Origin: an archaeon GW2011_AR15
GTDB taxonomy: Archaea; Nanobdellota; Nanobdellia; Woesearchaeales; GW2011-AR15
Assembly (NCBI GenBank): GCA_000830295.1
Contig: CP010425.1
Location: 35,927 to 99,926 of the forward strand
Length of the DNA: 64,000 nucleotides
Reading direction: 5' to 3'
The position numbers were made by a program, and so were the translations under genes. Positions 1-64,000 of this stretch are shown here, one piece after another (positions within the stretch are counted from its first letter, which is position 1; each line of letters begins with the position of its first letter). The notes under the pieces were generated by a model. That model was not told the origin of the DNA. It was given only the letters and a program-made list of their open reading frames with translations, and did no database searches.

Positions 1-130
1 TAATATAAAAGAGGTCATGAACTATAAGTGGGTTGCTCCTGAAAAACTTCATGAAGATATTAAAAAGAACCCCGGCAGCTACACGCACTGGCTGAAGCTC
101 TGCCTGAGCAGGGTCATTTCTTTTTCCTGA
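1..130 (+). CDS. C-terminal fragment of a Nudix-type isopentenyl-diphosphate isomerase-like protein (partial, start outside window)
   Basis: Frame 2 is open from the window edge to TGA at 128-130. The tail ...[31 protein letters not shown] resembles the C-terminus of type 1 IPP isomerases. Confidence 0.3.
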
Positions 131-500
131 ACTCCAGGGCAGCGGAATTAATGCAGTACCTTTTTCCTGTCGAAATTGGTCCGTCATCAAAAACATGGCC
201 TAAGTGGCCACCGCATTTCCTGCAGGTGACTTCTGTCCTTACCATGCCGTGGCTTTCATCCCTCCTCAGCTCAACAGTCTCAGGCATTGATTCAAAAAAA
301 CTCGGCCAACCGCAGCCCGAGTCGAATTTTGCATCAGAAAAAAATAATTTCTGGCCGCAGCCAGCGCAAACATAAAAGCCTTTTTCTTTATGGAGATAAA
401 ATTTTCCTGTAAAGGGAAACTCTGTCCCTTTCTCTCTAAGTATGTGATACTGCTCTTTGGTCAGCTTCTTTTTCCAGTCTTTGTCTGGCATTGCAGGCAT
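114..500 (-). CDS. msrB: peptide-methionine (R)-S-oxide reductase MsrB
   Basis: SelR/MsrB domain with CGWPSF and two CxxC pairs ([21 protein letters not shown]). The start is trimmed to an internal Met (MPAMPDKDW) because the upstream 24 codons look like read-in. Confidence 0.8.
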
Positions 501-522
501 GATTAAAACATAGGCCGAGAAT

Positions 523-1020
523 TTATATAGTTTTTCCCTTCTTCCTCTCATAAACCCTGAAATAATAGTCATACGGGTTCTTCTCGTTCTTTGGCCCTTT
601 TTCTTCAGAGATAAGTTTCCACTCTTTCATGTCAAACTCAGGGAAGAAAATGTTTGCGTCAAAATTATGGTCGATGTAAGTCATGTATAATTTACCAACA
701 GTGGGCAGAAACTGCCTGTAGATGGATGCCCCGCCCATGATAAAAGCCTCATCATCATGCTTCAGCGTAGCAAGTGCGCCCTGTATTGAAATGAAGACCT
801 CGCAGCCGGGGATATTCATCTTCTCAAAGCTGAGGATGATATTCCTCCTTCCCGGCAGGGGCTTGCCGAGCGACCTGAATGTTGTAAGCCCCATGATGAC
901 AGGCTTGCCCATTGTTGTTTTCTTGAAATGCTTGAAGTCCTCAGGGATATGCCATGGTATCTGGAGATCTTTCCCAAGCTCCCTGTTTTTTCCCATTGCC
1001 CAGATCATAGAAAGTGCCAT
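523..1020 (-). CDS. folA: dihydrofolate reductase
   Basis: DHFR signatures IPW, [30 protein letters not shown] and IMGGASIY. The protein is 165 aa. Confidence 0.85.
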
Positions 1021-1029
1021 TCTAATTAC

Positions 1030-1923
1030 CTATACTGCCACATCGCCTTTTATTGCAGGATGCGGGTCATATCCGGTGAGCTCGAAATCCTCAAACCTGA
1101 AATCAAATATTGATTTCACCTTTGGATTTATTTTCATTACGGGAAGTTTCTTCGGCTCCCTTGTAAGCTGCAATTTCACTTGGTCAATATGGTTGAGGTA
1201 AATATGCGCATCCCCGAAGGTGTGGACAAAATCGCCCGGCTCAAGCCCGCAGACCTGTGCCACCATCATTGTCAATAGCGCGTATGAAGCTATGTTGAAA
1301 GGCACTCCCAAGAACACATCTGCGCTTCTTTGATACAGCTGGCAGCTCAGTTTCCCGTCAACAACATAAAACTGGAATAATGTATGGCAGGGCGGCAATC
1401 CTGCCTTTGACATTTCCTCAACTTCAGGGGGGTTCCATGCTGAAACTATAAGCCTTCTTCCGTTCGGGCTCTCCCTGTCCTTCTTTACTTTCTTTATTTC
1501 ATCAATAACCCACTTTATTTGGTCAACGCCGTTGAAATCCCTCCACTGCTTTCCGTAGACAGGGCCGAGCTCTCCCCATTTTTCCGCAAATTTCTCATCC
1601 TGCGCAACTTTCTCTGCAAATCCCTTTATATCTTCACCCCGGAATTCAGCACTTTCTTTATACCTTCTGTATGGCCATGCATCCCAGATATGGACATTGT
1701 TCTGCGCCAGGTATCTCAGGTTAGTGTCTCCCTGCAAAAACCACAGGAGCTCATGTATTATTCCCCTAAGATACACTTTTTTTGTGGTAAGAAGCGGGAA
1801 TCTCTCCTGGAGGCTGAACCTCATCTGGTAGCCGAAGACGCTTATCGTGCCTGTGCCTGTCCTGTCTTCTTTCTTTACTCCGTTATCGAGGATATGCCTG
1901 GCAAGCCTGAGGTATTGTTCCAT
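1030..1923 (-). CDS. thyA: thymidylate synthase ThyA
   Basis: [17 protein letters not shown] and [12 protein letters not shown] are present, along with the active-site [11 protein letters not shown]. Confidence 0.9.
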
Positions 1924-1977
1924 TGTAATTTTTCACTTTTAATTATTTAAAAAGATTGTGACATATTCTAATATCTG

Positions 1978-2562
1978 CTATGGCATCCACTTGGTGTCTT
2001 CCTTTCCCTGCCTGTGGCTGGCTAAACGGGCTGCTGTGAAAAGATAGTCTGAAAGCCTGTTCATGTATTTCAGGATGTTCTTTTCTATCTCCTCTTCCCT
2101 CATCAGCCTTATTATTTGTCTCTCCGCCCTCCTGCATACGACCCTTGCCATGTGAAGCAGTGCGCTTTCTTCAGTGCCTCCTGCAAGTATAAAATTCTTC
2201 AGCACAGGAAGCTCTTCCTCATACATGTCAATAAGCCTTTCAAGCTTCTTGACCATATCCTCTGTCACCCTTGGGATCTTGTTTGCCATCGGGTTTCCGT
2301 CTATCTTTGACTGTGAAAGCACAGAGGGGTATGCGAGATTTGAGGAGATTGCGTGCAGGTCTTTCTGTATATCCATAAGATGCGATTTAAGGTCCTCCTC
2401 TTCCAGCTTTACTATGGCAAGGCCCAAGAATGCATTGGTCTCGTCGAGCACTCCGTATGCCTCTACTCTCGTTGTATCCTTCAGTGTCCTTGAGCCGTCG
2501 CAGAGTGAAGTCTCTCCTGTATCCCCTCTTTTAGTGTAGATTTTTATCTTCCTATCTGCCAA
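1978..2562 (-). CDS. PduO-type ATP:cob(I)alamin adenosyltransferase
   Basis: The N-terminus KIYTKRGDTGETSL and the helical-bundle C-terminus are typical of the PduO/MMAB family. Confidence 0.8.
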   Translation of the reverse strand: MADRKIKIYTKRGDTGETSLCDGSRTLKDTTRVEAYGVLDETNAFLGLAIVKLEEEDLKSHLMDIQKDLHAISSNLAYPSVLSQSKIDGNPMANKIPRVTEDMVKKLERLIDMYEEELPVLKNFILAGGTEESALLHMARVVCRRAERQIIRLMREEEIEKNILKYMNRLSDYLFTAARLASHRQGKEDTKWMP

Positions 2563-4573
2563 TGTTTATCACCTGCTCGCTCAGGCTGCCTTCCCTGTAA
2601 ACTGTTATGCCCCTGCAGCCGAGCTCATATGCCAGCAGGAAGGATTTCTTTATGTCCTCGGTGGTTGAGCTCTTTTGGAAATTTATTGTCTTTGAGATTG
2701 CATTGTCGACATGCTTCTGGAAAACTGACTGCATCTTTATGTGCCACTCAGGCTTTATGTCATAGGCAGTCACAAATATCTTCTTCATATCCTCGGGAAG
2801 CGCAAGGTTCTCAAGCGAGTTTGACTGGATTATCTTCCTTATTATATCCTCTGAGAAATCAATGCCGTGCTCTTTTGAGACTTCCTCAAGCACCTTGTTC
2901 ACATGCGTTATCTCTGTGTTCCCAAGGACTTTCCTTGTATATCCGAGCGCAAAGTTGGGCTCTATCCCCGGAGAGGTGTCTGCAAGTATGCTCCTTGCTC
3001 CTGTAGGCGCGATTGCTATCAGCGAGCAGTTCCTCAGCTTTGCCTTGTTGCAGAATACGCTTTGCTTCCACATCGGGAAGACTCCTTTTTCCTCTGCCAG
3101 CTTCTCTGACTCATTCCTGGCTGTTGATGATATGAACTTCATGACCTTCTCAGCAACCGCAAGCCCCTCCTCGGAATTATAGGGAATCCTGAGTTTGTAG
3201 AGCATATCCGCAAATCCAAGCACTCCCAGCCCTATTCTTCTGTTGCCCTTGGCCATGTCCTCTATCTTTTTCACAGGGAACCTGCCAAGGTCGACTATAT
3301 TGTCCAAAAATCTTACAGAAGACCTTATGACTTTCTCGAGGTTCTTCCATCTTATCTGCTTCCTCAGCACGAACCTTGAAAGGTTTATTGCGCCGAGGTT
3401 CCCTGCGTCATAAGGAAGCAGGAGCTGGTCTCCGCACGGGTCGGTTGTTTCTATCTTCCCCATATCTGGGAAAGGATTTCCTTCATTTATCCTGTCTATG
3501 AAAAGCACTCCGGGGTCCCCTGTCTTCCATGCCATCGTAACAATGAGGTGGAATATGTTGTTGGCATCAGCCATCTCAATTACTTCGCCGGTTGCAGGGT
3601 TCTTTATTGCATATTCCTTCCTTTTCTTGACAGCTTCCATGAACTCGTCTGTCATCTCGACAGATATATTGAAGTTCTTTATTTCCCCCCTCTCTTTCAT
3701 AGTTATGAATTCTATTATGTCAGGGTGTTCCACGCTGAGCGAGCCCATGTTGGCAGGCTTCCTGTTTCCCGGGACAACTGTAAGGTCAGATGCATGGTCA
3801 AACAATTTTATGAATGCTATGGGCCCTGATGAAAATCCTGCTGTTGTCTCGAGCACCTGTCCTTTCGGCCTCAGCCTTGAAAATGAGAATCCTGTGCCTC
3901 CCCCCAGCCTCTGTATAAGGGCTTTGTCATAGAGTGCCCTGAAAATCCCTTTCATGCTGTCCTCAACAGGAATTACAAAGCTGCTGTAGAGCATCCTGTT
4001 TGATGTGCCTGCATTCGCAAGTATCCTTCCTGAAGGTATAAATTCAAGCGAAGACAATATTGTAAAGAAATCTTCCTCTATCTCCTCTGTCTGCTTCTCG
4101 CTTTTCTTATATTTCTTTTCTACAGAAGCGACTGCTTTTGCTACTCTCCTGAACATCTCTTTCGGCGTTTCAATGATATTGCTTTTCCTGTCCCTTGCCA
4201 GGTATCTGGATTTTGCTATCAGCAGCCCGTTCACGCTCAGCCTTGAGTCATCCATCCTGCCGAGTATGCTCTGTTTTAGTTTTCTTAATTCAGTCCTTTT
4301 CTGCCTGTAGAGGATGAATGCCTTTGCCATCTCAGACTGGCCGTTCTCCATAAGGACTTTCTCAACAATGTCCTGCACTTCCTCCACAGAGATGATGTGG
4401 CCGTCCTGGGCTTTCTTTTCTATCTCAAGGATGACTTTTCCGGCAATCATATCAGGGAGCTCCTGATTATCTATATTTACAGCCAGCATCGTCTTCTCTA
4501 TTGCAGAAGAAACCTTGGCAGGGTCAAAGTCTGCTATTGTCCCGTCCCTTTTCCTTATTTTAGAAATCCCCAT
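2552..4573 (-). CDS. nrdJ: class II (adenosylcobalamin-dependent) ribonucleotide reductase NrdJ, with N-terminal ATP-cone
   Basis: The N-terminal roughly 100 aa form an ATP-cone (KIRKRDGTIADFDPAKV...). The RNR barrel carries the motifs VIPVEDSM and PCGDQLL. The protein is 673 aa. Confidence 0.8.
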   Translation of the reverse strand: MGISKIRKRDGTIADFDPAKVSSAIEKTMLAVNIDNQELPDMIAGKVILEIEKKAQDGHIISVEEVQDIVEKVLMENGQSEMAKAFILYRQKRTELRKLKQSILGRMDDSRLSVNGLLIAKSRYLARDRKSNIIETPKEMFRRVAKAVASVEKKYKKSEKQTEEIEEDFFTILSSLEFIPSGRILANAGTSNRMLYSSFVIPVEDSMKGIFRALYDKALIQRLGGGTGFSFSRLRPKGQVLETTAGFSSGPIAFIKLFDHASDLTVVPGNRKPANMGSLSVEHPDIIEFITMKERGEIKNFNISVEMTDEFMEAVKKRKEYAIKNPATGEVIEMADANNIFHLIVTMAWKTGDPGVLFIDRINEGNPFPDMGKIETTDPCGDQLLLPYDAGNLGAINLSRFVLRKQIRWKNLEKVIRSSVRFLDNIVDLGRFPVKKIEDMAKGNRRIGLGVLGFADMLYKLRIPYNSEEGLAVAEKVMKFISSTARNESEKLAEEKGVFPMWKQSVFCNKAKLRNCSLIAIAPTGARSILADTSPGIEPNFALGYTRKVLGNTEITHVNKVLEEVSKEHGIDFSEDIIRKIIQSNSLENLALPEDMKKIFVTAYDIKPEWHIKMQSVFQKHVDNAISKTINFQKSSTTEDIKKSFLLAYELGCRGITVYREGSLSEQVINIGR

Positions 4574-4627
4574 CTATCAGCCCCCGATATAATAAAGAAA
4601 TAATAGAAGTATTTTTAAAAGTTGTTA

Positions 4628-4649
4628 TTGAAAATAAAGGCATTTTCAA
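4628..4649. promoter_or_regulatory. perfect palindrome TTGAAAAT-N6-ATTTTCAA upstream of the first RNR gene
   Basis: An 8-bp inverted repeat with a 6-bp spacer lies about 55-75 nt upstream of the nrdJ start at 4573. Confidence 0.3.
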
Positions 4650-4652
4650 TTC

Positions 4653-4690
4653 CGAAACCCGAATCATAAAATTGGTAAGTTCGGGTTTCG
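4653..4690 (-). terminator. perfect 11-bp-stem hairpin directly after the stop of the second RNR gene, followed by a U-rich tract in the transcript
   Basis: cgaaacccgaa at 4653-4663 and ttcgggtttcg at 4680-4690 are exact reverse complements with a 16-nt loop. The stop TAG (reverse strand) sits at 4691-4693. Confidence 0.45.
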
Positions 4691-6739
4691 CTATACAGTG
4701 CATACGCTGAAGCCGCAGTCCGGACATAGCACACACCCTTCCTGCTTGACAAGAGGCGCATCGCATTCCGGGCAGTTGGTCATCTGCTTTTTGTCGAAAC
4801 TCACCATGATTTTGCCTTCCGGCACCTTGTCATGCGCGGTTTTTCCTGACGATTCCACAACTATCACCTGTTCAGGCATCCCTTCAACTTCCAGCTCTTC
4901 TGTCTGGACAACTATTGTTTCCTCGGTCTCGACAACAACAGGCTCCGCTGAGCTCCTGGCCTCCTTCTTGACCTCTTTTATGTTCAGCACCTGGTTGCCC
5001 CTGCTTCCGTCCCTGTAGACTGTGCATCCCTTGCAGCCTGTCTTCCAGGCAAGCATGTATCCTTTCTTGACGTCATCTATGGTTGCGCTTGTGGCGAAAT
5101 TGATCGTCTTTGAGACTGCGTTTGTCACATATTTCTGGAATGCTGCCTGCATAAGTATGTGCTCCTCAGCTGATATGTTGAAAGAAACCTCAAACACTTT
5201 TTTCACATCTTCAGGGACTTCATCCAGGCCGTCAAGCGTTCCCTGCTCTGCAATCTTTTTCATAAGCTCTTCAGTATAGAATCCCCTTTCCCTGGCAACC
5301 CTCTCGAAGTGCTTATTCACGTAAGTGAACTGCTCTTTTATTGAATGGCTGTTCTTTATGTAGGCAAGGGCAAAGTTGGGCTCGCATCCTCCGCTTGTAT
5401 CCCCGACCATGCTGAGCGTCCCTGTCGGAGCAATTGCTGTTATGGCGCAGTTCCTAACTCTCCTGCCCTCTTTTTCAAATTCGCTGCCTTTCCATGCGGG
5501 AAAAACTTCCCTTTCCCTTGCAAGCTCTTCTGACATCTTCCAGCCTTCCTCATCAATAACTCTCATGACTTCTGAAGCCACCATCCTGCCTTCCTCGCTT
5601 GAATAGGGAAGCCCGAGCTGGTAGAGAAGGTCTGCAAATCCCAATACTCCAAGACCTATGCGCCTTGTCTTCTTGGCCATCCTGGTTATCTTCTCTGTAG
5701 GGTATTCCCCCGCATCTATGACATTGTCCAGGAAATGGATTGCTGTCCTGGTTGTCTTCCTGAGCTTATTCCAGTCAATCTCAATCCTGCCGTTGACTTT
5801 CCTGACCATCCTGTCAAGGTTTATTGAGCCGAGGTTGCATACCTCATAATCAAGAAGCCATATTTCCGCACAGGGATTTGTAGCCTTGAATAAGCCAATG
5901 TGCTTGATTTTATTGTGCCTGTTTGCTGTGTCTATGAAAAGCACGCCCGGCTCCCCTGTCTTCCAGGCGTGATATGCAATTTTGTTAAAGAGCTCTTTTG
6001 CCCTTACTGTTCTGGCAACCTGCATTGTGTGCGGATCTATGAGATCATACTCACCGTCAGCCTCGACTGCTTTCATGAATTTGTCGTCAAGCATGACTGA
6101 GATATTGAAATTTGTAAGCTGGGTAAGGTCATCCTTTGCTGTTATGAAATGCTCAATGTCAGGGTGGCTGATGTGGAATGTCCCCATCTGGGCCCCTCTC
6201 CTGTTGCCCTGCATTATTGTGCTGCACATTACATCAAATACCCTCATGAATGACAGTGGGCCTGAAGCAATCCCGCTGCATCCTGAAACCCATGAGCCGC
6301 CCGGCCTGAGTGTTGAGAAGCAGTATCCGACCCCGCCCCCCCTTTTCTGGATAAGCGCTGCCTCCTTGACTGCCTGGAATATGCCTTCCATGCTGTCCTC
6401 AACAGGGATTACAAAGCAGTTCGCAAGATTCTTTACAGGTGTGCCTGCATTTGCGATTGTCCTCCCGCCAGGGATGAACTCAAGCTTTGTAAGCATGTCA
6501 AGAAATTCTTTTTCTGTCTTTTCAACTTCCCCGTCTGGCCTGTACACTGCGTCCGGGCCTGCAATCTCCTTTGCTATTCTTTCGAACATGTCCAGAGGGG
6601 TCTCTACGACAGTCCCGTCTGCGTCCCTTTTCAGGTATTTTGCAAATATTATCCTAAGCTGGTTCTCGTTCAGCCCCAGTTTTTCTTCTTCACTGATGCT
6701 TTCCATAAATGTTTTGTAATCCTGCATTTTTCCGCTCAC
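4691..6739 (-). CDS. nrdJ: class II ribonucleotide reductase NrdJ paralogue, C-terminal zinc ribbon, no ATP-cone
   Basis: Clear paralogue of the upstream RNR (FVIPVEDSMEGIF, NPCAEIWL). It ends in CPECDAPLVKQEGCVLCPDCGFSVC. The protein is 682 aa. Confidence 0.8.
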   Translation of the reverse strand: MSGKMQDYKTFMESISEEEKLGLNENQLRIIFAKYLKRDADGTVVETPLDMFERIAKEIAGPDAVYRPDGEVEKTEKEFLDMLTKLEFIPGGRTIANAGTPVKNLANCFVIPVEDSMEGIFQAVKEAALIQKRGGGVGYCFSTLRPGGSWVSGCSGIASGPLSFMRVFDVMCSTIMQGNRRGAQMGTFHISHPDIEHFITAKDDLTQLTNFNISVMLDDKFMKAVEADGEYDLIDPHTMQVARTVRAKELFNKIAYHAWKTGEPGVLFIDTANRHNKIKHIGLFKATNPCAEIWLLDYEVCNLGSINLDRMVRKVNGRIEIDWNKLRKTTRTAIHFLDNVIDAGEYPTEKITRMAKKTRRIGLGVLGFADLLYQLGLPYSSEEGRMVASEVMRVIDEEGWKMSEELAREREVFPAWKGSEFEKEGRRVRNCAITAIAPTGTLSMVGDTSGGCEPNFALAYIKNSHSIKEQFTYVNKHFERVARERGFYTEELMKKIAEQGTLDGLDEVPEDVKKVFEVSFNISAEEHILMQAAFQKYVTNAVSKTINFATSATIDDVKKGYMLAWKTGCKGCTVYRDGSRGNQVLNIKEVKKEARSSAEPVVVETEETIVVQTEELEVEGMPEQVIVVESSGKTAHDKVPEGKIMVSFDKKQMTNCPECDAPLVKQEGCVLCPDCGFSVCTV

Positions 6740-6778
6740 CGTTCTCTTTAGTTTTTGTTATCCTTGAAATATACAAAC

Positions 6779-6826
6779 ACACAATATGTTGTGTCCCAAC
6801 ATATGAGAATCTACAATATGTTGTGT
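6779..6826. promoter_or_regulatory. tandem pair of NrdR-box-like 16-bp palindromes upstream of the second RNR gene
   Basis: ACACAATATGTTGTGT at 6779-6794 and CTACAATATGTTGTGT at 6811-6826 are 32 bp apart centre to centre. They match the acaCwAtATaTwGtgt NrdR consensus and abut a TATA-like GTATATTT next to the gene. Confidence 0.5.
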
Positions 6827-6901
6827 ATCATAATTAAGTAGGAAAATTAGTATTTAAACATTCCTACAAATGAAAATAGATAATGAAAAATATATTTTTA
6901 G

Positions 6902-7204
6902 TCATTTCTTTTTCCTGTGGCCTTGCTCAAGATGCTGCTTTATGGCATCCCTGAGAAGCTTTATCTCAAGCATATGCTCAGACTGCAGCATTGCAAGCTC
7001 CTCCTTCATGTTCTCTGATATCGCTGTCTGTATGACCACAAAGAGCAGCAGCATCCAGATGAACAGGGCTCCGAGCCTGACCCATGCAAGTATTGTCCCT
7101 GCCTGTTCTGCAAGGAATATGAGGTATAAGCCGATGAATATAAGCGCCATCCCTGCCGGAAGCAGCAGCTTCTCGAATAGATTTATTTTCCTGTTGCTAA
7201 ACAT
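6902..7204 (-). CDS. small membrane protein, unknown function
   Basis: 100-aa ORF with two hydrophobic helices and a charged C-terminus. Confidence 0.4.
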   Translation of the reverse strand: MFSNRKINLFEKLLLPAGMALIFIGLYLIFLAEQAGTILAWVRLGALFIWMLLLFVVIQTAISENMKEELAMLQSEHMLEIKLLRDAIKQHLEQGHRKKK

Positions 7205-7220
7205 TGATAACCACCCCTTT

Positions 7221-8099
7221 TTATCTGAACTGGACTGATGGGTTCAGGTTTATAAAATTTTCTTTCCCCATGCCAGAAAAAATAATGTCAAGGAATCCTT
7301 TCTTCTCTTCCAGCTCAAAAGCAGAGACTGTTATGTTATGCCTGGACGCTACAAAATCCAGCACATCCTTCCTTGTGCCCAGCTCATCAACCAGGCCGAG
7401 GTCTTTTGCTTCGCTTCCGAGGAAAATCTGGCCTGTTGCAAGCCTCCTTACGCTGATAACGCTCATGTTCCTGTTCTCTGCGACTTCCTTTATGAAGAAC
7501 TCATTCATCTTGTATATTATATCCTGGAATATCCTCCTCTCCTCTTCACTGGGCTCTTTGAAAGATGAGCCCATGTCCTTGAGCTCGCCTGAGACATACC
7601 TCTGGTAGGTTATGTTGTATTCCTCGAGGAATCCGGAAAAGTCAAGGTAGGAGCCTATCACTCCTATGCTTCCTGTCAATGACATCCTGTTTGCATACAC
7701 ATAGTCTGTCGAGCTCGCGACCCAGTATGCTGCGCTTGTTCCCATATCCCTTATCAGGGCGATTGTTGTCCTGTTGGCTGATTTTATCCTCTGGGCTATC
7801 TCATCAGCAGCAACCCCTGAGCCGCCCGGTGAGTTTATGTCAAATATTATCGCCTTTACACCCATGCCCTCTGCCTTGTCTATGGCTGCTATTACTGCCT
7901 GGCTGGAGATTGTGTCGCCTGTCAGGCCGCTGCTCTCCTCTACGCCTATGACTCCGTGTATCGGGATTATGGCAACATTACCTGTCCCAAGGCTCATATC
8001 AGGGCCGAACAGGAAGGATGTTGCAAAGCTTATAATCCAGAGTATCAAAAGTATCTTCAGGACCGGGAGTATCTTTTCCTTAAGGCCAGTTCCTATCAT
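7221..8099 (-). CDS. sppA: signal peptide peptidase SppA (ClpP-fold serine peptidase)
   Basis: N-terminal TM segment, then the SppA/ClpP-fold core (IIPIHGVIG, AIIFDINSPGGS, GTSAAYWVAS). The start is set at MIGTG, which overlaps the upstream stop in ATGA. Confidence 0.75.
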   Translation of the reverse strand: MIGTGLKEKILPVLKILLILWIISFATSFLFGPDMSLGTGNVAIIPIHGVIGVEESSGLTGDTISSQAVIAAIDKAEGMGVKAIIFDINSPGGSGVAADEIAQRIKSANRTTIALIRDMGTSAAYWVASSTDYVYANRMSLTGSIGVIGSYLDFSGFLEEYNITYQRYVSGELKDMGSSFKEPSEEERRIFQDIIYKMNEFFIKEVAENRNMSVISVRRLATGQIFLGSEAKDLGLVDELGTRKDVLDFVASRHNITVSAFELEEKKGFLDIIFSGMGKENFINLNPSVQFR

Positions 8100-8590
8100 A
8101 TTGAGATCTCCTCTATGATTTTTGTTTTTGTCAGCCTGTCTGAAAGCCTGCTGCCTGTTATGAAAAGGTATGCGGGGTCTGCTATCCAGAGCAGCCACAA
8201 GGGAAAAACAGGGAAGCATGCAAGATTCCTTATTGCCACATTGAGAAAAGTTATCCTCTCTTTTTTCTCGGTCTGGAGCTTCAGCCTCATTATCATCTTC
8301 CCGGGCGTCTGGCCGAACTTCAGCTCGAATATCACAAAATATGCAAACACCAGAAGGAACATGACAGCAAATGCGGGAATCAGGGAATTTATTGCATCAG
8401 GATTTGCCGCGATATAATTATAGTTCTGCGTGAAATCCCGGCTCGTGGGAATAACCCTCTGCACAACCCCTGAATACGGCATGAAAATCACGAACTGGAT
8501 AATCAGGATATCAATGGCAAAAGACAATGTGCGCTTCCATGCAGGAGCGTTTGCAGTCATTACCCTTTTCTTGGGAAGATTCAGGTCCAT
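8096..8590 (-). CDS. RDD-family membrane protein
   Basis: RDD-like topology (three TM segments; conserved R and DD positions). Confidence 0.5.
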   Translation of the reverse strand: MDLNLPKKRVMTANAPAWKRTLSFAIDILIIQFVIFMPYSGVVQRVIPTSRDFTQNYNYIAANPDAINSLIPAFAVMFLLVFAYFVIFELKFGQTPGKMIMRLKLQTEKKERITFLNVAIRNLACFPVFPLWLLWIADPAYLFITGSRLSDRLTKTKIIEEISI

Positions 8591-8625
8591 CAGCCCTGTT
8601 AATTGGAAGTGGTTTAAATTGTTTT

Positions 8626-9282
8626 CTAAAGAACTGTGCCAAGATCCACCATGGGCTTTGCTGTCCTTTTCGTGTCATCCCACCCTATTCTGGGGCAGGC
8701 TGTATTGACCCAGACATCGACAAAAGGGAAATCCTCTAACTTGTCAAACTCAATGGTGTCAAATGCAATATAGTAGAAATTTTTTTCAGGATATTTTTCT
8801 TTTAGTTTTAATGCCTGCTGGAGATAGCTCTGGCCTGATTTTGTGCTCACCAGAACCCCGATGTTCTCTTTCATCAGGAAGCTGGAGTAGGCTGCTTTCT
8901 GCCTCTTCACTTCTTTTTCCATCAGGGATTTTGTCACAACAGAATATTTTTTGTCCACAGGATTCCAGATGTGAACATGCTGCTCATTTCCCAGCACAAG
9001 CGCCTTTGGATGGAACAATCCGTCTCCGACATAGAGGAATGCATCCACCCCGTCAAATTTCTCAAGGTTGCACCCGTATATCTGGCCCGGCTGCTTTGTG
9101 TGCTTGCCTTTCAGCAGCTTCACTGTCCTGCCTGTCTTTTCTATATCTTTTTTTATTGATTCAAGCGAGTCAATGAACTGCACTGTGAAGAACAGCCCTA
9201 TTGTCTGCGGGAGCTTTTCTATCACGGATTTCGGCACTTTTATTATGCCGTCGTATTTTGCCTCGATAAAAAGGAATTTCAT
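8626..9282 (-). CDS. dph2: diphthamide synthesis Dph2-like protein (2-(3-amino-3-carboxypropyl)histidine synthase), lacking N-terminal domain 1
   Basis: Near-colinear with archaeal Dph2 domains 2 and 3 (GQIYGCN, VGDGLFHP, LEDFPFVDVWVNTACPRIGWDD). The ORF cannot extend further 5' (in-frame stop at 9298). Confidence 0.65.
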   Translation of the reverse strand: MKFLFIEAKYDGIIKVPKSVIEKLPQTIGLFFTVQFIDSLESIKKDIEKTGRTVKLLKGKHTKQPGQIYGCNLEKFDGVDAFLYVGDGLFHPKALVLGNEQHVHIWNPVDKKYSVVTKSLMEKEVKRQKAAYSSFLMKENIGVLVSTKSGQSYLQQALKLKEKYPEKNFYYIAFDTIEFDKLEDFPFVDVWVNTACPRIGWDDTKRTAKPMVDLGTVL

Positions 9283-9323
9283 GATGGGAAGAAACAAAAG
9301 TTAGTTTAAAAAAGCTTTCAAAA

Positions 9324-9806
9324 TCAGGGCTTGAGCCCTGTAAGCTCATAGATTACTGCCTGGGGCTCTGCATAAAAAAGATAATATGCCCAGAACTTAA
9401 AGCCGTCAAAATCTTCTGGCATCGCTCTGCTTGTCAGCTCATATCCCCAGTCTGTATGCCCGTCTGCTATATGGTAAATCTCATGCTTGAGGTCTGAAAC
9501 TGTTCCTGATACGGGGATTATAATTGTATACTCTTTTTCAGCTGATTTCCATGAGCATGATACTGTGGCATATCCATAGCATCCGTAAATATAGTCTGAA
9601 TTGAAGATGGCATTGATAAAAATATCTTCGCCTATCTCCAGACTGGCTCTTTCTTCACCTAATAGTTGCTCAAGCTGGCCCTGTGATTTGATTTCCGGGG
9701 AATTTAAGCTGGCAAGTTTGCTAAACCCCACAAGGGACCCTACATATAAAATACCTCCTGCTAATGTAACTCCTATTGCTCTCATTGCCGATTTAATTAA
9801 GCTCAT
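9324..9806 (-). CDS. hypothetical membrane-anchored protein with HExxH motif
   Basis: N-terminal TM helix; an HEIYH zinc-metallopeptidase-like motif lies inside LKHEIYHIADGH. Confidence 0.4.
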   Translation of the reverse strand: MSLIKSAMRAIGVTLAGGILYVGSLVGFSKLASLNSPEIKSQGQLEQLLGEERASLEIGEDIFINAIFNSDYIYGCYGYATVSCSWKSAEKEYTIIIPVSGTVSDLKHEIYHIADGHTDWGYELTSRAMPEDFDGFKFWAYYLFYAEPQAVIYELTGLKP

Positions 9807-9859
9807 CAGCCCTGAAAGAAAAAAGTTATTTATAAATTTAACAGAAGATTCTGATAGAC

Positions 9860-10822
9860 TTATTCATCCTGTATAAAAGTAACAATCTTGGTTATGTCCC
9901 CTATATGGGAGAGCATGTTAAAAATATCTATTGTCAGCCGGGTTGAGCTTGCGCTCTGGCTTTTCTTGTCATAATCCTCTATTTTTTTCATGAGCGCCTC
10001 GCGCTTTATAGATGCCTCAATCGCGTCCTTTGTGGAGTTTGAATAAAATGCATTCATGACTTCCACATAAAATGCGCTGATCTCGGTGAAAAGGCTGAGG
10101 AAATCCCCATGCTCTGATTTTTTGAGCCCTGATACTTCACTGGCAATGTATTTTATCCTGTCCCCGATTTTTTCAAGCATCATGTTGAGCTCCCAGTACT
10201 TCATTATATTCAGCCTTTCAAGGTTCAGGGATTCCTGGACATCCCTTCTCGCCTGGGCGGATTTGAGAATCTTTATAACTACATAGTGCAGCTTATTGAG
10301 TTCCCTGTCCCTGTCCCCGATTGCAAGCAGGAGTTCTTTGTCATCAACGGACTTTGTATCTGCAATCATAGACCTGACAATGTTATCCATCCGCCTCATG
10401 AGGACCTGGAGGTCAATGTCATGTATATTCAGGAAGCTTCTTGCGGTTATTTTTTTTGCTTCTTCCTCAACCACTTCAAGGGCTATGAACTCCGCTATCC
10501 TTTTCTTATAACTCTTTATTTTCTTCGGGAGCGTCTCTCCTTTCAGGACTATGTGCATGTAATCATTCAGGTAGGCGCAGGTAATCTCGCGGAAGATAAA
10601 ATCAAGTGGCTTGTTGTCCACATCAATAGTCTTTACCCTGTCGCTGATGCCCTTTTTCTTAATATCTGCCGTCAGCCTGAGATAATTATCAATTTCCTCA
10701 ATATATATCTCATCCCCGCCTTTCATAGAATTATCTTTTATCCAGCTTTTCGGCAGGGCGACTACCAGAGAAGAGAGCCCGCTTTTTACAAGTTTCCTGA
10801 TATACATGCTTTTGAAATACAT
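9860..10822 (-). CDS. phosphate uptake regulator PhoU-like with N-terminal AbrB/SpoVT-type domain
   Basis: A swapped-hairpin-like N-terminal domain (LVVALPKSWIKD) is followed by two PhoU-type helical repeats. The start is chosen at Met49 of the long ORF to avoid overlap. Confidence 0.6.
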   Translation of the reverse strand: MYFKSMYIRKLVKSGLSSLVVALPKSWIKDNSMKGGDEIYIEEIDNYLRLTADIKKKGISDRVKTIDVDNKPLDFIFREITCAYLNDYMHIVLKGETLPKKIKSYKKRIAEFIALEVVEEEAKKITARSFLNIHDIDLQVLMRRMDNIVRSMIADTKSVDDKELLLAIGDRDRELNKLHYVVIKILKSAQARRDVQESLNLERLNIMKYWELNMMLEKIGDRIKYIASEVSGLKKSEHGDFLSLFTEISAFYVEVMNAFYSNSTKDAIEASIKREALMKKIEDYDKKSQSASSTRLTIDIFNMLSHIGDITKIVTFIQDE

Positions 10823-10853
10823 ATTTGTATATATATAATTTTTGAATAACCTC

Positions 10854-11840
10854 CTAACTATAAAACCATTCTGGATGCACCCTGCCTTCGCCGGCATAAT
10901 CTTTTCTGAAGGACTCCAGCACATTGACTGCCCTTCCAAGCTTGTCTCCGTCAAGACAGAGCTCATCGCACAATAGCATTTTCCTGTAGCCTATATCATA
11001 TATCCATGAAAGCTCTGACAAGTCTGCAGCTGCAGGGACAGGATGATTGATTACAGAAAGGAGCATCCTTGAACCGATAACTGCTTCAGGGTCCTTTGCG
11101 ATAATCAGTTTCATGGCTTCCATCATATGATGCGGCTTGTCAATTTCCACATAAAGGTCTCCTCGGGCTGCGCAGAGATAGACGTTTTTCTGCTTCCTAT
11201 ACTCGTTCATTACATACTGGAGGCCTTTTTTGCTCTCAATCTTCAGCACAATTTCGGAATCCCCGACTATCTCCCTGAACTGGTCAACATCTTTCTGGGA
11301 TTCGACAAATGAAAGGTAATACCTGTCAAACCCCGCTGCTTTTGCCTTCTCTATTTTTTCTATCTCATAGTCAAGGAAAGTCGGACCTATCATATTATAG
11401 CTCGGATCTTTTATGTGCAGCGACTCTCCCCTATAGACCATGTACTGCGACCCGCCTTCAAAGACGAGCCTCTTCCCGCCTTCAATCCTGTTCAGCAGCG
11501 CATAATCCTCTCCTCCTTTAAAGAGGACCATCGTAGGCGTCCTGGCTTCAATAGGGTGGTTGAGTATAACTTCAAGATGGTCATTGTTCGGGACCACTTC
11601 CATCACCCTGAGCTGCCTTCCCTTTATATCAAAATAAAGAGGGACATGCCCGGCAAGCGCCTGGGCATCCTTCAGCTCTGTCCCTATCTCTGCTGCCTTG
11701 ATCATGGCTGTGTTCAGTCTTATCCCTGCAAGCCTCTCATCAGTTGCAAATTTCCGGAAATGGGGGAACGTGGGCCAGAGCGTCACAAGCAGCTCCAGGT
11801 CCCTCTCCTTCTTAAATAAGTGATTTAGATAATTCCTCAT
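10854..11840 (-). CDS. pyruvate-kinase-like TIM-barrel protein (no C-terminal regulatory domain)
   Basis: Pyruvate kinase (PK) barrel motifs are present: YFDIKGRQLR (compare LDTKGPEIR) and KIESKKGL...LCAARGDLYVEI (compare KIENQEG...MVARGDLGVEI). The protein is only 328 aa. Confidence 0.45.
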   Translation of the reverse strand: MRNYLNHLFKKERDLELLVTLWPTFPHFRKFATDERLAGIRLNTAMIKAAEIGTELKDAQALAGHVPLYFDIKGRQLRVMEVVPNNDHLEVILNHPIEARTPTMVLFKGGEDYALLNRIEGGKRLVFEGGSQYMVYRGESLHIKDPSYNMIGPTFLDYEIEKIEKAKAAGFDRYYLSFVESQKDVDQFREIVGDSEIVLKIESKKGLQYVMNEYRKQKNVYLCAARGDLYVEIDKPHHMMEAMKLIIAKDPEAVIGSRMLLSVINHPVPAAADLSELSWIYDIGYRKMLLCDELCLDGDKLGRAVNVLESFRKDYAGEGRVHPEWFYS

Positions 11841-12783
11841 TTCCGTCCCTCTGCATCACTGACTTTCCTGCATCCTTCCCCTTTATTTTGTCCGGAAGAA
11901 GATGGACATCGTGCAGCGACTTGTACACTGTCTTTACCTGGTTTGGCTTCTGCCTCCCTTCAAGCTCTCCCTTAAAGTAATCTACCCTGCCTGTTTCCTT
12001 TGCGAGGATGCCGAATATCACATCGACTACCCTGCCTGCTTCAGGAAGGTTGCAGATATGGTCTGCCCCAAGCAGCCCCTCCCACTGGGCATAAACTTTT
12101 TTGTCCTCGGAACTCATGGAATCTCCTGATGAGACATTATACGGCTTCCTGACAAGATATACAGAGTATTTGTTCTGGAGCTCGCTGAGCATCTGATTTG
12201 ATGAGAGCCTGCCCTCGATGTTCTGGCCGCAGATGTCTTTTGCCTGGTCTTTATCGACAAAATCGTAAAGCCCTTCATCCCCTATGAATATTAATATCGG
12301 GCTCACTGCATTTGGCATGCTGACATTCCTTGAATAATACATTGCCGCCAGGTCATAGCTTTCCATAATCTGCCCGCCCCCGCCGCCTTCAATCACAAGC
12401 TCTTTCAGCCTGTCCGCCAGCTCTGTGCCTTTTGTAAAAGGCCTTACCTGCAGAGGATAATTATCTGAGTATGCATCCCCTACTGCTGCAAAGCTTATCT
12501 CCATGTCCTTGCCGAGATATTCCTGGCCTTCGAGCTCAAGATACGGCAGTTTTGAAAATATTACTGCGGGCCACTCCCCCATCGAGCCTGTCACATCAGA
12601 TATTATCACCAGCGGGGTTGTGCTGCTGGTGCTTATGTTTTTCGGGAGCACGTCCTCCAAAGATTTGTTGCTCTTGAGGGCGCTGTCATAGCTCCTTCCG
12701 ACATGCACGTCGTATACTTTTCTTGCCTTGCCAAAATCATAACCCTTCCAAGGCCCCGGGTCAAAATCTCCTGCTTCGCTCAT
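11812..12783 (-). CDS. von Willebrand factor A (vWA) domain protein
   Basis: MIDAS-type motif in VIISDVTGSMGEW. Overall Rossmann-like vWA layout. Confidence 0.6.
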   Translation of the reverse strand: MSEAGDFDPGPWKGYDFGKARKVYDVHVGRSYDSALKSNKSLEDVLPKNISTSSTTPLVIISDVTGSMGEWPAVIFSKLPYLELEGQEYLGKDMEISFAAVGDAYSDNYPLQVRPFTKGTELADRLKELVIEGGGGGQIMESYDLAAMYYSRNVSMPNAVSPILIFIGDEGLYDFVDKDQAKDICGQNIEGRLSSNQMLSELQNKYSVYLVRKPYNVSSGDSMSSEDKKVYAQWEGLLGADHICNLPEAGRVVDVIFGILAKETGRVDYFKGELEGRQKPNQVKTVYKSLHDVHLLPDKIKGKDAGKSVMQRDGNEELSKSLI

Positions 12784-12795
12784 TTTTCCTACCTC

Positions 12796-13803
12796 CTAGA
12801 AGCCCGGTATGGGCTTCATGCCTGATCTCCTTCTTCCGAATTCTTTCTGCCTTATGTTTGAAATTGTTTCTGCCAGGTCCTCTTTTCTCCAGTTCGGCCT
12901 CTGGATGACGTCCCTGACAATAAGCTTCTTTATGAAATCGCAGAGTGAATCGGGAACATCAGCAGGGACTCTTCTCGTCAGCGGGTCGCCGCCAAGGGCA
13001 TACAGCATGGTCATCCCCAGGCTGTAAAAGTCTGACTCTGGGACAAGCGGCTTGCCTGATATCTGCTCAGGAGAGGCAAACATTGGTGTATATCCCTTGC
13101 TGGATGAATTCTCAGAAGGCCTTATCAGAGAAAGGCCGTAATCAACAAGCACAACCATGTGGGAGTCAGGCTGGACAATGAAGTTCTGGGGCTTCACATC
13201 GCCGTGCACAACACCGTTGTAATGAAGGTATTTCAGGGCATTAAGCGACCTTTCAGTTATCCATGCGACATTTTCAGGGTCCAGCTTCTTGTTTTTTTCT
13301 ATTATCCTGCCAAGAGTAGGGCCCGGGACATAGCTCATCACAAGCACAGGCGAGCCGTCCTCCAGTTTGAAAAAGTCCCTCATAGTAGGGATGCTGTAGT
13401 GCCTCAGGTCCCAGATGGATGCTGCCTCTTCCATCAGTATCCTCTCATCCTGCGGGGAAACATAATGGCCGTGCTTGAGGCATACGGGAGCGCCAAGCAT
13501 CACATGCTCCCCGTAATATGTTTTTCCAAATCCTCCGTCTGCAATTTCCTTTATCACCCTGTAATCTTTTATTATCTTGCCCTCTAGAGAAGACCTGTCC
13601 CTGTCATAATCTGCCCTGCTGGCAGGATTAAGCAGCGTGCCGCTTGCCTCATTGAGAAGCTGGGCAATATCGCCTTTCCCTTCATTTACATCAGGGTGGT
13701 AGAGCTTCATCAGGACTTTGTATGCTGCAGAAATAACCTCGGGCCTGGCTCTTGGGCTGACTTCCAGAACATCATAGTAGTTGACTTTTGTACCTGGTTT
13801 CAT
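12796..13803 (-). CDS. J-domain (DnaJ-like) fused to Hanks-type Ser/Thr protein kinase
   Basis: N-terminal J-domain signature YYDVLEVS...LYHPDVN. Kinase motifs GGFGKTY (the Gly-rich loop), a Lys in the VCLK context, HGDVKPQNF (the catalytic loop), and DYGLS plus SPE. The 13822-13824 codon is TTG, so the ATG at 13801-13803 is taken as start. Confidence 0.7.
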   Translation of the reverse strand: MKPGTKVNYYDVLEVSPRARPEVISAAYKVLMKLYHPDVNEGKGDIAQLLNEASGTLLNPASRADYDRDRSSLEGKIIKDYRVIKEIADGGFGKTYYGEHVMLGAPVCLKHGHYVSPQDERILMEEAASIWDLRHYSIPTMRDFFKLEDGSPVLVMSYVPGPTLGRIIEKNKKLDPENVAWITERSLNALKYLHYNGVVHGDVKPQNFIVQPDSHMVVLVDYGLSLIRPSENSSSKGYTPMFASPEQISGKPLVPESDFYSLGMTMLYALGGDPLTRRVPADVPDSLCDFIKKLIVRDVIQRPNWRKEDLAETISNIRQKEFGRRRSGMKPIPGF

Positions 13804-13912
13804 AGCATAATAGATGGAAAGCAAAAAATATATATTTAACGTACTTATTTAAAGTTTAATATGTTTTGTATATACTTAAGGTTTATTAAAAGAAAGCAAA
13901 ATCCCGGATATC

Positions 13913-14356
13913 CTACATCTTTTCCTTTGCAAAGAAATATCTTGCCCTTTGCAGGCTTTCTCCTTTAATCTGGGAAATGTAAAATCCCTGCTCCAGGAAG
14001 CAAAGCATAGGATGATAGTCAAGAAAAAAATCACTTACCTTCATCTTATCGCCAGAGTCCTTCCACATAACCCTTGCTACCGGCTTCTGGAGCCCGTCCC
14101 CATATTCAGCTCTTTGCGCAGTCGGCGAAAGCATGTATGCTATTGTATAAACTCCCGGGTTGGAGTCCTGCTCTTCCCAGAGAGTCTCCTCCTGCCCTGA
14201 TCCTGTCCCATAATAAAGATGAAACACCGGATTTTCTGAAAAATATTTCTGCAGCTCCACAAGAATCCCATGTTCCGGGACTTCCCATTCCCTGAGTGCA
14301 GGGATCGAAAGCATAATTTCTTCCAGTTTCTTGTCCATTGCTTTTTTTTCTGGCAT
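13913..14356 (-). CDS. hypothetical protein
   Basis: 147-aa ORF with no recognisable motifs. Confidence 0.35.
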   Translation of the reverse strand: MPEKKAMDKKLEEIMLSIPALREWEVPEHGILVELQKYFSENPVFHLYYGTGSGQEETLWEEQDSNPGVYTIAYMLSPTAQRAEYGDGLQKPVARVMWKDSGDKMKVSDFFLDYHPMLCFLEQGFYISQIKGESLQRARYFFAKEKM

Positions 14357-14440
14357 TAATACTAGTAGGCATAATTTATATTTAAATGCTTCCCAGACCG
14401 AACATTTTTTATATCATGACGGCTATAAGAGTATAAAAAG

Positions 14441-15706
14441 ATGGTGAGCCTTGGTTTTGAAAGCCAGATAGTTGTTGTTATCGGCCTCTGTCTGGTGTCC
14501 TCGTATCTTCTCAACCTTGTGTTAAATAAAAAATTTAAGCTTCCGCTGATGATTGCCCCGCTTATAGTCGGCCTGCTGCTGAATTATAATTTCTTTGACT
14601 ACCGCTACCTTGTCCCTGATTTCAGGACAGTAATTTCTGTGTTCGCCAACATGGGTGTTGCTGTTGTGCTTTTCTTCATCGGCCTGAAAGTCGATCTGAG
14701 ATATATGAAGGACCTGTCAAGGAGCGCCTCAGTAATAGCCCTCAGTTCCGGGCTTATCCCTTTTTTGCTTGGCTCTGCTGCAACTTTCCTGTACACCGGC
14801 AACCTCTTTGAATCCCTGTTCGTGGGAGTTGCGCTTGCAATCACGGCAGAGGAAGTATCCGTCGGAATACTTGATGAGCTGAAAATGCTCAAGAAAAGAA
14901 TCGGGCAGCTCATACTGGACGCAGGCATAATAGGCGATATTTTCGAGATAAGCATAATCGCGCTCCTGGGGATCCTGATCAGGTATAATTCCATGCAGGG
15001 CTCTGCCCTTTTCACTATGCTGCTGGAGATAGGTGTATTTCTGGCAGTCATACTCCTGATGAGGTATTTTGTGATTGACATGCTGCTCAGGATTGCAGAA
15101 AAGACAAAAAGGGGCTTTGATTATTTCGGCGTTGCCCTTATTACACTGCTGGTAATGACTGTGGCTTCGGAGCTGCTTAACTTCAGCATGGTCCTCGGCG
15201 CTTTATTGGCCGGGATTTTGCTGAAAGACAAGCTCGTAAAAGACAAGCTCTATTACGAGGAATACCAGATAACAGAAGCCCTCGAGGTTTTCAATTTCGG
15301 GATATTCCATCCGATTATATTCATCTGGATCGGGCTGAGCATTGATTTCAGCATAATTTACAATAACATCGGGTTCGGGCTGCTATTGACTTTCCTTGCT
15401 CTTGGCGGGAAACTGCTTGGAAGTGTATTCGGGAATTATCTTGTCAACGAGCCTGCGAGCGAGGGGATGCTGATAGGCTGGGGCCTGAATGCAAGGGGAG
15501 CGACAGGGCTGTTCGCCCTGCTTATAGCAAAGAATGTCGGGCTTGTCTCCCTCGGAGTTTTCTCAGCAATAGTTTTCATGGCCCTGGTAACAACAATCAT
15601 CTCCCCTGTTGTCTTCAAGATGCTTGCAATGAAGGGCTACGGGATTGTCAATCATGCTAATCATTACAAAGCGCACAGGCACAGGAAGAAGGTTGGGATT
15701 GTATAA
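14441..15706 (+). CDS. monovalent cation:proton antiporter (CPA2/KefB-like)
   Basis: A polytopic membrane protein of about 12 TM helices with the Na+/H+ exchanger family layout. The protein is 421 aa. Confidence 0.6.
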   Translation: MVSLGFESQIVVVIGLCLVSSYLLNLVLNKKFKLPLMIAPLIVGLLLNYNFFDYRYLVPDFRTVISVFANMGVAVVLFFIGLKVDLRYMKDLSRSASVIALSSGLIPFLLGSAATFLYTGNLFESLFVGVALAITAEEVSVGILDELKMLKKRIGQLILDAGIIGDIFEISIIALLGILIRYNSMQGSALFTMLLEIGVFLAVILLMRYFVIDMLLRIAEKTKRGFDYFGVALITLLVMTVASELLNFSMVLGALLAGILLKDKLVKDKLYYEEYQITEALEVFNFGIFHPIIFIWIGLSIDFSIIYNNIGFGLLLTFLALGGKLLGSVFGNYLVNEPASEGMLIGWGLNARGATGLFALLIAKNVGLVSLGVFSAIVFMALVTTIISPVVFKMLAMKGYGIVNHANHYKAHRHRKKVGIV

Positions 15707-15720
15707 AAAAAACAGAATGC

Positions 15721-16317
15721 TTATCTGGAACTATCCGCCTGTCTCTCCATCTCCAGTTTCTTGGAAATGGCTTTTGAGGTCGGGCTCATGCTGTATGCAC
15801 TTATAATCTCCTCAACCAAGTTGTCAACTGCATCTTTCTTGTTGTTGAATGATGCCTGGTAGACGCCCTGTACCATGTACTTCATAGCCTGGTCAACCCT
15901 TCTCTGCGGGGCGACTTCAACTGCCTTAGGATACCTTGCTCCCCCGTACTCGATTGTGATAATCTCCTCCCTCGGAGCTGCATTCTCAATTGCCTTTGCA
16001 AAAACCTCAATCGGGTTCTTGTTAAGCTTTTTTTCGATTCTCTTAAATGTCTCTTCCACAAGGTCATATGCAGAAAGCGCTTTTCCTGTGTTCCTTCCTG
16101 AAGAGATGACGTGCTTCTTGGCCTTGTGGCCTGCAACCATAAGCCTGTTCATAAGCCTTTCAACAATGAATGTCTTTGACTTGTGGAACCTGTTGCCTGC
16201 ATATCTTGCGCCTGTCCTTGGGACTATCCTTGGCTTCAGCGAGATGTAATTCTTAAGGCCGGGATCACTTATCTCAATGCCTTCCACACCCCACCTGTTA
16301 AATGCCTTAATGCTCAT
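15721..16317 (-). CDS. rps7: 30S ribosomal protein S7
   Basis: Archaeal/eukaryal-type S7 (S5e) sequence of about 198 aa. Confidence 0.85.
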
Positions 16318-16751
16318 TTTCTAGCCTTCTCCAGTTTTCCGTGAAGCAGTGCATGGAGCGACTGGTCGTTCACCTTGATGACCTGCCACCTGACGCCGGG
16401 AATATCTCCTTTTGACCTTCCCTTTGCTCCTCCGATGCATTCAATCATTACTTCATCGTGCTCGTCTACAAATTTGGTTGCCCCGTCTCCCGGAAGGAAT
16501 GCAGTGACCTGCTTCCCGTTCTTGATAAGCTGCACTTTTACGCACTTGATAAGCCCTGAGTGAGGCTGCTTCCTCTCAATCTGCGTCTTCTCTATGACGA
16601 TGCCGTTTGCCTGTGAGACTCCTCCCAGAGGGTCGGATTTCTTTCTCAGGCCAAGAAGCTTCCTCTTATACCTGATATCCTGCCACCTGGAGTTGATTCT
16701 CCTGCTTACCAGCTTGTTTGCTGCGTTTATCCCTGACGGTTTTTTTCCCAT
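16314..16751 (-). CDS. rps12: 30S ribosomal protein S12
   Basis: S12/S23e signature PKKPNSA-like region ([11 protein letters not shown]) and [16 protein letters not shown]. Confidence 0.9.
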
Positions 16752-16752
16752 A

Positions 16753-17172
16753 TCAAATTACCTTCAAATCCTGAACATCTTTAAAATACTTTCGCATGAT
16801 GTCGAGGTTGTTTTTTATGTTCGACTGGTTCCTTCCTATGAGGAAGGCCTTTGTCCTGGTGTCATCAGCCTTCATGGTGATGACCCCTTCTTTAAATTCC
16901 ACCTCTGCCCTAAGCGGGTGGATAAGGTTTTTTGCAAACTCTGCCTCTGATTCCGTAAAGCCTATGATCCTGACCTTCTTTTTTAGCATGGACTCCATCT
17001 TCCTGACGTTTGCCGCATGCTTGCCTATTGCCTTGCCCAGCATCTCCTGGGGGACAACAAAGTTCATCAGGTTATTGCTGTCTATGAAATAATCCTTTAC
17101 CCTTGTCCTTGTTATTTTTTCAAACAGGGTCATCACCTTTAAACTGTCTGCGTTATATGTGATACGGGACAT
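16753..17172 (-). CDS. nusA: archaeal NusA-like transcription termination protein (two KH domains)
   Basis: 139 aa with [13 protein letters not shown] and [11 protein letters not shown]-type GxxG loops. Sits in the conserved L30e-NusA-S12-S7 order. Confidence 0.8.
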
Positions 17173-17173
17173 G

Positions 17174-17443
17174 TTAGCTCAGTAACCCGATTACTGAAAT
17201 TGAATAGGGCCTCTTGCATTGGACGCCCAGCTCGTCGTTGGGAACTTCCAGCATCACTGCCTGCACACCTGCAAGCCTGGCATAATGCTCGATATCCCTG
17301 ACTACTTCTGCTGGCGCATTTGATGATATGAAAACCCTGCTCAGCTTCCTGAGCTTCAGATTCTTTATGGTGCTGTCAGTACCTATTACAAGCTTCTTTG
17401 TCTTCAGGTACTTTTTTATTTCTTCCAACCCTGTTTCTGTCAT
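17174..17443 (-). CDS. rpl30e: 50S ribosomal protein L30e
   Basis: L30e/L7Ae-fold sequence (KLVIGTDSTIKNLK..., 89 aa) at the head of the NusA-S12-S7 cluster. Confidence 0.8.
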   Translation of the reverse strand: MTETGLEEIKKYLKTKKLVIGTDSTIKNLKLRKLSRVFISSNAPAEVVRDIEHYARLAGVQAVMLEVPNDELGVQCKRPYSISVIGLLS

Positions 17444-17467
17444 CTTTCCTCATGAAAATTCCGACTG

Positions 17468-17481
17468 TTTATAAAGATTTT
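17468..17481 (-). promoter_or_regulatory. TATA box (TTTATAAA) plus purine-rich BRE-like stretch upstream of the L30e-NusA-S12-S7 operon, consistent with a leaderless transcript
   Basis: TTTATAAA at 17468-17475 is centred about 28 nt upstream of the L30e ATG (17441-17443). AAAATC lies immediately upstream in gene orientation. Confidence 0.4.
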
Positions 17482-17504
17482 GCTCTCGGACAGACAAGGA
17501 GAAA

Positions 17505-18020
17505 TCATTCAACATTCTGTATCTGGTCGTCGTTGTCTCTCCTGATAACCTTGACAGCATCCATCTTGACTGTAATAGGAATAGGGACTGCTGCCTGAAG
17601 CAGCTCGACAACAACTTCTTCCTTAAGCTTGTCAACCCTTATGATCTTGGCCTTCTCCCTCTTGAACGGCCCGCTTATTATCTCGGCAATGTCATTCTTC
17701 TGTATATTAACTTCCTTCTTGACCTGCTCAAGCATATGCTCTATCTCCTTGTACTGGACCTGCTTCGGAAGTATCCCCCTTGCATAAGGTATATTGAATG
17801 CTGCCTGCTCTGCATCTGACTTTGTGGCAGCTTCCAGGAAAATGTAGCCTCTCATGCCGTGCGGCCTTACGACTGCATATACTTCAAGCCCTTTTTTCTG
17901 GGCATTGCTTGTCACGAAATCCATGACCTGGTCTTCCCTGTTGGCAGTTGTCCTTAGTGCAAATATGTTCGGCTCGCTGCTCTGCGGCGCTGCTGCATTT
18001 TCTGTTGTTTCTTCCGGCAT
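17505..18020 (-). CDS. spt5: transcription elongation factor Spt5 (NusG homologue)
   Basis: An NGN domain (IFALRTTANREDQV) is followed by a KOW motif. The protein is 171 aa. Confidence 0.8.
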   Translation of the reverse strand: MPEETTENAAAPQSSEPNIFALRTTANREDQVMDFVTSNAQKKGLEVYAVVRPHGMRGYIFLEAATKSDAEQAAFNIPYARGILPKQVQYKEIEHMLEQVKKEVNIQKNDIAEIISGPFKREKAKIIRVDKLKEEVVVELLQAAVPIPITVKMDAVKVIRRDNDDQIQNVE

Positions 18021-18021
18021 T

Positions 18022-18192
18022 TTATATAAGCATCTCCTTTGCTATGAAAAGCAAAAAACCTACTGCACCTATCAGCAGTACACCCATCCCTGAAATCTTG
18101 AATATGTTCTTGAATTCAGTCCCGTCCGGCTTCTTTGTAACAGCCAGGACCCTTTTGCATTCTATGATAAATGTCTTTAGGTTGCTAATCAT
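18022..18192 (-). CDS. secE: protein translocase subunit SecE / Sec61-gamma
   Basis: Not in the supplied ORF track (56 aa). It translates as MISNLKTFIIECKRVLAVTKKPDGTEFKNIFKISGMGVLLIGAVGFLLFIAKEMLI, typical of archaeal Sec61-gamma. Sits in the conserved position directly upstream of spt5. Confidence 0.75.
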   Translation of the reverse strand: MISNLKTFIIECKRVLAVTKKPDGTEFKNIFKISGMGVLLIGAVGFLLFIAKEMLI

Positions 18193-18230
18193 TTGCTTAA
18201 AAGCAAAAACCCCTAGTATTTAAAGATTGC

Positions 18231-18794
18231 CTAAATGACCGGAGCAAGCAGATCATAGAGTGCGCTGAGCAGGGGAAGATAGATCACGAGGTTGAAGAAC
18301 ATCTGGGAAGTCTGGTGGGTAAAGCTCTCGAAAGGCGATATCCCGACCATCGTGAACCAGGGGAAGGCGATTACTGTCCTTATTATTATGGCAGCAAAGT
18401 AAGCGGTCGCAAAGGGCATGCCGAAGGCGCTGTGCATTGTCCCTGTAAGGAAGCCTGCCACTCCTGCAAGTATTATGGTGGAGACATAGGTTATTGAGAC
18501 AAAGCTGTTCATCACATAAGAGAACCCGCCTACTGCAAGGCCGTAGAATAACCCCACTATAGGGCCGAATATGTATCCTATAAAGCATGACATTGCCGTG
18601 TTGCTCTCAATCGAGATATGCGGCACCATCTTTGCATACCTTACAGTTATGAAAGTTATGGGGGCAAAGACGATGACAAGGAGTATTCCTGTGACATATC
18701 TTGACCAGATAAGCGCCACAAGAAGGATGACAAGGGCAATAAGAACGTTTCTGAGATTTAGGTATTTCCTAAAATCAATCTTCTTTTTGCTCAT
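18231..18794 (-). CDS. small polytopic membrane protein, paralogue 1 of a four-member local family
   Basis: Basic N-terminal tail, about 5 TM helices, shared motif VPHISIES...GYIFGPIVGLFYGLAVGG. Confidence 0.6.
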   Translation of the reverse strand: MSKKKIDFRKYLNLRNVLIALVILLVALIWSRYVTGILLVIVFAPITFITVRYAKMVPHISIESNTAMSCFIGYIFGPIVGLFYGLAVGGFSYVMNSFVSITYVSTIILAGVAGFLTGTMHSAFGMPFATAYFAAIIIRTVIAFPWFTMVGISPFESFTHQTSQMFFNLVIYLPLLSALYDLLAPVI

Positions 18795-18944
18795 TAAAAA
18801 ACAGAGTAAAATGCCTTCCTTTTTAAATATTCTGATAAGGGAGTTTATTCCCTCAGAAACTTTTAAATAGTGTAAACATCTTTCCGATTTTATGAAGGGT
18901 TGCTTTTATTGTAAATTCTCTGCTTCTGGGGGCGGCTGTGCTGG

Positions 18945-19517
18945 ATGACTAAGAAAAAGAAGATATATTTTGACAGCATAAAGAAGCATCTTACCCTGAG
19001 GAATTTCCTGATTGCGGGCATAGCCCTTATCATCTACCTTATGTTTGCAGACCTGGCAAAGGCAATATTATTTACAGCCCTCTTTGTCCCGCTCGGCACA
19101 GTCTCCATCAAGGTAACCAGGCTGCTGCCGCAGGCAAACATCGAGGTCATAACGCCTTGCAGCTTTTTCCTCGGCTACCTCTATGGCTGGCCCGTGGGCG
19201 TCTTTTACGGCGTAATCCTGGGCGCATACATGTGGTCAACCGCATACAGCATTTCCCAGTTCGTCGTCATGTCGCTGTTCCTGAACGGCGTTTCCGCATT
19301 TATGGGCCATTACTTCAGCACCTCTTTCGGATGGAGCTTTACATTCGCATATCTTCTGGCAATGGGCATAAGAAACATACTATATTTCACAATAGGCCTT
19401 CTTATAGGCGGCAATCCTGTGGAAAACACCATGCATACAATCACTGCCACCCTCACCAACATGCTGATTTTCCCTACTTTCATGATAATGCTGTATAACA
19501 TAGCAACAATAATCTAA
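18945..19517 (+). CDS. small polytopic membrane protein, paralogue 2
   Basis: Shares the core RLLPQANIEVIT...LGYLYGWPVGVFYGVILGAY with paralogues 1, 3 and 4. Confidence 0.6.
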   Translation: MTKKKKIYFDSIKKHLTLRNFLIAGIALIIYLMFADLAKAILFTALFVPLGTVSIKVTRLLPQANIEVITPCSFFLGYLYGWPVGVFYGVILGAYMWSTAYSISQFVVMSLFLNGVSAFMGHYFSTSFGWSFTFAYLLAMGIRNILYFTIGLLIGGNPVENTMHTITATLTNMLIFPTFMIMLYNIATII

Positions 19518-19527
19518 GGGAGCATGG

Positions 19528-20079
19528 ATGAAAAAGACAACAATCACTGAATTCATAAAGCAGAACGGGAAGATGCTTCTCCTTGCTGTTATCTCACTTA
19601 TAATTTTCAACAAGTATATCATAATAATCGGCGTCTTCATACTCTTCGGCATCCTGGGCATAATAAGCCTCCAGGTGACAAGGCTTATCCCCCATGTCTC
19701 AATAGAGACAATCTCGGCATCATCAATACTATTAGGCTATCTGTGGGGATGGAAGCTTGGGCTTGCATTCGGAGTCATTTTCGGGCTCTACGGCTACATG
19801 AAAATCTCGCTGATAAAGCTGAAGACAATTATTGCAGCAATGCTGATGGGCATCTGCGGCGTCATCGCTGCGATATTCGCCTCTCTCGGCTACTCTTTTG
19901 CCTCTGCATACCTGCTGACTTTCCTTATCAAGATGGGGCTCAACCAGATTATATTCCCCCTTGTGGAATCAAACATGACAGAAAACTTCATCCACTCTTT
20001 CGGAGACCCTATTTTCAACATGCTCATAACATTCCAATTAATGCAACTAATATATACTATACTCACTTTCATAGCATGA
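19528..20079 (+). CDS. small polytopic membrane protein, paralogue 3
   Basis: Shares the core RLIPHVSIETIS...LGYLWGWKLGLAFGVIFGLY with the other paralogues. Confidence 0.6.
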   Translation: MKKTTITEFIKQNGKMLLLAVISLIIFNKYIIIIGVFILFGILGIISLQVTRLIPHVSIETISASSILLGYLWGWKLGLAFGVIFGLYGYMKISLIKLKTIIAAMLMGICGVIAAIFASLGYSFASAYLLTFLIKMGLNQIIFPLVESNMTENFIHSFGDPIFNMLITFQLMQLIYTILTFIA

Positions 20080-20092
20080 GGAGGCATAAAAA

Positions 20093-20605
20093 ATGAAAAA
20101 CCTGTTCAAAAAACTTGACAAGATCGCCACGGATATTCCTGCATCAGAAATAATGGTCAAAGATATCAAGACAATAAATGAAACAGAAACTGCCCAGAAG
20201 GCTGTTGAGCTGATGTCAAAGCACTCAGTATCGGGGCTGATTGTGCAGGACACGACAGGAAAGACAATAGGGATAGTGAGCGAAGGCGACCTCCTGAAGA
20301 AAGTTTTCCTTAAGAAAAAAAGCCCTGCCAAAGTTAGAATCAGCGAAATTATGACGCGCGGCCTTGAGACAATCCCCCCTGAGAAAAGCATAGGGGAAAC
20401 TGCGCTGATGATGAAGAGGCTCGGAATAAGCAGGCTTCCTGTAGTCAAAAATAAAGAAATACTGGGCATGGTCACAAAGTCCGACCTGCTTGAGGAGCTG
20501 AACGAGATCTACAGGCAGAACAGGAGGCTGCTCTGGGTTGCAGCAGTAATAACCCTGCAGTTCATAATAATAGCCGTACTGGTTGCAATGCTCATAAGCA
20601 AGTGA
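20093..20605 (+). CDS. CBS-domain pair protein with C-terminal transmembrane anchor
   Basis: Two CBS repeats (IMVKDIKTINE..., ISEIMTRGLETI...PVVKNKEILGMVTKSDLL) are followed by a hydrophobic C-terminal helix. Confidence 0.7.
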   Translation: MKNLFKKLDKIATDIPASEIMVKDIKTINETETAQKAVELMSKHSVSGLIVQDTTGKTIGIVSEGDLLKKVFLKKKSPAKVRISEIMTRGLETIPPEKSIGETALMMKRLGISRLPVVKNKEILGMVTKSDLLEELNEIYRQNRRLLWVAAVITLQFIIIAVLVAMLISK

Positions 20606-20610
20606 AGATA

Positions 20611-21192
20611 ATGAAGAATCCAAATACAATAAAAAAGGAGAACCAGAGATACCAGAGGCTCTTTGATAAATATTTTAAGATAAGGTATATACTCATCGGG
20701 GTAATCCTTATTTTCCTGTTCTCGCTGTACACTGATTTTTTCAAGGTGCTCATCCTTGTTGCGATGTTCCTTCCGCTGGCAGCCTACAGCATGATAGCCA
20801 GCAAGTTCGTGCCTCATATTGCTGTTGAGACTCTCTCAGGCAGCGTCTTGCTGCTCGGGTATCTTTACGGGCCGATGGTTGCGCTGATATTCGGCATAAT
20901 CGCAGGCTTCTACGGGATGTACAAGTCAAGCCACATAAAATACCTCATGATTATAAGAGTGGTCGTCACTGCACTGGTCGGCTTTGTCATGGCTTTTTTT
21001 ACAAACATAGATTTCAACCTGAATTTCATCATCGGAATAATAGCCATGAATGTTATACTGTACTTCCTTTACCTCCTCGTTGACCCTGACCCGATACAGA
21101 ATTACACGCACAGGGCAAGCCACATACTCTCCAACATATTCCTTCTCAGGTATCTGTTTTTGCTTCTCTACAACATAATAAAAATAATTTAA
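20611..21192 (+). CDS. small polytopic membrane protein, paralogue 4
   Basis: Shares the core KFVPHIAVETLS...LGYLYGPMVALIFGIIAGFY. The track start at 20602 is GTG, so the ATG at 20611 is used. Confidence 0.55.
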   Translation: MKNPNTIKKENQRYQRLFDKYFKIRYILIGVILIFLFSLYTDFFKVLILVAMFLPLAAYSMIASKFVPHIAVETLSGSVLLLGYLYGPMVALIFGIIAGFYGMYKSSHIKYLMIIRVVVTALVGFVMAFFTNIDFNLNFIIGIIAMNVILYFLYLLVDPDPIQNYTHRASHILSNIFLLRYLFLLLYNIIKII

Positions 21193-21218
21193 TAAATGGG
21201 CAGTGGTTTTCTCCGGCT

Positions 21219-22001
21219 ATGAAAATACTGAAAATACCTTTGTCAGCAGGTAACCTGAAGCAGAAAAAAGGACTGGAGAAGGGGCCTGATGCCGTAGCAG
21301 GAGAAGTAAAGAATTTCTTCCTTAAGGAATCCGAAGTGCTGCCTTTCCTTGATGTAGAGGATGTAAAGATAAATAATTCCAATATAGAAGAGGCCAACAG
21401 GCAGATTGCAAAGGCTGTCTCCGGCCTTGACATGCCTGCAATACTTCTTGGGGGGGACCATTCAATGACATATTCTGCTTTCAGGGCATTCTCAAAAAAA
21501 TACAGCAACCCCGGACTTCTTGTCTTTGACGCGCATCTTGACTGCGAAAACGATTTCAGCCCGCCCACGCATGAGGATTACCTCAGGGTGCTTATAGGAG
21601 AAGGCCACCTGAAGAAAGAGAATGCTGTTGTCATAGGGGTGAGGAACATGCATACGAATGAACTTGAATTTGCAAAGAAGAGCAAGCTGAAGATTTTTTC
21701 AATGCCCGAGATATACCAGGAAGGGAGGCACGTGGTTGCCGACTCATTCATGTCAGTTGCAAGGAAATTTGATGCGCTCTACATCTCTGTTGATGTTGAT
21801 GTGCTGGATCCTGCTTTTGCCCCCGGCACAGGGTATACGGAACCTGGCGGGCTTACAACAAGGGAGCTGATCTATTTTATACAGCGGCTGAAGAACCTGA
21901 AGAACATCCAGATGTGGGACCTGGTTGAGGTCAATCCTGATAAGGATATTAATAATATTACTGTCATGGCTGCTGCAAAGCTGGTTGTTGAGATGAGCTG
22001 A
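21219..22001 (+). CDS. arginase/agmatinase-family ureohydrolase
   Basis: Metal-binding motifs GGDHS, DAHLD and SVDVDVLDPAFAPGTG. Confidence 0.75.
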   Translation: MKILKIPLSAGNLKQKKGLEKGPDAVAGEVKNFFLKESEVLPFLDVEDVKINNSNIEEANRQIAKAVSGLDMPAILLGGDHSMTYSAFRAFSKKYSNPGLLVFDAHLDCENDFSPPTHEDYLRVLIGEGHLKKENAVVIGVRNMHTNELEFAKKSKLKIFSMPEIYQEGRHVVADSFMSVARKFDALYISVDVDVLDPAFAPGTGYTEPGGLTTRELIYFIQRLKNLKNIQMWDLVEVNPDKDINNITVMAAAKLVVEMS

Positions 22002-22785
22002 GAGACGCATTCAGTATATTGTGAAGTCTGGGTGTCTCATTGAGCTGCTTGTATATCAGGGTAAAATATCTCGGGTTCTCTTTTGTGGAATAGGCAAAAT
22101 ATTTTCTTTTTACAACAGCCTCATACCCCATTCTTACGGCCGGCAGCGGGTCCCATGAAATCATCCCATAGAGCTCCCTGATTCCCGCTTCCCACATCTT
22201 ATGCTCAAATATATTTGCAAGTACTGGACCAAGCAGCCCTCCCCTGGCCTCCTGCCTAATGTTAAAGTGCATATGGCCCATTCTTCCCGGAAATTTCCAT
22301 TTCCTGTTTTTTGCCAGGTTGTGGACAAATATGTCAAGCTTGTAAGGTGCAAATGCCGGCACTGACGCAAGCAGTTTTATTATGAACCTCCTGTTCATTG
22401 AGTTGCTGTATTTGCCACCCTCCCAAAAATACTTACCGATATTTCCGGAAAACATTTTTACCCACAGTTTATTTCTTTCAGCATCAAACTTTTTTCCTGA
22501 TGCTGCAATCATATATCCGATTACCCTGTTGTCCTGGCTGGCTGCTACGTAGGCATTCTCAGCCTCTAAATCAAGGTAGGACTTTGTCAGCAGTCTTCCG
22601 TAGAAATCCCTGTCAGAAAAAAACCTGTCTATGCCGATGCCGCTGACTGCAGTATCGCAGCATATATCCTCTATATACTTCCTGTCAGCCTCTTCAAATT
22701 TCCTTATAGTAAACCTGCTGCCTATCCTTGGATCTGCATAAGTAAAGGGGATAAGCTCATCTATGCCGGATAATTTGCTGCCCAT
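21964..22785 (-). CDS. hypothetical protein, possibly GNAT-like acyltransferase
   Basis: 273 aa with weak GNAT-like segments (VIGYMIAA, ...RGGLLG). Convergent 38-nt overlap with the arginase-family gene. Confidence 0.3.
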   Translation of the reverse strand: MGSKLSGIDELIPFTYADPRIGSRFTIRKFEEADRKYIEDICCDTAVSGIGIDRFFSDRDFYGRLLTKSYLDLEAENAYVAASQDNRVIGYMIAASGKKFDAERNKLWVKMFSGNIGKYFWEGGKYSNSMNRRFIIKLLASVPAFAPYKLDIFVHNLAKNRKWKFPGRMGHMHFNIRQEARGGLLGPVLANIFEHKMWEAGIRELYGMISWDPLPAVRMGYEAVVKRKYFAYSTKENPRYFTLIYKQLNETPRLHNILNASLSSSQQPALQQP

Positions 22786-22811
22786 GCTAAAAATTAAAGA
22801 AAATGTTATAT

Positions 22812-23207
22812 TTAAAGCCTGTACTCAACCCACTTTATTTTCTTGCTTTCAATTGCCTCTTTCAGTTTTTTCTCTACATCTGAGAGTTTTGCATTCCCTG
22901 TCTTTATCTCAACAAACACAACTTCCTCAGGTTCTTTATTGTCAAGCCCCCTGAAAACAATAAGGTCAATCGGGCTGCCTATGAACCTTGATTCTGTCGG
23001 GGAATACGGGAAGTCCGGAAGATACGGGGCAAGCTGCTCTGAGAATTTTCCTGTCAATACTTGTCGTGATTTTTCCACAGAATCTTTTCTTAATTTCGGC
23101 AGGCTTTCTTTCCATTCCTGGTCTTTCACAACAGAGCCTATCCAGTACCCTATCCATATCAGCACCAGTGCACCTGCAAGAAGAAGGACAATTGTTAATG
23201 GATCCAT
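22812..23207 (-). CDS. membrane-anchored endonuclease distantly related to archaeal Holliday-junction resolvase (COG4741-like)
   Basis: An N-terminal TM helix is followed by a restriction-endonuclease-like core (SPIDLIVF...VVFVEIKTGNAKLS). Confidence 0.5.
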   Translation of the reverse strand: MDPLTIVLLLAGALVLIWIGYWIGSVVKDQEWKESLPKLRKDSVEKSRQVLTGKFSEQLAPYLPDFPYSPTESRFIGSPIDLIVFRGLDNKEPEEVVFVEIKTGNAKLSDVEKKLKEAIESKKIKWVEYRL

Positions 23208-23242
23208 GATGAAAAAATAAGAAAAGAAGTTAATATAAGTTT

Positions 23243-23716
23243 CTATTGGACTATGAGCCTTCCTCTCATTTCCTGATGGCCAGAGCCGCAGAAAACGTTG
23301 CAGAAGAATGTGAACTCTCCTGTCTTGTCAGCAACGAACTCAACTGTGACTTCCTCGCCTGGAGAAAGCTTCTCGCTCACTCCGAATTCAGGAATGGCAA
23401 ACCCGTGGTCAACATCAACGCTTGTTATCAGAAGCCTGACAGTGTCCCCTTTATTTACTGTGATTTCAGCAGGGTCAAATTCCCAGTTCTTTGCAACAAT
23501 GCTGAATTCCCTGACTTCAGCAGCTGCATTATCTGAAACATCTGCATTATCTGATGTTTCCTGCTCCTCTCCTACCGGCTGGTCTGCCTCTTCCTGTGTC
23601 CCTGCACTGACATCTGCCTCTGCCTCAACATCTGCATTATCTGCATTATTGCCTGATGTTGTGCATGCGGATATCAGAAATGCTATAACCAAAATAACTG
23701 CTAATATCTTCCTCAT
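23243..23716 (-). CDS. cupredoxin-fold lipoprotein with CuA-type copper-binding motif
   Basis: Signal peptide with lipobox LISAC, an acidic linker, and His (DVDHGF) plus CNVFCGSGHQEM, a C-x3-C-x3-H-x2-M CuA-like site. The start is trimmed to MRKIL at 23716. Confidence 0.6.
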   Translation of the reverse strand: MRKILAVILVIAFLISACTTSGNNADNADVEAEADVSAGTQEEADQPVGEEQETSDNADVSDNAAAEVREFSIVAKNWEFDPAEITVNKGDTVRLLITSVDVDHGFAIPEFGVSEKLSPGEEVTVEFVADKTGEFTFFCNVFCGSGHQEMRGRLIVQ

Positions 23717-23825
23717 GGTATCACCCGTCTTCTGGATAATGGAAATCCAATATAAAGTTTTCGAATTCCTCTGAATGCATAATTTTAAATATAAATTTCT
23801 TCTCGGGTAGCTTTGGGGAAATAAA

Positions 23826-24593
23826 ATGAGTCTGAAAAGGGGAATCATGGATGCGGGGTTTATAGTCCTGGATGACAAGGTCATGGGAATAAACCTTGGC
23901 TGGGATGCGGCTACTGAGCATGAAACTGGGATAAGAGAGTTAAGGAAATCATTCGGCATCGGGCTTGATGAAAAGCTTCTGGGCTATGAGGCAAGGAAAA
24001 ATACAGCAGTACCGAAAACTCTTTTTTACCATGAGGATGAGACAGCATCTCTTGTATTCGTTCCTTATTCTTCCATTAGCTCAATTGAAGAGGCATTGGG
24101 ATACATCCCAAAACTTTATGACGGGGAAGATCTTGCCACAGGATGGGAAAGCGATGCATTTGCAGTCAGGACTACATTAGAGCACGGCGCTGCTCTGAAA
24201 AATGTGTATGAGGCTTTCAGGAAAAAGAGCGGGATAATAATGCTCGGCAACAGGACAACGCCTTTTGCGAATCCCGGACTAATTCTTATGGACTACAGGA
24301 AAATACCTGAAGAATATCTTGAAAAAGCAAGGGAAATTGACAGGACACACAGGGAAGAACAGGCAAATTACAGGAGACTGGAAAAGGAAAGTGGAGTGTT
24401 TGAGCTTCTTGAGAAAGGAGGCAAAGAATATTTTGCCTTAAGCATAAGGGGTCTTGGCGAAAACGGAAAGCCAAGGTGGTGGCTGTACCCTGAGCAGCAG
24501 GATAGGTATGAAGCAGGGTGGTACTCTACAGAAGATTTAAAGCTGTGGGCAAAAAACAAGGGCCCTGTAATGAGAGAAGCGGACAGCAGGTAA
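23826..24593 (+). CDS. hypothetical protein
   Basis: 255-aa ORF with coding-like composition and no recognised motif. Confidence 0.35.
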   Translation: MSLKRGIMDAGFIVLDDKVMGINLGWDAATEHETGIRELRKSFGIGLDEKLLGYEARKNTAVPKTLFYHEDETASLVFVPYSSISSIEEALGYIPKLYDGEDLATGWESDAFAVRTTLEHGAALKNVYEAFRKKSGIIMLGNRTTPFANPGLILMDYRKIPEEYLEKAREIDRTHREEQANYRRLEKESGVFELLEKGGKEYFALSIRGLGENGKPRWWLYPEQQDRYEAGWYSTEDLKLWAKNKGPVMREADSR

Positions 24594-24643
24594 ATTCTTG
24601 CAATCACAAATTTAATAAAGGAATCCTGATAAGAAAAAAAGAG

Positions 24644-25114
24644 ATGGCATTAAAACAGAGAATAGAGATAATACGCTCCATCTATAAGCATAAGGAGGCG
24701 TTGCCGATTACAATTTTAGCGGGCTCCCTCATGGCTTTTGTGCTGTTCTATTTCACGTATTTCGAGCAGATATACTGGAGCATGGGAAAGCTGTATGCAT
24801 ATGCACAGGTCATTATCCAGATATTATTATCCGCGCTCTTCGGAATAAACATTGCGCTGCTATGGTTCAAGCTGAAATTTGCTGCTTCTGCTAATTCAGG
24901 AAAAGAGATAGGGAGCATAACAATAGCTTCAGTGATAAGCATCATTGTTTCAGGCTGCCCTGTGTGTGGGATAACTCTTGCGTATTATCTCGGAATAGCT
25001 TCAATATTCGCTTCATTCCCGCTGTACGGGCTTGAGCTGAAAATAATCGGGCTGCTGCTTTTACTTTATTCGACAAACCTGCTGGCAAAAGACCTTTACT
25101 CATGCAAAATCTAG
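24644..25114 (+). CDS. hypothetical membrane protein with CPVCG motif
   Basis: Four predicted TM helices. The start is taken at MALKQ. Confidence 0.35.
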   Translation: MALKQRIEIIRSIYKHKEALPITILAGSLMAFVLFYFTYFEQIYWSMGKLYAYAQVIIQILLSALFGINIALLWFKLKFAASANSGKEIGSITIASVISIIVSGCPVCGITLAYYLGIASIFASFPLYGLELKIIGLLLLLYSTNLLAKDLYSCKI

Positions 25115-25624
25115 AAAATTCCTTATAATCTTTTCATTCCTGACTTCGGGGTGGAACATTATGCCGCAGAGATTCTTTTTTTTGTGCTTCACTGCCTGGA
25201 CTGATTCTTCAGACTCTGCCAGCACATAAAATTCATTAAGGTTATCAACCCCGTTCCCGTGCAGGCTGTATGCTTCAAAGTTTCCTGAAAACAGCGGATT
25301 CTCCCTCAGTGTCTTTATTTTAGTCATGCCTATCTCTTTGTTTTCAGTGATTCGTGCGCCATAGAGCAAACATAGAATCTGCATGCCTGAACATATGCCA
25401 AGCACGGGAGAGATTGTTTCTTTTAGAAATAAAAAACCGTTAATATTTTTCAGATACTCATTATCTTTCAGTGCCGTGCCGCAAATAATTATTTTATCAT
25501 ATCCAGACACATCCTTGACATTTGTATAATGCTTTACATCACATTTCCCTGCAATCCCCACAATCGGTTTTACAAATTCCTCCTCGCTTAATTTGTCAGC
25601 GCAGGTGCTTACCACAAGTATCAT
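25100..25624 (-). CDS. class I glutamine amidotransferase (GATase1) subunit
   Basis: Catalytic triad context GICSGMQ and HPE near the C-terminus. 174 aa. Its start overlaps the stop of the upstream PP-loop gene. Confidence 0.65.
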   Translation of the reverse strand: MILVVSTCADKLSEEEFVKPIVGIAGKCDVKHYTNVKDVSGYDKIIICGTALKDNEYLKNINGFLFLKETISPVLGICSGMQILCLLYGARITENKEIGMTKIKTLRENPLFSGNFEAYSLHGNGVDNLNEFYVLAESEESVQAVKHKKKNLCGIMFHPEVRNEKIIRNFLDFA

Positions 25625-26295
25625 TCCAGCTCTGCCTCTTTTATTTCGAAAACACCGTGGTTGCCTGAAAATCTTGCGCTGCTTTTTTTCACATTAATTT
25701 TTTTCCTGAAAAAAGGCGCACTCAGTACAAAACTCTCAAATTCACCGCCCTCGCCTGCAGGGTTTATTTTGTATTTTTCCTTCAGCCCCGCCAGCTCTTT
25801 CACTGCTTTCCTGTCAAGTCTTTTTCCGAGCCATGACTCATCAAAGGGGTATGCTGCAACGCCCACTATTATTACTTCAAATTTATTTTTCAGCAGGTCA
25901 TCAAGAAGCTGCAGCTGGTCAAGCTGCCATAAAGGATTGAAGCACCACAGCCCGAGCTCGTCGCATATCTTCTGTATCCTTGCTGCCTGGTAGACTGACC
26001 CGATTGCGCCTGTGACAACACCCTCAATCCGGAAAAGCTCAACAGCTTTTTTTACTGCCTCCTTCAGGTCCGCCAGTTCTGCTTCTTTTTTCCCTTCTGT
26101 CTCCGCAACAATCAAGGGAAGCCCTGCTGCCTCTGCCTGCAGCTGCGTAATCCCTGTATTGGGAGTGTGGAACATGTAGCTCTCGGGATTTTTTGATTTT
26201 ATGGTAATAAGGCTCGCAATTTCATGAAGCTGCATTGCCCTGTATATTGCATACGCAGAATCCTTCCCGCCTGAGAACAAGCCTGCCAGTCTCAT
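25621..26295 (-). CDS. PP-loop ATP pyrophosphatase of the MJ0570 family (diphthine-ammonia ligase Dph6-like)
   Basis: SGGKDS P-loop at the N-terminus and AGEGGEFESFV. The start is trimmed to MRLAGLFSGGKDS (ATGA overlap with cbf5). Confidence 0.6.
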   Translation of the reverse strand: MRLAGLFSGGKDSAYAIYRAMQLHEIASLITIKSKNPESYMFHTPNTGITQLQAEAAGLPLIVAETEGKKEAELADLKEAVKKAVELFRIEGVVTGAIGSVYQAARIQKICDELGLWCFNPLWQLDQLQLLDDLLKNKFEVIIVGVAAYPFDESWLGKRLDRKAVKELAGLKEKYKINPAGEGGEFESFVLSAPFFRKKINVKKSSARFSGNHGVFEIKEAELE

Positions 26296-27275
26296 TTTAT
26301 CCTTGGATATGTGCCCGGCTCCATTATTACCTTGCCTGCTTCCACTGCCATGCCCTTTTCTCCCATCATCTCTTTTGAGGTAAAGATAGCTTTCCCGTAG
26401 CATACAAGCTCGTCTTTCAGTGTGAATACTGCGACCATCTCCCCCTGGCTTATCCCTGATTCCAGCTTTGCTATCCCGGGAACTGCAAGAGAGGCTCCGT
26501 GGCACAGGCTGTCAACAGTGGTGTCCATCACCCATACCTTCGGGAGATGCCTCACAGCCTCCTCAACAGGCCTGATAACCTTTCTTATGAATTTCTCATT
26601 GTGGTGCTTCTTGTAGTAATACCATGCATCGGCGACATCCTGCAGGGTAAACAGCCCTTCTTCGCTGAAAGGCCCTGCCCTTGTCCTTCTCAGCTCTGCC
26701 ATGTGCGCCCCGCACTTCAGCTCCTGTCCCATGTCATGCACCAGCTTCCTGATGTATGTCCCTGCCTGGCAGCCGACCCTGAAAAGCACGTCCTGCTTTT
26801 CCAGGCCAAGCACTTCAATATAGTATATCCTCCTCTCCCTCAGCTGCCTTTTCACAGAGCTTTTTATCGGGGGCAGCTGCTTTATTTTTCCTGTGAATTT
26901 TTCAAATGCCTGGTAAAGCTCGTATTCAGGGACTTCCCTGTGGAGGTGCATCAGGCAGACATATTCTTTTCCTGCATTCAGCAGCGTCTGGATCACTTTC
27001 GTGGCCTTGCTTACTGCAACAGGCAGCACTCCTGTGACATTGGGGTCAAGCGTGCCTGAGTGCCCTCCCTTTTTTACCCCGAGAATCTTCTGGAGATAAG
27101 CAGAAACCTGATGGCTTGTCGGGCCCGCAGGTTTATCTATATTTATTACCCCGAGATTGAGAAGCTGCTCTACTGTCCTTTTGCCGGGATAAACCCCGAA
27201 CTTGTCGCTTGTCTCTGAGTCCTTCCTTACAAGAATCTCCCTTTTATTCTTCTCAAAAGGCAGTGTCGTTTCCAT
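26292..27275 (-). CDS. cbf5: H/ACA RNP pseudouridine synthase Cbf5
   Basis: TruB catalytic motif GHSGTLDPNVTGVLPV and a PUA domain at the C-terminus. The protein is 327 aa. Confidence 0.85.
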   Translation of the reverse strand: METTLPFEKNKREILVRKDSETSDKFGVYPGKRTVEQLLNLGVINIDKPAGPTSHQVSAYLQKILGVKKGGHSGTLDPNVTGVLPVAVSKATKVIQTLLNAGKEYVCLMHLHREVPEYELYQAFEKFTGKIKQLPPIKSSVKRQLRERRIYYIEVLGLEKQDVLFRVGCQAGTYIRKLVHDMGQELKCGAHMAELRRTRAGPFSEEGLFTLQDVADAWYYYKKHHNEKFIRKVIRPVEEAVRHLPKVWVMDTTVDSLCHGASLAVPGIAKLESGISQGEMVAVFTLKDELVCYGKAIFTSKEMMGEKGMAVEAGKVIMEPGTYPRIK

Positions 27276-27292
27276 AAGAGCAGGGATTGAAG

Positions 27293-27607
27293 TTATTTAT
27301 ATAAATGTCGCGATTTCCTTTTCCTGGATTTTTTCCCGCCCCTGTTCTGGTAAAGATAATAGCCAAGGAGCAGAGCGTTTGCAGCAGCAGAGTATACCCA
27401 GACATTCATCCGGGAAAGCCCGCCCGTAATCCTGTATGTGAATTCATTAAAGCCAAGGATAACCCCGAGGGCTGTTGTGAAACCTATGCTCATAAGCACA
27501 ACGAGAGCTATTTTTTCAAGCAGAGGCTCATCCTTAAAGAAGATCATTGTAAGCAGGAATCCCGGGACAACAAACACAAAAAGAAAGCCAAGAAACTGCA
27601 GAATCAT
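27293..27607 (-). CDS. small membrane protein
   Basis: Three TM helices and a basic C-terminal tail. Confidence 0.35.
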   Translation of the reverse strand: MILQFLGFLFVFVVPGFLLTMIFFKDEPLLEKIALVVLMSIGFTTALGVILGFNEFTYRITGGLSRMNVWVYSAAANALLLGYYLYQNRGGKKSRKRKSRHLYK

Positions 27608-28980
27608 TCTTTTTCCTCTACAAGCTTAAATGAGAACTGGATAAACCTTTTGTACAGCTCCCTGTTGAACATCAGCGTCATCGCGACATAGAGCCCCAGG
27701 CCCAATACTATGAAAAAGACGAGAGAGATTAAGCCTGTTATAGGGAACCATTCCTTCAGCAGCCCCAGAAGGAGGGCAGTTCCCACGCCTGAAAAGAATA
27801 TGTAAAAGTAATCCCTGGAAACTGTCAGTATGTCCAGCCTTGTCAGCTTCTCGGCTGTGCCGAGGTAAAGGAGGGAGCTTGCGACAGAGGATATTGCTGC
27901 TGAGAGCGCAATCCCCTGTATGCCTATCCTGCTGTAAAGGAGGAATGAGAGCAGCACAAGCAGGCCTGACTCTATATATCTTATCCTGTGCATGACGTCC
28001 TGCTTTTCCTCAGTGAAAAACACAAGCCTCGTAACCTCTGCTATGCTCTTCAGCATGCCTGCAAACAGGAACATTATAAAAATCTCTGAAAAATTCCCCC
28101 ATGTAAGGAAATACTGTATAAATTCTTCTGAAAGCACCATGAGGACAAGCGAGCAGGGAACAGCAACAAGGGCAGTGTATTCAATCAGCCTTATCAGGTT
28201 GAATTTGAAGACATCATAGCCCATCTCAGCAAACTTATTCTGGAGATGGCCGGCAAGGAAAAGAGTGATGTTCCTGTATAAGAAAGAGCCTATGACAAAT
28301 GAGATGAAAAGGAAGGAAAACTCCCTGAGGCCTATGAAAAACCCGGTGAGGATAAGCACCACATAGACAAGGTCAATCCCCAGCATGCCTTTCCAGAGCT
28401 GAATTAAAATCCTGTTCAGCTCTGCCCTGTGCTTTTCCAGTTTTATCTTTATCGGGAAGTTTTTCCAGAGCAGGAAGGCTGCAATTGCCTGCACTGCCAG
28501 ATATCCTGCAATAGCTGAGTAAAATCCGAATTTAAAGAGCACAAGCACAGCCATGAGGGGCAGGGCAATCGTATATGCCCTTGAATATGCCCTGTAAACT
28601 TTTTTGGGAGACTTGTCCAGGTAATAGACCTCAGGCATTGTCTTCAGCCCTATGAATATTGCAATGGCTGATGAGAGCATAAATGATATGTAAAGCTGGC
28701 TGGAGACTGAGGAAAGCAGGATCATGATGCCTGCTATTACAATTCCCAGGAATATTGAGATTATGTTCAGGACATTATAGAATTTATTCTCTTCATTTTC
28801 CCCGCTGCTGTGCCTGGCTGTGTCCAGGAAGGATGTCAGAAAAGTCAGCGTCAGCAGGGGGATGAATGCGATTGCGAAATCAGGCCTTGAGAGGAACCTT
28901 GCAAAGAAAAGTATGGCAATTATTTCCAAAGATTTCCAAAGATAGAAATATCCTACCTTGCTTAATTTCCTGGCTGCCAT
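27604..28980 (-). CDS. MOP-superfamily polysaccharide/oligosaccharide flippase (Wzx-like)
   Basis: 458 aa with about 12-14 TM helices. Confidence 0.5.
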   Translation of the reverse strand: MAARKLSKVGYFYLWKSLEIIAILFFARFLSRPDFAIAFIPLLTLTFLTSFLDTARHSSGENEENKFYNVLNIISIFLGIVIAGIMILLSSVSSQLYISFMLSSAIAIFIGLKTMPEVYYLDKSPKKVYRAYSRAYTIALPLMAVLVLFKFGFYSAIAGYLAVQAIAAFLLWKNFPIKIKLEKHRAELNRILIQLWKGMLGIDLVYVVLILTGFFIGLREFSFLFISFVIGSFLYRNITLFLAGHLQNKFAEMGYDVFKFNLIRLIEYTALVAVPCSLVLMVLSEEFIQYFLTWGNFSEIFIMFLFAGMLKSIAEVTRLVFFTEEKQDVMHRIRYIESGLLVLLSFLLYSRIGIQGIALSAAISSVASSLLYLGTAEKLTRLDILTVSRDYFYIFFSGVGTALLLGLLKEWFPITGLISLVFFIVLGLGLYVAMTLMFNRELYKRFIQFSFKLVEEKE

Positions 28981-29020
28981 ATATGCTGATTAAGGGTTAT
29001 TCACTATAAATATTTTTGCA

Positions 29021-29671
29021 TTATTTATTCTCAGCAAAAGCAAATCCCAGCTCTTTTCCTGTCCGGGGGTCTTTGACCCTTGAAGTCATATCCACGCTAT
29101 CTGCAGCAACCGCCAGCTTTTTCGGCGGCCTGCTCTTGTGGTGCACCCTTGCAATTATCTCCTGACCGACAAAGCATCCCTTCTGGTAGGAAACATAATC
29201 CTCTGAGACATTCAGGAGCATCTCGCTGTCATAGTCAATGCCGTGGAGCGGGATATTGTTCTTCAGCCTGAAAAGAGTAAACTCCTCATCTGAAACAGTT
29301 GTTTCCAGCTCTTTTTCTGTAATGACCAGCTGCCCTTTTTTCTGGGGGATTGCGATGCCCTCTCTTATTTTGCCATCCAGGTCAAAATAAACTTTCAGTT
29401 TTGTTTTCCCGGCCTCTGCCTTGACCAGCTTCATGTATTTTTCAATGGCTGCCATGAGCCTGCCGTAGAATTTCGGGTTGATGATGATAAAAAATTCCTC
29501 TCCTTTCCTGAACTGCTCAAACGTGACTATTATCTTTCCAAATCTGTCAAGCAGCGCATTCCTGTCAGCATCCAGGGTATTTGAGGTTACATTTCCCAGA
29601 AGCCTGTCTGCCCTGGTTATTTTCAGGACAAGCTTGTCCAGCCTGTAGATTCTTTCCATCTGATTCTGCAT
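29021..29671 (-). CDS. folate-binding aminomethyltransferase-like protein (YgfZ/GcvT family)
   Basis: The C-terminal KGCFVGQEIIARV matches the YgfZ/GcvT KGCYxGQE motif. Confidence 0.5.
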   Translation of the reverse strand: MQNQMERIYRLDKLVLKITRADRLLGNVTSNTLDADRNALLDRFGKIIVTFEQFRKGEEFFIIINPKFYGRLMAAIEKYMKLVKAEAGKTKLKVYFDLDGKIREGIAIPQKKGQLVITEKELETTVSDEEFTLFRLKNNIPLHGIDYDSEMLLNVSEDYVSYQKGCFVGQEIIARVHHKSRPPKKLAVAADSVDMTSRVKDPRTGKELGFAFAENK

Positions 29672-29752
29672 CCCGTAGAGGGAAAATGGCTGAGCGTTTA
29701 AATAAATTTGTGTAAAAGTTTAAATATGAGAATGAGCATTAAATGGTGCTGA

Positions 29753-30385
29753 ATGGGGTTTATAGCGGCTGCAGTAGAGCATGGCACATTTACAGCAGAT
29801 TACGACAAGTTTCTGAATGATCATTACAACCGTTCCCTCTCCCCGCTTCTAAGGAGGCTTGCCAGAAAAAAAGAGATTATTGACAAGTCTTTTTTTGAGT
29901 CCTGCTATGCGCTCTATTCCCTTGGCCTTGATACAAGCAAAGAAAAAAATGCCGCATTTTACGACAGAGGGTTCTACAGGCTGATAAGGGTAGCGAGGAA
30001 TGTCAATAATATAGGCTACAGAGACAGGATAGAAGAAGCTCATTCGGATTTCCCGATGTGGCTTCTCCCTACTGAGTTTATGAGCAGAACCATGCTTGAA
30101 GCAGAATATGTCTACAGCCTGCTCTACGATACCGACACAGAGCCGGAGATAAGAAGGACCCTTGATAGTGTTTTCCTCGGTTCTTATTATTTCGGCAGGG
30201 GGCGCTACGGGAGCACAGTGCACACCGGCCTCCTTATGATGGAAATAAAGGCAAAGCACGCAATCGGGAGAGACCTGGCTGAGAAATATTTCTACGGCAA
30301 CGGGCTCGATAAGAAACTGAAGCAGATGGCCTTCGACAAAAGGATAGATGAGATTGCTAAAATATATCTGAACAATCAAACATAG
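29753..30385 (+). CDS. hypothetical protein
   Basis: 210-aa ORF, no motif recognised. Confidence 0.35.
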   Translation: MGFIAAAVEHGTFTADYDKFLNDHYNRSLSPLLRRLARKKEIIDKSFFESCYALYSLGLDTSKEKNAAFYDRGFYRLIRVARNVNNIGYRDRIEEAHSDFPMWLLPTEFMSRTMLEAEYVYSLLYDTDTEPEIRRTLDSVFLGSYYFGRGRYGSTVHTGLLMMEIKAKHAIGRDLAEKYFYGNGLDKKLKQMAFDKRIDEIAKIYLNNQT

Positions 30386-30464
30386 CCCCGCAGTTAGGGC
30401 AGAGAACCTTGCAGTGCCTTTCATACATCTCATAGCCGCATCGTACACAGTGCATTTTCTTCAT
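30357..30464 (-). CDS. possible zinc-ribbon mini-protein (35 aa)
   Basis: Translation MKKMHCVRCGYEMYERHCKVLCPNCGAMFDCSDIF gives a CxxC...CxxC arrangement, reminiscent of RpoP-type ribbons. It overlaps the 3' end of the convergent ORF. Confidence 0.25.
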   Translation of the reverse strand: MKKMHCVRCGYEMYERHCKVLCPNCGAMFDCSDIF

Positions 30465-30590
30465 AGATAGAGAAAAGCAGCATTGCAATATAATATTTTT
30501 TAATTTTTAAGTTATCAGAGGGAAGTATCCCTCCGAACCACCCTCTGCTTATTCGAAACTTTTTTAATCTGGAAGGTTATTGGATAGGCT

Positions 30591-31139
30591 ATGAAGATAA
30601 AAATAGGCGTGATGGGCTCTTCTGAAAAAATCAATGATATGACTCTCGTGCGCAGGGCCAGGGAAGTTGGAAAGCATATTGCCAGGCACAACTGCATCCT
30701 TGTAAATGGGGCAACAACAGGTCTGCCTGACCAGGCTGCGCAGGGCGCAAAAGAGGCAGGCGGATTTGTCCTTGGGATTTCCCCGGCCGAGAACATGAAG
30801 GAGCACAAGAAAAGGTACAAGCTTCCTTCAAAAGGATATGACGCAATAATATTCACCGGATTCGGATTCAACCAGAGGAACATCCTCAACATAAGGACTT
30901 CTGATGCCCTTGTTTTCTTAAGGGGCTCTCTGGGAACACTGAATGAGTTCACAATTGCATTTGAGGACGGGAAGGTTATAGGCGTCCTGGAAAACATGGG
31001 CGGGATATCCAGCTTCTTTGACGAGCTTATCCAGCTTACAAAAAAGAAGACAGGAGCAAAGATAATCTACGAGGCAGACCCAAAAATTCTCATCAGCAGG
31101 CTTGTAAAGGAAGTAAAAGCAAGAGACAGCCGGCGCTGA
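30591..31139 (+). CDS. LOG/TIGR00725-family Rossmann-fold protein
   Basis: KIGVMGSS...GATTGLP and the GSLGTLNEF motif typical of the LOG/YvdD/TIGR00725 fold. Confidence 0.55.
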   Translation: MKIKIGVMGSSEKINDMTLVRRAREVGKHIARHNCILVNGATTGLPDQAAQGAKEAGGFVLGISPAENMKEHKKRYKLPSKGYDAIIFTGFGFNQRNILNIRTSDALVFLRGSLGTLNEFTIAFEDGKVIGVLENMGGISSFFDELIQLTKKKTGAKIIYEADPKILISRLVKEVKARDSRR

Positions 31140-31312
31140 TGTGTCCTAAACAACAGAAATAATTATAAACAAAAAAATATATCTCCTTATTTTCAGAATG
31201 AGCAATACAGGCTGTTCTGAAAAAATTTCTCAGGCACTTTGCTTTGTTCATCGCGTTAAGTCAGCAGGTTAGGGAATAAAATAAGGGGGTAGCAGCTCTT
31301 CAGGGAGAGTGA

Positions 31313-32239
<927 letters not shown>

Positions 32240-32240
32240 A

Positions 32241-32696
32241 ATGGCAGAAGAAAAAGTCGTGAAGATGGCTGTAACTGCGCTGAAAGAGGGTACTGTGATA
32301 GACCACGTACCTGCGGGCCAGGTTTTCAAGGTTGTTGATGTCATGAACCTCTATGAGTACAAGAAGGCGCTGAGGATCGGCATGTATCTTGACAGCAAAA
32401 CCTATGGAAAAAAAGATATCCTGAAGATTGAGGACAGGTATCTCACCCAGGACGAGGCCAATATGATTGCGCTAATAGCGCCGAATGCCACGATAAACAT
32501 AATCAAGGACTGGAAGGTCGCAAAGAAAATACAGGTCTCTGTCCCAGATGTTGTGACAGGGCTGAGGTGCGGCAACCCGAGATGCATAACAAGGTATGAT
32601 AAAATAAAGACCGTGTTCAGCGTGCTGGACAAAAAAACCCTGAAAGTAAGGTGCCACTACTGCGAGCATGTTTTCGGGAAAGAGGAAGTGATCTGA
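32241..32696 (+). CDS. pyrI: aspartate carbamoyltransferase regulatory subunit
   Basis: C-terminal zinc domain CGNPRC...CHYCEH. Lies immediately after pyrB. Confidence 0.85.
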   Translation: MAEEKVVKMAVTALKEGTVIDHVPAGQVFKVVDVMNLYEYKKALRIGMYLDSKTYGKKDILKIEDRYLTQDEANMIALIAPNATINIIKDWKVAKKIQVSVPDVVTGLRCGNPRCITRYDKIKTVFSVLDKKTLKVRCHYCEHVFGKEEVI

Positions 32697-33601
32697 TGAA
32701 AAAAGATTTCCTGAAGATGACCGACCTGACATCTCAGGAGCTGAAAGAAGTTATTGAGCTGGCTGTCCGGATAAAAAAAAATCCTGAGAAGTATTCCAAG
32801 AGTCTTTCCGGTAAAACTTTGCTGATGATTTTCGCCAAGCCTTCACTGAGGACAAGGGTGAGCTTTGAGACAGGCATGACAAAGTTAGGGGGGCATGCAA
32901 TATATTATGACATTGCGACTTCTCCTCTCGGCAGGGGCGAGACAATAGCTGATACTGCAAAGTGCTCTTCGCGCTATGTTGATATTATCTCTGCCAGGCT
33001 GTTTGAGCATGCTGATATTGTTGAACTGGCTAAGAATTCAGATGCCCCTGTCATAAACATGCTTACAAATCTTACACACCCGTGCCAGGGGCTTGCTGAT
33101 TTGATGACAATTAAGGAAAAGAAAGGAAAGCTGGAAGGGCTTAAGCTGGCATACCTGGGCGACGGGAACAATAATGTAACCCATTCTCTCCTGCTTGGCT
33201 GCGCTTTGAGCGGGATTAATATTTCTGTTGCAAGCCCCGAGGGAATGATGCCTGATGCTTCAATTGTTGCAGAGGCAAAGAAATTGGGAAAGGTTGTGAT
33301 TACGCATAATGCCGGGGAAGCGGCAAAAGACGCAGATGTCATTGTCACAGACACATGGATGAGCTACCACATCAGGCCCGAGAAAAAAGAAGAAAGGGTG
33401 AAAAAATTCAGGCCATACCAGGTCAATTCCAAGATAATGAAGCTGGCAAAGAAGGATGCCATTTTCATGCACTGCCTTCCTGCCTACAGGGATTATGAAG
33501 TAACTGCAGAGGTCATAGACGGCCCCCAGTCAGTTGTTTTTGACGAGGCAGAAAACAGGATGTGGACTGAGATGGCGCTTATGGTTGCACTGCTAAAATG
33601 A
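32696..33601 (+). CDS. ornithine-carbamoyltransferase-family enzyme with atypical substrate loop
   Basis: SLRTR, HPCQ, LGDGNNNVTHS and HCLPAY place it in the OTC-like clade. The canonical DxWxSMG loop reads TDTWMSYH. The ATG overlaps the pyrI stop by 1 nt. Confidence 0.65.
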   Translation: MKKDFLKMTDLTSQELKEVIELAVRIKKNPEKYSKSLSGKTLLMIFAKPSLRTRVSFETGMTKLGGHAIYYDIATSPLGRGETIADTAKCSSRYVDIISARLFEHADIVELAKNSDAPVINMLTNLTHPCQGLADLMTIKEKKGKLEGLKLAYLGDGNNNVTHSLLLGCALSGINISVASPEGMMPDASIVAEAKKLGKVVITHNAGEAAKDADVIVTDTWMSYHIRPEKKEERVKKFRPYQVNSKIMKLAKKDAIFMHCLPAYRDYEVTAEVIDGPQSVVFDEAENRMWTEMALMVALLK

Positions 33602-34818
33602 TAATAAAGGGCGGGAATGTTTTTCTTGACAGCAGGTTTGTTAAGAGGGATCTTTTTATTTCAGGGGAAAAGATAGTTTCTTCTTCATCCGGTGAAGTTA
33701 TAGATGCTTCAGGAAAATATGTTGTGCCCGGCCTGGTTGACATGCATGTACATTTCCGAGATTTTGGCGAGGAGCATAAGGAAGATTGGAGGAGCGGCTC
33801 TGAGGCTGCTCTTGCTGGAGGGATTACGACTGTGTTTGACATGCCCAACAATAAGGTTCCGATAACTTCTAAAAAGCTTTTAGATCAAAAGAGAGACAAA
33901 GTTTCTTCCAAAGCCCTTGTTGATTTTGAGCTATATATTTCTGTGAACAATTCCAATGTTGATGAGATTAATGAGAACAAAATTAAATTTGTCAAGCTGT
34001 ATTACGGCCATACAACAGGGGATAATAAGGTTGATGATGCCGGGGATATCTTCAAGAGAATCTCAAAGGATATTGTGATAGTTGTCCATGCCGAGGATAA
34101 CAGGGTGATGGAGGAGAACAGGAAGAAGTTTGATGTTTCAGAGAAGAGATATCATTCTCTGGTCAGGGATAATAAAGCAGAATACACTGCTGTAAAGGAT
34201 TTGATTGGGTTTGCTGAGAGGTATGGCAATAAACTGCATATTACCCATGTGAGCTGCAAGGAATCTGCTGAAATGATAAAAAATGCTAAGAAGAGAGGAG
34301 TTAAGGTTACCTGTGATACCTGTCCGCACTATCTTTTTTTAGATGATTCGCTTTATGATAAGATAGGGAACAGGGCAAAGGTAAACCCTGCCCTGAAGTC
34401 TGGAGAAGACAGAGAAGCATTGTGGAAATATCTGAATGACGGAACAATAGATTGTGTGTGTAGTGATCATGCGCCACATACATTGGAGGAGAAAAACAGG
34501 GATTATGAGAATTGCCCTTCCGGCTTTCCCGGAGTCGAGACAACACTGCCTTTAATGCTCACTGCTGTAAATGAGGGAAAGATAAAGCTTGAAGATTTTA
34601 TTCCAAAGATGACAACAGCGCCTGCAAAGATATTCGGCCTGGAGAGAAAAGGACAGCTTAAAGAAGGTTTTGATGCTGACGTTGTTATTATTGATTTGAA
34701 CAAGGAAGGAGCTATCTCCGGCAACAAATTGCAGACAAAGGTTAAGTGGAGTCCGTTTGAGGGGATGAAAACACAGGGGAGTAGCGTTAGAGTAATTATT
34801 ACTGACAAAGTATATTAG
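33598..34818 (+). CDS. pyrC: dihydroorotase
   Basis: Amidohydrolase metal motif DMHVHFR. 406 aa within the pyr cluster. Confidence 0.75.
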   Translation: MIIKGGNVFLDSRFVKRDLFISGEKIVSSSSGEVIDASGKYVVPGLVDMHVHFRDFGEEHKEDWRSGSEAALAGGITTVFDMPNNKVPITSKKLLDQKRDKVSSKALVDFELYISVNNSNVDEINENKIKFVKLYYGHTTGDNKVDDAGDIFKRISKDIVIVVHAEDNRVMEENRKKFDVSEKRYHSLVRDNKAEYTAVKDLIGFAERYGNKLHITHVSCKESAEMIKNAKKRGVKVTCDTCPHYLFLDDSLYDKIGNRAKVNPALKSGEDREALWKYLNDGTIDCVCSDHAPHTLEEKNRDYENCPSGFPGVETTLPLMLTAVNEGKIKLEDFIPKMTTAPAKIFGLERKGQLKEGFDADVVIIDLNKEGAISGNKLQTKVKWSPFEGMKTQGSSVRVIITDKVY

Positions 34819-34828
34819 AGCAAAACGG

Positions 34829-35383
34829 CTACGCAGTAATCCTGCTGTTTCTCAGAGCATTCTGGTACCAAGCTAGATTCGCACTAATGAGCTGGCTGTT
34901 TTGTTCCGATGGTAGCTTTAATACATCAACGCCATATTTCCCCAAAACATAAAACGCCCCTATATCAGCAACCAGTTCTTTTTCATCGTGAGAGCATTTT
35001 TCAAAATGCTCATATCCACTAAGTTCTATATCAAGTCCTTTCTGCTCTAGTTTTTCCTGGAGCAGATAGATTTGCCCTATCGCGTGCAGGACATGAGCCT
35101 GCTCATGCCCAAGCCTGTATAGGTTAGTTATGTTGCTGGCAGAATACTGGTAGAAAGCAATCCATATTGTATTATTGTCTAAAGTTAAAGACATAACTCT
35201 TGCCCCTGGTTTTTCATGCCTGTATTTTTCCAGCTCTTTCTCTATCCCTTCTTCAGAGCCCATCCACATTTTGTACACTTGTTTTGTAAACTCTGTGACA
35301 TCAGGGACAAAGCCAAGATCCAGATAAGCATGGTTCTCTCTCTGCACTGTTATTCCTAAAGCTGTCAGTTGAATATCAGTCAT
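34829..35383 (-). CDS. hypothetical protein with HExxH motif
   Basis: An HEQAH zinc-metallopeptidase-like motif lies inside GHEQAHVLHAIG. Confidence 0.35.
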   Translation of the reverse strand: MTDIQLTALGITVQRENHAYLDLGFVPDVTEFTKQVYKMWMGSEEGIEKELEKYRHEKPGARVMSLTLDNNTIWIAFYQYSASNITNLYRLGHEQAHVLHAIGQIYLLQEKLEQKGLDIELSGYEHFEKCSHDEKELVADIGAFYVLGKYGVDVLKLPSEQNSQLISANLAWYQNALRNSRITA

Positions 35384-35430
35384 AACCAGGCAAAAACAAC
35401 TGCAATTTATAAATATTATTGTTTTAGTTA

Positions 35431-36501
35431 CTACTCAGTACTAACATCTATCCCGACAGCCTCTCTGACATTCCTGAAGCCGTCCCTCTTCAGAAATCCC
35501 ACAATCCCTCTGTTTATGTTTTTAGCCATCATAGGCCCTTCATAAATAAACCCGGTATAGACCTGGACCAAAGAAGCGCCTGCCTTAATCTTCTCATAAG
35601 CATCCTCTGCTGTGAACACTCCGCCTACTCCGATAATAGGCAGCTTCCCTTTTGTCTTCTTATAGATATGCCTGATAAACTCTGTTGCTGTCCTTGTCAA
35701 TGGCCTGCCGCTCAACCCTCCGGCCTCATTTATTTTAGTCCTCAGCCCTTTCCTCGAAACTGTGCCGTTGACAGCTATCACGCCTGATATTTTTGTCTGC
35801 ATGCACACATCAACAAATTCATCCAGCTCTTCCCACGTCAGGTCAGGCGAGACCTTGACGAACAGGGGCTTATTCTTCCTGTTGGCCTTCTGCAGTGTTT
35901 TTATTATTTTCAATAAACTGCTCTTGTCCTGCAGCTTCCTCAGCCCCTGTGTATTAGGGGAGGAAACATTTATTGTCATGAAATCAGCAAAATCATAGAG
36001 CTTCTCATAGGTATAGAGATAATCCAAATAAGCCTCTTCAAGGGAGGTGTCTTTTGATTTCCCGATATTGAGCCCGACTATGAGCCTCTTATGTTTCACA
36101 GCTCTTAATTTCCCGGCTGCCCTGTCCGCGCCCATGTTGTTGAAGCCCATCCTGTTTATCAGGGCAAGGTCCTTCGGTAGCCTGAATATCCTCGGCTTCT
36201 CATTTCCCGGCTGCTCATTCCTTGTTATTGCGCCTACCTCAATGTGGCCGAAGCCAAGGGAGGGCATAATCTCTATCAGCCTGCATTCCTTGTCAAAGCC
36301 TGCAGCTATGCCCATGGGATTGTCAAACTTCATGCCTGCGACCTCTGTCCTCAGCATCGGATGGGAGTAGCCATAGAGTGATTTCAGCAGGCGTCTGGTC
36401 AGGGCAAATTTCCCGAAAAAAGAGAGTGAAGACGAGACAAAACCATGGATTTTTTCAGGGTCGGCTTTGAAAAGAATCGGCCTTATAATAGCTTTATACA
36501 T
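35431..36501 (-). CDS. pyrD: dihydroorotate dehydrogenase (class 2-like)
   Basis: DHOD barrel motifs GIAAGFDK, GFGHIEVG, NVSSPNT and GVGG. The start is trimmed to MYKAII. Confidence 0.8.
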   Translation of the reverse strand: MYKAIIRPILFKADPEKIHGFVSSSLSFFGKFALTRRLLKSLYGYSHPMLRTEVAGMKFDNPMGIAAGFDKECRLIEIMPSLGFGHIEVGAITRNEQPGNEKPRIFRLPKDLALINRMGFNNMGADRAAGKLRAVKHKRLIVGLNIGKSKDTSLEEAYLDYLYTYEKLYDFADFMTINVSSPNTQGLRKLQDKSSLLKIIKTLQKANRKNKPLFVKVSPDLTWEELDEFVDVCMQTKISGVIAVNGTVSRKGLRTKINEAGGLSGRPLTRTATEFIRHIYKKTKGKLPIIGVGGVFTAEDAYEKIKAGASLVQVYTGFIYEGPMMAKNINRGIVGFLKRDGFRNVREAVGIDVSTE

Positions 36502-36586
36502 GCTAAAATGATAATAAGCCCAAGGTAGTATATATAATTGATTGTTGGATAAAAAATATAAACTAAGGATTTTTACCTTATCCCAA

Positions 36587-37228
36587 ATGAAAGAGAGAGT
36601 CGCTGAGATACTTCTTAAGATAAAAGCTGTCGAGATATGCCCAAACAGCCCTTTCACGTACACATCAGGCATGATAAGCCCGATCTACATAGACAACAGG
36701 AAGATAATCTCCTATCCTGAAGAGAGAAGAAAGATACTTGAAGACCTGTGCGTCCTGATAGGCTCCCTCAATATAAAATTTGATGTGATTGCAGGAGTGG
36801 CGACAGCAGGCATACACTGGGCAGCATGGCTCTCAGAAAAATACAACAAGCCCATGGTATACATAAGGGACAGCGCAAAGGGCCATGGAAAGCAGAACCA
36901 GATCGAAGGCTATCTGGAAAAAGGAAAGAAAGTCCTTGTCATAGAGGACCACATAAGCACAGGCGGAAGCTCAATAGCTGCTGTGAAGGCTGTAAGGGAG
37001 TTTGGCTGCGAAGTGACTGACTGCATTGCAATAACAACATATGAATTCAGGGAAGCAAAGGAAAAATTTGATGAGGAAAAATGCGGCCTGCATACGCTGA
37101 CTGATTTCACGACCCTGATAAAGACAGCTGCTGAAAAGGGATATATCAGCAGTGAAGACGAGAAAAAAGTGCTGGAATGGAATAAATCCCCCCAGAAATG
37201 GGGAAAAAAGCACGGCTTTGAAAAATGA
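36587..37228 (+). CDS. pyrE: orotate phosphoribosyltransferase
   Basis: PRPP-binding motif VLVIEDHISTGGS. The start is taken at MKERV. Confidence 0.8.
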   Translation: MKERVAEILLKIKAVEICPNSPFTYTSGMISPIYIDNRKIISYPEERRKILEDLCVLIGSLNIKFDVIAGVATAGIHWAAWLSEKYNKPMVYIRDSAKGHGKQNQIEGYLEKGKKVLVIEDHISTGGSSIAAVKAVREFGCEVTDCIAITTYEFREAKEKFDEEKCGLHTLTDFTTLIKTAAEKGYISSEDEKKVLEWNKSPQKWGKKHGFEK

Positions 37229-38043
37229 GCTATCTTGACATCCTGAAAGAGAAAGCAGAAGAAGCAAACAGCATCCTCTGCTTCGGCATTGACCCTGTGC
37301 TTGAGAAGATGCCTGAGAAAGATATTGTAAACTTCTATTCAGACATATTTAACGCTATGGAAGGCGAGGATGTTTCTGTCCCATCAGTAAAGCCGAACAT
37401 TGCATTCTTTGAACAGTACGGACTGGAGGGATTATCCTCATTAAAGAAATTGCTTGAAGACATAAAAAAAAGAGACATCAGCATCATACTTGACGCAAAG
37501 AGGGGAGACATAGGGACAACAGCAAAGGCCTATGCAAAATCTGTTTTTGAATACTGGCAGGCAGATGCAGTAACCCTTCACCCCTATCTCGGCCATGATT
37601 CAATATCTCCCTTCCTTGAATACAAAAACAAGGGCGCATATGTGCTCAACAGGACTTCCAACAAAAGTGCTGTTGAGGTGCAGGATCTGAAATCAGACGG
37701 CAAGCCTGTCTATGAAAAAGTCTCTGAATTAATACTGAAATGGCATTCTCCCGGGCTTGGCTCTGTAATAGGCGCAACATATCCTAAAGAGCTTGAGCAT
37801 CTCTCAAATTTATTTGTAAAATCAGGAAAACAGGTGCCATTATTGATCCCCGGAGTCGGAAGCCAGGGAGGAAGCGCTGAGGAGGTTGTTTCCATTCTGA
37901 AAAAGACAAACAATCCTCTTTGGCTGCACAGGGTCAACAGCTCTTCGGGCATAAGCTATGCCTATCTGGAAAAAGACACTGGTGATTATGCAGGCGCGGC
38001 TGTTAAAGAGATGAAAAGGCTGAATAAAATTCTGAAATTATAG
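37225..38043 (+). CDS. pyrF: orotidine 5'-phosphate decarboxylase (type 2)
   Basis: DAKRGDIGTT motif. 272 aa. ATGA overlap with pyrE. Confidence 0.8.
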   Translation: MSYLDILKEKAEEANSILCFGIDPVLEKMPEKDIVNFYSDIFNAMEGEDVSVPSVKPNIAFFEQYGLEGLSSLKKLLEDIKKRDISIILDAKRGDIGTTAKAYAKSVFEYWQADAVTLHPYLGHDSISPFLEYKNKGAYVLNRTSNKSAVEVQDLKSDGKPVYEKVSELILKWHSPGLGSVIGATYPKELEHLSNLFVKSGKQVPLLIPGVGSQGGSAEEVVSILKKTNNPLWLHRVNSSSGISYAYLEKDTGDYAGAAVKEMKRLNKILKL

Positions 38044-38078
38044 AAAGGCTTAAATAATACTACCTTTCAATAGTAACA

Positions 38079-39095
38079 ATGCGAAAAGCCAGCATGAAAA
38101 TTTATTATGATCCTCACCAATTCTCTGATGTTAAGGCACTCATGAATCTGTACTGGTATACGGCCGGTAAAAGCAGCAAGGCGATATTATTCAAAGATTC
38201 CCCTGTAGTAAATGACCATAACAGCGTATCTGAAGAAAAACTTCCTATAGCAGAGACTTGGAGAGGCAATACGCTTTGTATCAGCACTTACGCAGATTTT
38301 TCTAATTCATTGAACTCGGGCGGTTTAACCCTTCAGATAGATGCAAAACTTCTCCATAACTGCGGCTCTGTTTCTTCATTGGAGGATAAAATAAAGGCAA
38401 GAAAAAAACTGGACATTCCAGATGATATGCCTATTGTAGTGATAGGGTTTGTGAAAGGATCAAACATTGGCTTGCTTAACCATCTGCTGAAAAAGATTTC
38501 AGAGCTAAGCAGGATATATCTCTTTCCCAGCTGGGGGACACTGGGCACTCTGCCGCATAACCCAAACTTGATGAAGCATCCGAATATAGAAATAATAGAT
38601 ACATATGGTGAGCTTGAGAATTATTTTAAGTGTGCTGATATCGCCCTTTATGCTGACACAATTTCACCAAGGGAGGGGATAATGCACAATTATATTGAGG
38701 CAACAGCAGGCGGATTGCTTTACTGCGTTGAGCCAAGCAGGTCAAGAAGCCAGTATGGATTCAAGGAACTGCTCAAGGGAGGCTCAATAGTTTCATGCCA
38801 AAGTCTAGATGAGGTGAGCAACAGGATTGCAGTGCATCTTGGGTGCGGGACTCTGGAAAAAGATATCGAAGCCTCACAGATACCGAGAGATCGGCACATA
38901 AAAAAAACTATTGACACCTATCTCCCTGTATTAGCAAAATGGATAAACTTTATATCAGATGCAGGAAACCATGCTGAAATAGAAGGGTTTCCTGCTGCAG
39001 ACCTTAAAGTGTACTGGAGAAAAGACCCTCTTGTTGTCAGGCTTCTGCATCCTGTCAGCAGATATAAAGGAGTGTCAGACAGTATAGTGCCTTAA
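38079..39095 (+). CDS. hypothetical protein, weak resemblance to GT-B glycosyltransferase C-terminal half
   Basis: The segment RKKLDIPDDMPIVVIGFV resembles the GT1/GT4 nucleotide-sugar domain. Confidence 0.3.
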   Translation: MRKASMKIYYDPHQFSDVKALMNLYWYTAGKSSKAILFKDSPVVNDHNSVSEEKLPIAETWRGNTLCISTYADFSNSLNSGGLTLQIDAKLLHNCGSVSSLEDKIKARKKLDIPDDMPIVVIGFVKGSNIGLLNHLLKKISELSRIYLFPSWGTLGTLPHNPNLMKHPNIEIIDTYGELENYFKCADIALYADTISPREGIMHNYIEATAGGLLYCVEPSRSRSQYGFKELLKGGSIVSCQSLDEVSNRIAVHLGCGTLEKDIEASQIPRDRHIKKTIDTYLPVLAKWINFISDAGNHAEIEGFPAADLKVYWRKDPLVVRLLHPVSRYKGVSDSIVP

Positions 39096-39103
39096 TTCTG
39101 TTA

Positions 39104-39134
39104 TCAAGCACACAATTAAAAAAAATGGGCCTGA
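39104..39134. repeat. 31-bp direct repeat copy 1 (duplicate of the tRNA-Ile 3' end plus downstream 22 bp)
   Basis: tcaagcacacaattaaaaaaaatgggcctga differs at a single position from copy 2. Confidence 0.7.
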
Positions 39135-39189
39135 CTTGATTCCCACCAATCCTTTTCAGCATTGATGGGGAAAGTGTGTTTCCCTTCGG
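39135..39189 (-). repeat. conserved tRNA-trailer element, copy A (downstream of tRNA-Ile)
   Basis: In tRNA orientation it contains TTTCCCCATCAATGCTGAAAAGGATTGGTGGGAATCA, about 85 percent identical to the element downstream of tRNA-Ser. Confidence 0.55.
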
Positions 39190-39220
39190 TCAAGCACACA
39201 ATTAAAAAAAGTGGGCCTGA
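39190..39220. repeat. 31-bp direct repeat copy 2 (overlaps the genuine 3' end of tRNA-Ile)
   Basis: tcaagcacacaattaaaaaaagtgggcctga. It is 55 bp from copy 1. Confidence 0.7.
39204..39210 (-). terminator. oligo-T tract directly after tRNA-Ile
   Basis: T7 on the transcribed strand begins 2 nt after the discriminator base. Confidence 0.5.
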
Positions 39221-39315
39221 GCGGATTTGAACCGCCGACCAATGGCTTTCTTAGATAACATGTACCAATGGCGGTCATATAAGACCATCGCTCCACCAGG
39301 CTAAGCTACAGGCCC
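39212..39315 (-). tRNA. tRNA-Ile with anticodon UAU, containing a 30-nt canonical BHB intron (plus-strand 39248-39277) after position 37
   Basis: Folded by hand. Acceptor GGGCCTG/CAGGCCC; D-stem GCTT/GAGC; anticodon stem ATGGT/GCCAT; loop CTTATA|intron|A; T-arm GGCGG-TTCAAAT-CCGCT. Loop nt 32-35 (CTTA) pair perfectly with intron TAAG, giving 3-nt bulges at both splice sites. Confidence 0.65.
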
Positions 39316-39365
39316 GTAAAAAGACCCTGGTGTGATGCCATGGAAACTTAATCGATTTTTATAGT

Positions 39366-39668
39366 TTACTCATTCCCGACGACTTCATTGTGCTGGGTTT
39401 CGAGTTTCTTCACGAAGAAGTTGAGGCAGTCTAGCCCGCAGAAAGTTGCTTTTTTCCTGAAATCCTCAGGGCCGAAAAATAATGCGTATCTGGGCTCGCC
39501 TTCATGGACTGTGCCGCAGGTGGCGCATATGTTGGAAGGGAATTTTTTCTCAAACCCCTCCAGCCTGGCCTTCAGCAGCCTGGCTATGTTGCCCTCATAC
39601 AGGTCCTTCTCTATTGCTTTTAAGTCCTTATAATTCATAGAACTAATCATGTTTGAGAGCCGGTTCAT
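39366..39668 (-). CDS. hypothetical small Cys-containing protein
   Basis: 100 aa with CATCG...CGLDC pairs, a possible zinc-binding fold. Lies between the two tRNA genes. Confidence 0.35.
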   Translation of the reverse strand: MNRLSNMISSMNYKDLKAIEKDLYEGNIARLLKARLEGFEKKFPSNICATCGTVHEGEPRYALFFGPEDFRKKATFCGLDCLNFFVKKLETQHNEVVGNE

Positions 39669-39798
39669 ATGTAAATCCTATATAGGAGTGCTGTTTATAT
39701 TCTTTTTCCTTTTCCAATTATGAAAATTCACTGAAATCTCTTTTTGTAGTGAATTTTCAACTTGAAAATCAGCTAAAGTGATTTTCAATTAAGAAAAC

Positions 39799-39806
39799 TA
39801 TAAAAA
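39799..39806 (+). promoter_or_regulatory. TATA box (TATAAAAA) with upstream purine-rich BRE-like GAAAAC for tRNA-Ser
   Basis: Ends 26 nt upstream of the first tRNA nucleotide (39832). Confidence 0.45.
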
Positions 39807-39831
39807 ACAACATGAATTACTTGGATAATAT

Positions 39832-39958
39832 GCCGCGGTCGCATAGCCCGGCCATTGCGATGGATTGCTAGGAGCTTTTGTTCCTCAGAAACCTACACTG
39901 GCCCACAAATATCCATTGTCCTTTTTGGGACACGTGAGTTCAAATCTCACCCGCGGCG
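39832..39958 (+). tRNA. class II tRNA-Ser(GCU) with about 40-nt intron (39871-39910) in the anticodon loop
   Basis: Acceptor GCCGCGG/CCGCGGC; anticodon stem ATGGA/TCCAT; loop TTGCTA|intron|A; long variable arm GTCC-TTTTTG-GGAC; T-arm GTGAG-TTCAAAT-CTCAC. The BHB is relaxed (3 of 4 central pairs). Confidence 0.55.
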
Positions 39959-39960
39959 TC

Positions 39961-39967
39961 TTTTTTT
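39961..39967 (+). terminator. oligo-T tract directly after tRNA-Ser
   Basis: T7 begins 3 nt after the discriminator base. Confidence 0.5.
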
Positions 39968-39969
39968 CA

Positions 39970-40046
39970 AGTGTGGCTAAGTGAAACGCATGCCGCACCT
40001 GTTTTCCATCAATGCTTTTTCTAAAAGGATTGGTAAGAATCACACT
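39970..40046 (+). repeat. conserved tRNA-trailer element, copy B (downstream of tRNA-Ser), flanked by CGCGGCGyCTTTTTTCA direct repeats
   Basis: Contains TTTTCCATCAATGCT...AAAAGGATTGGTAAGAATCA. The direct repeat at 39952-39969 recurs at 40047-40063. Confidence 0.55.
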
Positions 40047-40099
40047 TCGCGGCGCTTTTTTCATCAGTTTTATAAACCAGCACTGATTTTCTATATGCC

Positions 40100-40858
40100 A
40101 TGAAAAGCAAAATATTCCTTCTCTTCATAGGCACATTGTTCTTAATAGCTGCATGCACAAAAACACAGAATATTACCTCATTTGAGGAATGCGCAGCAGC
40201 AGGCTATCCTGTAATGGAAAGCTATCCGAGGCAGTGCAGGGCAAACGGAGAATTATTTGTTGAAGAAATGGTTGAACTTGCATGGACAGGATTTATTCAA
40301 TGCCCTGATGAAAAGCCTGAAGTATGTACAGCAGATTATAGACCAGTATGCGCGCTAAAAGACAACGGTCTCAGATGTATCAAAGCACCATGCCAGAGCT
40401 TTGATGCTGTAACAATGGGCAATGACTGTACAGCCTGCGGAGATGCAGAGGTATTTGGGTATTATCCTGGTGAGTGTGAATACAGAAGGTTTGTAATATG
40501 TGAAGAAACAGAAAAAGGATTTAATATAACAAAAATGGCAGAAGAATATGGGTGGGATTGTGTGGACATCTGCCCCGGCAACTATGATGAGTATTATACG
40601 CAGATAGGGTCAACGGCATGCATAATCCATTACGGAGAGGAAGAGATAAGTGAGTGGGAAACCTGCGATAGGTCTTCTGATTCTTGCAACTGCGTCAAGG
40701 CATATGAGACAACAGATGGTCACAAGAGTGCAGAAGAAGTGCAGGTTGAAAACGCAAAATTCAGGTGCGTGCCTGAGGAGTATGCTGAAAGGCTGCTGTT
40801 CAGGGGCGGGCAGGAAAGATTAGATGAGAACGGCGAATCCTCCACTATAATTGCCTAA
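40100..40858 (+). CDS. secreted Cys-rich lipoprotein with Kazal-like protease-inhibitor-type domain
   Basis: Signal peptide plus lipobox LIAAC. CTADYRPVCALKDNGLRCIKAPC matches the Kazal Y-x-PVC...C spacing. There are more than 20 Cys. Confidence 0.5.
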   Translation: MKSKIFLLFIGTLFLIAACTKTQNITSFEECAAAGYPVMESYPRQCRANGELFVEEMVELAWTGFIQCPDEKPEVCTADYRPVCALKDNGLRCIKAPCQSFDAVTMGNDCTACGDAEVFGYYPGECEYRRFVICEETEKGFNITKMAEEYGWDCVDICPGNYDEYYTQIGSTACIIHYGEEEISEWETCDRSSDSCNCVKAYETTDGHKSAEEVQVENAKFRCVPEEYAERLLFRGGQERLDENGESSTIIA

Positions 40859-40909
40859 GTATTCTGCTTTGATAAAGTATTTATACTCCTTCTGTTCAAT
40901 AATACTAAA

Positions 40910-41647
40910 ATGCTGAACAAAGTTGCTGTTGTGACCGGGGCTGTAAAGGGAATCGGCCTGGGCATAGCAGAAGAATTTGCAAGGCAGGGTTCTTATGTTG
41001 TCATAGCTGACCTTGAAAAAGAGGAGTGCGATAAGACAGCAAAGGAGATTGAGGCAAAATTCAAAGTAATGGCCCTCGGGATAAAATGCGACATGGCCAG
41101 CCAGAAGGATGTGAAAAACCTTGTCAGCCAGACAGTAAAGAAATTCGGGAAGCTGGATATTTTCGTCAATAATGCAGGCATCTATCCTTTCAAGCCTATT
41201 CTTGAAATAACTGAGCAGGATTGGGACAAAGTCCTGGATATCAACCTTAAGGGCTCATTCTTCAGCATATCAGAGGCTGCAAAAGCCATGCAGCCAGGAG
41301 GAAAGATTGTCATAATCTCCTCAATCGCATCACTGGTCGGCTTCAGCGGGCTGAGCCATTACTGCGCTTCAAAAGGCGGAGTAAACGGGTTAGTGAGGGC
41401 TGCTGCCCTGGAGCTTGCAGCGAAAAAAATAAATGTAAATGCTGTTGCACCCGGAGCAATAGAGACACCAGGGGCAACAGGAGCAATGGATGAGAAAGCA
41501 AGACAGCAGACTATGGCTGCAATCCCATGGAAAAGATGGGGCCAGCCGGAAGATATTGCCCACGCTGCAGTATTCCTGTGCTCAGAAAAAGCAGACTACA
41601 TCACCGGCCAGGTAATTGTTGTGGACGGCGGCTGGACTTTACAGTAG
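40910..41647 (+). CDS. short-chain dehydrogenase/reductase (FabG-like)
   Basis: TGAVKGIG, NNAG and YCASK motifs. Confidence 0.8.
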   Translation: MLNKVAVVTGAVKGIGLGIAEEFARQGSYVVIADLEKEECDKTAKEIEAKFKVMALGIKCDMASQKDVKNLVSQTVKKFGKLDIFVNNAGIYPFKPILEITEQDWDKVLDINLKGSFFSISEAAKAMQPGGKIVIISSIASLVGFSGLSHYCASKGGVNGLVRAAALELAAKKINVNAVAPGAIETPGATGAMDEKARQQTMAAIPWKRWGQPEDIAHAAVFLCSEKADYITGQVIVVDGGWTLQ

Positions 41648-41713
41648 GTTTCTATAAAACAAAATCAATAAAAAAAAATTATATTGAGAATTCTTTTAAT
41701 CAAGAACCTGTGT

Positions 41714-41905
41714 TTACGCTTTTGACACGTTGACAGCTTTAGGGCCTTTGTCGCCCGTGGCTACGTCAAAAGTTACTTTGTCATTCTCACGAATTGAAAC
41801 GCCGTCATTTAATCCGGTCTGGTGGACAAAATACTCTGTTCCATCATCGCCGGCTATGAAGCCGAATCTCTTCATGTTGTTAAAGAACTTAACAACTCCT
41901 TCCAT
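41714..41905 (-). CDS. cold-shock protein (CspA family)
   Basis: GVVKFFNNMKRFGFI and VHQTGL carry the RNP1/RNP2 motifs. 63 aa. Confidence 0.8.
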   Translation of the reverse strand: MEGVVKFFNNMKRFGFIAGDDGTEYFVHQTGLNDGVSIRENDKVTFDVATGDKGPKAVNVSKA

Positions 41906-41972
41906 TATTCTCCCTCCTGGTGTGTTTTAATAAGTCTAATAAGTGTGCAATATTGAACTTGTTTATAAAGCT

Positions 41973-43157
41973 TCATCTTCTGCCGTGCCTGAACCCGCTT
42001 TTTCTGAAGAATCTCCCTTCTCTTCTCTGCGGGGCTTCTATCATGATCCTGTCGATTCTCGGGACATCCACTTTCTGTATGTTGATGCTCGTATCCCTCA
42101 GCACCCTGTCAAAATTCTCATAATCCCTTTCAGTGAGTATGCTTATTGCTTTCCCCTCGTGCCCTGCTCTTGCAGTCCTTCCTATCCTGTGGATATACTG
42201 CTTGCTCTCTTTCGGGATGTCGTAATTATAGACATGGGAAACCCCCTCTATATGGAGCCCCCTGGCTGCAACATCAGTGCATACCAGCACCCCGACTTTG
42301 CCTTCGTGGAATCTTTCCATGGTATGGTTCCTTTTTGACTGGGACAGGCCGCCATGTGTTGCCATTGCCTGGATTCCCTGCTTCTGCAGGTTCCTGGCCA
42401 CAACATCAGTAAACCTCTGCGTGTTGCAGAACACCATCACGAGCCCTGATGTCTCGTTCTTAAGAAGGTGGGCAAGCAGCGAGAATTTCATGTTCACCGG
42501 CACCTGGTAATAGAACTGCTCCAGTTTTGAAGGATCAACATATGCTTCAACCCTGAGGACAACCGGATCCCTCATATATCTCTGGGCAATACCGCGGATA
42601 TCGCTTGATATCGTGGCAGAATATAATAAAGTCTGTCTGTCTGCCGGGCATTCCCTAAGTATATTATTGACATCGTCAATGAATCCCATGTCCAGCATCC
42701 TGTCAGCCTCGTCAAGCACAGCAATCCTGATTTTGCTTAGGTCCAGCGTCCCTCTTGACATGTGGTCCAGGACCCTGCCCGGGGTGCCGACAACAACCTC
42801 TGCGCTGTGGAGCTTTTCCATCTGCGGGTTTATTGAGACTCCGCCGTATATGGACGCAACCCTCAGCCTTTTGTATTTTGAAAAAAGAACCATTGACTCT
42901 GATACCTGCTCTGCAAGCTCCCTTGTCGGCGTGAGTATGATTGCCTGTATGCCTTGTCCGGGCTCAACTATTTTTATGACTGCGCTTGCAAATGCCAGTG
43001 TCTTCCCTGAGCCTGTCGCAGAACCTGCGATAACATCCTTCCCTGAAAGTATGACAGGGATTGATTTCTCCTGTATTTCTGTGGGATCCTGAAAGCCCTG
43101 CTCCTCAATGGATTTCAGCACAGGCTCTATTATTCCTAATTCCCTAAATGTTTTCAT
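41973..43157 (-). CDS. DEAD-box ATP-dependent RNA helicase
   Basis: Q-motif, GSATGSGKT, DEAD, SAT and HRIGRTAR. Confidence 0.85.
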   Translation of the reverse strand: MKTFRELGIIEPVLKSIEEQGFQDPTEIQEKSIPVILSGKDVIAGSATGSGKTLAFASAVIKIVEPGQGIQAIILTPTRELAEQVSESMVLFSKYKRLRVASIYGGVSINPQMEKLHSAEVVVGTPGRVLDHMSRGTLDLSKIRIAVLDEADRMLDMGFIDDVNNILRECPADRQTLLYSATISSDIRGIAQRYMRDPVVLRVEAYVDPSKLEQFYYQVPVNMKFSLLAHLLKNETSGLVMVFCNTQRFTDVVARNLQKQGIQAMATHGGLSQSKRNHTMERFHEGKVGVLVCTDVAARGLHIEGVSHVYNYDIPKESKQYIHRIGRTARAGHEGKAISILTERDYENFDRVLRDTSINIQKVDVPRIDRIMIEAPQRREGRFFRKSGFRHGRR

Positions 43158-43380
43158 TTAATTTACCTCTTGAAAATCTGCAATTATGTAAAGAAAAAGT
43201 CGGGTTGTAACTGCCTTTTCTTTCTAACCAGTTTTCTGTATTATTATGAAGAGTTGGCCCTCTCTATATAAAGCTATGCATTCAGAGGAGAAAAACAGCT
43301 TTTTCCGTCGGGAGTTTTCGGTAAAAAGATTTATATACTATTATACCCTAATATGATAAAAATCTAAAAGGTGAAAATCA

Positions 43381-43575
43381 ATGGAAGAACATGAACACAC
43401 ACATGGCTGTATGGGAAGTAAGTGGCTGGTCGTAGGCCTGCTTGTAATAGCAAACAACTATTACGCATGGTTTGACTGGTGGTATTTCCTGGGTGGCCTG
43501 TTGGTGCTTAAAGGGCTCTGGCTGCTGGTAATGAAGGGCCACTGCATGTGTCACGGGAAAAAATCCAAGAAATAG
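43381..43575 (+). CDS. small two-TM protein with His/Cys-rich termini
   Basis: N-terminus MEEHEHTHGC and C-terminus GHCMCHGKK flank a W-rich hydrophobic core. Confidence 0.35.
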   Translation: MEEHEHTHGCMGSKWLVVGLLVIANNYYAWFDWWYFLGGLLVLKGLWLLVMKGHCMCHGKKSKK

Positions 43576-43583
43576 GATACCCT

Positions 43584-43751
43584 ATGATACATAATGCTGT
43601 TAAGATAGTTTCACTAATTTTTATTTTTCTTCTTTCCCTTAACCTGCTGCTTCTGGCTTTGGGAAAAATAAGCGTCCTGCTTTTCTGGATCATACTCCTG
43701 CTTGGGGCAGTTGCATCATTTCTCATAAACAGGGTCATAAAACAAAAGTAA
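43584..43751 (+). CDS. small membrane protein
   Basis: Two TM helices. The start is taken at MIHNAVK. Confidence 0.3.
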   Translation: MIHNAVKIVSLIFIFLLSLNLLLLALGKISVLLFWIILLLGAVASFLINRVIKQK

Positions 43752-43779
43752 TTTATACATACCCCTAATCTAGATAAGC

Positions 43780-44139
43780 ATGGCATATCCGGGACAACCT
43801 GGCGGGCATGGTCATGGGCTTAAGCACGGCGATGACCACGGCCATTATCCTGAAGAGGAGCTTCTCAAGCAGATGGGAAACAGGGCATACAGCCTGACCC
43901 ATAATGAAAAAGAGAATGTAGATGAGATTGAAAGGCAGCTGAAATCAGGAAACCGGTTTTCGCATGATGAGCTTCACCAGTTCCAGCATTACCTTGAGCA
44001 TGCAAGCCACGAGCTGAAAGAAATACTCCAGGAAGAGCAGGAGGACCATATACATAACCTCCAGCTTGAAAAAGACCTCAGGCGGGTAGCACAGCTGCTC
44101 GGGGAAGTATCAATGCTTCTTGAGAGGCACCATCACTGA
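43780..44139 (+). CDS. His-rich soluble protein
   Basis: N-terminus PGGHGHGLKHGDDHGHYP, multiple HxxxH and H-x-x-E spacings, C-terminal HHH. Confidence 0.4.
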   Translation: MAYPGQPGGHGHGLKHGDDHGHYPEEELLKQMGNRAYSLTHNEKENVDEIERQLKSGNRFSHDELHQFQHYLEHASHELKEILQEEQEDHIHNLQLEKDLRRVAQLLGEVSMLLERHHH

Positions 44140-45291
44140 GTCCAGGACTTTCCTTATCCCTTCTGATGTTTTCTCCCAGGTATAGTTTTTTACTATTGTC
44201 TCCCTTGCTTTTTTCCCCATTCTCTCCCTTGCTGCTTCATTTTCCATAAGGTAAACTATCTTCGTATAGAGGGCATACGAGTTCTTTTTAGGGAATATCA
44301 GGCCGTTGGCGCCGTCATTGATATATTCCCTTATGAAACCCACAGGCGTAACTATGACAGGGACTTCGCAGGCCATTGCCTCCATTGTTGTAAGGGAGGT
44401 TGTTTCAATAAGGCTTGGCAGGACATAGACATCCATTGCCTGGTAATACGGCACAAGGTTGTCTTTTGGCCCTGTTATTATTATATTTTCTTTTCCCCTG
44501 AAAAGCCTTTCAATCTCCGGCCTTCCTCCGCCTGCTATCAGAAGAATGCAGTTGTCGTATTTTTTTGTAAGCCTGATAAACGCCCTGTGGAGGGTCTTCA
44601 GGTCTTTCTCAAGGCTTACTCTCCCGCCGTAGCCAACCACAAACTTTCTCGGGTCAATGCCTATATCCTCCTTTGCCTTTTCTTTGCTCTGCGGCGGCTT
44701 GTAGAGATTTATATCAACCCCCAGATGGACAACGCGCTTCTCTGAGTTTATCCTCAGCAGGCTGAGAAGCTCTGCGTGGTCAGATGAAGGGACTATTATT
44801 ATTGTGCACATATTGTACAGCCATATTGCGATTGCCTTTGTAATTATGTTAATCGGCAGCTTTATGAAATCAATGCCCTGGCTGTTAGGGAAGACTTCCC
44901 ATTCCAGCATGTGGTTGTACATTATTACGGGCTTCCTGTGCCTTTTTCCCGCAATTATCCCTGCAATGCCTATCGGGCCTATGCACTGCACCCAGACTAA
45001 ATCTGCCTTCTGCACTTCTTTGGAAACTGTCCTATAATCCACAATTGCAGAATAATAATTGTCAGCCAGCCTTACTTTCAGTATCTTAAACCTTATTATC
45101 CTTGCCTTGTACTTGGGGGCAAGCTCTCCCAGGTCAGGTGCAATCACAGTCAGCTGGTAATCATCCTCAATCCTCGGGATGAGCTCATTAAGGAAGCTTG
45201 AGATGCCGTCCCATCTCGGAAGGAAGCCGTCTGTTGCAATCAGCAGTTTTTTCATTTTATTCGGGTCCCCCGGATATTTGAAAATTTTCAA
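44110..45291 (-). CDS. glycosyltransferase family 4 (GT-B, group 1)
   Basis: The C-terminal EAMACEVPVIVTPVGFIREYINDGANGLIF matches the GT4 E-x7-E region. Confidence 0.75.
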   Translation of the reverse strand: MKIFKYPGDPNKMKKLLIATDGFLPRWDGISSFLNELIPRIEDDYQLTVIAPDLGELAPKYKARIIRFKILKVRLADNYYSAIVDYRTVSKEVQKADLVWVQCIGPIGIAGIIAGKRHRKPVIMYNHMLEWEVFPNSQGIDFIKLPINIITKAIAIWLYNMCTIIIVPSSDHAELLSLLRINSEKRVVHLGVDINLYKPPQSKEKAKEDIGIDPRKFVVGYGGRVSLEKDLKTLHRAFIRLTKKYDNCILLIAGGGRPEIERLFRGKENIIITGPKDNLVPYYQAMDVYVLPSLIETTSLTTMEAMACEVPVIVTPVGFIREYINDGANGLIFPKKNSYALYTKIVYLMENEAARERMGKKARETIVKNYTWEKTSEGIRKVLDSVMVPLKKH

Positions 45292-45299
45292 TTTTCATT

Positions 45300-45950
45300 T
45301 TACTTTATTTTATAAAATACCTCTGCATATTTCACATGGTTGTTGAATCCCTGGGTTATTGCCTGGAAGTAGATGTTCCACATAAGGGAGAGTCTTGACG
45401 GCAGCTGGCTCTTGTGCTTGTTGAATGCCTCAATCTTTACCTTGAAAGTGTCTGTTATGTCCACCACAAGCTTCGGCTGCTCCCTCTTCCTGAAATTGAG
45501 GAAAAAATTCCAGATGTTGAAAGAATACACTTCCCCTTTGTAGCTGATCTTTTCAATCAGGTCCATCGTGAACCTGTAGACTGCCCTGTGGTCAGGGTGC
45601 GGGTCGTCAAGGGAATGAGTGAATATCTTTGCAGGCTTTATTCTTTTTATTATCTCCCAGACTTTCTCATCAATCTTCCTCTCTGCAATCTCCTCTGCAA
45701 AATTCCCCTCTCTGATGCCCAGATAATAGACTTCATCTTCTCCCAGGAGTTTTGCTGCCCTCTTGGATTCCTTGACTCTTGTTTTCCTTGAAAATTCCTC
45801 CTGTATGTGGGGAAGCGAGGTCTCGCCGAAGGAAAATATCAGGGTAACTATTTTCTTGCCCTCCTTGGCATATTTTGCTATTGTCCCCCCTGCGCCAACC
45901 AGCTGGTCGTCATTATGCGCGCACAGGAAAAGCACTGATTCAGGCTCCAT
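45300..45950 (-). CDS. PIG-L/LmbE-family N-acetylglucosaminyl deacetylase
   Basis: The zinc-site motifs AHNDDQLVGAGGT and HPDH are present. Confidence 0.7.
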   Translation of the reverse strand: MEPESVLFLCAHNDDQLVGAGGTIAKYAKEGKKIVTLIFSFGETSLPHIQEEFSRKTRVKESKRAAKLLGEDEVYYLGIREGNFAEEIAERKIDEKVWEIIKRIKPAKIFTHSLDDPHPDHRAVYRFTMDLIEKISYKGEVYSFNIWNFFLNFRKREQPKLVVDITDTFKVKIEAFNKHKSQLPSRLSLMWNIYFQAITQGFNNHVKYAEVFYKIK

Positions 45951-45987
45951 TGCAGCTTTTATAGAGAAGGGGATTATTTAAAGTTTG

Positions 45988-46347
45988 TTATAGGAGAGAA
46001 AGGAGAGAGATGCCAAGAATCAGCCCCGCAACAACAACTGCAATCACATAGAATACTGCTATGAAAACAAACTGCAGCAGCCATGCAACAAAAGCCTTCC
46101 ACCATTTCAGCCTGAATATCTCCCTGTATATCCATATCATCAGCACAAATGCTATTATCCCGCCGAAAGTCCTGAAGAGGTATCTTACGGCTGAGACAAC
46201 TATCCCTGTAATGAACATGACAAGAAGCGTTGTGAATATGGTTGTTTTTCCGCCAAGGAGCCTCACTGCAAAATAGAGGGGGAGGGCAGAAATAATCATG
46301 ACTACAATTATAATCAGTATTGGGATAAGCACCTCTGATAATGCCAT
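45988..46347 (-). CDS. hypothetical membrane protein
   Basis: 119 aa with three to four TM helices. Confidence 0.35.
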   Translation of the reverse strand: MALSEVLIPILIIIVVMIISALPLYFAVRLLGGKTTIFTTLLVMFITGIVVSAVRYLFRTFGGIIAFVLMIWIYREIFRLKWWKAFVAWLLQFVFIAVFYVIAVVVAGLILGISLLSLL

Positions 46348-46471
46348 CCGGTGAGGGAAGTGAAATAACTATAAAAATATTACCTGAGGGGTATAAAAAG
46401 CATACAACAGCAACCTTTATAATATTCCCCAATGTTCTTTTTACTAAAATAAATTATTTAAAAAATATTAG

Positions 46472-47476
46472 GTGATATATATGCCAAAACATTCAGACCA
46501 GAGGGTCGGAGTATTTATAGACGTACAAAACTTATATTACAGCGCCAAGCAGCTGTACAATGCCAAAGTTAATTTTGCGCACATCCTTAAGAGGGCTGTG
46601 GCCGGAAGGAGACTTATCAGGGCAATTGCCTATGTCATTAAGGCAGACATAAAAGAGGAGCACAATTTCTTTGAAGCCCTTGAAAAGATAGGCTATGATG
46701 TGAGGTCAAAAGACCTGCAGACATTCTACACCGGAGCAAAGAAAGGTGACTGGGATGTGGGCATTGCCATGGATATAATGAGGATGGCAGCAAAGCTTGA
46801 CGTTATTGTTCTTGTCTCAGGAGACGGGGATTTCAAGGACCTGCTTGAGCACGTGAAAGCACTTGGCTGCAGGGCCGAAGTGCTGGCTTTCGGAAAGACA
46901 TCCTCTTCAAGATTAATAGGGGAAGCTGATGAGTTCGGCGACCTTGGAAAAGAGCTTGACAAGGTGCTGATAAAGGGGAACAGCAAGGCATTCAGGACTG
47001 ACAATAAGCCTGCAGCAAGCAGCGGGGGAACTACCGTGACCGCCGTACCAGCAGAAAACAGGCCCGAGAGCAGTGGCAGGGCTGAAAGCAGTGTAATCGC
47101 TGCCAATGATATCAGGAATGAGATGAGCAGGGAGCGCAGAAATTTCAGGCATGACAGGATGAGAGGGAACAGGGGTTTCAGAAGGCCTGACAGGAATATG
47201 GGGGGAGGCAGGGATTTCAGGAGGCCAATGGAGCCTTCAGACAGCGCATCCCTTCTTCAGAAGATAAATATGGACCAGCCGGTTCTTGAGCCAAGGAAAG
47301 AAGAGGCAAAGCTGGTCATGCCAAAAGACGAACCGAAAAAAGAAGAGCCCAAGAAAGAAGAGCCGAGAAGAGAAGAGCCAAAAGAAAGGGCTCCTGAAAA
47401 GCCTGCTGAGCAGCCGGAGGCAAAAAAAACAGCAAAAAAGCCGGCGAAAAAGGCTGTTCCGAAGAAAAAGAAATAA
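46472..47476 (+). CDS. NYN/LabA-like (DUF88) nuclease-fold protein with RG-rich and KEEP-repeat basic tail
   Basis: A NYN core (VGVFIDVQNL...VLVSGDGDF) is followed by an RGxRG segment and tandem KKEEPKKEEPRREEPKE repeats. Confidence 0.6.
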   Translation: MIYMPKHSDQRVGVFIDVQNLYYSAKQLYNAKVNFAHILKRAVAGRRLIRAIAYVIKADIKEEHNFFEALEKIGYDVRSKDLQTFYTGAKKGDWDVGIAMDIMRMAAKLDVIVLVSGDGDFKDLLEHVKALGCRAEVLAFGKTSSSRLIGEADEFGDLGKELDKVLIKGNSKAFRTDNKPAASSGGTTVTAVPAENRPESSGRAESSVIAANDIRNEMSRERRNFRHDRMRGNRGFRRPDRNMGGGRDFRRPMEPSDSASLLQKINMDQPVLEPRKEEAKLVMPKDEPKKEEPKKEEPRREEPKERAPEKPAEQPEAKKTAKKPAKKAVPKKKK

Positions 47477-47508
47477 TCTTTAAATATAAATTTCCATAGC
47501 CTCTTATA

Positions 47509-47835
47509 ATGCTGTCCGCAAAGCTGCTGGAACATAGTGCTATGGATTTTTTCTACAGCATGCTTGAGAGATATGCCAGGTATGGCATCACTCCCGATAA
47601 GATAGAAGGCATAGTCACGGATGAGATCAAAAAAGAGGTTGAATACTGGTGGCAGTACTATCAGGAGGTCGGGGCCAATCCAGGCTGGAACGAAGGCAAG
47701 AGAGAGCTTGTCCTTGACATATATACAATATGGCTGAAGCTTGACGATCTTTCCGGGAACCTCCTGGAAAAAACAGATTACAGTACATTCTATAACTGGC
47801 ATCAGCTGAAAAAACCTCTTCAGGGAGTGAACTGA
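47509..47835 (+). CDS. hypothetical protein
   Basis: 108-aa ORF. Confidence 0.3.
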   Translation: MLSAKLLEHSAMDFFYSMLERYARYGITPDKIEGIVTDEIKKEVEYWWQYYQEVGANPGWNEGKRELVLDIYTIWLKLDDLSGNLLEKTDYSTFYNWHQLKKPLQGVN

Positions 47836-47837
47836 GG

Positions 47838-48368
47838 ATGAGAACCCTGCAGCAGAAGGCAGATGAGCTCTTTGAAAGCCTTGAATGGATGTACAGCGAT
47901 ATTTTCACAGACAGGAAAATAAAGGCGCCTTCTGCCAGGTACAGCATAAGGGTAAGCCCGAAGATAAACAGCAGGGGGCTCGTAGAAATCCATATGGCAA
48001 AATTTGCCATGCTTCCCCAATACCATGATGAAGAGCTTGCTATCCACACCATCTCTATCTGTGATGTTTCTGAAATGTATCCGTTCAGGCTGAGGCTGAA
48101 AAGGAATCCTGATTTTGATGATTATGCCCTTGATATGTTTCTGCTTGATGAGTTCGGGATAGAATATGTTGTCCAGACAACTGACAGGAAAAGATATGTC
48201 GATGACGCCACATTATTCGCCGGAAACATGGATGAGGAAAACAGGATTCACAGCAATTTCCAGACTGCCGGAAATTTTGAGGAGAAGGTTCTTGACAGGG
48301 TCATGAAAAGAGCAATGAAATATCTCCCTCCTGAAAACGAAAGCTATCTTTCTGCATACAGCTCATAA
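47838..48368 (+). CDS. hypothetical protein
   Basis: 176-aa ORF, immediately after the preceding ORF. Confidence 0.35.
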   Translation: MRTLQQKADELFESLEWMYSDIFTDRKIKAPSARYSIRVSPKINSRGLVEIHMAKFAMLPQYHDEELAIHTISICDVSEMYPFRLRLKRNPDFDDYALDMFLLDEFGIEYVVQTTDRKRYVDDATLFAGNMDEENRIHSNFQTAGNFEEKVLDRVMKRAMKYLPPENESYLSAYSS

Positions 48369-48418
48369 GAAAACTTTAAATAGTTTCATCGCGATTCCTA
48401 ACTCAGGTGATTTAAAAC

Positions 48419-48727
48419 ATGGGAGAACTTTACGATAAGGAATACAAAGAAGGCACAAAAAAATTTCTGGATGAGACAAAGGAAGCTGCAGAGGCATACA
48501 AGCAGTACCAAAAGGCTCTTTCTGACACCAGCCCGTTTGACAAGAAGACAAATGAGCTTATCATGGTTGCTGTCAGCGCAGCACTGCAGTGCGATTACTG
48601 CATTGAGACGCATTCAAAAAGGGCAAAGCTCGCAGGCGCAACAGACAAAGAGATTGCTTTTGCAGTGCATCTTGCGGCTTCTGTAAAGCACGGGGCAACT
48701 GTAAGCTACGGAGTGAAAGCCCTCTGA
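48419..48727 (+). CDS. AhpD-like carboxymuconolactone decarboxylase family protein
   Basis: CDYCIETH motif (CxxC...H) of the AhpD core. Confidence 0.6.
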   Translation: MGELYDKEYKEGTKKFLDETKEAAEAYKQYQKALSDTSPFDKKTNELIMVAVSAALQCDYCIETHSKRAKLAGATDKEIAFAVHLAASVKHGATVSYGVKAL

Positions 48728-48728
48728 G

Positions 48729-49604
48729 ATGCAATCCGTAATTATGAAGCCCGAGTGGCTCAGGATAATGCCTCCAAAGGAAAAGTTCAGTGAGGTAAAA
48801 GGGATAATAAGCAGCCACAGGCTCAACACTGTCTGCCAGGAAGCGCACTGCCCAAATATGTCAGAGTGCTGGTCTTCTGGGACAGCAACATTCATGCTGA
48901 TGGGAGACACCTGCACAAGAGGATGCAGGTTCTGCGCTGTAAAGACAGGAAAGCCGGGAGAGCTTGACAGGACAGAGCCGGCGAGGCTGGCAAAGGCAAT
49001 AAAAGAGCTCGGGGTCTTTGATTATGTTGTGCTTACTTCTGTTGACCGCGATGACCTTGAAGACCAGGGCGCCAATCATCTTGCCGAATGCATAAGGGAA
49101 ATAAAAAAGCAGTATCCGGGGATTATTGTTGAAATCCTTATCCCTGATTTCAGGGGAGACAAAGAGCTTCTCAGAATTATAGCTGATGCCGGGCCTGAGG
49201 TAATTGCGCACAATGTTGAGACTGTTGAAAGGCTTCAGAGGAAAGTGAGGGATTACAGGGCAAACTACATGCAGTCATTGTCAGTTCTCCGGAATGTGAA
49301 AAAGCTCAGCAGAAAAATCTATACAAAAACTTCCATAATGCTCGGGCTTGGTGAAAAAGAGGATGAAGTAATCCAGGCAATGAAGGATTTAAGAGCCATT
49401 GATGTTAATATTATAACATTTGGGCAATACCTAAGACCATCACAGAAACATTTGGCAGTCAGCGAATATGTAAAGCCAGAAAAATTTAAATATTATGAAG
49501 AGGTTGCCAATAGCCTGGGGTTTTTATATTGCGCGTCTGGCCCTTTTGTAAGGAGCTCATATAAAGCAGGGGAATTATTTTTGAAGGGGAAAATAAATGG
49601 TTAA
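48729..49604 (+). CDS. lipA: lipoyl synthase
   Basis: CPNMSEC auxiliary-cluster motif, radical SAM CTRGCRFC, and KPEWL at the N-terminus. Confidence 0.9.
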   Translation: MQSVIMKPEWLRIMPPKEKFSEVKGIISSHRLNTVCQEAHCPNMSECWSSGTATFMLMGDTCTRGCRFCAVKTGKPGELDRTEPARLAKAIKELGVFDYVVLTSVDRDDLEDQGANHLAECIREIKKQYPGIIVEILIPDFRGDKELLRIIADAGPEVIAHNVETVERLQRKVRDYRANYMQSLSVLRNVKKLSRKIYTKTSIMLGLGEKEDEVIQAMKDLRAIDVNIITFGQYLRPSQKHLAVSEYVKPEKFKYYEEVANSLGFLYCASGPFVRSSYKAGELFLKGKING

Positions 49605-50661
49605 GAAAGTCATAGGGAAATTCGAGGTTGAATACCTGCAGGTTCTTGATGAGGAAGGCAATGCTGATGAGGCCCTCATGCCGAAGCTGACAGGCAGGCA
49701 GATAAAAGAGCTCTATGAAAACATGATCCTTGTCAGGACTTTTGATGACAAGGCTTTCTCAATGCAGAGACAGGGGAGGATAGGCTCATACCTCCAGGTA
49801 AAGGGGCAGGAAGCAGCACAGGTGGGCTCTGTCTATGCCCTACAGGACAAGGACTGGCTGTTCCCTATGTACAGGAGCAGTGGGGCATTGCTTGCAAGGA
49901 AGCAGCCCATGCATCTTCTCTATCTTTACTGGGGCGGAGATGAACGCGGTTTGAAAAGTCCGGAGAATGTGAATAATTTTCCCATTGCAATACCTGTCGG
50001 GACGCAGATACCTCATGCAGTAGGTGCTGCCTGGGCATCAAATCTCCTTGGAAAAAAAGAAGTCTCGCTGGTATTCTTCGGAGAAGGCGCAACATCAAAG
50101 GCAGATTTCCACACTGCAATGAATTTTGCAGGAGTCTATCAGGTTCCGTGCATTCTTGTCTGCGAGAACAACCAGTGGGCAATTTCTGTGCCGAGAAAAA
50201 TACAGACGCATTCAGAGACAATAGCACAGAAGGGAATTGCATACGGGGTTAAGGGAATCCAGGTCGACGGGAACGATATTTTTGCAGTCTACAAAGCAGT
50301 AAAAGAGGCTGTTGATGATGCAAGAGCAGGCAAAGGCCCTGCATTAATAGAGTGCATGACCTACAGGATAGGGGACCACAGCACAAGCGATGACGCAAAA
50401 AAATACAGGGGCGAAAAAGAAGTCGAGGAGTGGGCGAAAAAAGACCCTGTGCTCAGGCTTGAGAGATATATGAAAAAGAAAAAGCTGCTTGATGAAGCGT
50501 ATAAGAAAAAAGTCCTTGAGAATGCAAAAGAGACTGTTGAGAAAGAAGTGAAGAAATATGAGGAGTATCCTGCGCCTGACAGGGAAGATATCTTCAAGTA
50601 CACATTTGCGGAGATGCCGCAGCAGCTGAAAGAGCAGTTTGAGGAGTTCAAGAATGGTTAG
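49597..50661 (+). CDS. pdhA: 2-oxoacid (pyruvate) dehydrogenase E1 alpha subunit
   Basis: TPP-binding GDG...N region and a phosphorylation-loop-like YRIGDHSTSDD. Confidence 0.8.
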   Translation: MVKKVIGKFEVEYLQVLDEEGNADEALMPKLTGRQIKELYENMILVRTFDDKAFSMQRQGRIGSYLQVKGQEAAQVGSVYALQDKDWLFPMYRSSGALLARKQPMHLLYLYWGGDERGLKSPENVNNFPIAIPVGTQIPHAVGAAWASNLLGKKEVSLVFFGEGATSKADFHTAMNFAGVYQVPCILVCENNQWAISVPRKIQTHSETIAQKGIAYGVKGIQVDGNDIFAVYKAVKEAVDDARAGKGPALIECMTYRIGDHSTSDDAKKYRGEKEVEEWAKKDPVLRLERYMKKKKLLDEAYKKKVLENAKETVEKEVKKYEEYPAPDREDIFKYTFAEMPQQLKEQFEEFKNG

Positions 50662-51625
50662 CATGAATAATGTAGAAGCAGTGAGATCCGCGCTTGACCA
50701 GGCGCTGAAATCTGATAAGAGTGTTGTTGTGCTTGGGGAAGATGTCGGAGTAAACGGCGGAGTCTTCAGGGCAACTGACGGGCTGCAGAAAAAATACGGA
50801 AAAGACAGGGTAATTGACACTCCGCTGAGCGAGGAAGGCATTGTGGGAATGGCAATAGGCCTGGCTGTCACCGGGGTAAAGCCTGTTGCAGAGATACAGT
50901 TCTCTGGATTTTTGCCTGCTGCATTTGACCAGATATTCAGCCATGCCGCAAGGATAAGGTCAAGGAGCAGGGGAAGGTTTACATGCCCGATGGTGATAAG
51001 GGCGCCTGCAGGCGGGGGAATACGGGCTCTTGAGCTTCACTGCGAAATGCCGGAAGCGCTGTTTGCGCATATCCCTGGGATAAAGGTTGTCTGCCCGAGT
51101 ACGCCTTATGACACAAAAGGCCTGCTGCTGGCTGCAATAAAAGACCCTGACCCTGTGATATTTTTAGAGCCTATGAGGATCTACAGGGCAGTAAAGCAGG
51201 ATGTCCCTGAAAAGGAATACACAATTCCGCTGGGAAAAGCCAATGTCATAAAAGAAGGAACTGACATCACAATAATAACCTGGGGCTCAATGGTGAAATA
51301 CACCCTTGATGCTGTTGCCGGGCTTGATGATGTTGATGCTGAGGTAATTGATCTGCGGACAATATATCCTTTTGATACTGAGGCGATAATAAAGAGCGTC
51401 GGGAAAACAGGCAGGGCGGTTGTCGTGCATGAGGCCCCGAAGACCTCCGGGTTCGGAGCTGAGATTGTGGCAACAATAAATGAGAAAGCTCTTGACTCCC
51501 TGGATGCGCCTGTGCTGAGAGTTACAGGCTATGACACTGCGCTTCCGTTTGCAAGGCTGGAGATGCAGTTCATACCGAGCAAAGAAAGGATTATAAAGGC
51601 AATTAACGAGGTTATGGATTATTAA
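50654..51625 (+). CDS. pdhB: 2-oxoacid dehydrogenase E1 beta subunit
   Basis: Transketolase-like pyrimidine-binding and C-terminal domains. Start taken at MVSMNN. Confidence 0.8.
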   Translation: MVSMNNVEAVRSALDQALKSDKSVVVLGEDVGVNGGVFRATDGLQKKYGKDRVIDTPLSEEGIVGMAIGLAVTGVKPVAEIQFSGFLPAAFDQIFSHAARIRSRSRGRFTCPMVIRAPAGGGIRALELHCEMPEALFAHIPGIKVVCPSTPYDTKGLLLAAIKDPDPVIFLEPMRIYRAVKQDVPEKEYTIPLGKANVIKEGTDITIITWGSMVKYTLDAVAGLDDVDAEVIDLRTIYPFDTEAIIKSVGKTGRAVVVHEAPKTSGFGAEIVATINEKALDSLDAPVLRVTGYDTALPFARLEMQFIPSKERIIKAINEVMDY

Positions 51626-51637
51626 TTGAAAAATAGA

Positions 51638-52846
51638 ATGGTATTTGATTTTAAGTTCCCGGATGTTGGAGAAGGCATTACTGAAGGGACTATTGTAAAG
51701 TGGAAAGTAAAAGCAGGCGATTCTGTCAAGGCTGATGAGCCTATTGCTGAAATCGAGACAGACAAGGCAATTGTTGATATCCCTACGCCAAAGGCCGGAG
51801 TAATCCTGAAAATCAATCACAGAGAGGGAGAAACAATAAAAGTCGGGGAGACCCTTGCAGTTATTGGCGAGAAGGGAGAGAAGGCAGGAGAAACAAAAGA
51901 AAAAAAAGAAGGCAGGGAAGATGAGCACTACACAGGCAGTGTCGTCGGCTTCCTTGAAGAGGCAAAGGATGAGTTTAAGCCAGGAAGAAGCTCCAAAAAA
52001 GAGTCGGAGTCTTCAGAGAAAAGAATAAGGGCCACCCCGAAAATAAGAATGCTTGCAAAAGAGCTCAATGTTGAGCTGAAAAATATTGTCCCGACAGGCC
52101 ACGGCGGAAGAATAAGTGAGGAAGACATCAGGAAGTCTGTTAAAAAAGCAGCTAAAAGAGAATATCACGGCAAGGTTACAAGGAGGGAACTGAAAGGGGT
52201 AAGAAAAACTATTGCAAAAAACCTTGTTGAAGCCCACCTGGCAACTGTTCCTGTAACCACAATGCATGACGCTGATGTAACAGGGCTCTGGGAAGCAAGG
52301 GAAAAAGAAAAAATAAGCGCAGAAAAGAAGGGAGTAAAGCTTACCTTCCTCCCATATATAATAAAAGCAGCAACTGAAGCGCTGAAAAAGCATCCTGAGA
52401 TAAACTCAACTCTTGAGGGTGATGAAATTGTGCTGAAAAACTACTATCATATAGGGTTTGCCGTTGATACTGATGACGGGCTTATAGTGCCTGTGGTAAA
52501 AGACGCTGACAAGAAATCCCTGATGGAACTTGCGAAAGAACTGGCAGAGCTGGGAGAAAAGGCAAGGGCAAGGAAGCTTGGGATAGATGAAATAAAAGGG
52601 GGTTCTTTCTCAATAACTAATTTAGGCTCTGTGGGAGTGAAATATTTTACGCCGGTAATTAATTATCCTGAAAGCGCCATACTCGGCCTGGGAAGCATCG
52701 GGAACATGCCGGTCGCATCAGAGAATGACATCAAAATAAGAAAAATACTCCCTCTTTCGCTTACATTCGATCACAGGGTAATAGACGGCGCGCAGGCGTC
52801 AAGGTTCATGCTGGATTTAATCAAAAATCTGGAAAGCATAAAATAG
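51638..52846 (+). CDS. dihydrolipoamide acyltransferase E2 (lipoyl domain, E3-binding domain, catalytic domain)
   Basis: Lipoyl-lysine context IETDKA, a PSBD segment, and the catalytic DHRVIDG motif. The track start at 51626 is TTG, so the ATG at 51638 is used. Confidence 0.8.
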   Translation: MVFDFKFPDVGEGITEGTIVKWKVKAGDSVKADEPIAEIETDKAIVDIPTPKAGVILKINHREGETIKVGETLAVIGEKGEKAGETKEKKEGREDEHYTGSVVGFLEEAKDEFKPGRSSKKESESSEKRIRATPKIRMLAKELNVELKNIVPTGHGGRISEEDIRKSVKKAAKREYHGKVTRRELKGVRKTIAKNLVEAHLATVPVTTMHDADVTGLWEAREKEKISAEKKGVKLTFLPYIIKAATEALKKHPEINSTLEGDEIVLKNYYHIGFAVDTDDGLIVPVVKDADKKSLMELAKELAELGEKARARKLGIDEIKGGSFSITNLGSVGVKYFTPVINYPESAILGLGSIGNMPVASENDIKIRKILPLSLTFDHRVIDGAQASRFMLDLIKNLESIK

Positions 52847-52861
52847 AGTAAATAAAAAACA

Positions 52862-53284
52862 TTGGGGGTGCAAAAAAAAATGGTAAACTGGTTATCTGTA
52901 CTAGGAACTGCATTAGCAGGCTTTTTGCTGGGATGGATTTGGTATGGCCCGTTGTTCGGAAAACAGTGGATGAAGCTGATGAAAATATCCAAGAAAGACA
53001 TGCAAAAAGCAAAGAAGAAAAGCATGGTTACACCGATGGTCGGCGGGTTCCTTGCTACGGTTGTTATGGCTTATGTGCTTGATACATTCGTTAGACTTGT
53101 GGCTGCCACAACTTTTGTTGAGGGAGCAATCCTCGGATTCTGGCTGTGGCTGGGGTTCGTGGCAACTGTTCTCCTGGGAAAAGTCCTGTGGGAGAACAAA
53201 TCATTCAGCCTCTACCTTATTGACTCGCTGCATTATCTTGCTGTGCTTGGGTTGATGGGCGGTCTATTGGCTGTCTGGATATAA
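52862..53284 (+). CDS. DUF1761-like membrane protein
   Basis: 140 aa with four TM helices. Confidence 0.35.
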   Translation: MGVQKKMVNWLSVLGTALAGFLLGWIWYGPLFGKQWMKLMKISKKDMQKAKKKSMVTPMVGGFLATVVMAYVLDTFVRLVAATTFVEGAILGFWLWLGFVATVLLGKVLWENKSFSLYLIDSLHYLAVLGLMGGLLAVWI

Positions 53285-53351
53285 TTCTTTTTTTATTTTT
53301 TATTAGTTAACTTTAAATATAGTTTAATTACTGGGTTGCTGGGGAAAACTT

Positions 53352-54206
53352 ATGGCAGAAAACAGGGTTGTTGTTATCGGCGGTTCCGGTGTGCATGACA
53401 GCCCCGGCTTCAAAGAGGCTGTATGGGAAACACTGGATTTGGGAACACCTTATGGCAGGATAGAATATCAGGAAAGAGAAGATGGTGTAGTCTTTATACC
53501 AAGGCATGGCCATAATGTGAAATATGCCCCCCATCTTACGCAGTATATTGAAAACAGCCTGGCAGCAGCCCATCTTGGTGATGTCGTTATAGCCACCAGC
53601 GCAGTAGGGACATACCATCCTGAAAAAATCAAAGTCAAAGGCCTGGTTATTCCTGATGACTATATAGACATGACAACAGGAAGGAAATCTGACCCTTATG
53701 GCGAGGGAATTACGGTCCATGCAAACCCAAGGCCTGCATTTACTGAAGAAGTCAGGAAAATTCTTCTTGAGAGCGGGAAGAAGCATTCGCATGCTTTTAA
53801 TGGAGTTACAGATGGCGGCACATACCTGACTATGGACGGATCGAGGTTCGGCACAAGAGCTGAAGGGAACATGAGGGCATATTATGCTGACCTTGCGGGA
53901 ATGACCTGCAATCCTGAAGCTGAGATAATGATGTATCTTGATATGCCTTATGCACTTGCTGCATTTGTTGTTGATGAGGATGTTGACGCTGACCACGAAC
54001 TGTCAACAATGGCTGTTATGAAAGAGCTTTCACAGCCTGATAAAGTCCCTGCTTTCATAGAGACTGCAATTGAGCTTGCAAAAGAAATGAAACTGCCTGA
54101 ACGTGACCCGAGAATTGCAACAGGAATAATAGAACAGGGTCTGGAAAGGATCGCCAATAAATACGCAAGACAAAGAGCAGGATATCTTATGCAGAAATAC
54201 AAGTAA
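53352..54206 (+). CDS. 5'-methylthioadenosine/purine nucleoside phosphorylase (PNP family 1)
   Basis: VVIGGSG, RHGHN and SAVG motifs of the MTAP/PNP family. Confidence 0.7.
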   Translation: MAENRVVVIGGSGVHDSPGFKEAVWETLDLGTPYGRIEYQEREDGVVFIPRHGHNVKYAPHLTQYIENSLAAAHLGDVVIATSAVGTYHPEKIKVKGLVIPDDYIDMTTGRKSDPYGEGITVHANPRPAFTEEVRKILLESGKKHSHAFNGVTDGGTYLTMDGSRFGTRAEGNMRAYYADLAGMTCNPEAEIMMYLDMPYALAAFVVDEDVDADHELSTMAVMKELSQPDKVPAFIETAIELAKEMKLPERDPRIATGIIEQGLERIANKYARQRAGYLMQKYK

Positions 54207-54950
54207 TTATTTCATGAAATTCCACTCTCTTGTGGAATATTTTTCTTCTACCAGCTGCCTTGCCCGCTTAATCTCCTCTTCAGCAAGCTCCCCGAAGCTG
54301 AATTCCTTCCCTTCTGTAAATCCCTTGAGCAGGGCATTATATGTATCTTCCCTCGTAACTTTTTTGTAATCTATCACTCTTGTAACCCTTTCTTCAACAG
54401 ACTTTATTATTTTATCGCGGATTTTCTCATCAGGAATTTTGAGAACAGTGAACATCCTCTTCACATCAACATCATATAATATTGTGCCGTGCTGCAGCAA
54501 TACGTTATTCCTCCTTGTCTGCGCATTGCCTGATATCTTCTTATTTCCGACAACAATATCATTTATAGGCACAAACTGCGCATCAATCCCTATATTTTTC
54601 AGCCCTTTGACCACCCAGCCGCATATTTCTTTATAGCTCTCGATTATATTTTTCGGGAACATTCCAACCGGACCAATTACGGAATAAGTTATCTCTCCGT
54701 CATGGGAATGATAGACTGCCCCGCCGCCTGTCCTTCTTCTCACTATGCTGATGCCAAGCTTCCTGCATTTTCTCGCGTCAACAACATCATCCATGCTCTG
54801 GAAATATCCTATGGAAACCGCACTCGGAAGCCATCTGTAGAATCTTATTGTCGGCTCTCCCCCTTCTGCAACTGATTCAGAGACTGCCTCATCTATCGCC
54901 ATATTCATGAAAGCATGGTCCATTTCCAGGGGTATGACTCTCCACTTCAT
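54207..54950 (-). CDS. lplA: lipoate-protein ligase A, catalytic (N-terminal) domain protein
   Basis: BPL/LPL catalytic motifs RRTGGGAVYH and KISGNAQ. Confidence 0.8.
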   Translation of the reverse strand: MKWRVIPLEMDHAFMNMAIDEAVSESVAEGGEPTIRFYRWLPSAVSIGYFQSMDDVVDARKCRKLGISIVRRRTGGGAVYHSHDGEITYSVIGPVGMFPKNIIESYKEICGWVVKGLKNIGIDAQFVPINDIVVGNKKISGNAQTRRNNVLLQHGTILYDVDVKRMFTVLKIPDEKIRDKIIKSVEERVTRVIDYKKVTREDTYNALLKGFTEGKEFSFGELAEEEIKRARQLVEEKYSTREWNFMK

Positions 54951-55219
54951 TTTTGATCAACTGCCTTTTTCAGCACTCTTGCTATTGCGGCCGCATCCAG
55001 GCCTATCAGCTGGTAGCCCTTTTCTGCTATGACTTTCTGCAGCTCTTCTGCAATCTCTTTTTCATCAAAATCCTTTTTTATGCCCGCCAGTCTTTTCTCT
55101 ATCTCTTTTATTGATTCTTCAGGGTGCGCAAAGAAATCGCCTGTAATATCAACTTTCTCTATTTTGTCACCGAAATCTACTTTTATAACTAGAAGTTTTC
55201 CGCCCTCAACTTTCTCCAT
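54947..55219 (-). CDS. lipoate-protein ligase C-terminal domain protein (LplB-like)
   Basis: A small acidic protein encoded directly upstream of, and overlapping, the LplA catalytic-domain gene. Confidence 0.5.
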   Translation of the reverse strand: MEKVEGGKLLVIKVDFGDKIEKVDITGDFFAHPEESIKEIEKRLAGIKKDFDEKEIAEELQKVIAEKGYQLIGLDAAAIARVLKKAVDQK

Positions 55220-55415
55220 TGCCTGAGTGTGCACAATAAATGAAAGTGATTCACTTATAAATATGTTTCCAAATACAAAATATCAATTTGGAAAATCTTA
55301 AATAGAAAATATCCTTACCCAGGCCTAAAAGGGGGTGGAATATGAGGCGAGCATATCGCTTTATAGTCAATAGTTTAGTTCTTAATAGTTCTTTTAATAG
55401 AGGGGGTAATCTGAA

Positions 55416-57524
55416 ATGAAAAAAATATTGTTTGTAGTGTTAGCTTTGATAATGATTGTTTCTGCAGCGGCTGTTCAGGATAATATTGAGAGAAAGGACG
55501 GCGGGATAAAGACTGAGAACAAGGATTTTGTCCTTGACTGGGACTTGGAAGTTACAGGCTACAGCCCGCACTCAGGGAAATTCATACTTGAAGGGACTGC
55601 GCTGAGAAGCAAGGAAACAGATAGGAAAGCAGATATTGCAATAATCAGTCCCGTCCCTCTGGTGTCGATGAGCAGCGCTGTTGTATGGGAAGATATTGAA
55701 GAAGTTTTAACTGAGGAGAAAATTTATCCCTGTGACGGTCAATACGGCTGGAATAATGAAGAACACACCCAGATTTATTGTGCAAGAACATACACAAGGT
55801 TAAATAATCAGACCGAGCAAATAGAGAACTATACTTCAACTTCAGTCATTGATGTTAACTCCGGAATATCTGTTACTGATTTGGGGGATTCAATTGCATG
55901 GAACAACACAAAAACAGTAAAAAGGATATCTGAGAATGTAATATCATCAAAAATATCTTCCATTGAACATAAGACAGATTATGGAAATTACGTCTACTAT
56001 GTAAAAAACAATACTTTCAAAGCAGATGAAGATTACAGGTTCAGGTTTGAGATTGATGTAGCTAAAGAGATGCTTCCTGTAAAATATACTGTTTGTATAG
56101 GTGATGCAGAAGCCAACATATATTATTTCTGCCTAGACCCTACAATTGTCGATGCAAGGACATGGACAACTGATGCTGACTTCACGAACGGAACAACACT
56201 TCTTAATTTGACTGCGGAGAATGATGATTTAAGGTTGGATATTGACAATGATGCTGCCTATTCAGATAGTCTAATTCATTATTATTCGTTTGATTCTAAT
56301 GCCAGTGATAGTGTTGGCAGTCTTGACGGAAGCGTGGATGGAGCAACCAGCACTACAGCCAAGAACAATAATGGGTACTCCTTTGATGGAACTAATGATA
56401 GAATAACTTATGATGGTGGCAGTAGATTTTATGATGATTCTGGCGATTTTTCAGTTTCTTATTGGGTATACATAGATTCTGATGGAACAGGAGTCCAAAA
56501 GCACATTTCAGCTCTTCAATGTGACTCTAATGCGGGAATGGCATATTACTATACTCATACAGGAGACATATATCACGTTCAGATGAATAATGTAGGAGAC
56601 ATTTTAAGTGATAGTGCATTAACAGAGGATGCATGGACACATATTGTCTTTACAAGGAATGTCTCAGGGACAATCCAGAACGCACTATACATAAATGGGG
56701 TATCTCAAACTTTAAGTGCTTCAGAACAAACCTACGACCCGATTTCCGGTGGTAGTTCATATACTAATGTTATAGGTGCACAACAGAGTGATTGCTTTTC
56801 ATATGTTCAGTTTACAAAAGGGGATATTGACGAAATTGCTTTCTGGAACAGGTCTTTGACAGAAGAAGAGGTAGTATCTCTCAATAATTCCCATTTCTAC
56901 TCTCCAGGGAGTTCAGAAACATTCTCACAGGGATTATACAGCGATGTTCAAGGTTGGTATCCTCAGAATGGATCAAAGCTAACAAGTGTTGATGTGCAAA
57001 CTGTGCTCGCTGTTGATAGCTCTATCTTATTTAAATATAACAGCACTAATGCTTCACTGGACAGTTCTGAGTGGATAAATCTTACTACTAATGGAACTAA
57101 CATAATCAGTTTAGATCTGTCTAATGACCAGCCAATCTACTATCAGTTCAAGCTAATAGGGCCTGTTTCAACACCAAGTGTAACTTCATATACTCTTCAG
57201 GAGACGATATATTCTGAGTCAGGAGCCAACAATTTTATTGATTTGGGTATACAACAGAGCTCAGCATGGCCTGAAGCGAATGTGTATAATGGCCAACAAG
57301 TTTACCTGAGAAACCTCAATAATGACCAAATATTAGCAACCGTAGACAGAGTTGTGGTGTATGGGAATAAAAGATGGATTATCAACTATGCACTACCAAA
57401 TGAATCTCTTGTGGGTTTGACTTTCAACATAACTCCGGTTGTTTATGTTCTTGATATGGCAAACCTGTCTTCGACAGAGCTAACCACAACAGTAAAAAAT
57501 CTCATAGACGCAACCATTAACTAA
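55416..57524 (+). CDS. secreted LamG/concanavalin-A-like lectin domain protein, N-glycosylation-sequon rich
   Basis: Signal peptide. LamG-like core (YSFDGTNDRITYDGG...FSVSYWVYID...AFWNRSLTEEEV). Many N-x-S/T sequons. Confidence 0.6.
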   Translation: MKKILFVVLALIMIVSAAAVQDNIERKDGGIKTENKDFVLDWDLEVTGYSPHSGKFILEGTALRSKETDRKADIAIISPVPLVSMSSAVVWEDIEEVLTEEKIYPCDGQYGWNNEEHTQIYCARTYTRLNNQTEQIENYTSTSVIDVNSGISVTDLGDSIAWNNTKTVKRISENVISSKISSIEHKTDYGNYVYYVKNNTFKADEDYRFRFEIDVAKEMLPVKYTVCIGDAEANIYYFCLDPTIVDARTWTTDADFTNGTTLLNLTAENDDLRLDIDNDAAYSDSLIHYYSFDSNASDSVGSLDGSVDGATSTTAKNNNGYSFDGTNDRITYDGGSRFYDDSGDFSVSYWVYIDSDGTGVQKHISALQCDSNAGMAYYYTHTGDIYHVQMNNVGDILSDSALTEDAWTHIVFTRNVSGTIQNALYINGVSQTLSASEQTYDPISGGSSYTNVIGAQQSDCFSYVQFTKGDIDEIAFWNRSLTEEEVVSLNNSHFYSPGSSETFSQGLYSDVQGWYPQNGSKLTSVDVQTVLAVDSSILFKYNSTNASLDSSEWINLTTNGTNIISLDLSNDQPIYYQFKLIGPVSTPSVTSYTLQETIYSESGANNFIDLGIQQSSAWPEANVYNGQQVYLRNLNNDQILATVDRVVVYGNKRWIINYALPNESLVGLTFNITPVVYVLDMANLSSTELTTTVKNLIDATIN

Positions 57525-57534
57525 AGGAGGAAAC

Positions 57535-60500
57535 ATGAAGAAAACTAGTTTCCTCCTGCTTTTTGTATTTTTATTAGTGATTAGTGTGAGCTATGCGGCT
57601 GATACGTACAAGCCTTACATACACAAAGCCAATCTTCCTGAACACCCTAAAATAATCCTGTACGGCCAGTACAGGACCAGCCTGTTTCCTGGGGCAGCCA
57701 CTTATTCTTACGGCATTGAAGTTCCTAGAGGAACAAACGGGCTGCAGCCTCTGGTTTTTGCCAGCTACAACAGCCAGTCTGCATCACAAAGGCCCGGGAT
57801 ACTTGGAAGCGGCTGGGCAGAAAGCAGCATATGGACGATTCCTGAGGATTTCATAAACAGCTCAGGAGACACAGGCATCAGGGTTATAGATATTAATGGA
57901 GATGGTCTGCCTGATATCCTGCAGGGCGCAGCCAGTACTAAAAAAGCATGGCTCAACAATGCAAGCGGCTGGGAAAATTATGATGCAGTGTGGCAGCCGC
58001 CGACCTCTTTTATAGACGGAAACGGGAAAGACGAGGGAACAAGGTTTATAGATGCCAATCTTGACGGGCTGGTTGATATCATAAAGCAGGATGATTCAGC
58101 ATGGCTCAACAATGGCTCAGGCTGGCAGGCTACTGATGGCTGGAAATCGCCTGCAGATTTCATTGTCAGTAATGAAAACCTTGGCAGGAGCATCGCAGAT
58201 GTCAACGGAGACGGGTTTGCCGATATAATCATTTCAACTTCAGGAGGGAATACAACATGGATTAAGAATTCAACATATCCTCAAATGCTGAAAAACATAG
58301 AGAATGAATATGGCGGGATTACAAATATAAGCTATGCCAGCTCAACACAGTTCAATAATTCAGAAAATGTGACTTCCCAGCTTGGCTTTAATATTTATGT
58401 TGTTTCCAATGTAACAACAGCAAACGGGCTTTCGGATGATTTTAACTTTGCTACTTCAACATCTTATAATTATTCTCTTGGAAAATACAATTACGGAAAC
58501 TCTGAGTTCAGGGGTTTCGGAGTTTCTAAAGAGATAATGCCGTCAAAGATTGTCAGCCATTATTTCCATCAAGATAATCCTAGAAGGAGCAAGGAGTTTA
58601 AGACTCAGATATATGATACGAATTTAAGCATCTTTTCAAAAAGCGAGAAAGAATATGCGGTTGTGTTTTCTGATGGTGTTTATAATATAAGTCTTGATTC
58701 TTCTGCTGAATATCTCTATGATGGTTCTAATTCTCCTGTAATTACAAATAAAAGCTATACCTATGACTGGTACGGCAACCTGCTTTATTTAGAAGATCAA
58801 GGAGATGTTTCTGTTGCCGAAGATGAGAGATATTTCAACTATAGCTATGGTTTTGACAAGCAAAACTGGATAATGGATAGGGCTGCGAGAGAAACTATCT
58901 ATGATGATGAATTAGAGAAAGTAAGCGAGACAAAATACTATTATGATAATTTGGGCCTGGAAGGAGTGAGCGGCTATGGCAGACTGACTAAAACAGAAAG
59001 ATGGGATTCAGGCGGAGATAATGTGTTTACTTACTTTAGTTATGATGGTTTTGGGAATGTGATTAAGAAAACAGATAGTTTAGGGAACAGCTATAAGTTT
59101 TCGTACGACAGCACGCACACCTATCCTGTTACAGAGATAAATCCCCTGGGGCATATTACCACAAGGGTTTTTGATTTACGGACAGGGAATGTTTTGTCTT
59201 TCACACAGAATGATATTACCGCAAGCTTTGTTTATGATGCTCATGGAAGAATAGCTAAAGAGGTCATGCCTTTTGACACGAATTTCTCTCCGACAAAAGA
59301 GTATGAGTATAGCTTTGATGGGGCGGCTCCTGAGAAGGTAAAGGTTAGTATGAAAACAACAGCTAACAGGACAGACCGCATGTCCTATTTCTATGACGGG
59401 TTTGCCAATCTTATTCAGGTCAAGTCAGAGGTTGAAGATGGCCGGGAGATTGTCAAGAATATCTTCTATGATTCTGAATACAGGGTTGAGAGTGAGCAGA
59501 ACCTTTATTTTGCTGATTATTCTTTAGAGCTAAGTCCTGCGGACAATGAAAGCAATTATGTTTTCTATAACTATGATGCTTTAGATAGAGTTGTTTCTGT
59601 AACTAATCCTGACGGGACTTCTAAGACTGTCAGCTTTGAAAAGTACAATATAAGCTCTTATGATGAAAACGGGAACAGGCATGATTACCTATTGGATGCG
59701 TTCGGCAGGATTGCTGAGGTCCACGAGTATAACACAAATGATGTCGGCCTGCAGAAAGTCTATAACACAACCTATGAATATGACTCCAATGACAATCTGG
59801 TTAGAATTACAGATGAGGAAGGCAATGAGTTTTTGTTCTTCTATGATTCGCTGTCGAGGAAAACAGCAATGGATGACCCTGATCTGGGCAGCTGGAGTTA
59901 TGGCTATGACAAGAATTCAAACCTGATCAGCCAGACAGATGCAAAGAATAATACTATCAGACTTGGCTATGATGCCCTGAACAGGGTAACAGAAAAAAAC
60001 AGCTCAGACGTTAACATTACTTTCAGCTATGACGGGGCTTACTCCGGTGTGCTGACAAATATGAGTATGAATGATATCAATTTCAGCTTTGAATATGATG
60101 ATAGGTTAAGACTTATAGAGATGATCATGCTGGCAGATGACCAGTCTTTTACAACTGAATTTATCTATGATTCCCAAAACAGGCTTATCTCAAAAGTTGG
60201 ATTAGGAGAACTGGATTTTATATTCAACAGGCAAGGCAAAGTAAGGAAAATCCCGGGATTTGTTACAGATTCTTCTTATAATGCCTTTGGCAGTATTTTG
60301 AATAGAACTTATGGCAATGGCCTGATACAGCAGTTCAGTTATGATGAGGAGAATAACAGGCTTACAAACATCTATATTTCAGGAGTCCAGAACTTGACTT
60401 ATGATTATGATTCTGTAGAAAACATTATCTCCATACTTGACCCTGTGAATAATAGAAACCACTATCTTGGCTATGATGGATTAAACAGGCTGATCAATGC

Positions 60501-62001
60501 CACAATAGGAGATGATGTCTACAAGTATTCTTACAACCCCTTAGGAAACATGATGAAGATAGTGCATAACAACGAAAGCAAGAAATTCGTTTACAATGGC
60601 GATCAGGCTCACGCCCCATCCCAGATAATCGAAGGGGAAGCTGGAGTGGACGTCTATAACCCAAGGGAGATAGACACAGGCAGGAAATCCCGATTAACTG
60701 AATTCTGGTTATTGAATGACAAAAACACAAGCATTCTGGCCAACATATCTGTCTGGTTTGATGATAATAAGAATTTCACGAATAATTCCATTACTCTCGA
60801 CAGCAACATTTGGTTCCTTGTTGAGAACAACTACAGCTATGGCAGGGATTACAGCGTCAATATAACAGCAGATTCAGAGAACATATCAGACAGCCAGCTA
60901 TACAGTATAAAATTCGGCACACGGGCAAAATCCCTTAAGGTTATAGATCCAAATGTCTCAGTCAAGACATTTGAGTTCATTATCGAGAATGATGTCTCTG
61001 ATAAGGTCTATAACGTAAGCTGGAACTGCTCTAATGACATAGACACGATATATTCGACTGATTTGGCAGGAAATCAAAGCCTGTATGACTATCTCCAGCA
61101 CAATTACACTCTGCCTGGAGAAAAGACATTTACATGCACAGTCACAAGCAATGACGGGACAGAATCAGAGACAGTAGAATTTACTTTAAACGGCCTGGAG
61201 ATAGAAGATTATGACATCCTGCTGACAAACATAAGCAGGAGAGTTGTTGCCTATGATGTTGTGAACTATTTCACGCCGATAGAGGCCAATATTTCAATGG
61301 AGGACGAGACTGCCTCATTCTCCAGGATAACAACTCTTGAATCAGACGAGGATGTGATGGTTTTCGTCGAGACAAACTATTCCTCAGACGGCTCAAAGAC
61401 ATTCAGCATTGATGTCTCGTCAAGCAATTATTCTAATTCGTACAGCGAATCATTTGATTTAGAGAGTGTCTCAATAGAGAATTATGAGAGGGTAAATCAA
61501 AATACCGGTCAGATATTAGTGTTCGGCATCAGGAACAAATGGTATTCTGGGGTGGTAAACTGGTCAGTGTCAGAGCCCAGCATACAGAACCTTAGCACTT
61601 TGAACACAGGCGAATTATTATTGGTTGCAATTGAGCATAATTATACTCAGGGCAGCAAAACACCGAGAATAACTGCTGTTGTGTCTTCTGTTCAGGACGA
61701 GGTAACAGATTATTTCTCTGTTACTCCTCTTGAAATCAGCAGTTTAGCAGTGATATCAGAAGACCGTTCCAAAGCAGTTTCCGAGCTGGTTGTGCTTAAT
61801 AAGCTGGATGACAGCCAGCAGTTTTCATGGAGACTGGATACGGAGATAGAGAACATAACCTCCTCCTTAATCAATCTCACTGGCAATGTTTTCATCTATA
61901 TTGGCAGCTATTACAACACAGAAGGCATCTACAGGCAGGTTGCAGTGATAAACAGCAGCAGCTACGATGACAATGAGAGCATCGGGGTGGTTATCTCGTG
62001 A
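57535..62001 (+). CDS. RHS/YD-repeat protein (N-terminal FG-GAP/integrin-like repeats, central YD-repeat shell, C-terminal sequon-rich beta-domains), no RHS core
   Basis: Signal peptide. Repeated DINGDGLPDI, DANLDGLVDI and DVNGDGFADI units. More than 15 YD repeats (GYDALNRVTEK, YEYDSNDNLVRITDEEGN and similar). The protein ends without a DPxGL core. Confidence 0.8.
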   Translation: MKKTSFLLLFVFLLVISVSYAADTYKPYIHKANLPEHPKIILYGQYRTSLFPGAATYSYGIEVPRGTNGLQPLVFASYNSQSASQRPGILGSGWAESSIWTIPEDFINSSGDTGIRVIDINGDGLPDILQGAASTKKAWLNNASGWENYDAVWQPPTSFIDGNGKDEGTRFIDANLDGLVDIIKQDDSAWLNNGSGWQATDGWKSPADFIVSNENLGRSIADVNGDGFADIIISTSGGNTTWIKNSTYPQMLKNIENEYGGITNISYASSTQFNNSENVTSQLGFNIYVVSNVTTANGLSDDFNFATSTSYNYSLGKYNYGNSEFRGFGVSKEIMPSKIVSHYFHQDNPRRSKEFKTQIYDTNLSIFSKSEKEYAVVFSDGVYNISLDSSAEYLYDGSNSPVITNKSYTYDWYGNLLYLEDQGDVSVAEDERYFNYSYGFDKQNWIMDRAARETIYDDELEKVSETKYYYDNLGLEGVSGYGRLTKTERWDSGGDNVFTYFSYDGFGNVIKKTDSLGNSYKFSYDSTHTYPVTEINPLGHITTRVFDLRTGNVLSFTQNDITASFVYDAHGRIAKEVMPFDTNFSPTKEYEYSFDGAAPEKVKVSMKTTANRTDRMSYFYDGFANLIQVKSEVEDGREIVKNIFYDSEYRVESEQNLYFADYSLELSPADNESNYVFYNYDALDRVVSVTNPDGTSKTVSFEKYNISSYDENGNRHDYLLDAFGRIAEVHEYNTNDVGLQKVYNTTYEYDSNDNLVRITDEEGNEFLFFYDSLSRKTAMDDPDLGSWSYGYDKNSNLISQTDAKNNTIRLGYDALNRVTEKNSSDVNITFSYDGAYSGVLTNMSMNDINFSFEYDDRLRLIEMIMLADDQSFTTEFIYDSQNRLISKVGLGELDFIFNRQGKVRKIPGFVTDSSYNAFGSILNRTYGNGLIQQFSYDEENNRLTNIYISGVQNLTYDYDSVENIISILDPVNNRNHYLGYDGLNRLINATIGDDVYKYSYNPLGNMMKIVHNNESKKFVYNGDQAHAPSQIIEGEAGVDVYNPREIDTGRKSRLTEFWLLNDKNTSILANISVWFDDNKNFTNNSITLDSNIWFLVENNYSYGRDYSVNITADSENISDSQLYSIKFGTRAKSLKVIDPNVSVKTFEFIIENDVSDKVYNVSWNCSNDIDTIYSTDLAGNQSLYDYLQHNYTLPGEKTFTCTVTSNDGTESETVEFTLNGLEIEDYDILLTNISRRVVAYDVVNYFTPIEANISMEDETASFSRITTLESDEDVMVFVETNYSSDGSKTFSIDVSSSNYSNSYSESFDLESVSIENYERVNQNTGQILVFGIRNKWYSGVVNWSVSEPSIQNLSTLNTGELLLVAIEHNYTQGSKTPRITAVVSSVQDEVTDYFSVTPLEISSLAVISEDRSKAVSELVVLNKLDDSQQFSWRLDTEIENITSSLINLTGNVFIYIGSYYNTEGIYRQVAVINSSSYDDNESIGVVIS

Positions 62002-63290
62002 GAACCGCCAGATATATAAAGAGAATTGCCCTGTTCTTCATCATGCTTATTGCTCTTCAATCTGTTGTTTTTGCTGGAACATTAAATTTAGAATATGACG
62101 CTAATGGCAATTTAGTTAGCGGAGACGGCCTTTTCAGGGAGTATAACTCACTGAACCAGTTATGGAGAGTGTATAATGGCTCAAATTCCTCTGGTGATTT
62201 ATTGCAGGAATACACATATCATCCTACAGAAGAGAGAGCCCTTATAAAGAAAACATACAATAATTCTGTTCTGGTTGAGAGAGCCTATTACGTTGATGAA
62301 AACTTTGTCAGGATCATAAATCTATCTGGAACTTTCGATTTTACGTATGTGTATCATAACGGACAACAGATAGCACAGATACTGCCTTCAGGAGATAAAG
62401 AATTCATCCACGCAGACCATATCGGCTCTTCCAGTGTTGTAACTAATGAAGCCGGTCAAGTTATTGAGAATACTACGTATGCTCCTTTTGGCTCAATTGT
62501 CTCAGGAGGAGAAGAGACGAGATATGATTACGAGAATAAGGAATATGATGAAACAATAGGCACTTACGACTTCCATTTCAGGCAGTACAACCCAGAGTTC
62601 GGGATATTCATGCAGCCGGACACGCTCATACAGAATGTCTATGACCCGCAGTCTCTAAATAGATATGCGTTTGAGAGGAATAATCCGTATAACAGGGTTG
62701 ATCCGACAGGTCATTTTGAACTAGTTTCTGGTACTGTTTTTGTTGGGGCTCTTGCAGTAGCATCTATAGCAGCATTCATTGCATGGTCGAGTCCCATTAT
62801 TGGACCTAGTATTGATTGGTATAAGTCATCAAGACAGGTTCTTCAAGCAAAAGCCACGGAGAATAAAGCTAAATCTCTTTATGATTTGGGAGAAAAATGG
62901 TATCAATACTATGAGGATGATACTCCAGAAAACTTTAAGAAAGCACTTCTAGAAACAGCTGGTTTTGCTGTAGATGAGATAATTAGTAGTGGATTACAAA
63001 GAACAGCAGGTAAAGTCTTTTCAGATTATTACGAGGCTAATCAAGGCATGGGAGGGATAACAATAAATGTTTTAAATAATATACTTGATTGGAATAATCA
63101 AGCCAATGAAATAATTGGTATCTCATCATCAGAAAAAGGTTCAAAAGCATTACTTCGCTCAAGAAGAAGTGGAGGATATAGTCTAGTAGAAAGTAATGCC
63201 AATGGAGAAACGAATACTTATACAGGTAATATCTATGACATTAATGGTGAAAAAAGATTTATTGGAATAAGACCAGTCAGTAGAGACTGA
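61998..63290 (+). CDS. RHS repeat-associated core plus C-terminal polymorphic toxin domain
   Basis: Additional YD repeats, then an RHS core hallmark (FRQYNPEFGIFMQPD...NRYAFERNNPYNRVDPTGH) and about 190 aa of unrelated C-terminal sequence. It starts at a GTG that overlaps the upstream stop. Confidence 0.7.
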   Translation: MRTARYIKRIALFFIMLIALQSVVFAGTLNLEYDANGNLVSGDGLFREYNSLNQLWRVYNGSNSSGDLLQEYTYHPTEERALIKKTYNNSVLVERAYYVDENFVRIINLSGTFDFTYVYHNGQQIAQILPSGDKEFIHADHIGSSSVVTNEAGQVIENTTYAPFGSIVSGGEETRYDYENKEYDETIGTYDFHFRQYNPEFGIFMQPDTLIQNVYDPQSLNRYAFERNNPYNRVDPTGHFELVSGTVFVGALAVASIAAFIAWSSPIIGPSIDWYKSSRQVLQAKATENKAKSLYDLGEKWYQYYEDDTPENFKKALLETAGFAVDEIISSGLQRTAGKVFSDYYEANQGMGGITINVLNNILDWNNQANEIIGISSSEKGSKALLRSRRSGGYSLVESNANGETNTYTGNIYDINGEKRFIGIRPVSRD

Positions 63291-63328
63291 GACACATATT
63301 TAAATAGAAAAACATCCTAATAGCATAA

Positions 63329-63778
63329 ATGGTATTTTTTATCCAACAAAACATTGAAGCCATACTGCTTTATGTAGGTCTTTTCTCACTGCAAATTAGT
63401 TTTTTAATAACAAGTATTCTTGGTTGGAAAGTATATAAAAACAAAACTAAACTAGTACACAAAAAGAAACTAAATCACGATGTTGCTGAGGATAATTTTC
63501 TTCTAGTTTTCTATATTTTAACAATATTACTGCCAATATTTTTTACTTATGTAATTTTTTCTCAAAATACCTATTTAGGTTTCATTAATGTGTTCATATT
63601 ATTCATATACTCAGTTGGAGTACATAGATTATCGATTTCAGAATTTGAAAAAATAATTTATTCAAGAAGACTAATAAACCCAAAATTTAAAAAAAATATT
63701 TATAATTTAATTTTTAGACCATACATATATTTCGGCATAGCATTTTTTTGTTTAATAATAAACCTAATAATTAGATAA
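63329..63778 (+). CDS. candidate immunity protein (polytopic membrane protein) downstream of toxin tip
   Basis: 149 aa with four TM helices, very AT-rich codon usage, sitting in the canonical immunity position. Confidence 0.45.
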   Translation: MVFFIQQNIEAILLYVGLFSLQISFLITSILGWKVYKNKTKLVHKKKLNHDVAEDNFLLVFYILTILLPIFFTYVIFSQNTYLGFINVFILFIYSVGVHRLSISEFEKIIYSRRLINPKFKKNIYNLIFRPYIYFGIAFFCLIINLIIR

Positions 63779-63779
63779 A

Positions 63780-64000
63780 ATGACAAACACAAAAACATTG
63801 AAAGTGTTTTATTTAGGGTTAACATTAATTGTATTTATCATTCTAACTATCTCTTTAATAATTAATATTAGTATCCCCTTTATTGGGTGGGTTTTTGGAT
63901 TGTCTGGTATAGGACTCTCAATCTTCCTATTTTTTTATATTGATTCAACTAAGAAAATCAACAAGGACACAAATCAAATTTTTCATATTCTAGAAGAAAA
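63780..64000 (+). CDS. second small membrane protein, partial (runs off window end)
   Basis: The ATG at 63780 opens a hydrophobic ORF (MTNTKTLKVFYLGLTLIVFIILT...) that reaches the window edge. It lies in the AT-rich island. Confidence 0.3.
   Translation, partial: MTNTKTLKVFYLGLTLIVFIILTISLIINISIPFIGWVFGLSGIGLSIFLFFYIDSTKKINKDTNQIFHILEE

Follow-up and report, generated by a model that had tools for sequence, protein, structure and literature searches.

Two tRNA genes, tRNA-Ile(UAU) and tRNA-Ser(GCU), lie close together and in opposite orientations in the 64,000-nucleotide stretch of DNA analysed here (the window), and each is followed by the same succession of features: a T-run, a variable hairpin (hairpin 1), a conserved hairpin (hairpin 2), and a copy of the gene's own 3' end with its T-run (Table 1). 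These are exactly the two tRNAs that ARAGORN detects in the 64 kb in its intron mode; its default bacterial mode finds no tRNA in the window, because both genes have introns. The tRNA-Ile gene carries a 31-nt intron and the anticodon loop CUUAUA, read as UAU in the Rfam match, and the tRNA-Ser gene has an intron, a long variable arm, the acceptor GCCGCGG/CCGCGGC and a discriminator G. Both tRNAs are complete without the distal fragment, from which a T7 terminator separates them, and interpretation as a split or permuted tRNA, or as a non-canonical intron, was therefore rejected. No population polymorphism was seen at either locus among eight assemblies of the species, which are identical there. 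A neighbouring 338-aa ORF is an orphan without homologues and is useless as a syntenic anchor.

Table 1. Features of the two tRNA genes and of the segments that follow them (window coordinates)
Feature	Position	Strand	Basis
tRNA-Ile(UAU) gene	39212-39315	-	Rfam RF00005, 54.3 bits; ARAGORN intron mode 39211-39315
Ile proximal duplication copy	39190-39220	-	repeat search; local alignment 30/31
Ile hairpin 1, type I, GTGTGCTTGACCGAAGGGAAACACAC	39174-39199	-	sequence, comparison with L072 and L060, fold
Ile hairpin 2, conserved, CCATCAATG-CTGAAAAG-GATTGGTGG	39143-39168	-	CM and fold
Ile T-loop-like linker GAATCAAG	39135-39142	-	sequence, fold
Ile distal duplication copy	39104-39134	-	repeat search, local alignment
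tRNA-Ser(GCU) gene	39832-39958	+	sequence; ARAGORN intron mode 39831-39960
Ser proximal duplication copy	39941-39969	+	repeat search, alignment
Ser hairpin 1, type II, AAGTGTGGC TAAGTGAAACGCAT GCCGCAC	39969-39998	+	sequence, locus comparison
Ser hairpin 2, conserved, CCATCAATG-CTTTTTCTAAAAG-GATTGGT	40006-40034	+	exact pattern match
Ser linker AAGAATCACACTT	40035-40047	+	sequence
Ser distal copy of tRNA 3' end with terminator, CGCGGCG C TTTTTT CA	40048-40063	+	repeat search, alignment

An earlier, sequence-only reading had described a 31-bp sequence at the end of tRNA-Ile that recurs 55 bp further on with 30 of 31 identities, which is exact. The proximal copy starts with the last 9 nt of the tRNA and comprises the tRNA 3' end TCAGGCCCA, a C, the T7 terminator, AATT and GTGTGCTTGA, the last being the first 10 nt of hairpin 1; the distal copy consists of the displaced tRNA-Ile 3' end, T8 and AATTGTGTGCTTGA. 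The duplication thus takes in the element's own first 10 nt, which a simple one-step insertion does not explain, and later gene conversion or partial re-duplication is assumed. Behind tRNA-Ser, a 17-bp repeat recurring after 77 bp had been proposed; the repeat stands, but not as a clean 17-mer, its core copies CGCGGCGTCTTTTTTTCA (39952-39969) and CGCGGCGCTTTTTTCA (40048-40063) being 16-18 nt long, distinguished by two 1-nt indels and 78 nt apart. If mismatches are allowed, this repeat reaches back to the T-loop over 24 nt (AATCTCAC-CCGCGGCG versus AATCACACTTCGCGGCG), the proximal copy running from the T-loop AATC through the 3' strands of the T-stem and of the acceptor to the G and TC-T7-CA.

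The core that was said to be common to both intervening segments, in the same orientation relative to each tRNA, was recovered as CCATCAATGCT (11/11), AAAAGGATTGGT (12/12) and GAATCA (6/6). Within the window, the 20-mer AAAAGGATTGGTRRGAATCA occurs at these two sites only (two found against 0.03 expected, with up to 3 mismatches), and the gapped core pattern gave no match in 100 shuffles; the two-copy pattern of tRNA end and core far exceeds what chance would produce, and other genomes show it as well. The absence of an integrase between the repeats also holds, only 55 and 78 nt lying there, with no ORF. The covariance model (CM) R1 matches hairpin 2 in both segments, at 39140-39174 (42.8 bits) for tRNA-Ile, where the loop is GAAA and the upper stem 2 bp, and at 40000-40039 (55.6 bits) for tRNA-Ser. 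The Ile copy has a fold z of -3.2 on the tRNA-sense strand versus -0.6 on the opposite strand. The Ser linker contains a T-loop-like GAATC, as well as a CACACTT whose complement, AAGTGTG, lies at the element's left end (27/5000 shuffles), and TCAAG in the Ile linker is complementary to CTTGA of hairpin 1.

Copies beyond the two window sites

At least eight further tRNAs, from Woesearchaeota MAGs and metagenomes, are followed by the same arrangement, whose tail is always a copy of the local tRNA. Hairpin 2 was found in MAG JAVZBY01 after tRNA-Arg(UCU), a tRNA called Phe(GAA) by ARAGORN and an orthologue of the window's tRNA-Ser, 78.6% identical to it (loci L001, L002 and L006), and elsewhere after tRNA-Arg(CCU) (L048), tRNA-Leu(UAG) (L072) and tRNA-Ser(GGA) (L080); at these six loci it is trailed by the T-loop-to-terminator segment of the adjacent tRNA itself. 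In most copies of this 3' type, identity with the local tRNA begins at A58-C61, and a self-copy was present in none of the 11 bacterial and phage control tRNAs of the fetched loci. Element subfamilies are independent of tRNA identity: the type I hairpin 1 occurs at the window's tRNA-Ile, at the tRNA-Leu of L072 and at L060, and type II at the window's tRNA-Ser, at the tRNA-Arg of L048 and at L070, the GGCTAAG..GTGAAAC motif of the Ser hairpin 1 being common to L070 and to reversed copies in L048 and L218. The archaeal loci hold 28 sense-strand CM matches, in a locus set that is biased because most loci came from exact-hairpin searches; the woesearchaeal tRNAs sampled free of this bias number eight. 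Most bacterial matches in the genome and metagenome scans were dismissed as chance matches inside genes.

In the window's own genome, three of the four tRNAs seen carry a 3' element. tRNA-Thr(GGU) (L218) has one whose terminal hairpin is of another kind and whose self-copy measures 16 nt; it is missing from the relatives at L207 and L208. L080 carries two elements in tandem, the outer tRNA-end copy being the more decayed, and this arrangement reflects serial insertion.

Copies are also found outside tRNA 3' ends. At the groES-groEL junction of the window's own genome (L098, 18884-18980), a copy lies between 48-nt repeats, 41/48 identical, that begin at the last groES codon and end at groEL codon 6; the spacer measures 135 nt here versus 12, 17 and 74 nt in relatives whose GroEL is 87-82% identical, and these relatives have the empty site. 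Reversed copies lie in the 5' parts of a tRNA-Arg (L048) and a tRNA-Ala (L208), where nt 1-13/14 are duplicated from +1, and the tRNA-Ala insert is missing both in the relative L207 and in the window's own species (L218). Empty sites are thus documented at three places: the groES-groEL junction, the 5' end of tRNA-Ala and the 3' end of tRNA-Thr. Element copies occur, in addition, in nested arrays away from tRNAs. What had looked like structured RNA upstream of the hairpin in CAYQKJ01-type loci turned out to be further reversed element copies (loop GAGCGTAACCA), and an apparent 5' module of L048 is likewise a reversed copy with a variant terminal hairpin (again loop GAGCGTAACCA), in nested or tandem insertion.

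With respect to the initial proposal of an element that inserts after tRNA 3' ends with target duplication, insertion and duplication are borne out, whereas the restriction to tRNA 3' ends and the placement after the tRNA are not: the duplicated block starts inside the tRNA, at about nt 58 in the T-loop, and extends through the terminator, and the reversed 5' copies and the groES-groEL copy lie elsewhere. Occurrence throughout the genome, unrelated to tRNAs, had been named as an observation that would speak against the proposal; it is encountered in part, one of the four copies seen in this genome lying away from tRNAs.

Ends, hairpins and duplications

The element is approximately 55-150 nt long and non-coding, with no ORF. 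From a T/A-rich left end it proceeds through the variable hairpin 1 to the conserved terminal hairpin 2, which in type A reads CCATCAATG-C[2-11-bp stem-loop]G-GATTGG and is often continued by a T-loop-like GTRRGAATC; in other subfamilies a different hairpin occupies this position, and hairpin 1 is also replaced by unrelated hairpins. Type A hairpin 2 is kept to the base across distant archaeal MAGs. Its upper stem varies from 2 to 11 bp and is always paired; a compensatory change from C-G to U-A occurs once, and the share of paired cells is 86%, versus 32-56% when the partner is slid. This pattern of pairing indicates that hairpin 2 is a real structure, a case that does not rest on covariation statistics, which are weak, the stem having been fixed by the search pattern.

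Every well-resolved copy lies between long duplications, whose lengths are 13, 14, 17, 20-25, 24, 31, about 36 and 48 bp. At tRNA genes an orientation rule is followed: the hairpin-2 end always joins within DNA that codes for a loop, at about nt 57/58 in the T-loop or at nt 13/14 in the D-loop, and the T-rich end joins at an edge of the transcription unit, which is +1 or the far side of the terminator T-run. Through the duplicated block, a complete tRNA gene is therefore rebuilt beside the element, and the displaced tRNA-end fragment remains on the element's other side. The right end varies among copies (GGAT, GGATTG, GGATTGGTGA or GGATTGGTGGGAATCAAG). Terminal inverted repeats common to the family were not found, the longest terminal complement being 3-5 nt in six of seven copies, not above shuffles, and only the window's Ser copy having a 7-nt complement, the one given above. 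At the left end, the T/A-rich tract reaches 45-50 nt in L001, L002 and L006, and T6-T7 is present even in copies at tRNA 5' ends; a T-rich tract is found in most copies, with no clear one in L070 and the groEL copy, and is conserved among two or three copies of one MAG. The junction at the T-rich end is usually T-rich|A-rich, as in TTTTTT|ATATAA, TTTTAT|AAAAAA, CATTC|TATAAC and CTGC|AATTTAT.

Searches for a partner and comparison with known systems

Neither integrase, transposase, Cas1, HUH nor RT domains were found among the Pfam-matched genes of the window and 20 kb of its flanks (84 kb in all), where approximately one third of genes have no Pfam match, and no Cas1 Pfam match occurred in the roughly 100 kb of the genome that were read. 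No enzyme was found beside the multi-copy arrays, where, as in the window, only housekeeping genes are found. Three scans of 2.9 million viral contigs, aimed at a viral or plasmid parent, returned chance or coding matches only, the motif being absent; one phage gene family happens to contain CCATCAATGCTTGAGCATAAGGATTGG. Rfam 15 yielded no match on the element at the gathering score or at E<=1 (tRNA and 5S rRNA in L020 only). No conserved box C/D or H/ACA boxes occur on either strand of the two window copies, CUGA being present only in the type-I loop, and readings of the hairpins as RNase P-like, box C/D, H/ACA, K-turn or BHB-intron structures were discarded for want of defining motifs and of an Rfam match. 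A TnpB/omega-RNA-like guide, with a conserved scaffold and the tRNA end as the 3' 'guide', was also dropped: the elements do not reach the length it requires, neither TnpB nor IscB is encoded nearby, and target duplication of the ordinary kind is seen in the non-tRNA and the reversed copies.

Among known systems, casposons are archaeal, integrate beside or overlapping the tRNA 3' end with the T-psi-C-loop-coding DNA as part of the target, and proceed by directional, staggered attacks that produce a long duplication; their copies can pile up beside the tRNA (PMC5137440; PMC4779613). The element resembles casposons and mini-casposons in these respects, staggered attack being the proposed route here, and anchoring in the T-loop would, by analogy, have a precedent there. 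Casposons, however, carry terminal inverted repeats, cas1 and polB, and make a fixed 14-15-bp duplication overlapping the tRNA by approximately 5 bp, whereas the element has no inverted repeats, duplicates 13-48 bp from the T-loop, also occupies non-tRNA and 5' sites, and has no cas1 in sight. Long, variable duplications are a feature of the IS1634/IS1549 and IS1202 groups of ISfinder, those of IS1634 type measuring tens of bp. MITEs, like the element, are short and non-coding, exist in multiple copies, are moved in trans and lie between direct target duplications, and empty sites are present here too; yet terminal inverted repeats and precise ends are part of their definition, neither is a family feature of the element, and no fixed short duplication is seen. 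Tiny hairpin repeats without inverted terminal repeats are also known as IS200/IS605-derived PATEs and as Rickettsia palindromic elements. IS200/IS605-type transposition inserts 3' of a fixed short motif, a tetra- or pentanucleotide, and makes no target duplication, in contrast to the long duplications at all well-resolved copies described here. Rickettsia palindromic elements insert into genes, RNA genes included, without destroying them, which they achieve by in-frame insertion, in contrast to the target duplication used by the element. No described class of mobile DNA fits the element.

Routes of integration and implications

The best explanation overall, to which we assign a probability of roughly 0.6, is that both segments are small, non-coding, non-autonomous mobile elements of Woesearchaeota and a few other archaeal MAGs. 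That they arose by mobile insertion with target duplication is very probable; a DNA-level, staggered-integration route in particular is the favoured one but tentative, and somewhat less likely than its negation. The joining chemistry, as we infer it, would involve an enzyme acting in trans that integrates the element at the DNA level, attacking the two strands at offset positions, with the palindromic DNA that codes for the T-arm as anchor and gap fill-in yielding the target duplication; such a route would follow the logic of casposase/Cas1 and of long-duplication transposases. Against this explanation stand the variable 13-48 bp duplications, unlike those of characterised DDE transposases or of casposase (fixed at 15 bp), the lack of a candidate enzyme in the searches above, the absence of family-wide inverted repeats and the imprecise ends.

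These same properties, namely variable duplications, imprecise ends and no inverted terminal repeats, are those of eukaryotic SINEs and other non-LTR retroposons, which also share with the element a conserved terminal stem-loop, a variable T- or A-rich tract at the opposite end (here in most copies), nick sites of the T-rich|A-rich kind, association with tRNA transcription units and dependence on a partner enzyme. A SINE-like retroposition would insert an RNA copy by target-primed or template-switching reverse transcription, one nick priming the cDNA and a second, at variable distance, producing the variable duplications, with source copies behind tRNAs being transcribed by read-through of the T-run and freed by tRNA 3' processing; duplicated blocks are indeed bounded by the ends of primary transcripts, either +1 or the terminator. 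Reverse transcriptases of diversity-generating retroelements are known in Woesearchaeota (PMC5006420). The route is weakened by the failure to find an RT or endonuclease in 84 kb of this genome, by an A-rich tail that is not simple poly-A and would lie on the strand antisense to the best-folding one, by the groEL and L070 copies, which have no clear tail, and by the near-identical 'tail' at three loci of one MAG, which therefore behaves as part of the element. No non-LTR-type retroposon or SINE is known from prokaryotes. Retroposition of this kind is thus unlikely, and a little more so is its full form, in which these would be the first prokaryotic SINE-like retroposons, hairpin RNAs reverse-transcribed at a nick in the T- or D-loop-coding part of a highly transcribed gene that a 13-48-bp duplication then rebuilds.

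A retained function, in which the element serves tRNA genes as an RNA or DNA signal and owes its persistence to selection and not to mobility, its hairpins and tRNA-like 3' tail making up a small RNA transcribed with the tRNA or on its own (a processing signal, a back-up terminator, a decoy, or an external-guide-like RNA that pairs with the 5' acceptor strand of the tRNA), would account for the frequency of 3' elements in this genome, for copies that are fixed and identical in the eight assemblies, for the base-level conservation of hairpin 2 and for the better folding of the tRNA-sense strand. In both window copies, moreover, the decayed T-stem tail is complementary to the element's left end (AAGTGTG/CACACTT; CTTGA/TCAAG), a pairing that leaves the acceptor-strand copy as a single-stranded 3' tail. 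Orthologous tRNAs of relatives do without the element, however; copies occur in both orientations, at the start of a protein gene and, remote from tRNAs, in nested arrays; other subfamilies have unrelated hairpins in place of hairpin 1 and even of hairpin 2; and a T7 terminator stands between tRNA and element, which has no Rfam match. A 3'-trailer RNA motif, as had been suggested from the sequence, is consequently not supported as the primary explanation, and a selected function in place of mobility is improbable, while a secondary RNA role may exist. More improbable still is an enzyme-free, MMBIR-like template switching during replication, where a nascent strand stalled at one end of a tRNA gene under heavy transcription would jump through T-run microhomology to another copy and return via the T-loop AATC behind the stall, copying the tRNA end again. 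Microhomology at both junctions of the 3' type (the T-run on the left; GTRRGAATC versus the T-loop GTTCRAATC on the right), duplication boundaries at transcription-unit edges and the failure to find an enzyme are in its favour. Little or no microhomology is found at the 5'-type and groEL junctions, though, random switching would not be expected to obey the orientation rule or to draw repeatedly on one donor family, and the base-perfect hairpin 2 across phyla, which it leaves unexplained, implies a sequence-specific partner.

The least credible of the routes considered takes the segments for att scars or miniature integrative elements: a tyrosine integrase would have recombined a small circle at the tRNA T-loop, and the direct repeats would be att identity blocks, as for proviruses and plasmids in archaeal tRNA genes. 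Integrase att repeats begin in the T-loop and end shortly beyond the tRNA 3' end, the tRNA being intact at one of the two repeats and represented by a 3' fragment at the other (PMC9897764), and the 3'-type repeat has this extent, corresponding to the classical 'T-loop sublocation' (Williams 2002, cited in PMC9897764). The GGATT-GGTGAG-AATCC junction is palindromic like a core site, and the tandem of L080 resembles accumulation beside a tRNA. Such repeats, however, flank kb-sized, integrase-bearing elements and arise by conservative recombination with an element-carried tRNA segment, in which the tRNA body would become joined to the 3' block brought by the element; one subtype could therefore not sit at Ile, Leu, Ser and Arg genes with perfect local blocks. 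Here the insert is 55-150 nt long with no integrase or element body between the repeats, and instead of one identity block the same subtypes are found at different, unrelated targets, each with a different and locally matching repeat. No integrase was seen in any examined locus, the motif is absent from the 2.9 million viral contigs, and the 48-bp groEL duplication and those of tRNA nt 1-14 are unexplained. The att-scar reading is already contradicted by the non-tRNA and 5' insertions.

If the segments are indeed small mobile elements, tRNA gene ends would be used as safe sites: that they are tolerated landing sites is the favoured view, because the duplication rebuilds a complete tRNA gene, and they are possibly also transcriptionally favourable. 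DPANN archaea have genomes of approximately 1 Mb that are thought to be poor in mobile elements; most tRNA genes seen here nevertheless carry insertions of 55-150 nt, the gene being rebuilt by duplication of its end. Since no described transposition chemistry fits, either the integration mechanism itself or the use to which a known enzyme is put would so far have gone unrecognised, and the responsible class could be a Cas1-like enzyme, a reverse transcriptase, or a host repair or tRNA-processing activity. Such insertions also affect annotation, through tRNA-end fragments, longer tRNA leaders and trailers, assembly breaks at nested arrays and false ORF calls, among them one of 36 aa between groES and groEL. 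Finally, their presence or absence between close relatives could provide markers for strain and population studies of uncultivated Woesearchaeota.

Two tRNA genes and the element behind them

With introns allowed, ARAGORN places the sole two tRNA genes of the 64-kb window within 39100-40065; its bacterial mode called no tRNA in the window, since both genes have introns. These introns are long (31 nt in the Ile gene, about 40 nt in the Ser gene), standard bacterial-mode finders miss both genes, one of which is tRNA-Ile(UAU), and the intron mode of ARAGORN wrongly assigns the Ile gene as Ser(UGA).

Coordinates of tRNA genes, repeats, element copies and neighbouring features (L-numbers denote fetched loci)
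Feature	Locus	Positions	Strand or orientation	Remarks
tRNA-Ile(UAU)	window	39212-39315	minus	Rfam, 54.3 bits, 31-nt intron, anticodon loop CUUAUA
tRNA-Ile, ARAGORN intron mode	window	39211-39315	minus	
tRNA with anticodon GCU, ARAGORN intron mode	window	39831-39960	plus	
tRNA-Ser(GCU)	window	39832-39958	plus	sequence reading: acceptor GCCGCGG/CCGCGGC, discriminator G
Ile direct repeat	window	39104-39134; 39190-39220		
Ser left end/tail	window	39969-39975; 40041-40047		AAGTGTG/CACACTT
Ile left end/tail	window	39191-39195; 39135-39139		CTTGA/TCAAG
Gene just downstream of Ser element	window	40100-40858		
RHS / YD-shell / TcdB-like toxin cluster	window; L100, L101	55416-64000		
groES-groEL copy	L098	18884-18980	antisense to operon	
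groES-groEL element region	L098	18859-19005		record JAGVXU010000003.1
Dense nested/tandem arrays, CAYQKJ01-type organism	L064; L065; L076	1-330; 14050-14411; 6700-7030		
Dense nested/tandem arrays, CAYQKJ01-type organism	L008, L009, L016, L039			
Copy at 5S rRNA gene	L020	34-193	reversed	
Copies upstream of secreted-protein gene	L007; L070	830-1200; 2900-3100		
tRNA-Ala to tRNA-Thr spacer	L208; L218	6245-6430; 5595-5717		

The direct repeat that the sequence-only reading had described downstream of tRNA-Ile was recovered exactly (31 nt, 30/31 identical, 55 nt between the copies). That downstream of tRNA-Ser is also real (CGCGGCGTCTTTTTTTCA versus CGCGGCGCTTTTTTCA), but its spacing is 78 nt instead of the proposed 77, and two single-base indels separate its copies; with mismatches allowed, it reaches back to the T-loop (24 nt). 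The shared core proposed at the same time holds as well, with CCATCAATGCT, AAAAGGATTGGT and GAATCA identical in both copies and in the same orientation relative to the tRNA. A core 20-mer, at up to 3 mismatches, was found twice in the window versus 0.03 times expected, both matches being the two copies.

Read in the tRNA sense, both copies are built in the same order. The tRNA 3' end is followed by a T7 terminator and, after 3-4 nt, by hairpin 1; a short linker of pyrimidines leads to hairpin 2, beyond which come a T-loop-like GAATC, a few more nt, and a copy of the acceptor 3' strand, discriminator and T-run. Hairpin 1 is GTGTGCTTGACCGAAGGGAAACACAC in the Ile copy and GTGTGGC-TAAGTGAAACGCAT-GCCGCAC in the Ser copy. 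Hairpin 2 has a lower stem, (CC)ATCAAT/ATTGGT(GG), with a conserved U.G pair, surmounted by a G.G mismatch and an upper stem of C-G and U-A pairs whose length varies. Compared with shuffled sequences, the fold of the Ile copy is significant on the tRNA-sense strand (z -3.2, 0/200) and not on the opposite strand (z -0.6), while that of the Ser copy is weaker (z -1.3 versus -0.4). Rfam gave no match to the element, either at gathering score or at E<=1. With a covariance model built on hairpin 2, 28 sense-strand copies were recovered in archaeal loci, and none in the window beyond the two. The upper stem is paired in every case (2-11 bp), with one compensatory C-G to U-A change, and hairpin 2 cells are paired in 86% versus 32-56% after sliding the partner. 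Since the stem was fixed by the pattern searched for, covariation yields only weak statistics.

At the Ile copy the duplicated block extends into the element and covers its first 10 nt, for which we assume, as most likely, later gene conversion between the repeat copies or partial re-duplication. The decayed T-stem part of the tail is complementary to the left end of the element in both the Ser copy (27/5000 shuffles) and the Ile copy (369/5000), and the acceptor-strand copy remains as a single-stranded 3' tail; this complementarity was not seen among copies from other genomes.

The window belongs to JAGVXU010000003.1 (352 kb) of GCA_018303605.1, a Candidatus Woesearchaeota MAG, and both of its elements are unchanged in eight assemblies of the same species. 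Neighbouring genes are of the housekeeping type (pyrimidine synthesis, SDR, DEAD-box helicase, ribosomal proteins, chaperones), together with an RHS/YD toxin cluster. Of the surrounding genes that match Pfam, none has an integrase, transposase, Cas1, HUH or reverse-transcriptase domain; about a third of all genes there have no Pfam match. The toxin cluster of this small DPANN genome is large, and its repeated small ORFs are candidate immunity genes or alternative C-terminal cassettes. The gene just downstream of the Ser element, which has no Pfam match, appears by eye to encode a Cys-rich secreted protein resembling that of L007/L070.

Copies in other genomes and empty sites

An exact-pattern scan of 185,579 species genomes detected the hairpin in four archaeal MAGs only, other matches being chance occurrences inside bacterial genes. 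Three tRNAs of the Woesearchaeota MAG JAVZBY01 (L001, L002, L006) have the hairpin about 150 nt downstream, followed each time by the local tRNA's own AAATC, T-stem, acceptor, discriminator and T-run. L006 is the orthologue of the window tRNA-Ser (78.6% identity, syntenic gene 4 kb away) and carries a different element subtype. A metagenome scan added tRNA-Arg(CCU) (L048), tRNA-Leu(UAG) (L072) and tRNA-Ser(GGA) (L080), as well as copies without a tRNA link (L060, L070, L007). The subtype of the window Ile copy is common to the L072-Leu and L060 copies, and that of the Ser copy to L048-Arg and L070; subtype is thus independent of tRNA identity, and the element therefore moves between sites. Partial self-copies were present in 5/8 Woesearchaeal tRNAs sampled without hairpin-search selection, among them three of the four seen so far in the window's genome, and in 0/11 bacterial and phage control tRNAs of the fetched loci. 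The hairpin-2 pattern repeatedly gave false positives in a phage structural-gene family that carries CCATCAATGCTTGAGCATAAGGATTGG in frame (freshwater phage contigs L027, L034, L036, L045, L058, L109, L115 and others).

The groES-groEL junction of the same genome, about 8 kb outside the window on the side of position 1, contains another copy. Direct repeats of 48 nt (41/48 identical) border it, each extending from the final codon of groES to codon 6 of groEL; the downstream one makes the groEL start intact again, and the upstream one creates a spurious 36-aa ORF (MAAKQINPFNKS...), called as a gene in some annotations. The spacer measures 135 nt here versus 12, 17 and 74 nt in relatives (GroEL 87%, 83% and 82% identical), in which the duplicated segment is single-copy. 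Comparison with these relatives also revealed empty and occupied sites at the tRNA-Ala 5' part and the tRNA-Thr 3' end. The tRNA-Ala of L208 contains, in its 5' part, a copy in reverse orientation with 13 nt duplicated (GGGCCAATGGCGT, nt 1-13), absent from L207 and from the window's own species (L218). In L218, tRNA-Thr(GGU) has a 3' element with a 16-nt self-copy (AATCCCTTCAGAGGCT), absent from L207 and L208, whose different terminal hairpin (GTTGATAAGGG-TAGACTA-CCCTTATGTGGG) is found in L080 too. Besides its 3' element, the L048 tRNA-Arg has a reversed copy in its 5' part; here 14 nt (nt 1-14) are duplicated and the hairpin is of a third type (GTATCAAT-CGAGCGTAACCA-ATTGATAC).

The tRNA-Ala to tRNA-Thr spacer of L208/L218 contains further degenerate insertions. 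One is a variant-B-like piece in reverse orientation that bears a 9-11-nt GGTCCATTT repeat; another, 59 nt long, duplicates 14 nt of tRNA-Thr (nt 1-14) and lacks a recognisable hairpin 2; a type-II hairpin 1 is also present, reversed. These suggest that additional, unrecognised subfamilies exist. In CAYQKJ01-type loci, the 'structured RNA' arrays consist of element subtypes inserted in both orientations, nested or in tandem, and contigs often break at them. Some end in a tRNA-3'-end-like tail with no tRNA nearby, and the 'Methanosarcinales' label of this MAG may be an error. In the Altiarchaeota MAG JAFGDV01 (L020), a reversed hairpin-2 copy with an 11-bp upper stem directly adjoins the 3' end of a 5S rRNA gene, its left side being off the contig; stable-RNA genes besides tRNAs may therefore be targets.

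Rules of insertion

Duplications are long and variable (13, 14, 17, 20-25, 24, 31, about 36 and 48 bp), as are those produced by some bacterial insertion sequences (ISfinder). In 12/12 copies that are linked to a tRNA and have a recognisable terminal hairpin, the end with hairpin 2 adjoins a position that codes for a loop (about 57/58 in the T-loop, or 13/14 in the D-loop) and the T-rich end a transcription-unit edge, either past the terminator T-run or at +1. All three 5' duplications begin at +1, within 1 nt, the third (L208 tRNA-Thr) lacking a recognisable terminal hairpin. In agreement with this, the left repeat (GTCCAGTG...) of the orthologous non-tRNA copies L007 and L070, upstream of a secreted Kazal/BP74_N-domain gene, begins about 24 nt past a TATA-like box, at a probable transcription start.

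Terminal inverted repeats were not found as a family-wide feature, and the element ends are imprecise: the right end is GGAT, GGATTG, GGATTGGTGA or GGATTGGTGGGAATCAAG depending on the copy, the left end is a tract rich in T/A and between 1 and about 50 nt long, and the target junction at the T-rich end is usually T-rich|A-rich. Many copies have GTRRGAATC (or GTTCCTAAATC in JAVZBY01) as their right end, which is similar to the T-loop GTTCRAATC but belongs to the element, since it is identical at tRNAs with different T-stems. L080 holds two elements, and its outer tRNA-end copy is more decayed than the inner, which indicates that new copies enter beside the gene, displacing older ones outward.

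Nature and spread of the element

These data show a family of non-coding, non-autonomous mobile insertions whose target duplication rebuilds the interrupted gene. Insertion with target duplication at tRNA 3' ends, as first proposed, is thus borne out at many tRNAs, but groES-groEL and tRNA 5' sites are also used; the element either prefers the ends of tRNA genes or is best tolerated there. The two other options of the sequence-only reading did not survive. Taking the repeats for att scars of an integrase fails, since locally matching blocks at so many different tRNAs cannot arise by conservative recombination, the groEL and tRNA 5' insertions are left unexplained, and no integrase was found among the Pfam-matched genes surrounding the window elements. 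A purely functional trailer RNA is contradicted by empty orthologous sites, two orientations and non-tRNA copies; the element may have a secondary role beyond mobility.

As for the chemistry, the leading candidate is DNA-level staggered integration by an enzyme acting in trans, which would be anchored on the palindromic T-arm-coding DNA (probability about 0.4). Just such a staggered, T-arm-anchored integration, with a 15-bp duplication at tRNA-Pro, is described for the A. boonei casposase (PMC5137440). SINE-like retroposition would account for the variable duplications, ragged ends, lack of inverted repeats, terminal stem-loop, T/A-rich tract and T|A junctions, which together have the look of a retroposon, and diversity-generating retroelement RTs occur in Woesearchaeota (PMC5006420); however, no RT was found among the genes around the window and the strand evidence is in conflict, making this route unlikely. 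Enzyme-free template switching at sites of transcription-replication conflict is more improbable still.

No description of this family was found in the full-text literature searched on archaeal/DPANN repeats, tRNA-linked duplications and non-autonomous elements. The nearest reports concern tRNA fragments left behind by kb-sized integrated elements (PMC9897764, PMC3293823), casposons (PMC5137440, PMC4779613), and Pyrobaculum C/D box sRNA genes with MITE-like or retrotransposon-like spread (PMC6009581). As a small, non-autonomous mobile element that duplicates its target, it is of an already known kind. Its properties, taken in combination, match no family described so far, and with a minority probability it is something categorically new, a prokaryotic retroposon.

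Follow-up and report, generated by a model that had tools for sequence, protein, structure and literature searches.

An intron-containing tRNA-Ile(UAU) gene of a DPANN archaeon, its probable role in reading AUA, and the 3′-end-copy modules at its locus

The usual archaeal route for reading the isoleucine codon AUA relies on a tRNA-Ile(CAU) that is modified to agmatidine by TiaS. A small tRNA locus in the 64-kb window (the whole stretch of DNA analysed here) raises the question of whether its owner, a DPANN-type archaeon, reads this codon in another way, as it holds an intron-interrupted tRNA gene whose anticodon, once the intron is placed, reads UAU. We conclude that the locus is very probably a functional gene for an AUA-reading tRNA-Ile(UAU), and set out below the evidence for the gene, its occurrence in other archaea, the competing assignments and the repeated structures found downstream of it.

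The tRNA gene and its intron

The Rfam model RF00005 matched the minus strand at 39315..39212 with 54.3 bits (gathering score 29; E 6.7e-9 for the 64-kb window) and aligned end to end, covering model positions 1-71 of 71. This was the sole above-threshold Rfam match in the 64-kb window, and a search around the locus at E ≤ 10 returned, besides this gene, chance-level matches only. The alignment contained one large insertion, of 31 nt, lying right after C32-U33-U34-A35-U36-A37 and made up of a 30-nt intron plus A38. On the minus strand, the 104 nt of 39212-39315 consist of exon 1 (GGGCCUGUAGCUUAGCCUGGUGGAGCGAUGGUCUUAUA), the intron (UGACCGCCAUUGGUACAUGUUAUCUAAGAA) and exon 2 (AGCCAUUGGUCGGCGGUUCAAAUCCGCUCAGGCCCA). 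Exon 1 (39278..39315, minus strand), delimited by the Rfam covariance model (CM) and manual indexing, supplies the 5′ strand of the acceptor stem, the D arm, the 5′ strand of the anticodon stem and loop nucleotides C32-A37, with the anticodon U34-A35-U36 at 39281-39279. The 30-nt intron (39248..39277, minus strand) was placed at the canonical position 37/38 by the CM insertion, the minimum free energy (MFE) fold and the homologues. Exon 2 (39212..39247, minus strand) begins with A38, the 3′ strand of the anticodon stem and a 5-nt variable loop (UGGUC), and continues with the T arm (GGCGG UUCAAAU CCGCU, T loop UUCAAAU), the 3′ strand of the acceptor stem and the discriminator A73; CCA is not encoded. 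Splicing yields a class I tRNA of 74 nt, with CUUAUAA as its loop and UAU as its anticodon, in which every cloverleaf pair is kept in the CM alignment. An earlier sequence-only reading had proposed an intron-containing tRNA with a UAU anticodon here; the CM insertion after CUUAUA bears this identification out, and the coordinates, the minus strand, the 104-nt length, the 30-nt intron and the loop CUUAUAA given at that time all agree with the Rfam model and the fold.

Upstream of the gene, a putative promoter comprising a BRE-like AAAC and a TATA box (AAACTATAAAAA; 39356..39367, minus strand) was read from the sequence, and ends 41 nt before the mature 5′ end. A copy of AAACTATAAAAA stands at 39796-39807, ahead of a divergent tRNA-Ser gene described below, and homologues of the tRNA-Ile(UAU) gene have TATA-like boxes upstream at similar distances; on these grounds the element would act as an archaeal promoter. 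A run of seven T residues (39204..39210, minus strand), which starts one base past the tRNA 3′ end, is likely an archaeal oligo-T terminator, a function assigned from what is established about archaeal termination.

The sequence of the locus is reproducible, as the 1.2 kb around the tRNA-Ile(UAU) gene is base-for-base identical both in contig JAGVXU010000003.1 (352 kb; GCA_018303605.1) and on a 25.6-kb contig of the independent JGI metagenome 3300002502, and a neighbouring 338-aa protein is identical on the same two contigs. Elsewhere in the window, a pseudouridine synthase of the archaeal/eukaryal Cbf5 type, in which Pfam finds TruB_N, DKCLD and PUA domains, is encoded at 26292-27275. A LOG-like protein encoded at 30591-31139 is 70% identical to one that adjoins tRNA-Ile(UAU) in two metagenome-assembled genomes (MAGs) of Woesearchaeota type.

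To our knowledge, every canonical archaeal intron pairs with positions 32-35. In the unconstrained MFE fold of the tRNA-Ile(UAU) precursor (z = -2.86 against shuffles), UAAG of the intron pairs with loop positions 32-35 (CUUA) to form a 4-bp H helix, helix h has 5/5 pairs, and the last two intron nucleotides together with A38 form a 3-nt 3′ bulge (AA|A). A 3-nt 5′ bulge (U36, A37 and the first intron nucleotide) is possible, with a closing helix h′ of only 2 bp (G-C and A-U). When the cloverleaf was enforced in both cases, the strict bulge-helix-bulge conformer had -28.9 kcal/mol versus -35.3 kcal/mol for an alternative, and this favoured pairing, 6.4 kcal/mol more stable, buries the 5′ splice site in a helix. 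The classing of the motif as strict or relaxed would depend on the splicing endonuclease. The sequence-only reading had placed the splice sites in two 3-nt bulges around a 4-bp helix; the helix and the 3′ bulge are present in the MFE fold, while at the 5′ bulge the energy model prefers another pairing. The intron and exon 2 each contain GCCATTGGT; these two copies were considered as alternative splice boundaries and rejected, since splicing there would leave an 11-nt anticodon loop.

Spread of the gene across DPANN archaea and the decoding of AUA

To place the gene among other archaea, one genome per species (GTDB representatives) was scanned with a pattern consisting of the 5′ half through CTTATA, a gap of 20-50 nt, so that an intron had to be present, and the T loop. 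The same gene architecture was found in at least 119 species, almost all of them DPANN, a number that measures abundance and not the invariance of anticodon or intron, as the pattern itself demanded CTTATA and an intron. The matches listed come from Woese-, Pace-, Micr-, Aenigmat-, Nano-, Undin-, Parv- and Altiarchaeota, and also include Nanopusillus, Nanobsidianus, Nanoclepta and Haiyanarchaeum; complete DPANN genomes (CP010514.1 and AP031373.1) are represented as well. The Rfam CM supported 17/17 sampled pattern-matched homologues, with scores of 52.8-67.4 bits.

The 119 homologues among the matches listed and the studied gene together made up a family of 120 genes. The intron lies at 37/38 in all 120 family genes among the matches listed, with a length of 13-36 nt and an unconserved sequence. 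Also among the matches listed, the anticodon stem keeps 5/5 pairs in 118/120, nucleotide 38 is A in 110/120, and the intron provides a partner for CUUA (UAAG, UAGG or UGAG) with 4/4 H pairs in 100/120. If an H helix of 4 bp and an h′ of at least 2 bp are taken as the criterion, 85/120 members among the matches listed have a strict motif, the studied gene included, and a 2-bp h′ such as the one seen here is the commonest class (61/120 among the matches listed). The closest homologue among the matches listed has exons 96% identical to ours and a wholly different 36-nt intron, a difference that, as judged from the sequences, looks like the signature of selection on the exons and on the intron's structure, not on its sequence. 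Likewise, retention of the architecture by at least 119 species, against a background of freely drifting introns, argues that the exons are under purifying selection. The most similar mature tRNAs among the matches listed (88-96% identity) come from Candidatus Woesearchaeota MAGs. Some of the MAGs with similar tRNAs are labelled 'uncultured Methanosarcinales'; we take these to be mislabelled bins.

It had been supposed that tRNA-Ile(UAU) is confined to a few reduced lineages, Nanoarchaeum and Korarchaeum among them. That view agrees with a survey of 167 archaeal genomes, which found this tRNA only in Korarchaeum cryptofilum and Nanoarchaeum equitans (PMC6000648). The present scan overturns it: the trait is widespread across nearly all DPANN phyla, with at least 119 species against 2 of 167 in surveys of cultivated archaea, and it had been reported from ARMAN genomes in 2011. 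Both Nanoarchaeum and Korarchaeum have, as here, archaeal tRNA-Ile genes with a UAU anticodon; unlike the DPANN MAGs, in which the trait is common, they are the sole cases among 167 mostly cultivated genomes. The studied genome is DPANN-type, and the gene is therefore expected in it. An intron-containing tRNA-Ile(UAU) is standard for the lineage, and one of a kind that was published for DPANN in 2011.

The closest published precedent is that of ARMAN-2, -4 and -5 (Micrarchaeota/Parvarchaeota), in which Fujishima et al. (2011) described a tRNA-Ile(UAU) whose canonical intron, 25 nt long, was cut in vitro by the ARMAN-2 endonuclease, together with the loss of both tRNA-Ile(CAU) and TiaS (PMC3239211). 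The ARMAN genes and the studied gene share DPANN ancestry, the UAU anticodon, a single 37/38 intron, a bulge-helix-bulge motif (a putative one in the studied gene) and, if our assignment of role in the studied genome is right, direct decoding of AUA in place of TiaS and agmatidine. They differ in the intron (25 nt versus 30 nt here, of unrelated sequence), in the minimal, 2-bp h′ of the studied gene, and in lineage, which is probably Woesearchaeota-like in our case. In the ARMAN genomes, TiaS and tRNA-Ile(CAU) have been shown to be missing, whereas for the studied genome the negative result covers the window.

Isoleucine identity is backed by a second tRNA from a related contig of a groundwater metagenome (L123), which has the loop CUGAUAA with the isoleucine anticodon GAU and, at 37/38, an intron of 15 nt. 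It matches the studied gene in the variable loop, the T arm and the acceptor 3′ strand, with a compensatory change of pair 6-67 as the sole exception, and nearly matches it in the 5′ acceptor strand and the D stem; the two differ in the anticodon stem. This likeness, seen at the level of sequence, supports an isoleucine identity for the tRNA-Ile(UAU) and is in line with Korarchaeum, whose tRNA-Ile(UAU) contains an intron and resembles the tRNA-Ile(GAU) of the same genome (PMC6000648); for the studied gene, the resemblance is to the tRNA-Ile(GAU) of a relative.

We also looked at how heavily the codon is used. In the 42 ORFs of at least 200 aa in the window, ATA makes up 604/1150 isoleucine codons (52.5%), or 39.6 per 1000 codons. 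It is the most used isoleucine codon in the window, and an efficient AUA reader is therefore required. Neither the Rfam CM nor ARAGORN in intron mode found a CAU tRNA in the 64-kb window, and none of its 24 ORFs of at least 300 aa had a match to a TiaS-family Pfam model. A literature search combining TiaS with DPANN yielded nothing beyond the ARMAN paper (PMC3239211).

These observations bear on the best-surviving alternative, namely that the gene is a relic or a redundant extra and that AUA is decoded by an agmatidine-modified tRNA-Ile(CAU), with TiaS encoded elsewhere. The 64 kb in view are part of a 352-kb contig, and TiaS and tRNA-Ile(CAU) could lie elsewhere in the genome; the locus has also been rearranged, as seen from the copied tRNA 3′ end that lies just downstream. 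Against this, no damage is seen in any cloverleaf pair or in the putative promoter, terminator and splice motif, at least 119 species have retained the architecture despite free change of the intron sequence, AUA is the commonest isoleucine codon in the window, and the ARMAN-2, -4 and -5 genomes, which were checked in full, offer a case in which TiaS and tRNA-Ile(CAU) are both gone (PMC3239211). We therefore consider a relic or redundant gene improbable and favour a functional tRNA-Ile(UAU).

For this functional tRNA-Ile(UAU), a pathway can be drawn from established archaeal tRNA biology. The gene would be transcribed from the BRE/TATA promoter to the T7 run, RNase P would remove a 5′ leader of ~15-20 nt, and the archaeal splicing endonuclease would cut in the two bulges around the helix formed by loop positions 32-35 and the intron UAAG. 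An RtcB-type ligase would then join the exons to give the loop CUUAUAA, CCA would be added after transcription, and A37 would be modified. The tRNA would be charged by IleRS and would decode AUA through U34-A pairing, with a modification of U34 perhaps limiting the reading of AUG. It would thereby replace, or at least supplement, the tRNA-Ile(CAU)/TiaS agmatidine route, and TiaS is expected to be absent from the genome.

Comparable solutions are known outside the archaea. Bacterial tRNA-Ile(UAU), such as that of Mycoplasma mobile, an organism without the C34-modifying enzyme (PMC3575796), likewise reads AUA directly with U34; it differs in being bacterial, in having no intron and in replacing lysidine and TilS rather than agmatidine and TiaS. 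Eukaryotic nuclear tRNA-Ile(UAU) is alike in its UAU anticodon, its 37/38 intron and the pairing of the 3′ part of that intron with the anticodon region. In contrast, the splicing enzymes recognise their substrate differently, and a role of the intron in modification is known from the eukaryotic side only: in yeast, Pus1 needs the intron of pre-tRNA-Ile(UAU) to form pseudouridine at positions 34 and 36 (PMC11408192). It is a matter of speculation, by analogy, whether the archaeal intron might have a comparable role in the modification of U34.

The ARAGORN assignment and the neighbouring tRNA-Ser gene

ARAGORN in default mode found no tRNA in the window. In intron mode, it reported a tRNA-Ser(tga) at c[39211,39315] with a 30-nt intron at 35/36, i.e., an intron of the same length (30 nt) moved three bases upstream relative to the 37/38 placement. 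The sequence-only reading had named an intron placed elsewhere, with a different anticodon, as an outcome that would count against it. Such an outcome did occur with ARAGORN, and it fails the comparison with the homologues.

The alternative that follows from this call is a serine tRNA, with an intron at 34/35 (35/36 in ARAGORN numbering), the loop CUUGAAA and the anticodon UGA. Besides the ARAGORN report itself, it draws on the equal fold energies of the UGA- and UAU-spliced sequences (-34.8 kcal/mol each). A serine tRNA would carry a long variable arm and, in most cases, G73, whereas the molecule in question has a 5-nt variable loop (UGGUC), without the long arm of class II, and the discriminator A73. 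Both cuts would fall inside the CUUA/UAAG helix and not in bulges, and the Rfam CM places the insertion after position 37. Applied to the 120 family genes among the matches listed, the ARAGORN register gives UGA, UGC, UGU, UAA, UAG and UGG, an inconsistent identity that stems from free variation of the two bases at the intron's 3′ end, within the 3′ bulge. ARAGORN itself labels 81/120 family members among the matches listed as Ile(tat), with the rest scattered over Ser, Ala and Thr.

A genuine tRNA-Ser further sets the two apart. In the same small tRNA locus, ~500 bp from tRNA-Ile(UAU), ARAGORN in intron mode identified a divergent class II tRNA-Ser(GCU) at 39832..39958 on the plus strand, with a 40-nt intron at 37/38 (39871-39910, plus strand). 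By MFE alone, the spliced 88-nt sequence adopts the full cloverleaf of a class II tRNA; unlike tRNA-Ile(UAU), it has a long variable arm and G73. The serine assignment of the studied gene is thus effectively refuted, with hardly any probability left to it, and the ARAGORN label is an artefact of intron placement.

The comparison also carries a message for annotation pipelines. ARAGORN gave a wrong anticodon for about one third of the family genes among the matches listed, and Rfam missed the neighbouring intron-containing tRNA-Ser(GCU), even at E ≤ 10.

The 3′-end-copy modules behind both tRNA genes

The less expected part of the locus, and one that deserves a further look, lies downstream of the tRNA genes. 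Both tRNA-Ile(UAU) and tRNA-Ser(GCU) are followed by a module of their own, composed of a trailer, a conserved hairpin of ~40 nt (core CCAUCAANGC-loop-AAGGNUUGG), a second 3′ end, copied from the same tRNA from the T loop onwards, and a T run. The module behind tRNA-Ile(UAU) occupies 39104..39203 on the minus strand and contains the trailer, the hairpin (39142-39169; stem CCCAUCAAU/AUUGGUGGG, GAAA loop), a decayed copy of the tRNA-Ile 3′ end starting from T-loop position 58 (AATCAAGTCAGGCCCA; 39126-39141), and a T8 run followed by a repeat of the first 14 trailer bases (39104-39125). Its unit forms an 86-nt direct repeat in ~1.4 copies. The module behind tRNA-Ser(GCU), on the plus strand at 39959..40061, contains the hairpin core (40003-40042) and a decayed copy of the tRNA-Ser 3′ end (AATCACACTTCGCGGCG; 40038-40054), with the T run after it. 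Both second copies in the window are decayed, with 3-4 mismatches. The second copy of the tRNA-Ile end can no longer form the T stem, and the first copy is therefore the functional end.

Similar arrangements occur beyond this locus. The hairpin was found 45-110 nt downstream of tRNA-Arg, Ser, Ile, Gly, Val and Glu genes in other DPANN genomes, and of both tRNAs of the window. ARAGORN predicted 242 tRNAs in the DPANN loci examined and in the window. For 20 of these, the final 13 nt recur no more than 260 nt downstream, versus none (0/242) with such a repeat upstream. The 3′-end copy usually begins at position 58 and may run 0-53 nt into the flank. When metagenomes were scanned for the hairpin core alone, five contigs were recovered; in four of these the hairpin stands ~50 nt behind a tRNA-Arg(UCU), Arg(CCU) or Ser(CGA) and is followed by the 3′ end of that tRNA, and the fifth starts too near the hairpin to show any tRNA. 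Units may also be arranged in tandem, as in L069 (69 nt, three copies) and L030 (127 nt). One hairpin pair, which adjoins an invariant G.G mismatch, covaries as U-A, A-U, G-C and C-G over nine copies without a mispair.

Several identities for the module were tried and rejected. A small ORF is at odds with loop indels of 1 and 5 nt between copies, and no C or D boxes stand where a C/D-box sRNA would need them. The end of a large integrated element was likewise rejected, as no third copy of either tRNA 3′ end was found in the 64-kb window, no integrase domain in the flanking ORFs and no match to the module in viral contigs. These negative results, together with the consistent size of the unit, lead us to regard the module as a small entity and not as the stump of a large element.

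Position 59/60 is the counterpart in the T arm of position 37/38. In the main family, the junction between hairpin unit and copy reads GG-UGAG-AA|U60, in which UGAG can pair with U54-A57 and GG with C61-C62, and the junction, together with the T stem, takes the form that the 3′ half of a bulge-helix-bulge splice motif would have at 59/60. This complementarity reaches 4/4 pairs in two sequence families, against 2.7% of background 4-mers. As a general property of 3′-end duplications, a spliceable junction was rejected, since it fails in other families, e.g., L035, L023 and L030. Published tRNA genes do use this position: the intron of ARMAN-2 tRNA-Cys lies at 59/60 (PMC3239211), and the permuted tRNAs of Thermofilum pendens join there (PMC3218864).

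Most likely, the 3′-end duplications arise at the DNA level, by recombination or integration directed to the T loop, an interpretation akin to the model of tRNA disruption put forward by Sugahara et al. (PMC3293823). Our reading of the junction sequences is that in some families the junction may happen to be, or may have been selected to be, spliceable. It is conceivable, though we hold it with considerable doubt, that the real oddity of the locus is the module and not the tRNA, with the module being either an undescribed miniature element that targets T loops or an early stage in the birth of a T-loop intron or a permuted tRNA gene. In the latter version, read-through transcripts could still be spliced into the correct tRNA.

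With respect to the tRNA, the studied gene would be one more example of DPANN archaea reading AUA by means of a UAU tRNA and not through the agmatidine system. The modules downstream may in turn bear on how archaeal tRNA genes gain introns and become split or permuted.

The neighbouring tRNA-Ser(GCU) gene

Divergent from the tRNA-Ile(UAU) gene and ~500 bp away from it lies the second intron-containing tRNA gene of the window, a class II tRNA-Ser(GCU) gene (39832-39958, plus strand), and the promoter box AAACTATAAAAA is common to both. The tRNA-Ser(GCU) intron (39871-39910) is 40 nt long and is located at position 37/38; three of the four pairs are formed in the central helix of its bulge-helix-bulge splice motif, which looks relaxed. 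This gene was detected neither by Rfam, even at E<=10, nor by ARAGORN in default mode.

A repeated module downstream of tRNA genes

The window contains two copies of a downstream module, at 39104-39203 (minus strand) and 39959-40061 (plus strand), and the module was also found in comparison loci L008, L078, L122/L125, L123, L124, L126, L024, L069, L052, L035, L030, and L023. The tRNA gene is followed by a gap of 45-110 nt, a conserved hairpin and then a repeat of the 3′ end of that same tRNA, starting at T-loop position 58. Among the 242 tRNAs predicted by ARAGORN in the window and the fetched DPANN loci, such a copy (last 13 nt, within 260 nt) was present downstream of 20 and upstream of none. 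At one covarying pair of the hairpin all four Watson-Crick types were seen, and in the main module family the junction GG-UGAG-AA|U and the T arm can together adopt a splice-motif-like structure at 59/60. The module matched none of the viral contigs searched, and no integrase was found near it.

Tandem arrays, in which the repeated unit is either the module or just the hairpin, were present in three loci: a 42-nt hairpin unit in at least three copies (L024, ~3560-3679), a 69-nt unit in three copies (L069, 296-440) and, behind a tRNA-Gly, a 127-nt unit in at least three copies (L030, downstream of 4434). On L123, a related groundwater contig, a homologous module lies behind a tRNA-Ile(GAU) gene (643-768, plus strand) that carries a 15-nt intron at 37/38 and an additional ~35-nt insertion in its D region, the latter probably a second intron. 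Rfam did not report this gene, and the ARAGORN label tRNA-Cys(aca) was rejected as a mislabel.

AUA codon use and the labels of related MAGs

Of the Ile codons in the 42 window ORFs with a length of 200 aa or more, 52.5% are ATA (39.6 per 1000 codons), which makes ATA the most used of them; the G+C content of this genome region is ~44%. DPANN-type tRNA-Ile(UAU) genes, up to 96% identical to the window gene, were found in co-assembly-bin MAGs titled 'uncultured Methanosarcinales archaeon' (loci L008, L015, L023, L029, L030, L034, L035, L052, L055, L077, L078, L091, L097, and L109); this taxonomic label is probably wrong for these MAGs.

Other gene content of the window

Across 54000-64000 the G+C content falls from ~45% to 33-40%; this region, with genes for a Laminin_G_3 protein of 702 aa and an RHS-repeat/TcdB-like/FG-GAP protein of 1488 aa (57535-62001), may be a surface or toxin region gained horizontally. 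Two adjoining minus-strand ORFs (2552-4573 and 4691-6739) match the ribonucleotide reductase large subunit, with an ATP-cone domain in only one of them, and could be tandem duplicates or else have a split or intein-type arrangement. A 342-aa protein (12796-13824, minus strand) carries a eukaryotic-type Ser/Thr protein kinase domain together with a DnaJ domain at its N terminus. Jointly, 31322-38043 and 49597-52846 hold a cluster of genes for a near-complete set of pyrimidine biosynthesis enzymes (pyrB, pyrI, pyrC, pyrD, pyrE, and pyrF) and a 2-oxoacid dehydrogenase operon (E1alpha/E1beta/E2), a metabolic capacity that is above that of many DPANN genomes.

Follow-up and report, generated by a model that had tools for sequence, protein, structure and literature searches.

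A probable polymorphic RHS toxin and immunity island in archaeon GW2011_AR15, with RHS shell and core in separate genes

Five genes lie head to tail on the forward strand at the end of the 64-kb window, by which we mean the whole stretch of DNA that we analyzed from GW2011_AR15, a DPANN archaeon of the Woesearchaeota (Table 1). An earlier note on this DNA had listed them as a set, and we recovered all five. The island runs on for ~5 kb beyond position 64000, where there are two further cassettes of RHS core and tip. Composition across the region is strongly uneven. GC over 63291-64000 is 0.241, whereas 700-bp windows average 0.441 (sd 0.034), and the last five such windows are the only ones in the 64 kb with GC below 0.33. 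The AT-rich island described previously is thus unique in the window as far as its last ~700 bp are concerned; ORF1 to ORF3, at 0.38-0.41 against 0.448 in the rest of the window, are just modestly AT-richer. The steep dip is limited to tip 1, the C-terminal domain of ORF3 (0.351), and the small ORFs (0.231 in ORF4), and GC drops to 0.20-0.29 at each small ORF of the island. ORF1 and ORF2 are, as had been remarked, dense in N-x-S/T sequons: 2.6 and 3.4 per 100 aa, respectively, where 21 other ORFs in the same 64 kb have 0.33. The counts are 18 in ORF1 (shuffle mean 10.2, sd 2.8) and 51 in ORF2 (shuffle mean 23.7, sd 4.1).

Table 1. Features of the island within the window
Feature	Position (nt)	Strand	Description
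ORF1	55416-57524	+	702 aa, secreted LamG partner
LamG_3 in ORF1	56385-56873	+	residues 324-486; E=3.7e-18
ORF1 C-terminal ~100 aa	~57213-57521	+	sole part kept in relatives
ORF2	57535-62001	+	1488 aa, TcB-like protein
Deletion junction in ORF2	57816-57827	+	in-frame, 1149 bp; flanked by two copies of GGAAGCGGCTGG
FG-GAP propeller remnant in ORF2	57889-58254	+	
TcdB_toxin_midN in ORF2	58174-58542	+	E=9e-21
YD/RHS shell in ORF2	58546-60525	+	RHS_repeat E=1e-35
Five Ig-like domains in ORF2	60526-61998	+	~90 aa each
ORF3	61998-63290	+	430 aa; GTG start; 4-nt overlap with ORF2 stop
ORF3 conserved part	61998-62714	+	signal peptide, last YD hairpins, RHS-associated core
DPTGH	62700-62714	+	ORF3 residues 235-239; predicted self-cleavage site
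Tip 1	62715-63290	+	191-aa variable C-terminal domain of ORF3
Hydrophobic helix of tip 1	62724-62789	+	residues 243-264; small-xxx-small
ORF4	63329-63778	+	149 aa, small membrane protein; four hydrophobic segments
ORF5	63780-64000 (window end)	+	membrane protein; 73 of 149 aa inside window

ORF1 has a signal-peptide-like N terminus. It does carry the LamG domain for which it was first picked out, but LamG is not the conserved part of the protein. What recurs is the C-terminal part, directly upstream of ORF2-like genes in at least 15 loci; LamG is present in 3 of 10 such upstream partners, and also in locus L080. ORF1 matches neither TcA nor any solved structure.

ORF2, which carries a signal peptide, had been read as an FG-GAP and YD-repeat protein. 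Both kinds of domain are there, and what that description lacked was the TcB-like (Tc-like) nature of the whole. The AR15 protein (P0124) is a short form. Another assembly of the same organism has an ORF2 of 1871 aa, and all relatives have this long form, of which residues 95-473 (379 aa), most of SpvB and three propeller blades, are missing from AR15. Because the sister assembly has the full-length gene, the short form may reflect variation within the population or a collapse of the assembly between the repeats. With so much of SpvB and the propeller absent, the locus may therefore be impaired in AR15. A stronger version would have it decaying, with toxin delivery lost and selection acting on the immunity genes only. 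That would fit the loss of a region every relative keeps, a downstream copy of the ORF2 3' part broken into ORFs of 122 and 379 aa, and cassette 3, which is 5'-truncated and has no start codon. We think decay improbable: the reading frame survives the deletion, nothing else is broken among the reading frames, signal peptides and catalytic residues, the sister assembly retains the gene, and broken orphans are normal in Rhs arrays.

ORF3 is an RHS-core protein that continues past DPTGH into a C-terminal domain, just as first described, with the addition of a signal peptide of its own (residues 1-27) that is conserved in relatives. Rhs_assc_core (TIGR03696) matches residues 161-239 (E=4e-16). The autoprotease motif, R195/D208/D235, aligns with the RxYDPxxGRFxxxDP…DPxG of SGS1 and with the Rhs motif; across 117-120 relatives R195 and D208 are invariant, and D235 and G238 are at least 90% conserved. 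AlphaFold2 models residues 1-210 with pLDDT >90, and the model superposes on the last ~190-213 residues of the teneurin, Rhs, TcC and SGS1 cocoons. By this modeling, ORF3 alone would be just the last ~200 residues of a cocoon.

Column conservation in the ORF3 family is 0.6-0.84 through residue 239 and 0.05-0.2 thereafter, the drop falling exactly at DPxGH, and the tips of 112 family members fall into 82 unrelated types. This collapse marks the domain as a variable tip, as the earlier note had proposed, and not a structural part of RHS. Tip 1 went unclassified by every method applied and has no recognizable toxin fold. It has zero Pfam or NCBIfam matches, a word-indexed search gave no homologue, and a search against 1.84 billion representatives returned spurious repeat matches only. 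Its sole weak relative is the tip of P0034 (E=1e-7). After the hydrophobic helix comes a helical region and then a small β-sheet; AlphaFold2 confidence for the tip is low. A hydrophobic segment opens 59 of the 112 family tips (53%), and 47% have none. That tip 1 acts on membranes is a tentative assignment, to which we give slightly less than even odds. Other tips are easier to place: one matches Colicin_D (E=6e-18) and another, tip 2, the CdiA-type chain 8ey4 (E=6e-11), both of them established toxin folds.

The helix at the start of tip 1 also invites a non-toxic reading, in which ORF3 is a type-I membrane protein for surface adhesion or self-recognition, akin to teneurins or SGS1, with residues 243-264 as anchor and a variable cytoplasmic tail, tethering ORF2 to the cell. 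The best sequence match of the ORF3 core is mosquito SGS1, where membrane helices again come directly after the core, the leading fold matches are teneurins, and neither ORF1 nor ORF2 has a membrane anchor of its own. SGS1 and teneurins are eukaryotic, single-chain and without cassettes, and teneurins are adhesion receptors, not toxins. This reading seems to us very improbable, given that nearly half of the tips lack a hydrophobic segment, bona fide toxin domains are found in the tip position, the residues of the autoprotease expected to cut off the anchor are invariant, and tips and small ORFs co-vary.

Both small membrane ORFs had been put forward as immunity candidates; the evidence gathered supports ORF5 only. 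Full-length ORF5 (L001 11783-12232) has 149 aa and three hydrophobic segments and is homologous (E=1e-9) to a 143-aa membrane protein encoded directly after the tip-1-like toxin P0034 in another metagenome. This co-variation amounts to one independent replicate, L036 and L079 being identical in sequence. ORF5 is the best candidate for the immunity protein of tip 1 and, judging from sequence, probably is that protein. ORF4 is not a paralogue of ORF5, and of the fetched loci only L068 encodes a relative, a weak one (E=1.5e-4). The chance probability of a 149-codon ORF in 24% GC DNA is ~1e-6, as calculated from base composition, and ORF4 is possibly a second or orphan immunity gene. Orphan tip and immunity cassettes, for which the earlier note had advised a search, turned up just outside the window. 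Two tandem 3967-bp units in the AR15 genome align without gaps at 52-93% nucleotide identity, and this identity falls to background at the DPTGH codon.

The ORF3 family is large and has very few members outside reduced-genome DPANN lineages. The order ORF1, ORF2, ORF3, small ORFs recurs. Of 17 junctions between ORF2 stop and ORF3 start that could be resolved, 12 have a 4-nt overlap and 2 an 8-nt overlap, and an ORF3-type gene follows 3 of 3 ORF2-type genes that were picked independently of ORF3. In orphan modules, the 3' part of ORF2 accompanies ORF3. Single-chain fusions also exist, ORF2(16-1216) joined to ORF3(27-259), in which ORF3 stands in place of ORF2 residues 1217-1871 and is no addition to them. 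Some members have a LamG domain inserted within the core itself. Upstream sequence reaches 8 kb or more in 35 loci, of which 17 have an ORF3-like gene and a small ORF and no ORF2 within 10 kb.

Such loci suggest that ORF3-type proteins might be secreted and act alone, the 210-aa RHS piece serving as a self-cleaving release module and recombination handle. ORF2 would then be an independent, toxin-less RHS/Ig surface protein or a recombination acceptor, becoming a full toxin once a cassette is fused. The start codon and conserved signal peptide of ORF3 agree with this, the fusions are as expected of cassette recombination at a shared YD motif, and LamG within the core would put toxin and binder on one chain. 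We nevertheless regard it as unlikely. A 210-aa cocoon fragment with an exposed sheet edge cannot shield the hydrophobic tips of over half the family, the ORF2-ORF3 overlap is tightly conserved, orphan modules contain the ORF2 3' part along with ORF3, and by register to the Rhs chain 8qja ORF2 and ORF3 are complementary, not redundant: ORF2 1051-1391 corresponds to 1271-1614, and ORF3 134-237 to 1771-1877.

Our favored reading, to which we give a probability of roughly 0.7, is that of a polymorphic toxin/immunity island belonging to the TcdB/TcaC-RHS class, with a Tc-BC-like cocoon that ORF2 and ORF3 would form together. That the locus encodes toxin and immunity at all is very probable. The earlier note's polymorphic RHS toxin is supported, and neither finding it had named as fatal, a uniform composition or a tip conserved as part of RHS, was made. 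The two-piece cocoon is, for us, evenly poised. It is suggested by the ORF3 model and the separate 8qja ranges, by the overlapping junctions, adjacency, shared orphan modules and fused forms, and by the many tips that start hydrophobic, the kind of toxin chaperoned by the Rhs shell in Tse5, where the tip is an integral-membrane pore former (PMC10684867). Counted against the favored reading are the loci lacking ORF2, the replacement of ORF2 1217-1871 in fusions, the separate signal peptides of ORF2 and ORF3, the shortened ORF2 of AR15, the single replicate behind the ORF5 co-variation, and the foldless, poorly modeled tip 1.

The Sec pathway would export ORF1, ORF2 and ORF3 separately, all N-glycosylated. 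ORF2 would make most of the RHS cocoon, its wall falling ~260 residues short of the canonical Rhs core and giving way to the five Ig-like domains. ORF3, presumably translationally coupled to ORF2, would add the terminal hairpins that ORF2 lacks, along with the aspartyl-protease plug, and cut itself after DPTGH, the tip staying shielded inside the cavity. Since ORF2 and ORF3 both have signal peptides, assembly of the cocoon would have to be extracellular, which is not so for Tc toxins. ORF1 and the Ig-like and propeller parts would bind the target cell, whose membrane tip 1 would enter hydrophobic helix first; other tips of the family would act as nucleases. The producer would be protected by ORF5, perhaps by ORF4 too, and downstream cassettes would be swapped in by recombination within conserved ORF2-3'/ORF3-core DNA.

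A close parallel is the TcB-TcC cocoon (Photorhabdus TcdB2-TccC3, Yersinia YenB-YenC). ORF2 has the TcB order of SpvB, FG-GAP propeller, TcdB_toxin_midN and RHS shell, the cocoon would be divided over two adjacent genes of which the second encodes the aspartyl-protease core and a hypervariable toxin, and BC structures rank among the best fold matches. In contrast to Tc systems, the AR15 island has no TcA, all three proteins bear Sec-type signal peptides, ORF2 terminates in Ig-like domains, arrays of cassettes with immunity-like genes lie downstream, and the host is an archaeon. In AR15 the split is ~210 aa from the end of the core; TcC chains are far longer, at 660-675 residues. With T6SS Rhs toxins (Tse5, RhsA, RhsP) and the Sec-dependent WapA of Gram-positives, the island shares a YD shell, RHS-associated core, predicted DPxG self-cleavage, a variable C-terminal toxin followed by an immunity gene, and 5'-truncated orphan modules sharing core DNA. 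Those toxins keep the whole shell in one polypeptide, whereas most DPANN loci encode shell and core as two secreted proteins and many DPANN cassettes are whole genes, signal peptide included. PAAR, VgrG and T6SS elements are absent.

A DPANN precedent lies in the nanohaloarchaeal SPEARE proteins (Hamm et al. 2019, PMC6642349), surface proteins in which LamG accompanies a region modeled on the BC-toxin cocoon and which were suggested to open up the membrane of the host. The likeness to the AR15 locus is one of description. SPEARE proteins are single giant proteins of 3,000-8,500 aa with protease and cytoplasmic restriction-enzyme domains and no polymorphic tips or immunity cassettes. They raise the prospect that AR15, as an episymbiont, attaches to a host through its adhesin and cocoon proteins and inserts membrane-active effectors, so as to take up nutrients or lipids through the opened host envelope, its own membrane being guarded by the small membrane proteins. 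The mechanism overlaps that of the favored reading; target and purpose differ. The near confinement of the family to reduced-genome DPANN (the AR15 genome lies on a contig of 1.16 Mb) and the prevalence of hydrophobic tip starts fit a host-interaction device. We rate it as rather unlikely: antagonism between strains has its hallmark in hypervariable tips together with cognate small ORFs and orphan arrays (Zhang et al. 2012, PMC3482391), nuclease tips of the Colicin D and CdiA-CT fold point to killing rather than feeding, and AR15 has no known host.

The TcdB/TcaC trafficking class was defined by signal peptide, SpvB, integrin-like β-propeller and RHS repeats, and was reported in Euryarchaeota; Methanosarcina acetivorans is described as having RHS toxins on stalks, accompanied by toxin and immunity cassettes (PMC3482391). 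The survey by Zhang et al. recorded such systems in only ~15 archaeal genomes, none of them DPANN, then unsequenced, and does not mention a split form that has a secreted mini-core protein (PMC3482391). We found no published description of this two-gene RHS form, although Makarova et al. 2019 (mBio 10:e00715-19) may list related loci. Rhs-type toxins had been called rare in archaea. This does not hold for DPANN, with 453 confirmed stretches across species-representative genomes, and the split, two-gene RHS form is, on the sequence evidence, common in these archaea.

The locus at the end of the window, which runs on past position 64000, is very probably a polymorphic toxin/immunity island, and belongs to the TcdB/TcaC-RHS class that Zhang et al. 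(2012) defined. The earlier note had placed five genes here, and all five lie where it put them, on the plus strand: a LamG partner (ORF1), a TcB-like protein (ORF2), an RHS core/tip protein (ORF3) and two small membrane proteins (ORF4 and ORF5), separated by 10, −4, 38 and 1 nt.

Genes of the probable toxin/immunity island within the window
Gene	Position	Strand	Product
ORF1	55416-57524	+	702 aa; signal-peptide-like start; LamG_3 (E=3.7e-18)
ORF2	57535-62001	+	1488 aa; FG-GAP repeats, TcdB_toxin_midN (E=9e-21), RHS_repeat (E=1e-35), YD_repeat_2x (E=3e-20)
ORF3	61998-63290	+	430 aa; RHS-associated core TIGR03696 (E=4e-16); DPTGH at residues 235-239
ORF4		+	149 aa; polytopic membrane protein
ORF5		+	149 aa, cut by the window end at residue 73; polytopic membrane protein

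The note had also singled out an AT-rich end and a wealth of N-x-S/T sequons, and measurement bears out both. GC content is 0.241 over the last 710 bp against a mean of 0.441 (sd 0.034) for 700-bp windows, and falls below 0.33 nowhere else in the 64 kb. The 18 sequons of ORF1 and 51 of ORF2 are about twice the expectation from composition-matched shuffles, at a density 8 to 10 times that of 21 other ORFs in the window. ORF2 has the same sequence as QT06_C0001G0127 from archaeon GW2011_AR15 (1.16-Mb contig), an organism treated as a member of the Woesearchaeota (PMC11537232).

Two further assemblies (L001 and L002) carry the same locus and extend the island by about 5 kb beyond the window end. 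The order there is the full ORF5, a diverged and broken copy of the 3′ third of ORF2, two further toxin cassettes and a ferredoxin gene. Orphan cassettes with a conserved core were sought downstream, and these are the two: cassette 2 comprises ORF3′ (446 aa, again RHS core and tip) and a 133-aa soluble ORF, and cassette 3 comprises ORF3″, a core/tip gene with neither start codon nor signal peptide, and a 74-aa membrane ORF. GC content dips to 0.20-0.29 at every small ORF of the island. The two tandem units repeat with a period of 3967 bp and form a gap-free alignment, at 52-93% nucleotide identity, as far as the DPTGH codon, past which they match at background level only. The rest of the window holds no further copies, and a search of a plasmid collection returned only distant bacterial RHS proteins, at less than 32% identity. 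Directly 5′ of the island (50639-55234), the genes encode E1-beta and E2 of 2-oxoacid dehydrogenase, a DUF1761 protein and a PNP_UDP_1 phosphorylase, with a lipoate-protein ligase gene on the opposite strand. The region is one of ordinary metabolism and contains no genes of mobile elements, so the upstream side of the island bears no obvious integration signature. Elsewhere in the window, Rfam places a 104-nt tRNA on the minus strand at 39212-39315 (54 bits), presumably intron-containing; ARAGORN reports no tRNA anywhere in the window.

ORF3 belongs to a large family: among 5.8 billion proteins searched, several hundred are related to it. Most are 380-470 aa long, and they are 50-65% identical to the query, across its first 50-65% only. 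Column conservation is 0.6-0.84 through residue 239 and 0.05-0.2 beyond, a sharp switch from core to tip at residue 239/240; the C-terminal domain is indeed the variable part the note took it to be. Within the conserved part, R195 and D208 never vary, conservation of D235 and G238 is 90% or higher, and these positions line up with the RxYDPxxGRFxxxDP…DPxG motif in SGS1. The cleavage-deficient variants TccC3-D651A, Tse15 D1369N/D1391N and Tse5-D1141A carry their mutations in this motif (PDB titles are among the sources for these). An RHS-associated core with the R...D...DPxG aspartyl-protease motif stands before the tip, and self-cleavage is predicted from its sequence. Residues 1-210 are modeled with pLDDT above 90, and the model superposes only on the last 190-213 residues or so of the cocoons of teneurin, T6SS Rhs, SGS1 and TcC. 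ORF1, ORF2 and ORF3 each open with a charged n-region and then a hydrophobic stretch; in the ORF3 family the signal-peptide consensus is LPxxFA|xEL.

Relatives are encoded in 453 stretches of species-representative genomes. By title, the 76 loci we retained are all archaeal save two (one Gracilibacteria, one Nitrospinota), and 50 are from DPANN or related nano-sized lineages: Woese-, Nano-, Pace- and Aenigmatarchaeota, and Bilamarchaeaceae. Another 24 are titled "uncultured Methanosarcinales archaeon", from co-assembly metagenome-assembled genomes; the label may be a placeholder, and proteins under it are as close to the query as named Woesearchaeota proteins. If it is real, the family reaches beyond DPANN.

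The tips are extraordinarily diverse: 82 clusters among 112 ORF3 family proteins, almost none of them in Pfam. Most of the tips form a reservoir of unexplored effector domains. Known domains appear in a few (Colicin_D at E=6e-18, DUF6883 and an alpha/beta hydrolase), and tip 2 of this island, that of ORF3′, matches the CdiA-type chain 8ey4 (E=6e-11). A membrane-helix-like segment opens 59 of the 112 tips, including tip 1, the 191 residues that follow DPTGH in ORF3 (segment at residues 243-264). Tip 1 has no match in Pfam, NCBIfam or PDB sequences. A word-indexed search of 5.8 billion proteins returned nothing for it, a negative to be read with caution because the search missed even the parent protein (P0001). 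Firmer is an exhaustive HMMER search of 1.84 billion proteins, which gave three hits; the two examined are Ig-like and PAS repeat proteins and hence spurious. The AlphaFold2 model of tip 1 has a pLDDT of 40-65, so a fold search with it is not meaningful.

What of the larger partner? ORF2 exists in two lengths: 1488 aa in GW2011_AR15 and DUFY01, and 1871 aa in JAGVXU01, from the same organism. In the long form, seen in L001 and in all relatives, the TcB-type set of SpvB, beta-propeller, TcdB mid domains and RHS shell is complete, and the N-terminal part matches TcdB1 and YenB in sequence. The form in the window lacks residues 95-473, that is, most of SpvB and three propeller blades, through an in-frame deletion of 1149 bp at 57816-57827, between two GGAAGCGGCTGG copies (the extra DNA lies at L001 4681-5806). 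The difference reflects either genuine variation within the population or a collapse during assembly. Residues 290-1488 give a predicted model with pLDDT 88.8 and pTM 0.76, in which 540-636 residues superpose on Rhs shells at 3.7-4.0 Å. The C-terminal 490 aa (window 60526-61998) form five tandem Ig-like (PKD/CARDB-like) domains of about 90 aa with two invariant cysteines, and the extreme C terminus is conserved (…GVV[IV]x) where it abuts the overlapping start of ORF3. A Foldseek match to whole BC cocoons (TMq 0.53) had offered this region as further cocoon wall. We rejected that reading on two grounds: the self-comparison in hhalign resolves the five tandem repeats with a probability of 99.9%, and profile similarity to the RHS region is absent (hhalign probability below 2%). 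A degenerate RHS core within ORF2, hinted at by BLAST (E=5e-4), was likewise set aside, hhalign showing a shared YD motif only (probability 19%).

When the two proteins are aligned by sequence to the Rhs chain 8qja, ORF2 residues 1051-1391 fall on its residues 1271-1614 and ORF3 residues 134-237 on its residues 1771-1877. In this register the ORF2 wall ends about 260 residues short of the canonical core end, and the 212-aa RHS part of ORF3 corresponds to the end that is missing. Going beyond the domain assignments, we consider it most likely that the two proteins form a two-piece cocoon. In the main rival reading, proteins of the ORF3 type work by themselves and ORF2 is only a recombination acceptor or an adhesin. 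The neighborhoods of relatives speak to both readings. We counted 35 loci with at least 8 kb of upstream sequence. In 18 the C-terminal part of an ORF1-like gene is followed by full-length ORF2, ORF3 and then more full or 5′-truncated ORF3 modules; the other 17 have a stand-alone pair of an ORF3-like gene and a small ORF. Orphan modules often carry a 3′ fragment of ORF2 that lacks a signal peptide. Of the 17 junctions that could be resolved, 12 have the ORF2 stop overlapping the ORF3 start by 4 nt, and two others by 8 nt. Three ORF2-type proteins picked from a search with ORF2, and so free of ascertainment through ORF3, are each followed by an overlapping ORF3-type gene and then small ORFs. 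Cassette arrays in relatives reach six copies. At the end of one related array, on another DPANN contig, lies an IS110-family transposase (L081 17082-18221).

Shell and core plus toxin lie on separate, 4-nt-overlapping genes here and in most relatives. Fused single-chain forms, found in a minority of loci (L018 2812-7515, L015 and L076), run from a TcB-like N terminus through the shell to an ORF3-type core and tip and lack the Ig-like region; the L018 protein, at 1567 aa, equals ORF2(16-1216) plus ORF3(27-259) plus a tip. The join falls at a YD motif common to ORF2 (…YDKNSNL…) and ORF3 (…YDANGNL…), which suggests that split and fused forms interconvert by recombination. Conservation among ORF1-like partners is limited to the C-terminal 100 aa or so, LamG is detectable in three of 10, and ORF1 itself has no relative among solved structures in the PDB, LamG being its sole domain match. 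Some ORF3-type proteins (L080 13646-15601 and 16072-18021; P0010, P0044 and P0101) carry a LamG domain of about 200 aa within the RHS-associated core, inserted into the loop that separates "…YEGKEHD" from "DFHFRxY…", which places the binder in the toxin-carrying protein and not in a separate ORF1.

As for immunity, a tip like tip 1 was found in one protein only, P0034 (E=1e-7), and the gene directly 3′ of it encodes a 143-aa membrane protein that is a homologue of ORF5 (E=1e-9). L036 repeats the sequence of this locus, so the pairing counts as one independent replicate. In Tse5 an integral-membrane toxin is chaperoned by the shell (PMC10684867); by analogy, ORF5 is probably the immunity protein of tip 1, which may itself act on membranes. 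No evidence of this kind points to ORF4, which has no linked relative, and comparison showed that ORF4 and ORF5 are not paralogues.

In the two-piece cocoon we favor, ORF2 would be the shell, TcB-like and bearing an Ig-like stalk, and ORF3 a secreted "mini-TcC" contributing plug, self-cleavage site and effector; ORF1 would be a variable binder, and ORF5 would protect against tip 1. With classical Rhs toxins the island shares YD/RHS shell repeats, a core with the protease motif, a core-to-tip switch and downstream orphan cassettes; those toxins hold shell, core and toxin in one polypeptide, whereas here they are divided between two genes. In Tc toxins, TcC supplies about a third of the shell together with the protease core and hypervariable region; ORF3 has core and variable region but only about 210 aa of shell, superposing on some 200 residues of TcC chains of 660-675 residues. 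Tc toxins also have TcA, where the island offers ORF1, with LamG only, and no large TcA-like gene exists in the 64-kb window or the related loci examined. Tc subunits come together in the cytoplasm of the producing cell and are not known to have Sec signal peptides, whereas ORF1-ORF3 carry Sec-type ones. With no TcA, Sec-exported subunits and a different split point, the locus is not a Tc toxin. It does have everything that marks the TcdB/TcaC trafficking class: signal peptide, SpvB, integrin-like beta-propeller and RHS repeats (PMC3482391). The marks of CdiA/CdiB (TPS domain, FHA repeats, pre-toxin VENN motif and CdiB transporter) are absent from every ORF, and CdiA-type proteins share with the island only the toxin fold of tip 2.

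RHS polymorphic toxins as such are well known. Makarova et al. 2019 reportedly predict them more widely in archaea. RHS polymorphic toxins have been predicted for Methanosarcina (PMC3482391) and a BC-toxin-like region described in nanohaloarchaeal SPEARE proteins (PMC6642349); no archaeal polymorphic toxin has been experimentally tested (PMC8416519). Our literature search, which did not take in Makarova et al. 2019, gave no paper joining DPANN with the RHS repeat. In the literature found we saw no description of the split form, a signal-peptide-bearing core/tip protein of about 420 aa translationally coupled to an Ig-ended TcB-like protein, nor of its DPANN-wide abundance.

More speculatively, and with perhaps three chances in ten of being right, DPANN may own a lineage-wide delivery machine: a Sec-exported, two-protein RHS cocoon of TcB-like shell and secreted mini-TcC (with plug and effector), assembled outside the cell, in which a small variable adhesin replaces TcA or the T6SS and membrane-active or nuclease effectors are delivered to neighbors, possibly including the symbiont's host. 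The architecture suggests how a Tc-like cocoon could function without TcA or a contractile injector. The family is defined and widespread, its autoprotease site can be mutated, and one putative toxin/immunity pair is directly testable. DPANN genomes are about 1 Mb in size, and these organisms depend on other cells. Many of them nevertheless retain up to six toxin cassettes, and the locus bears on how DPANN compete or act on their hosts.
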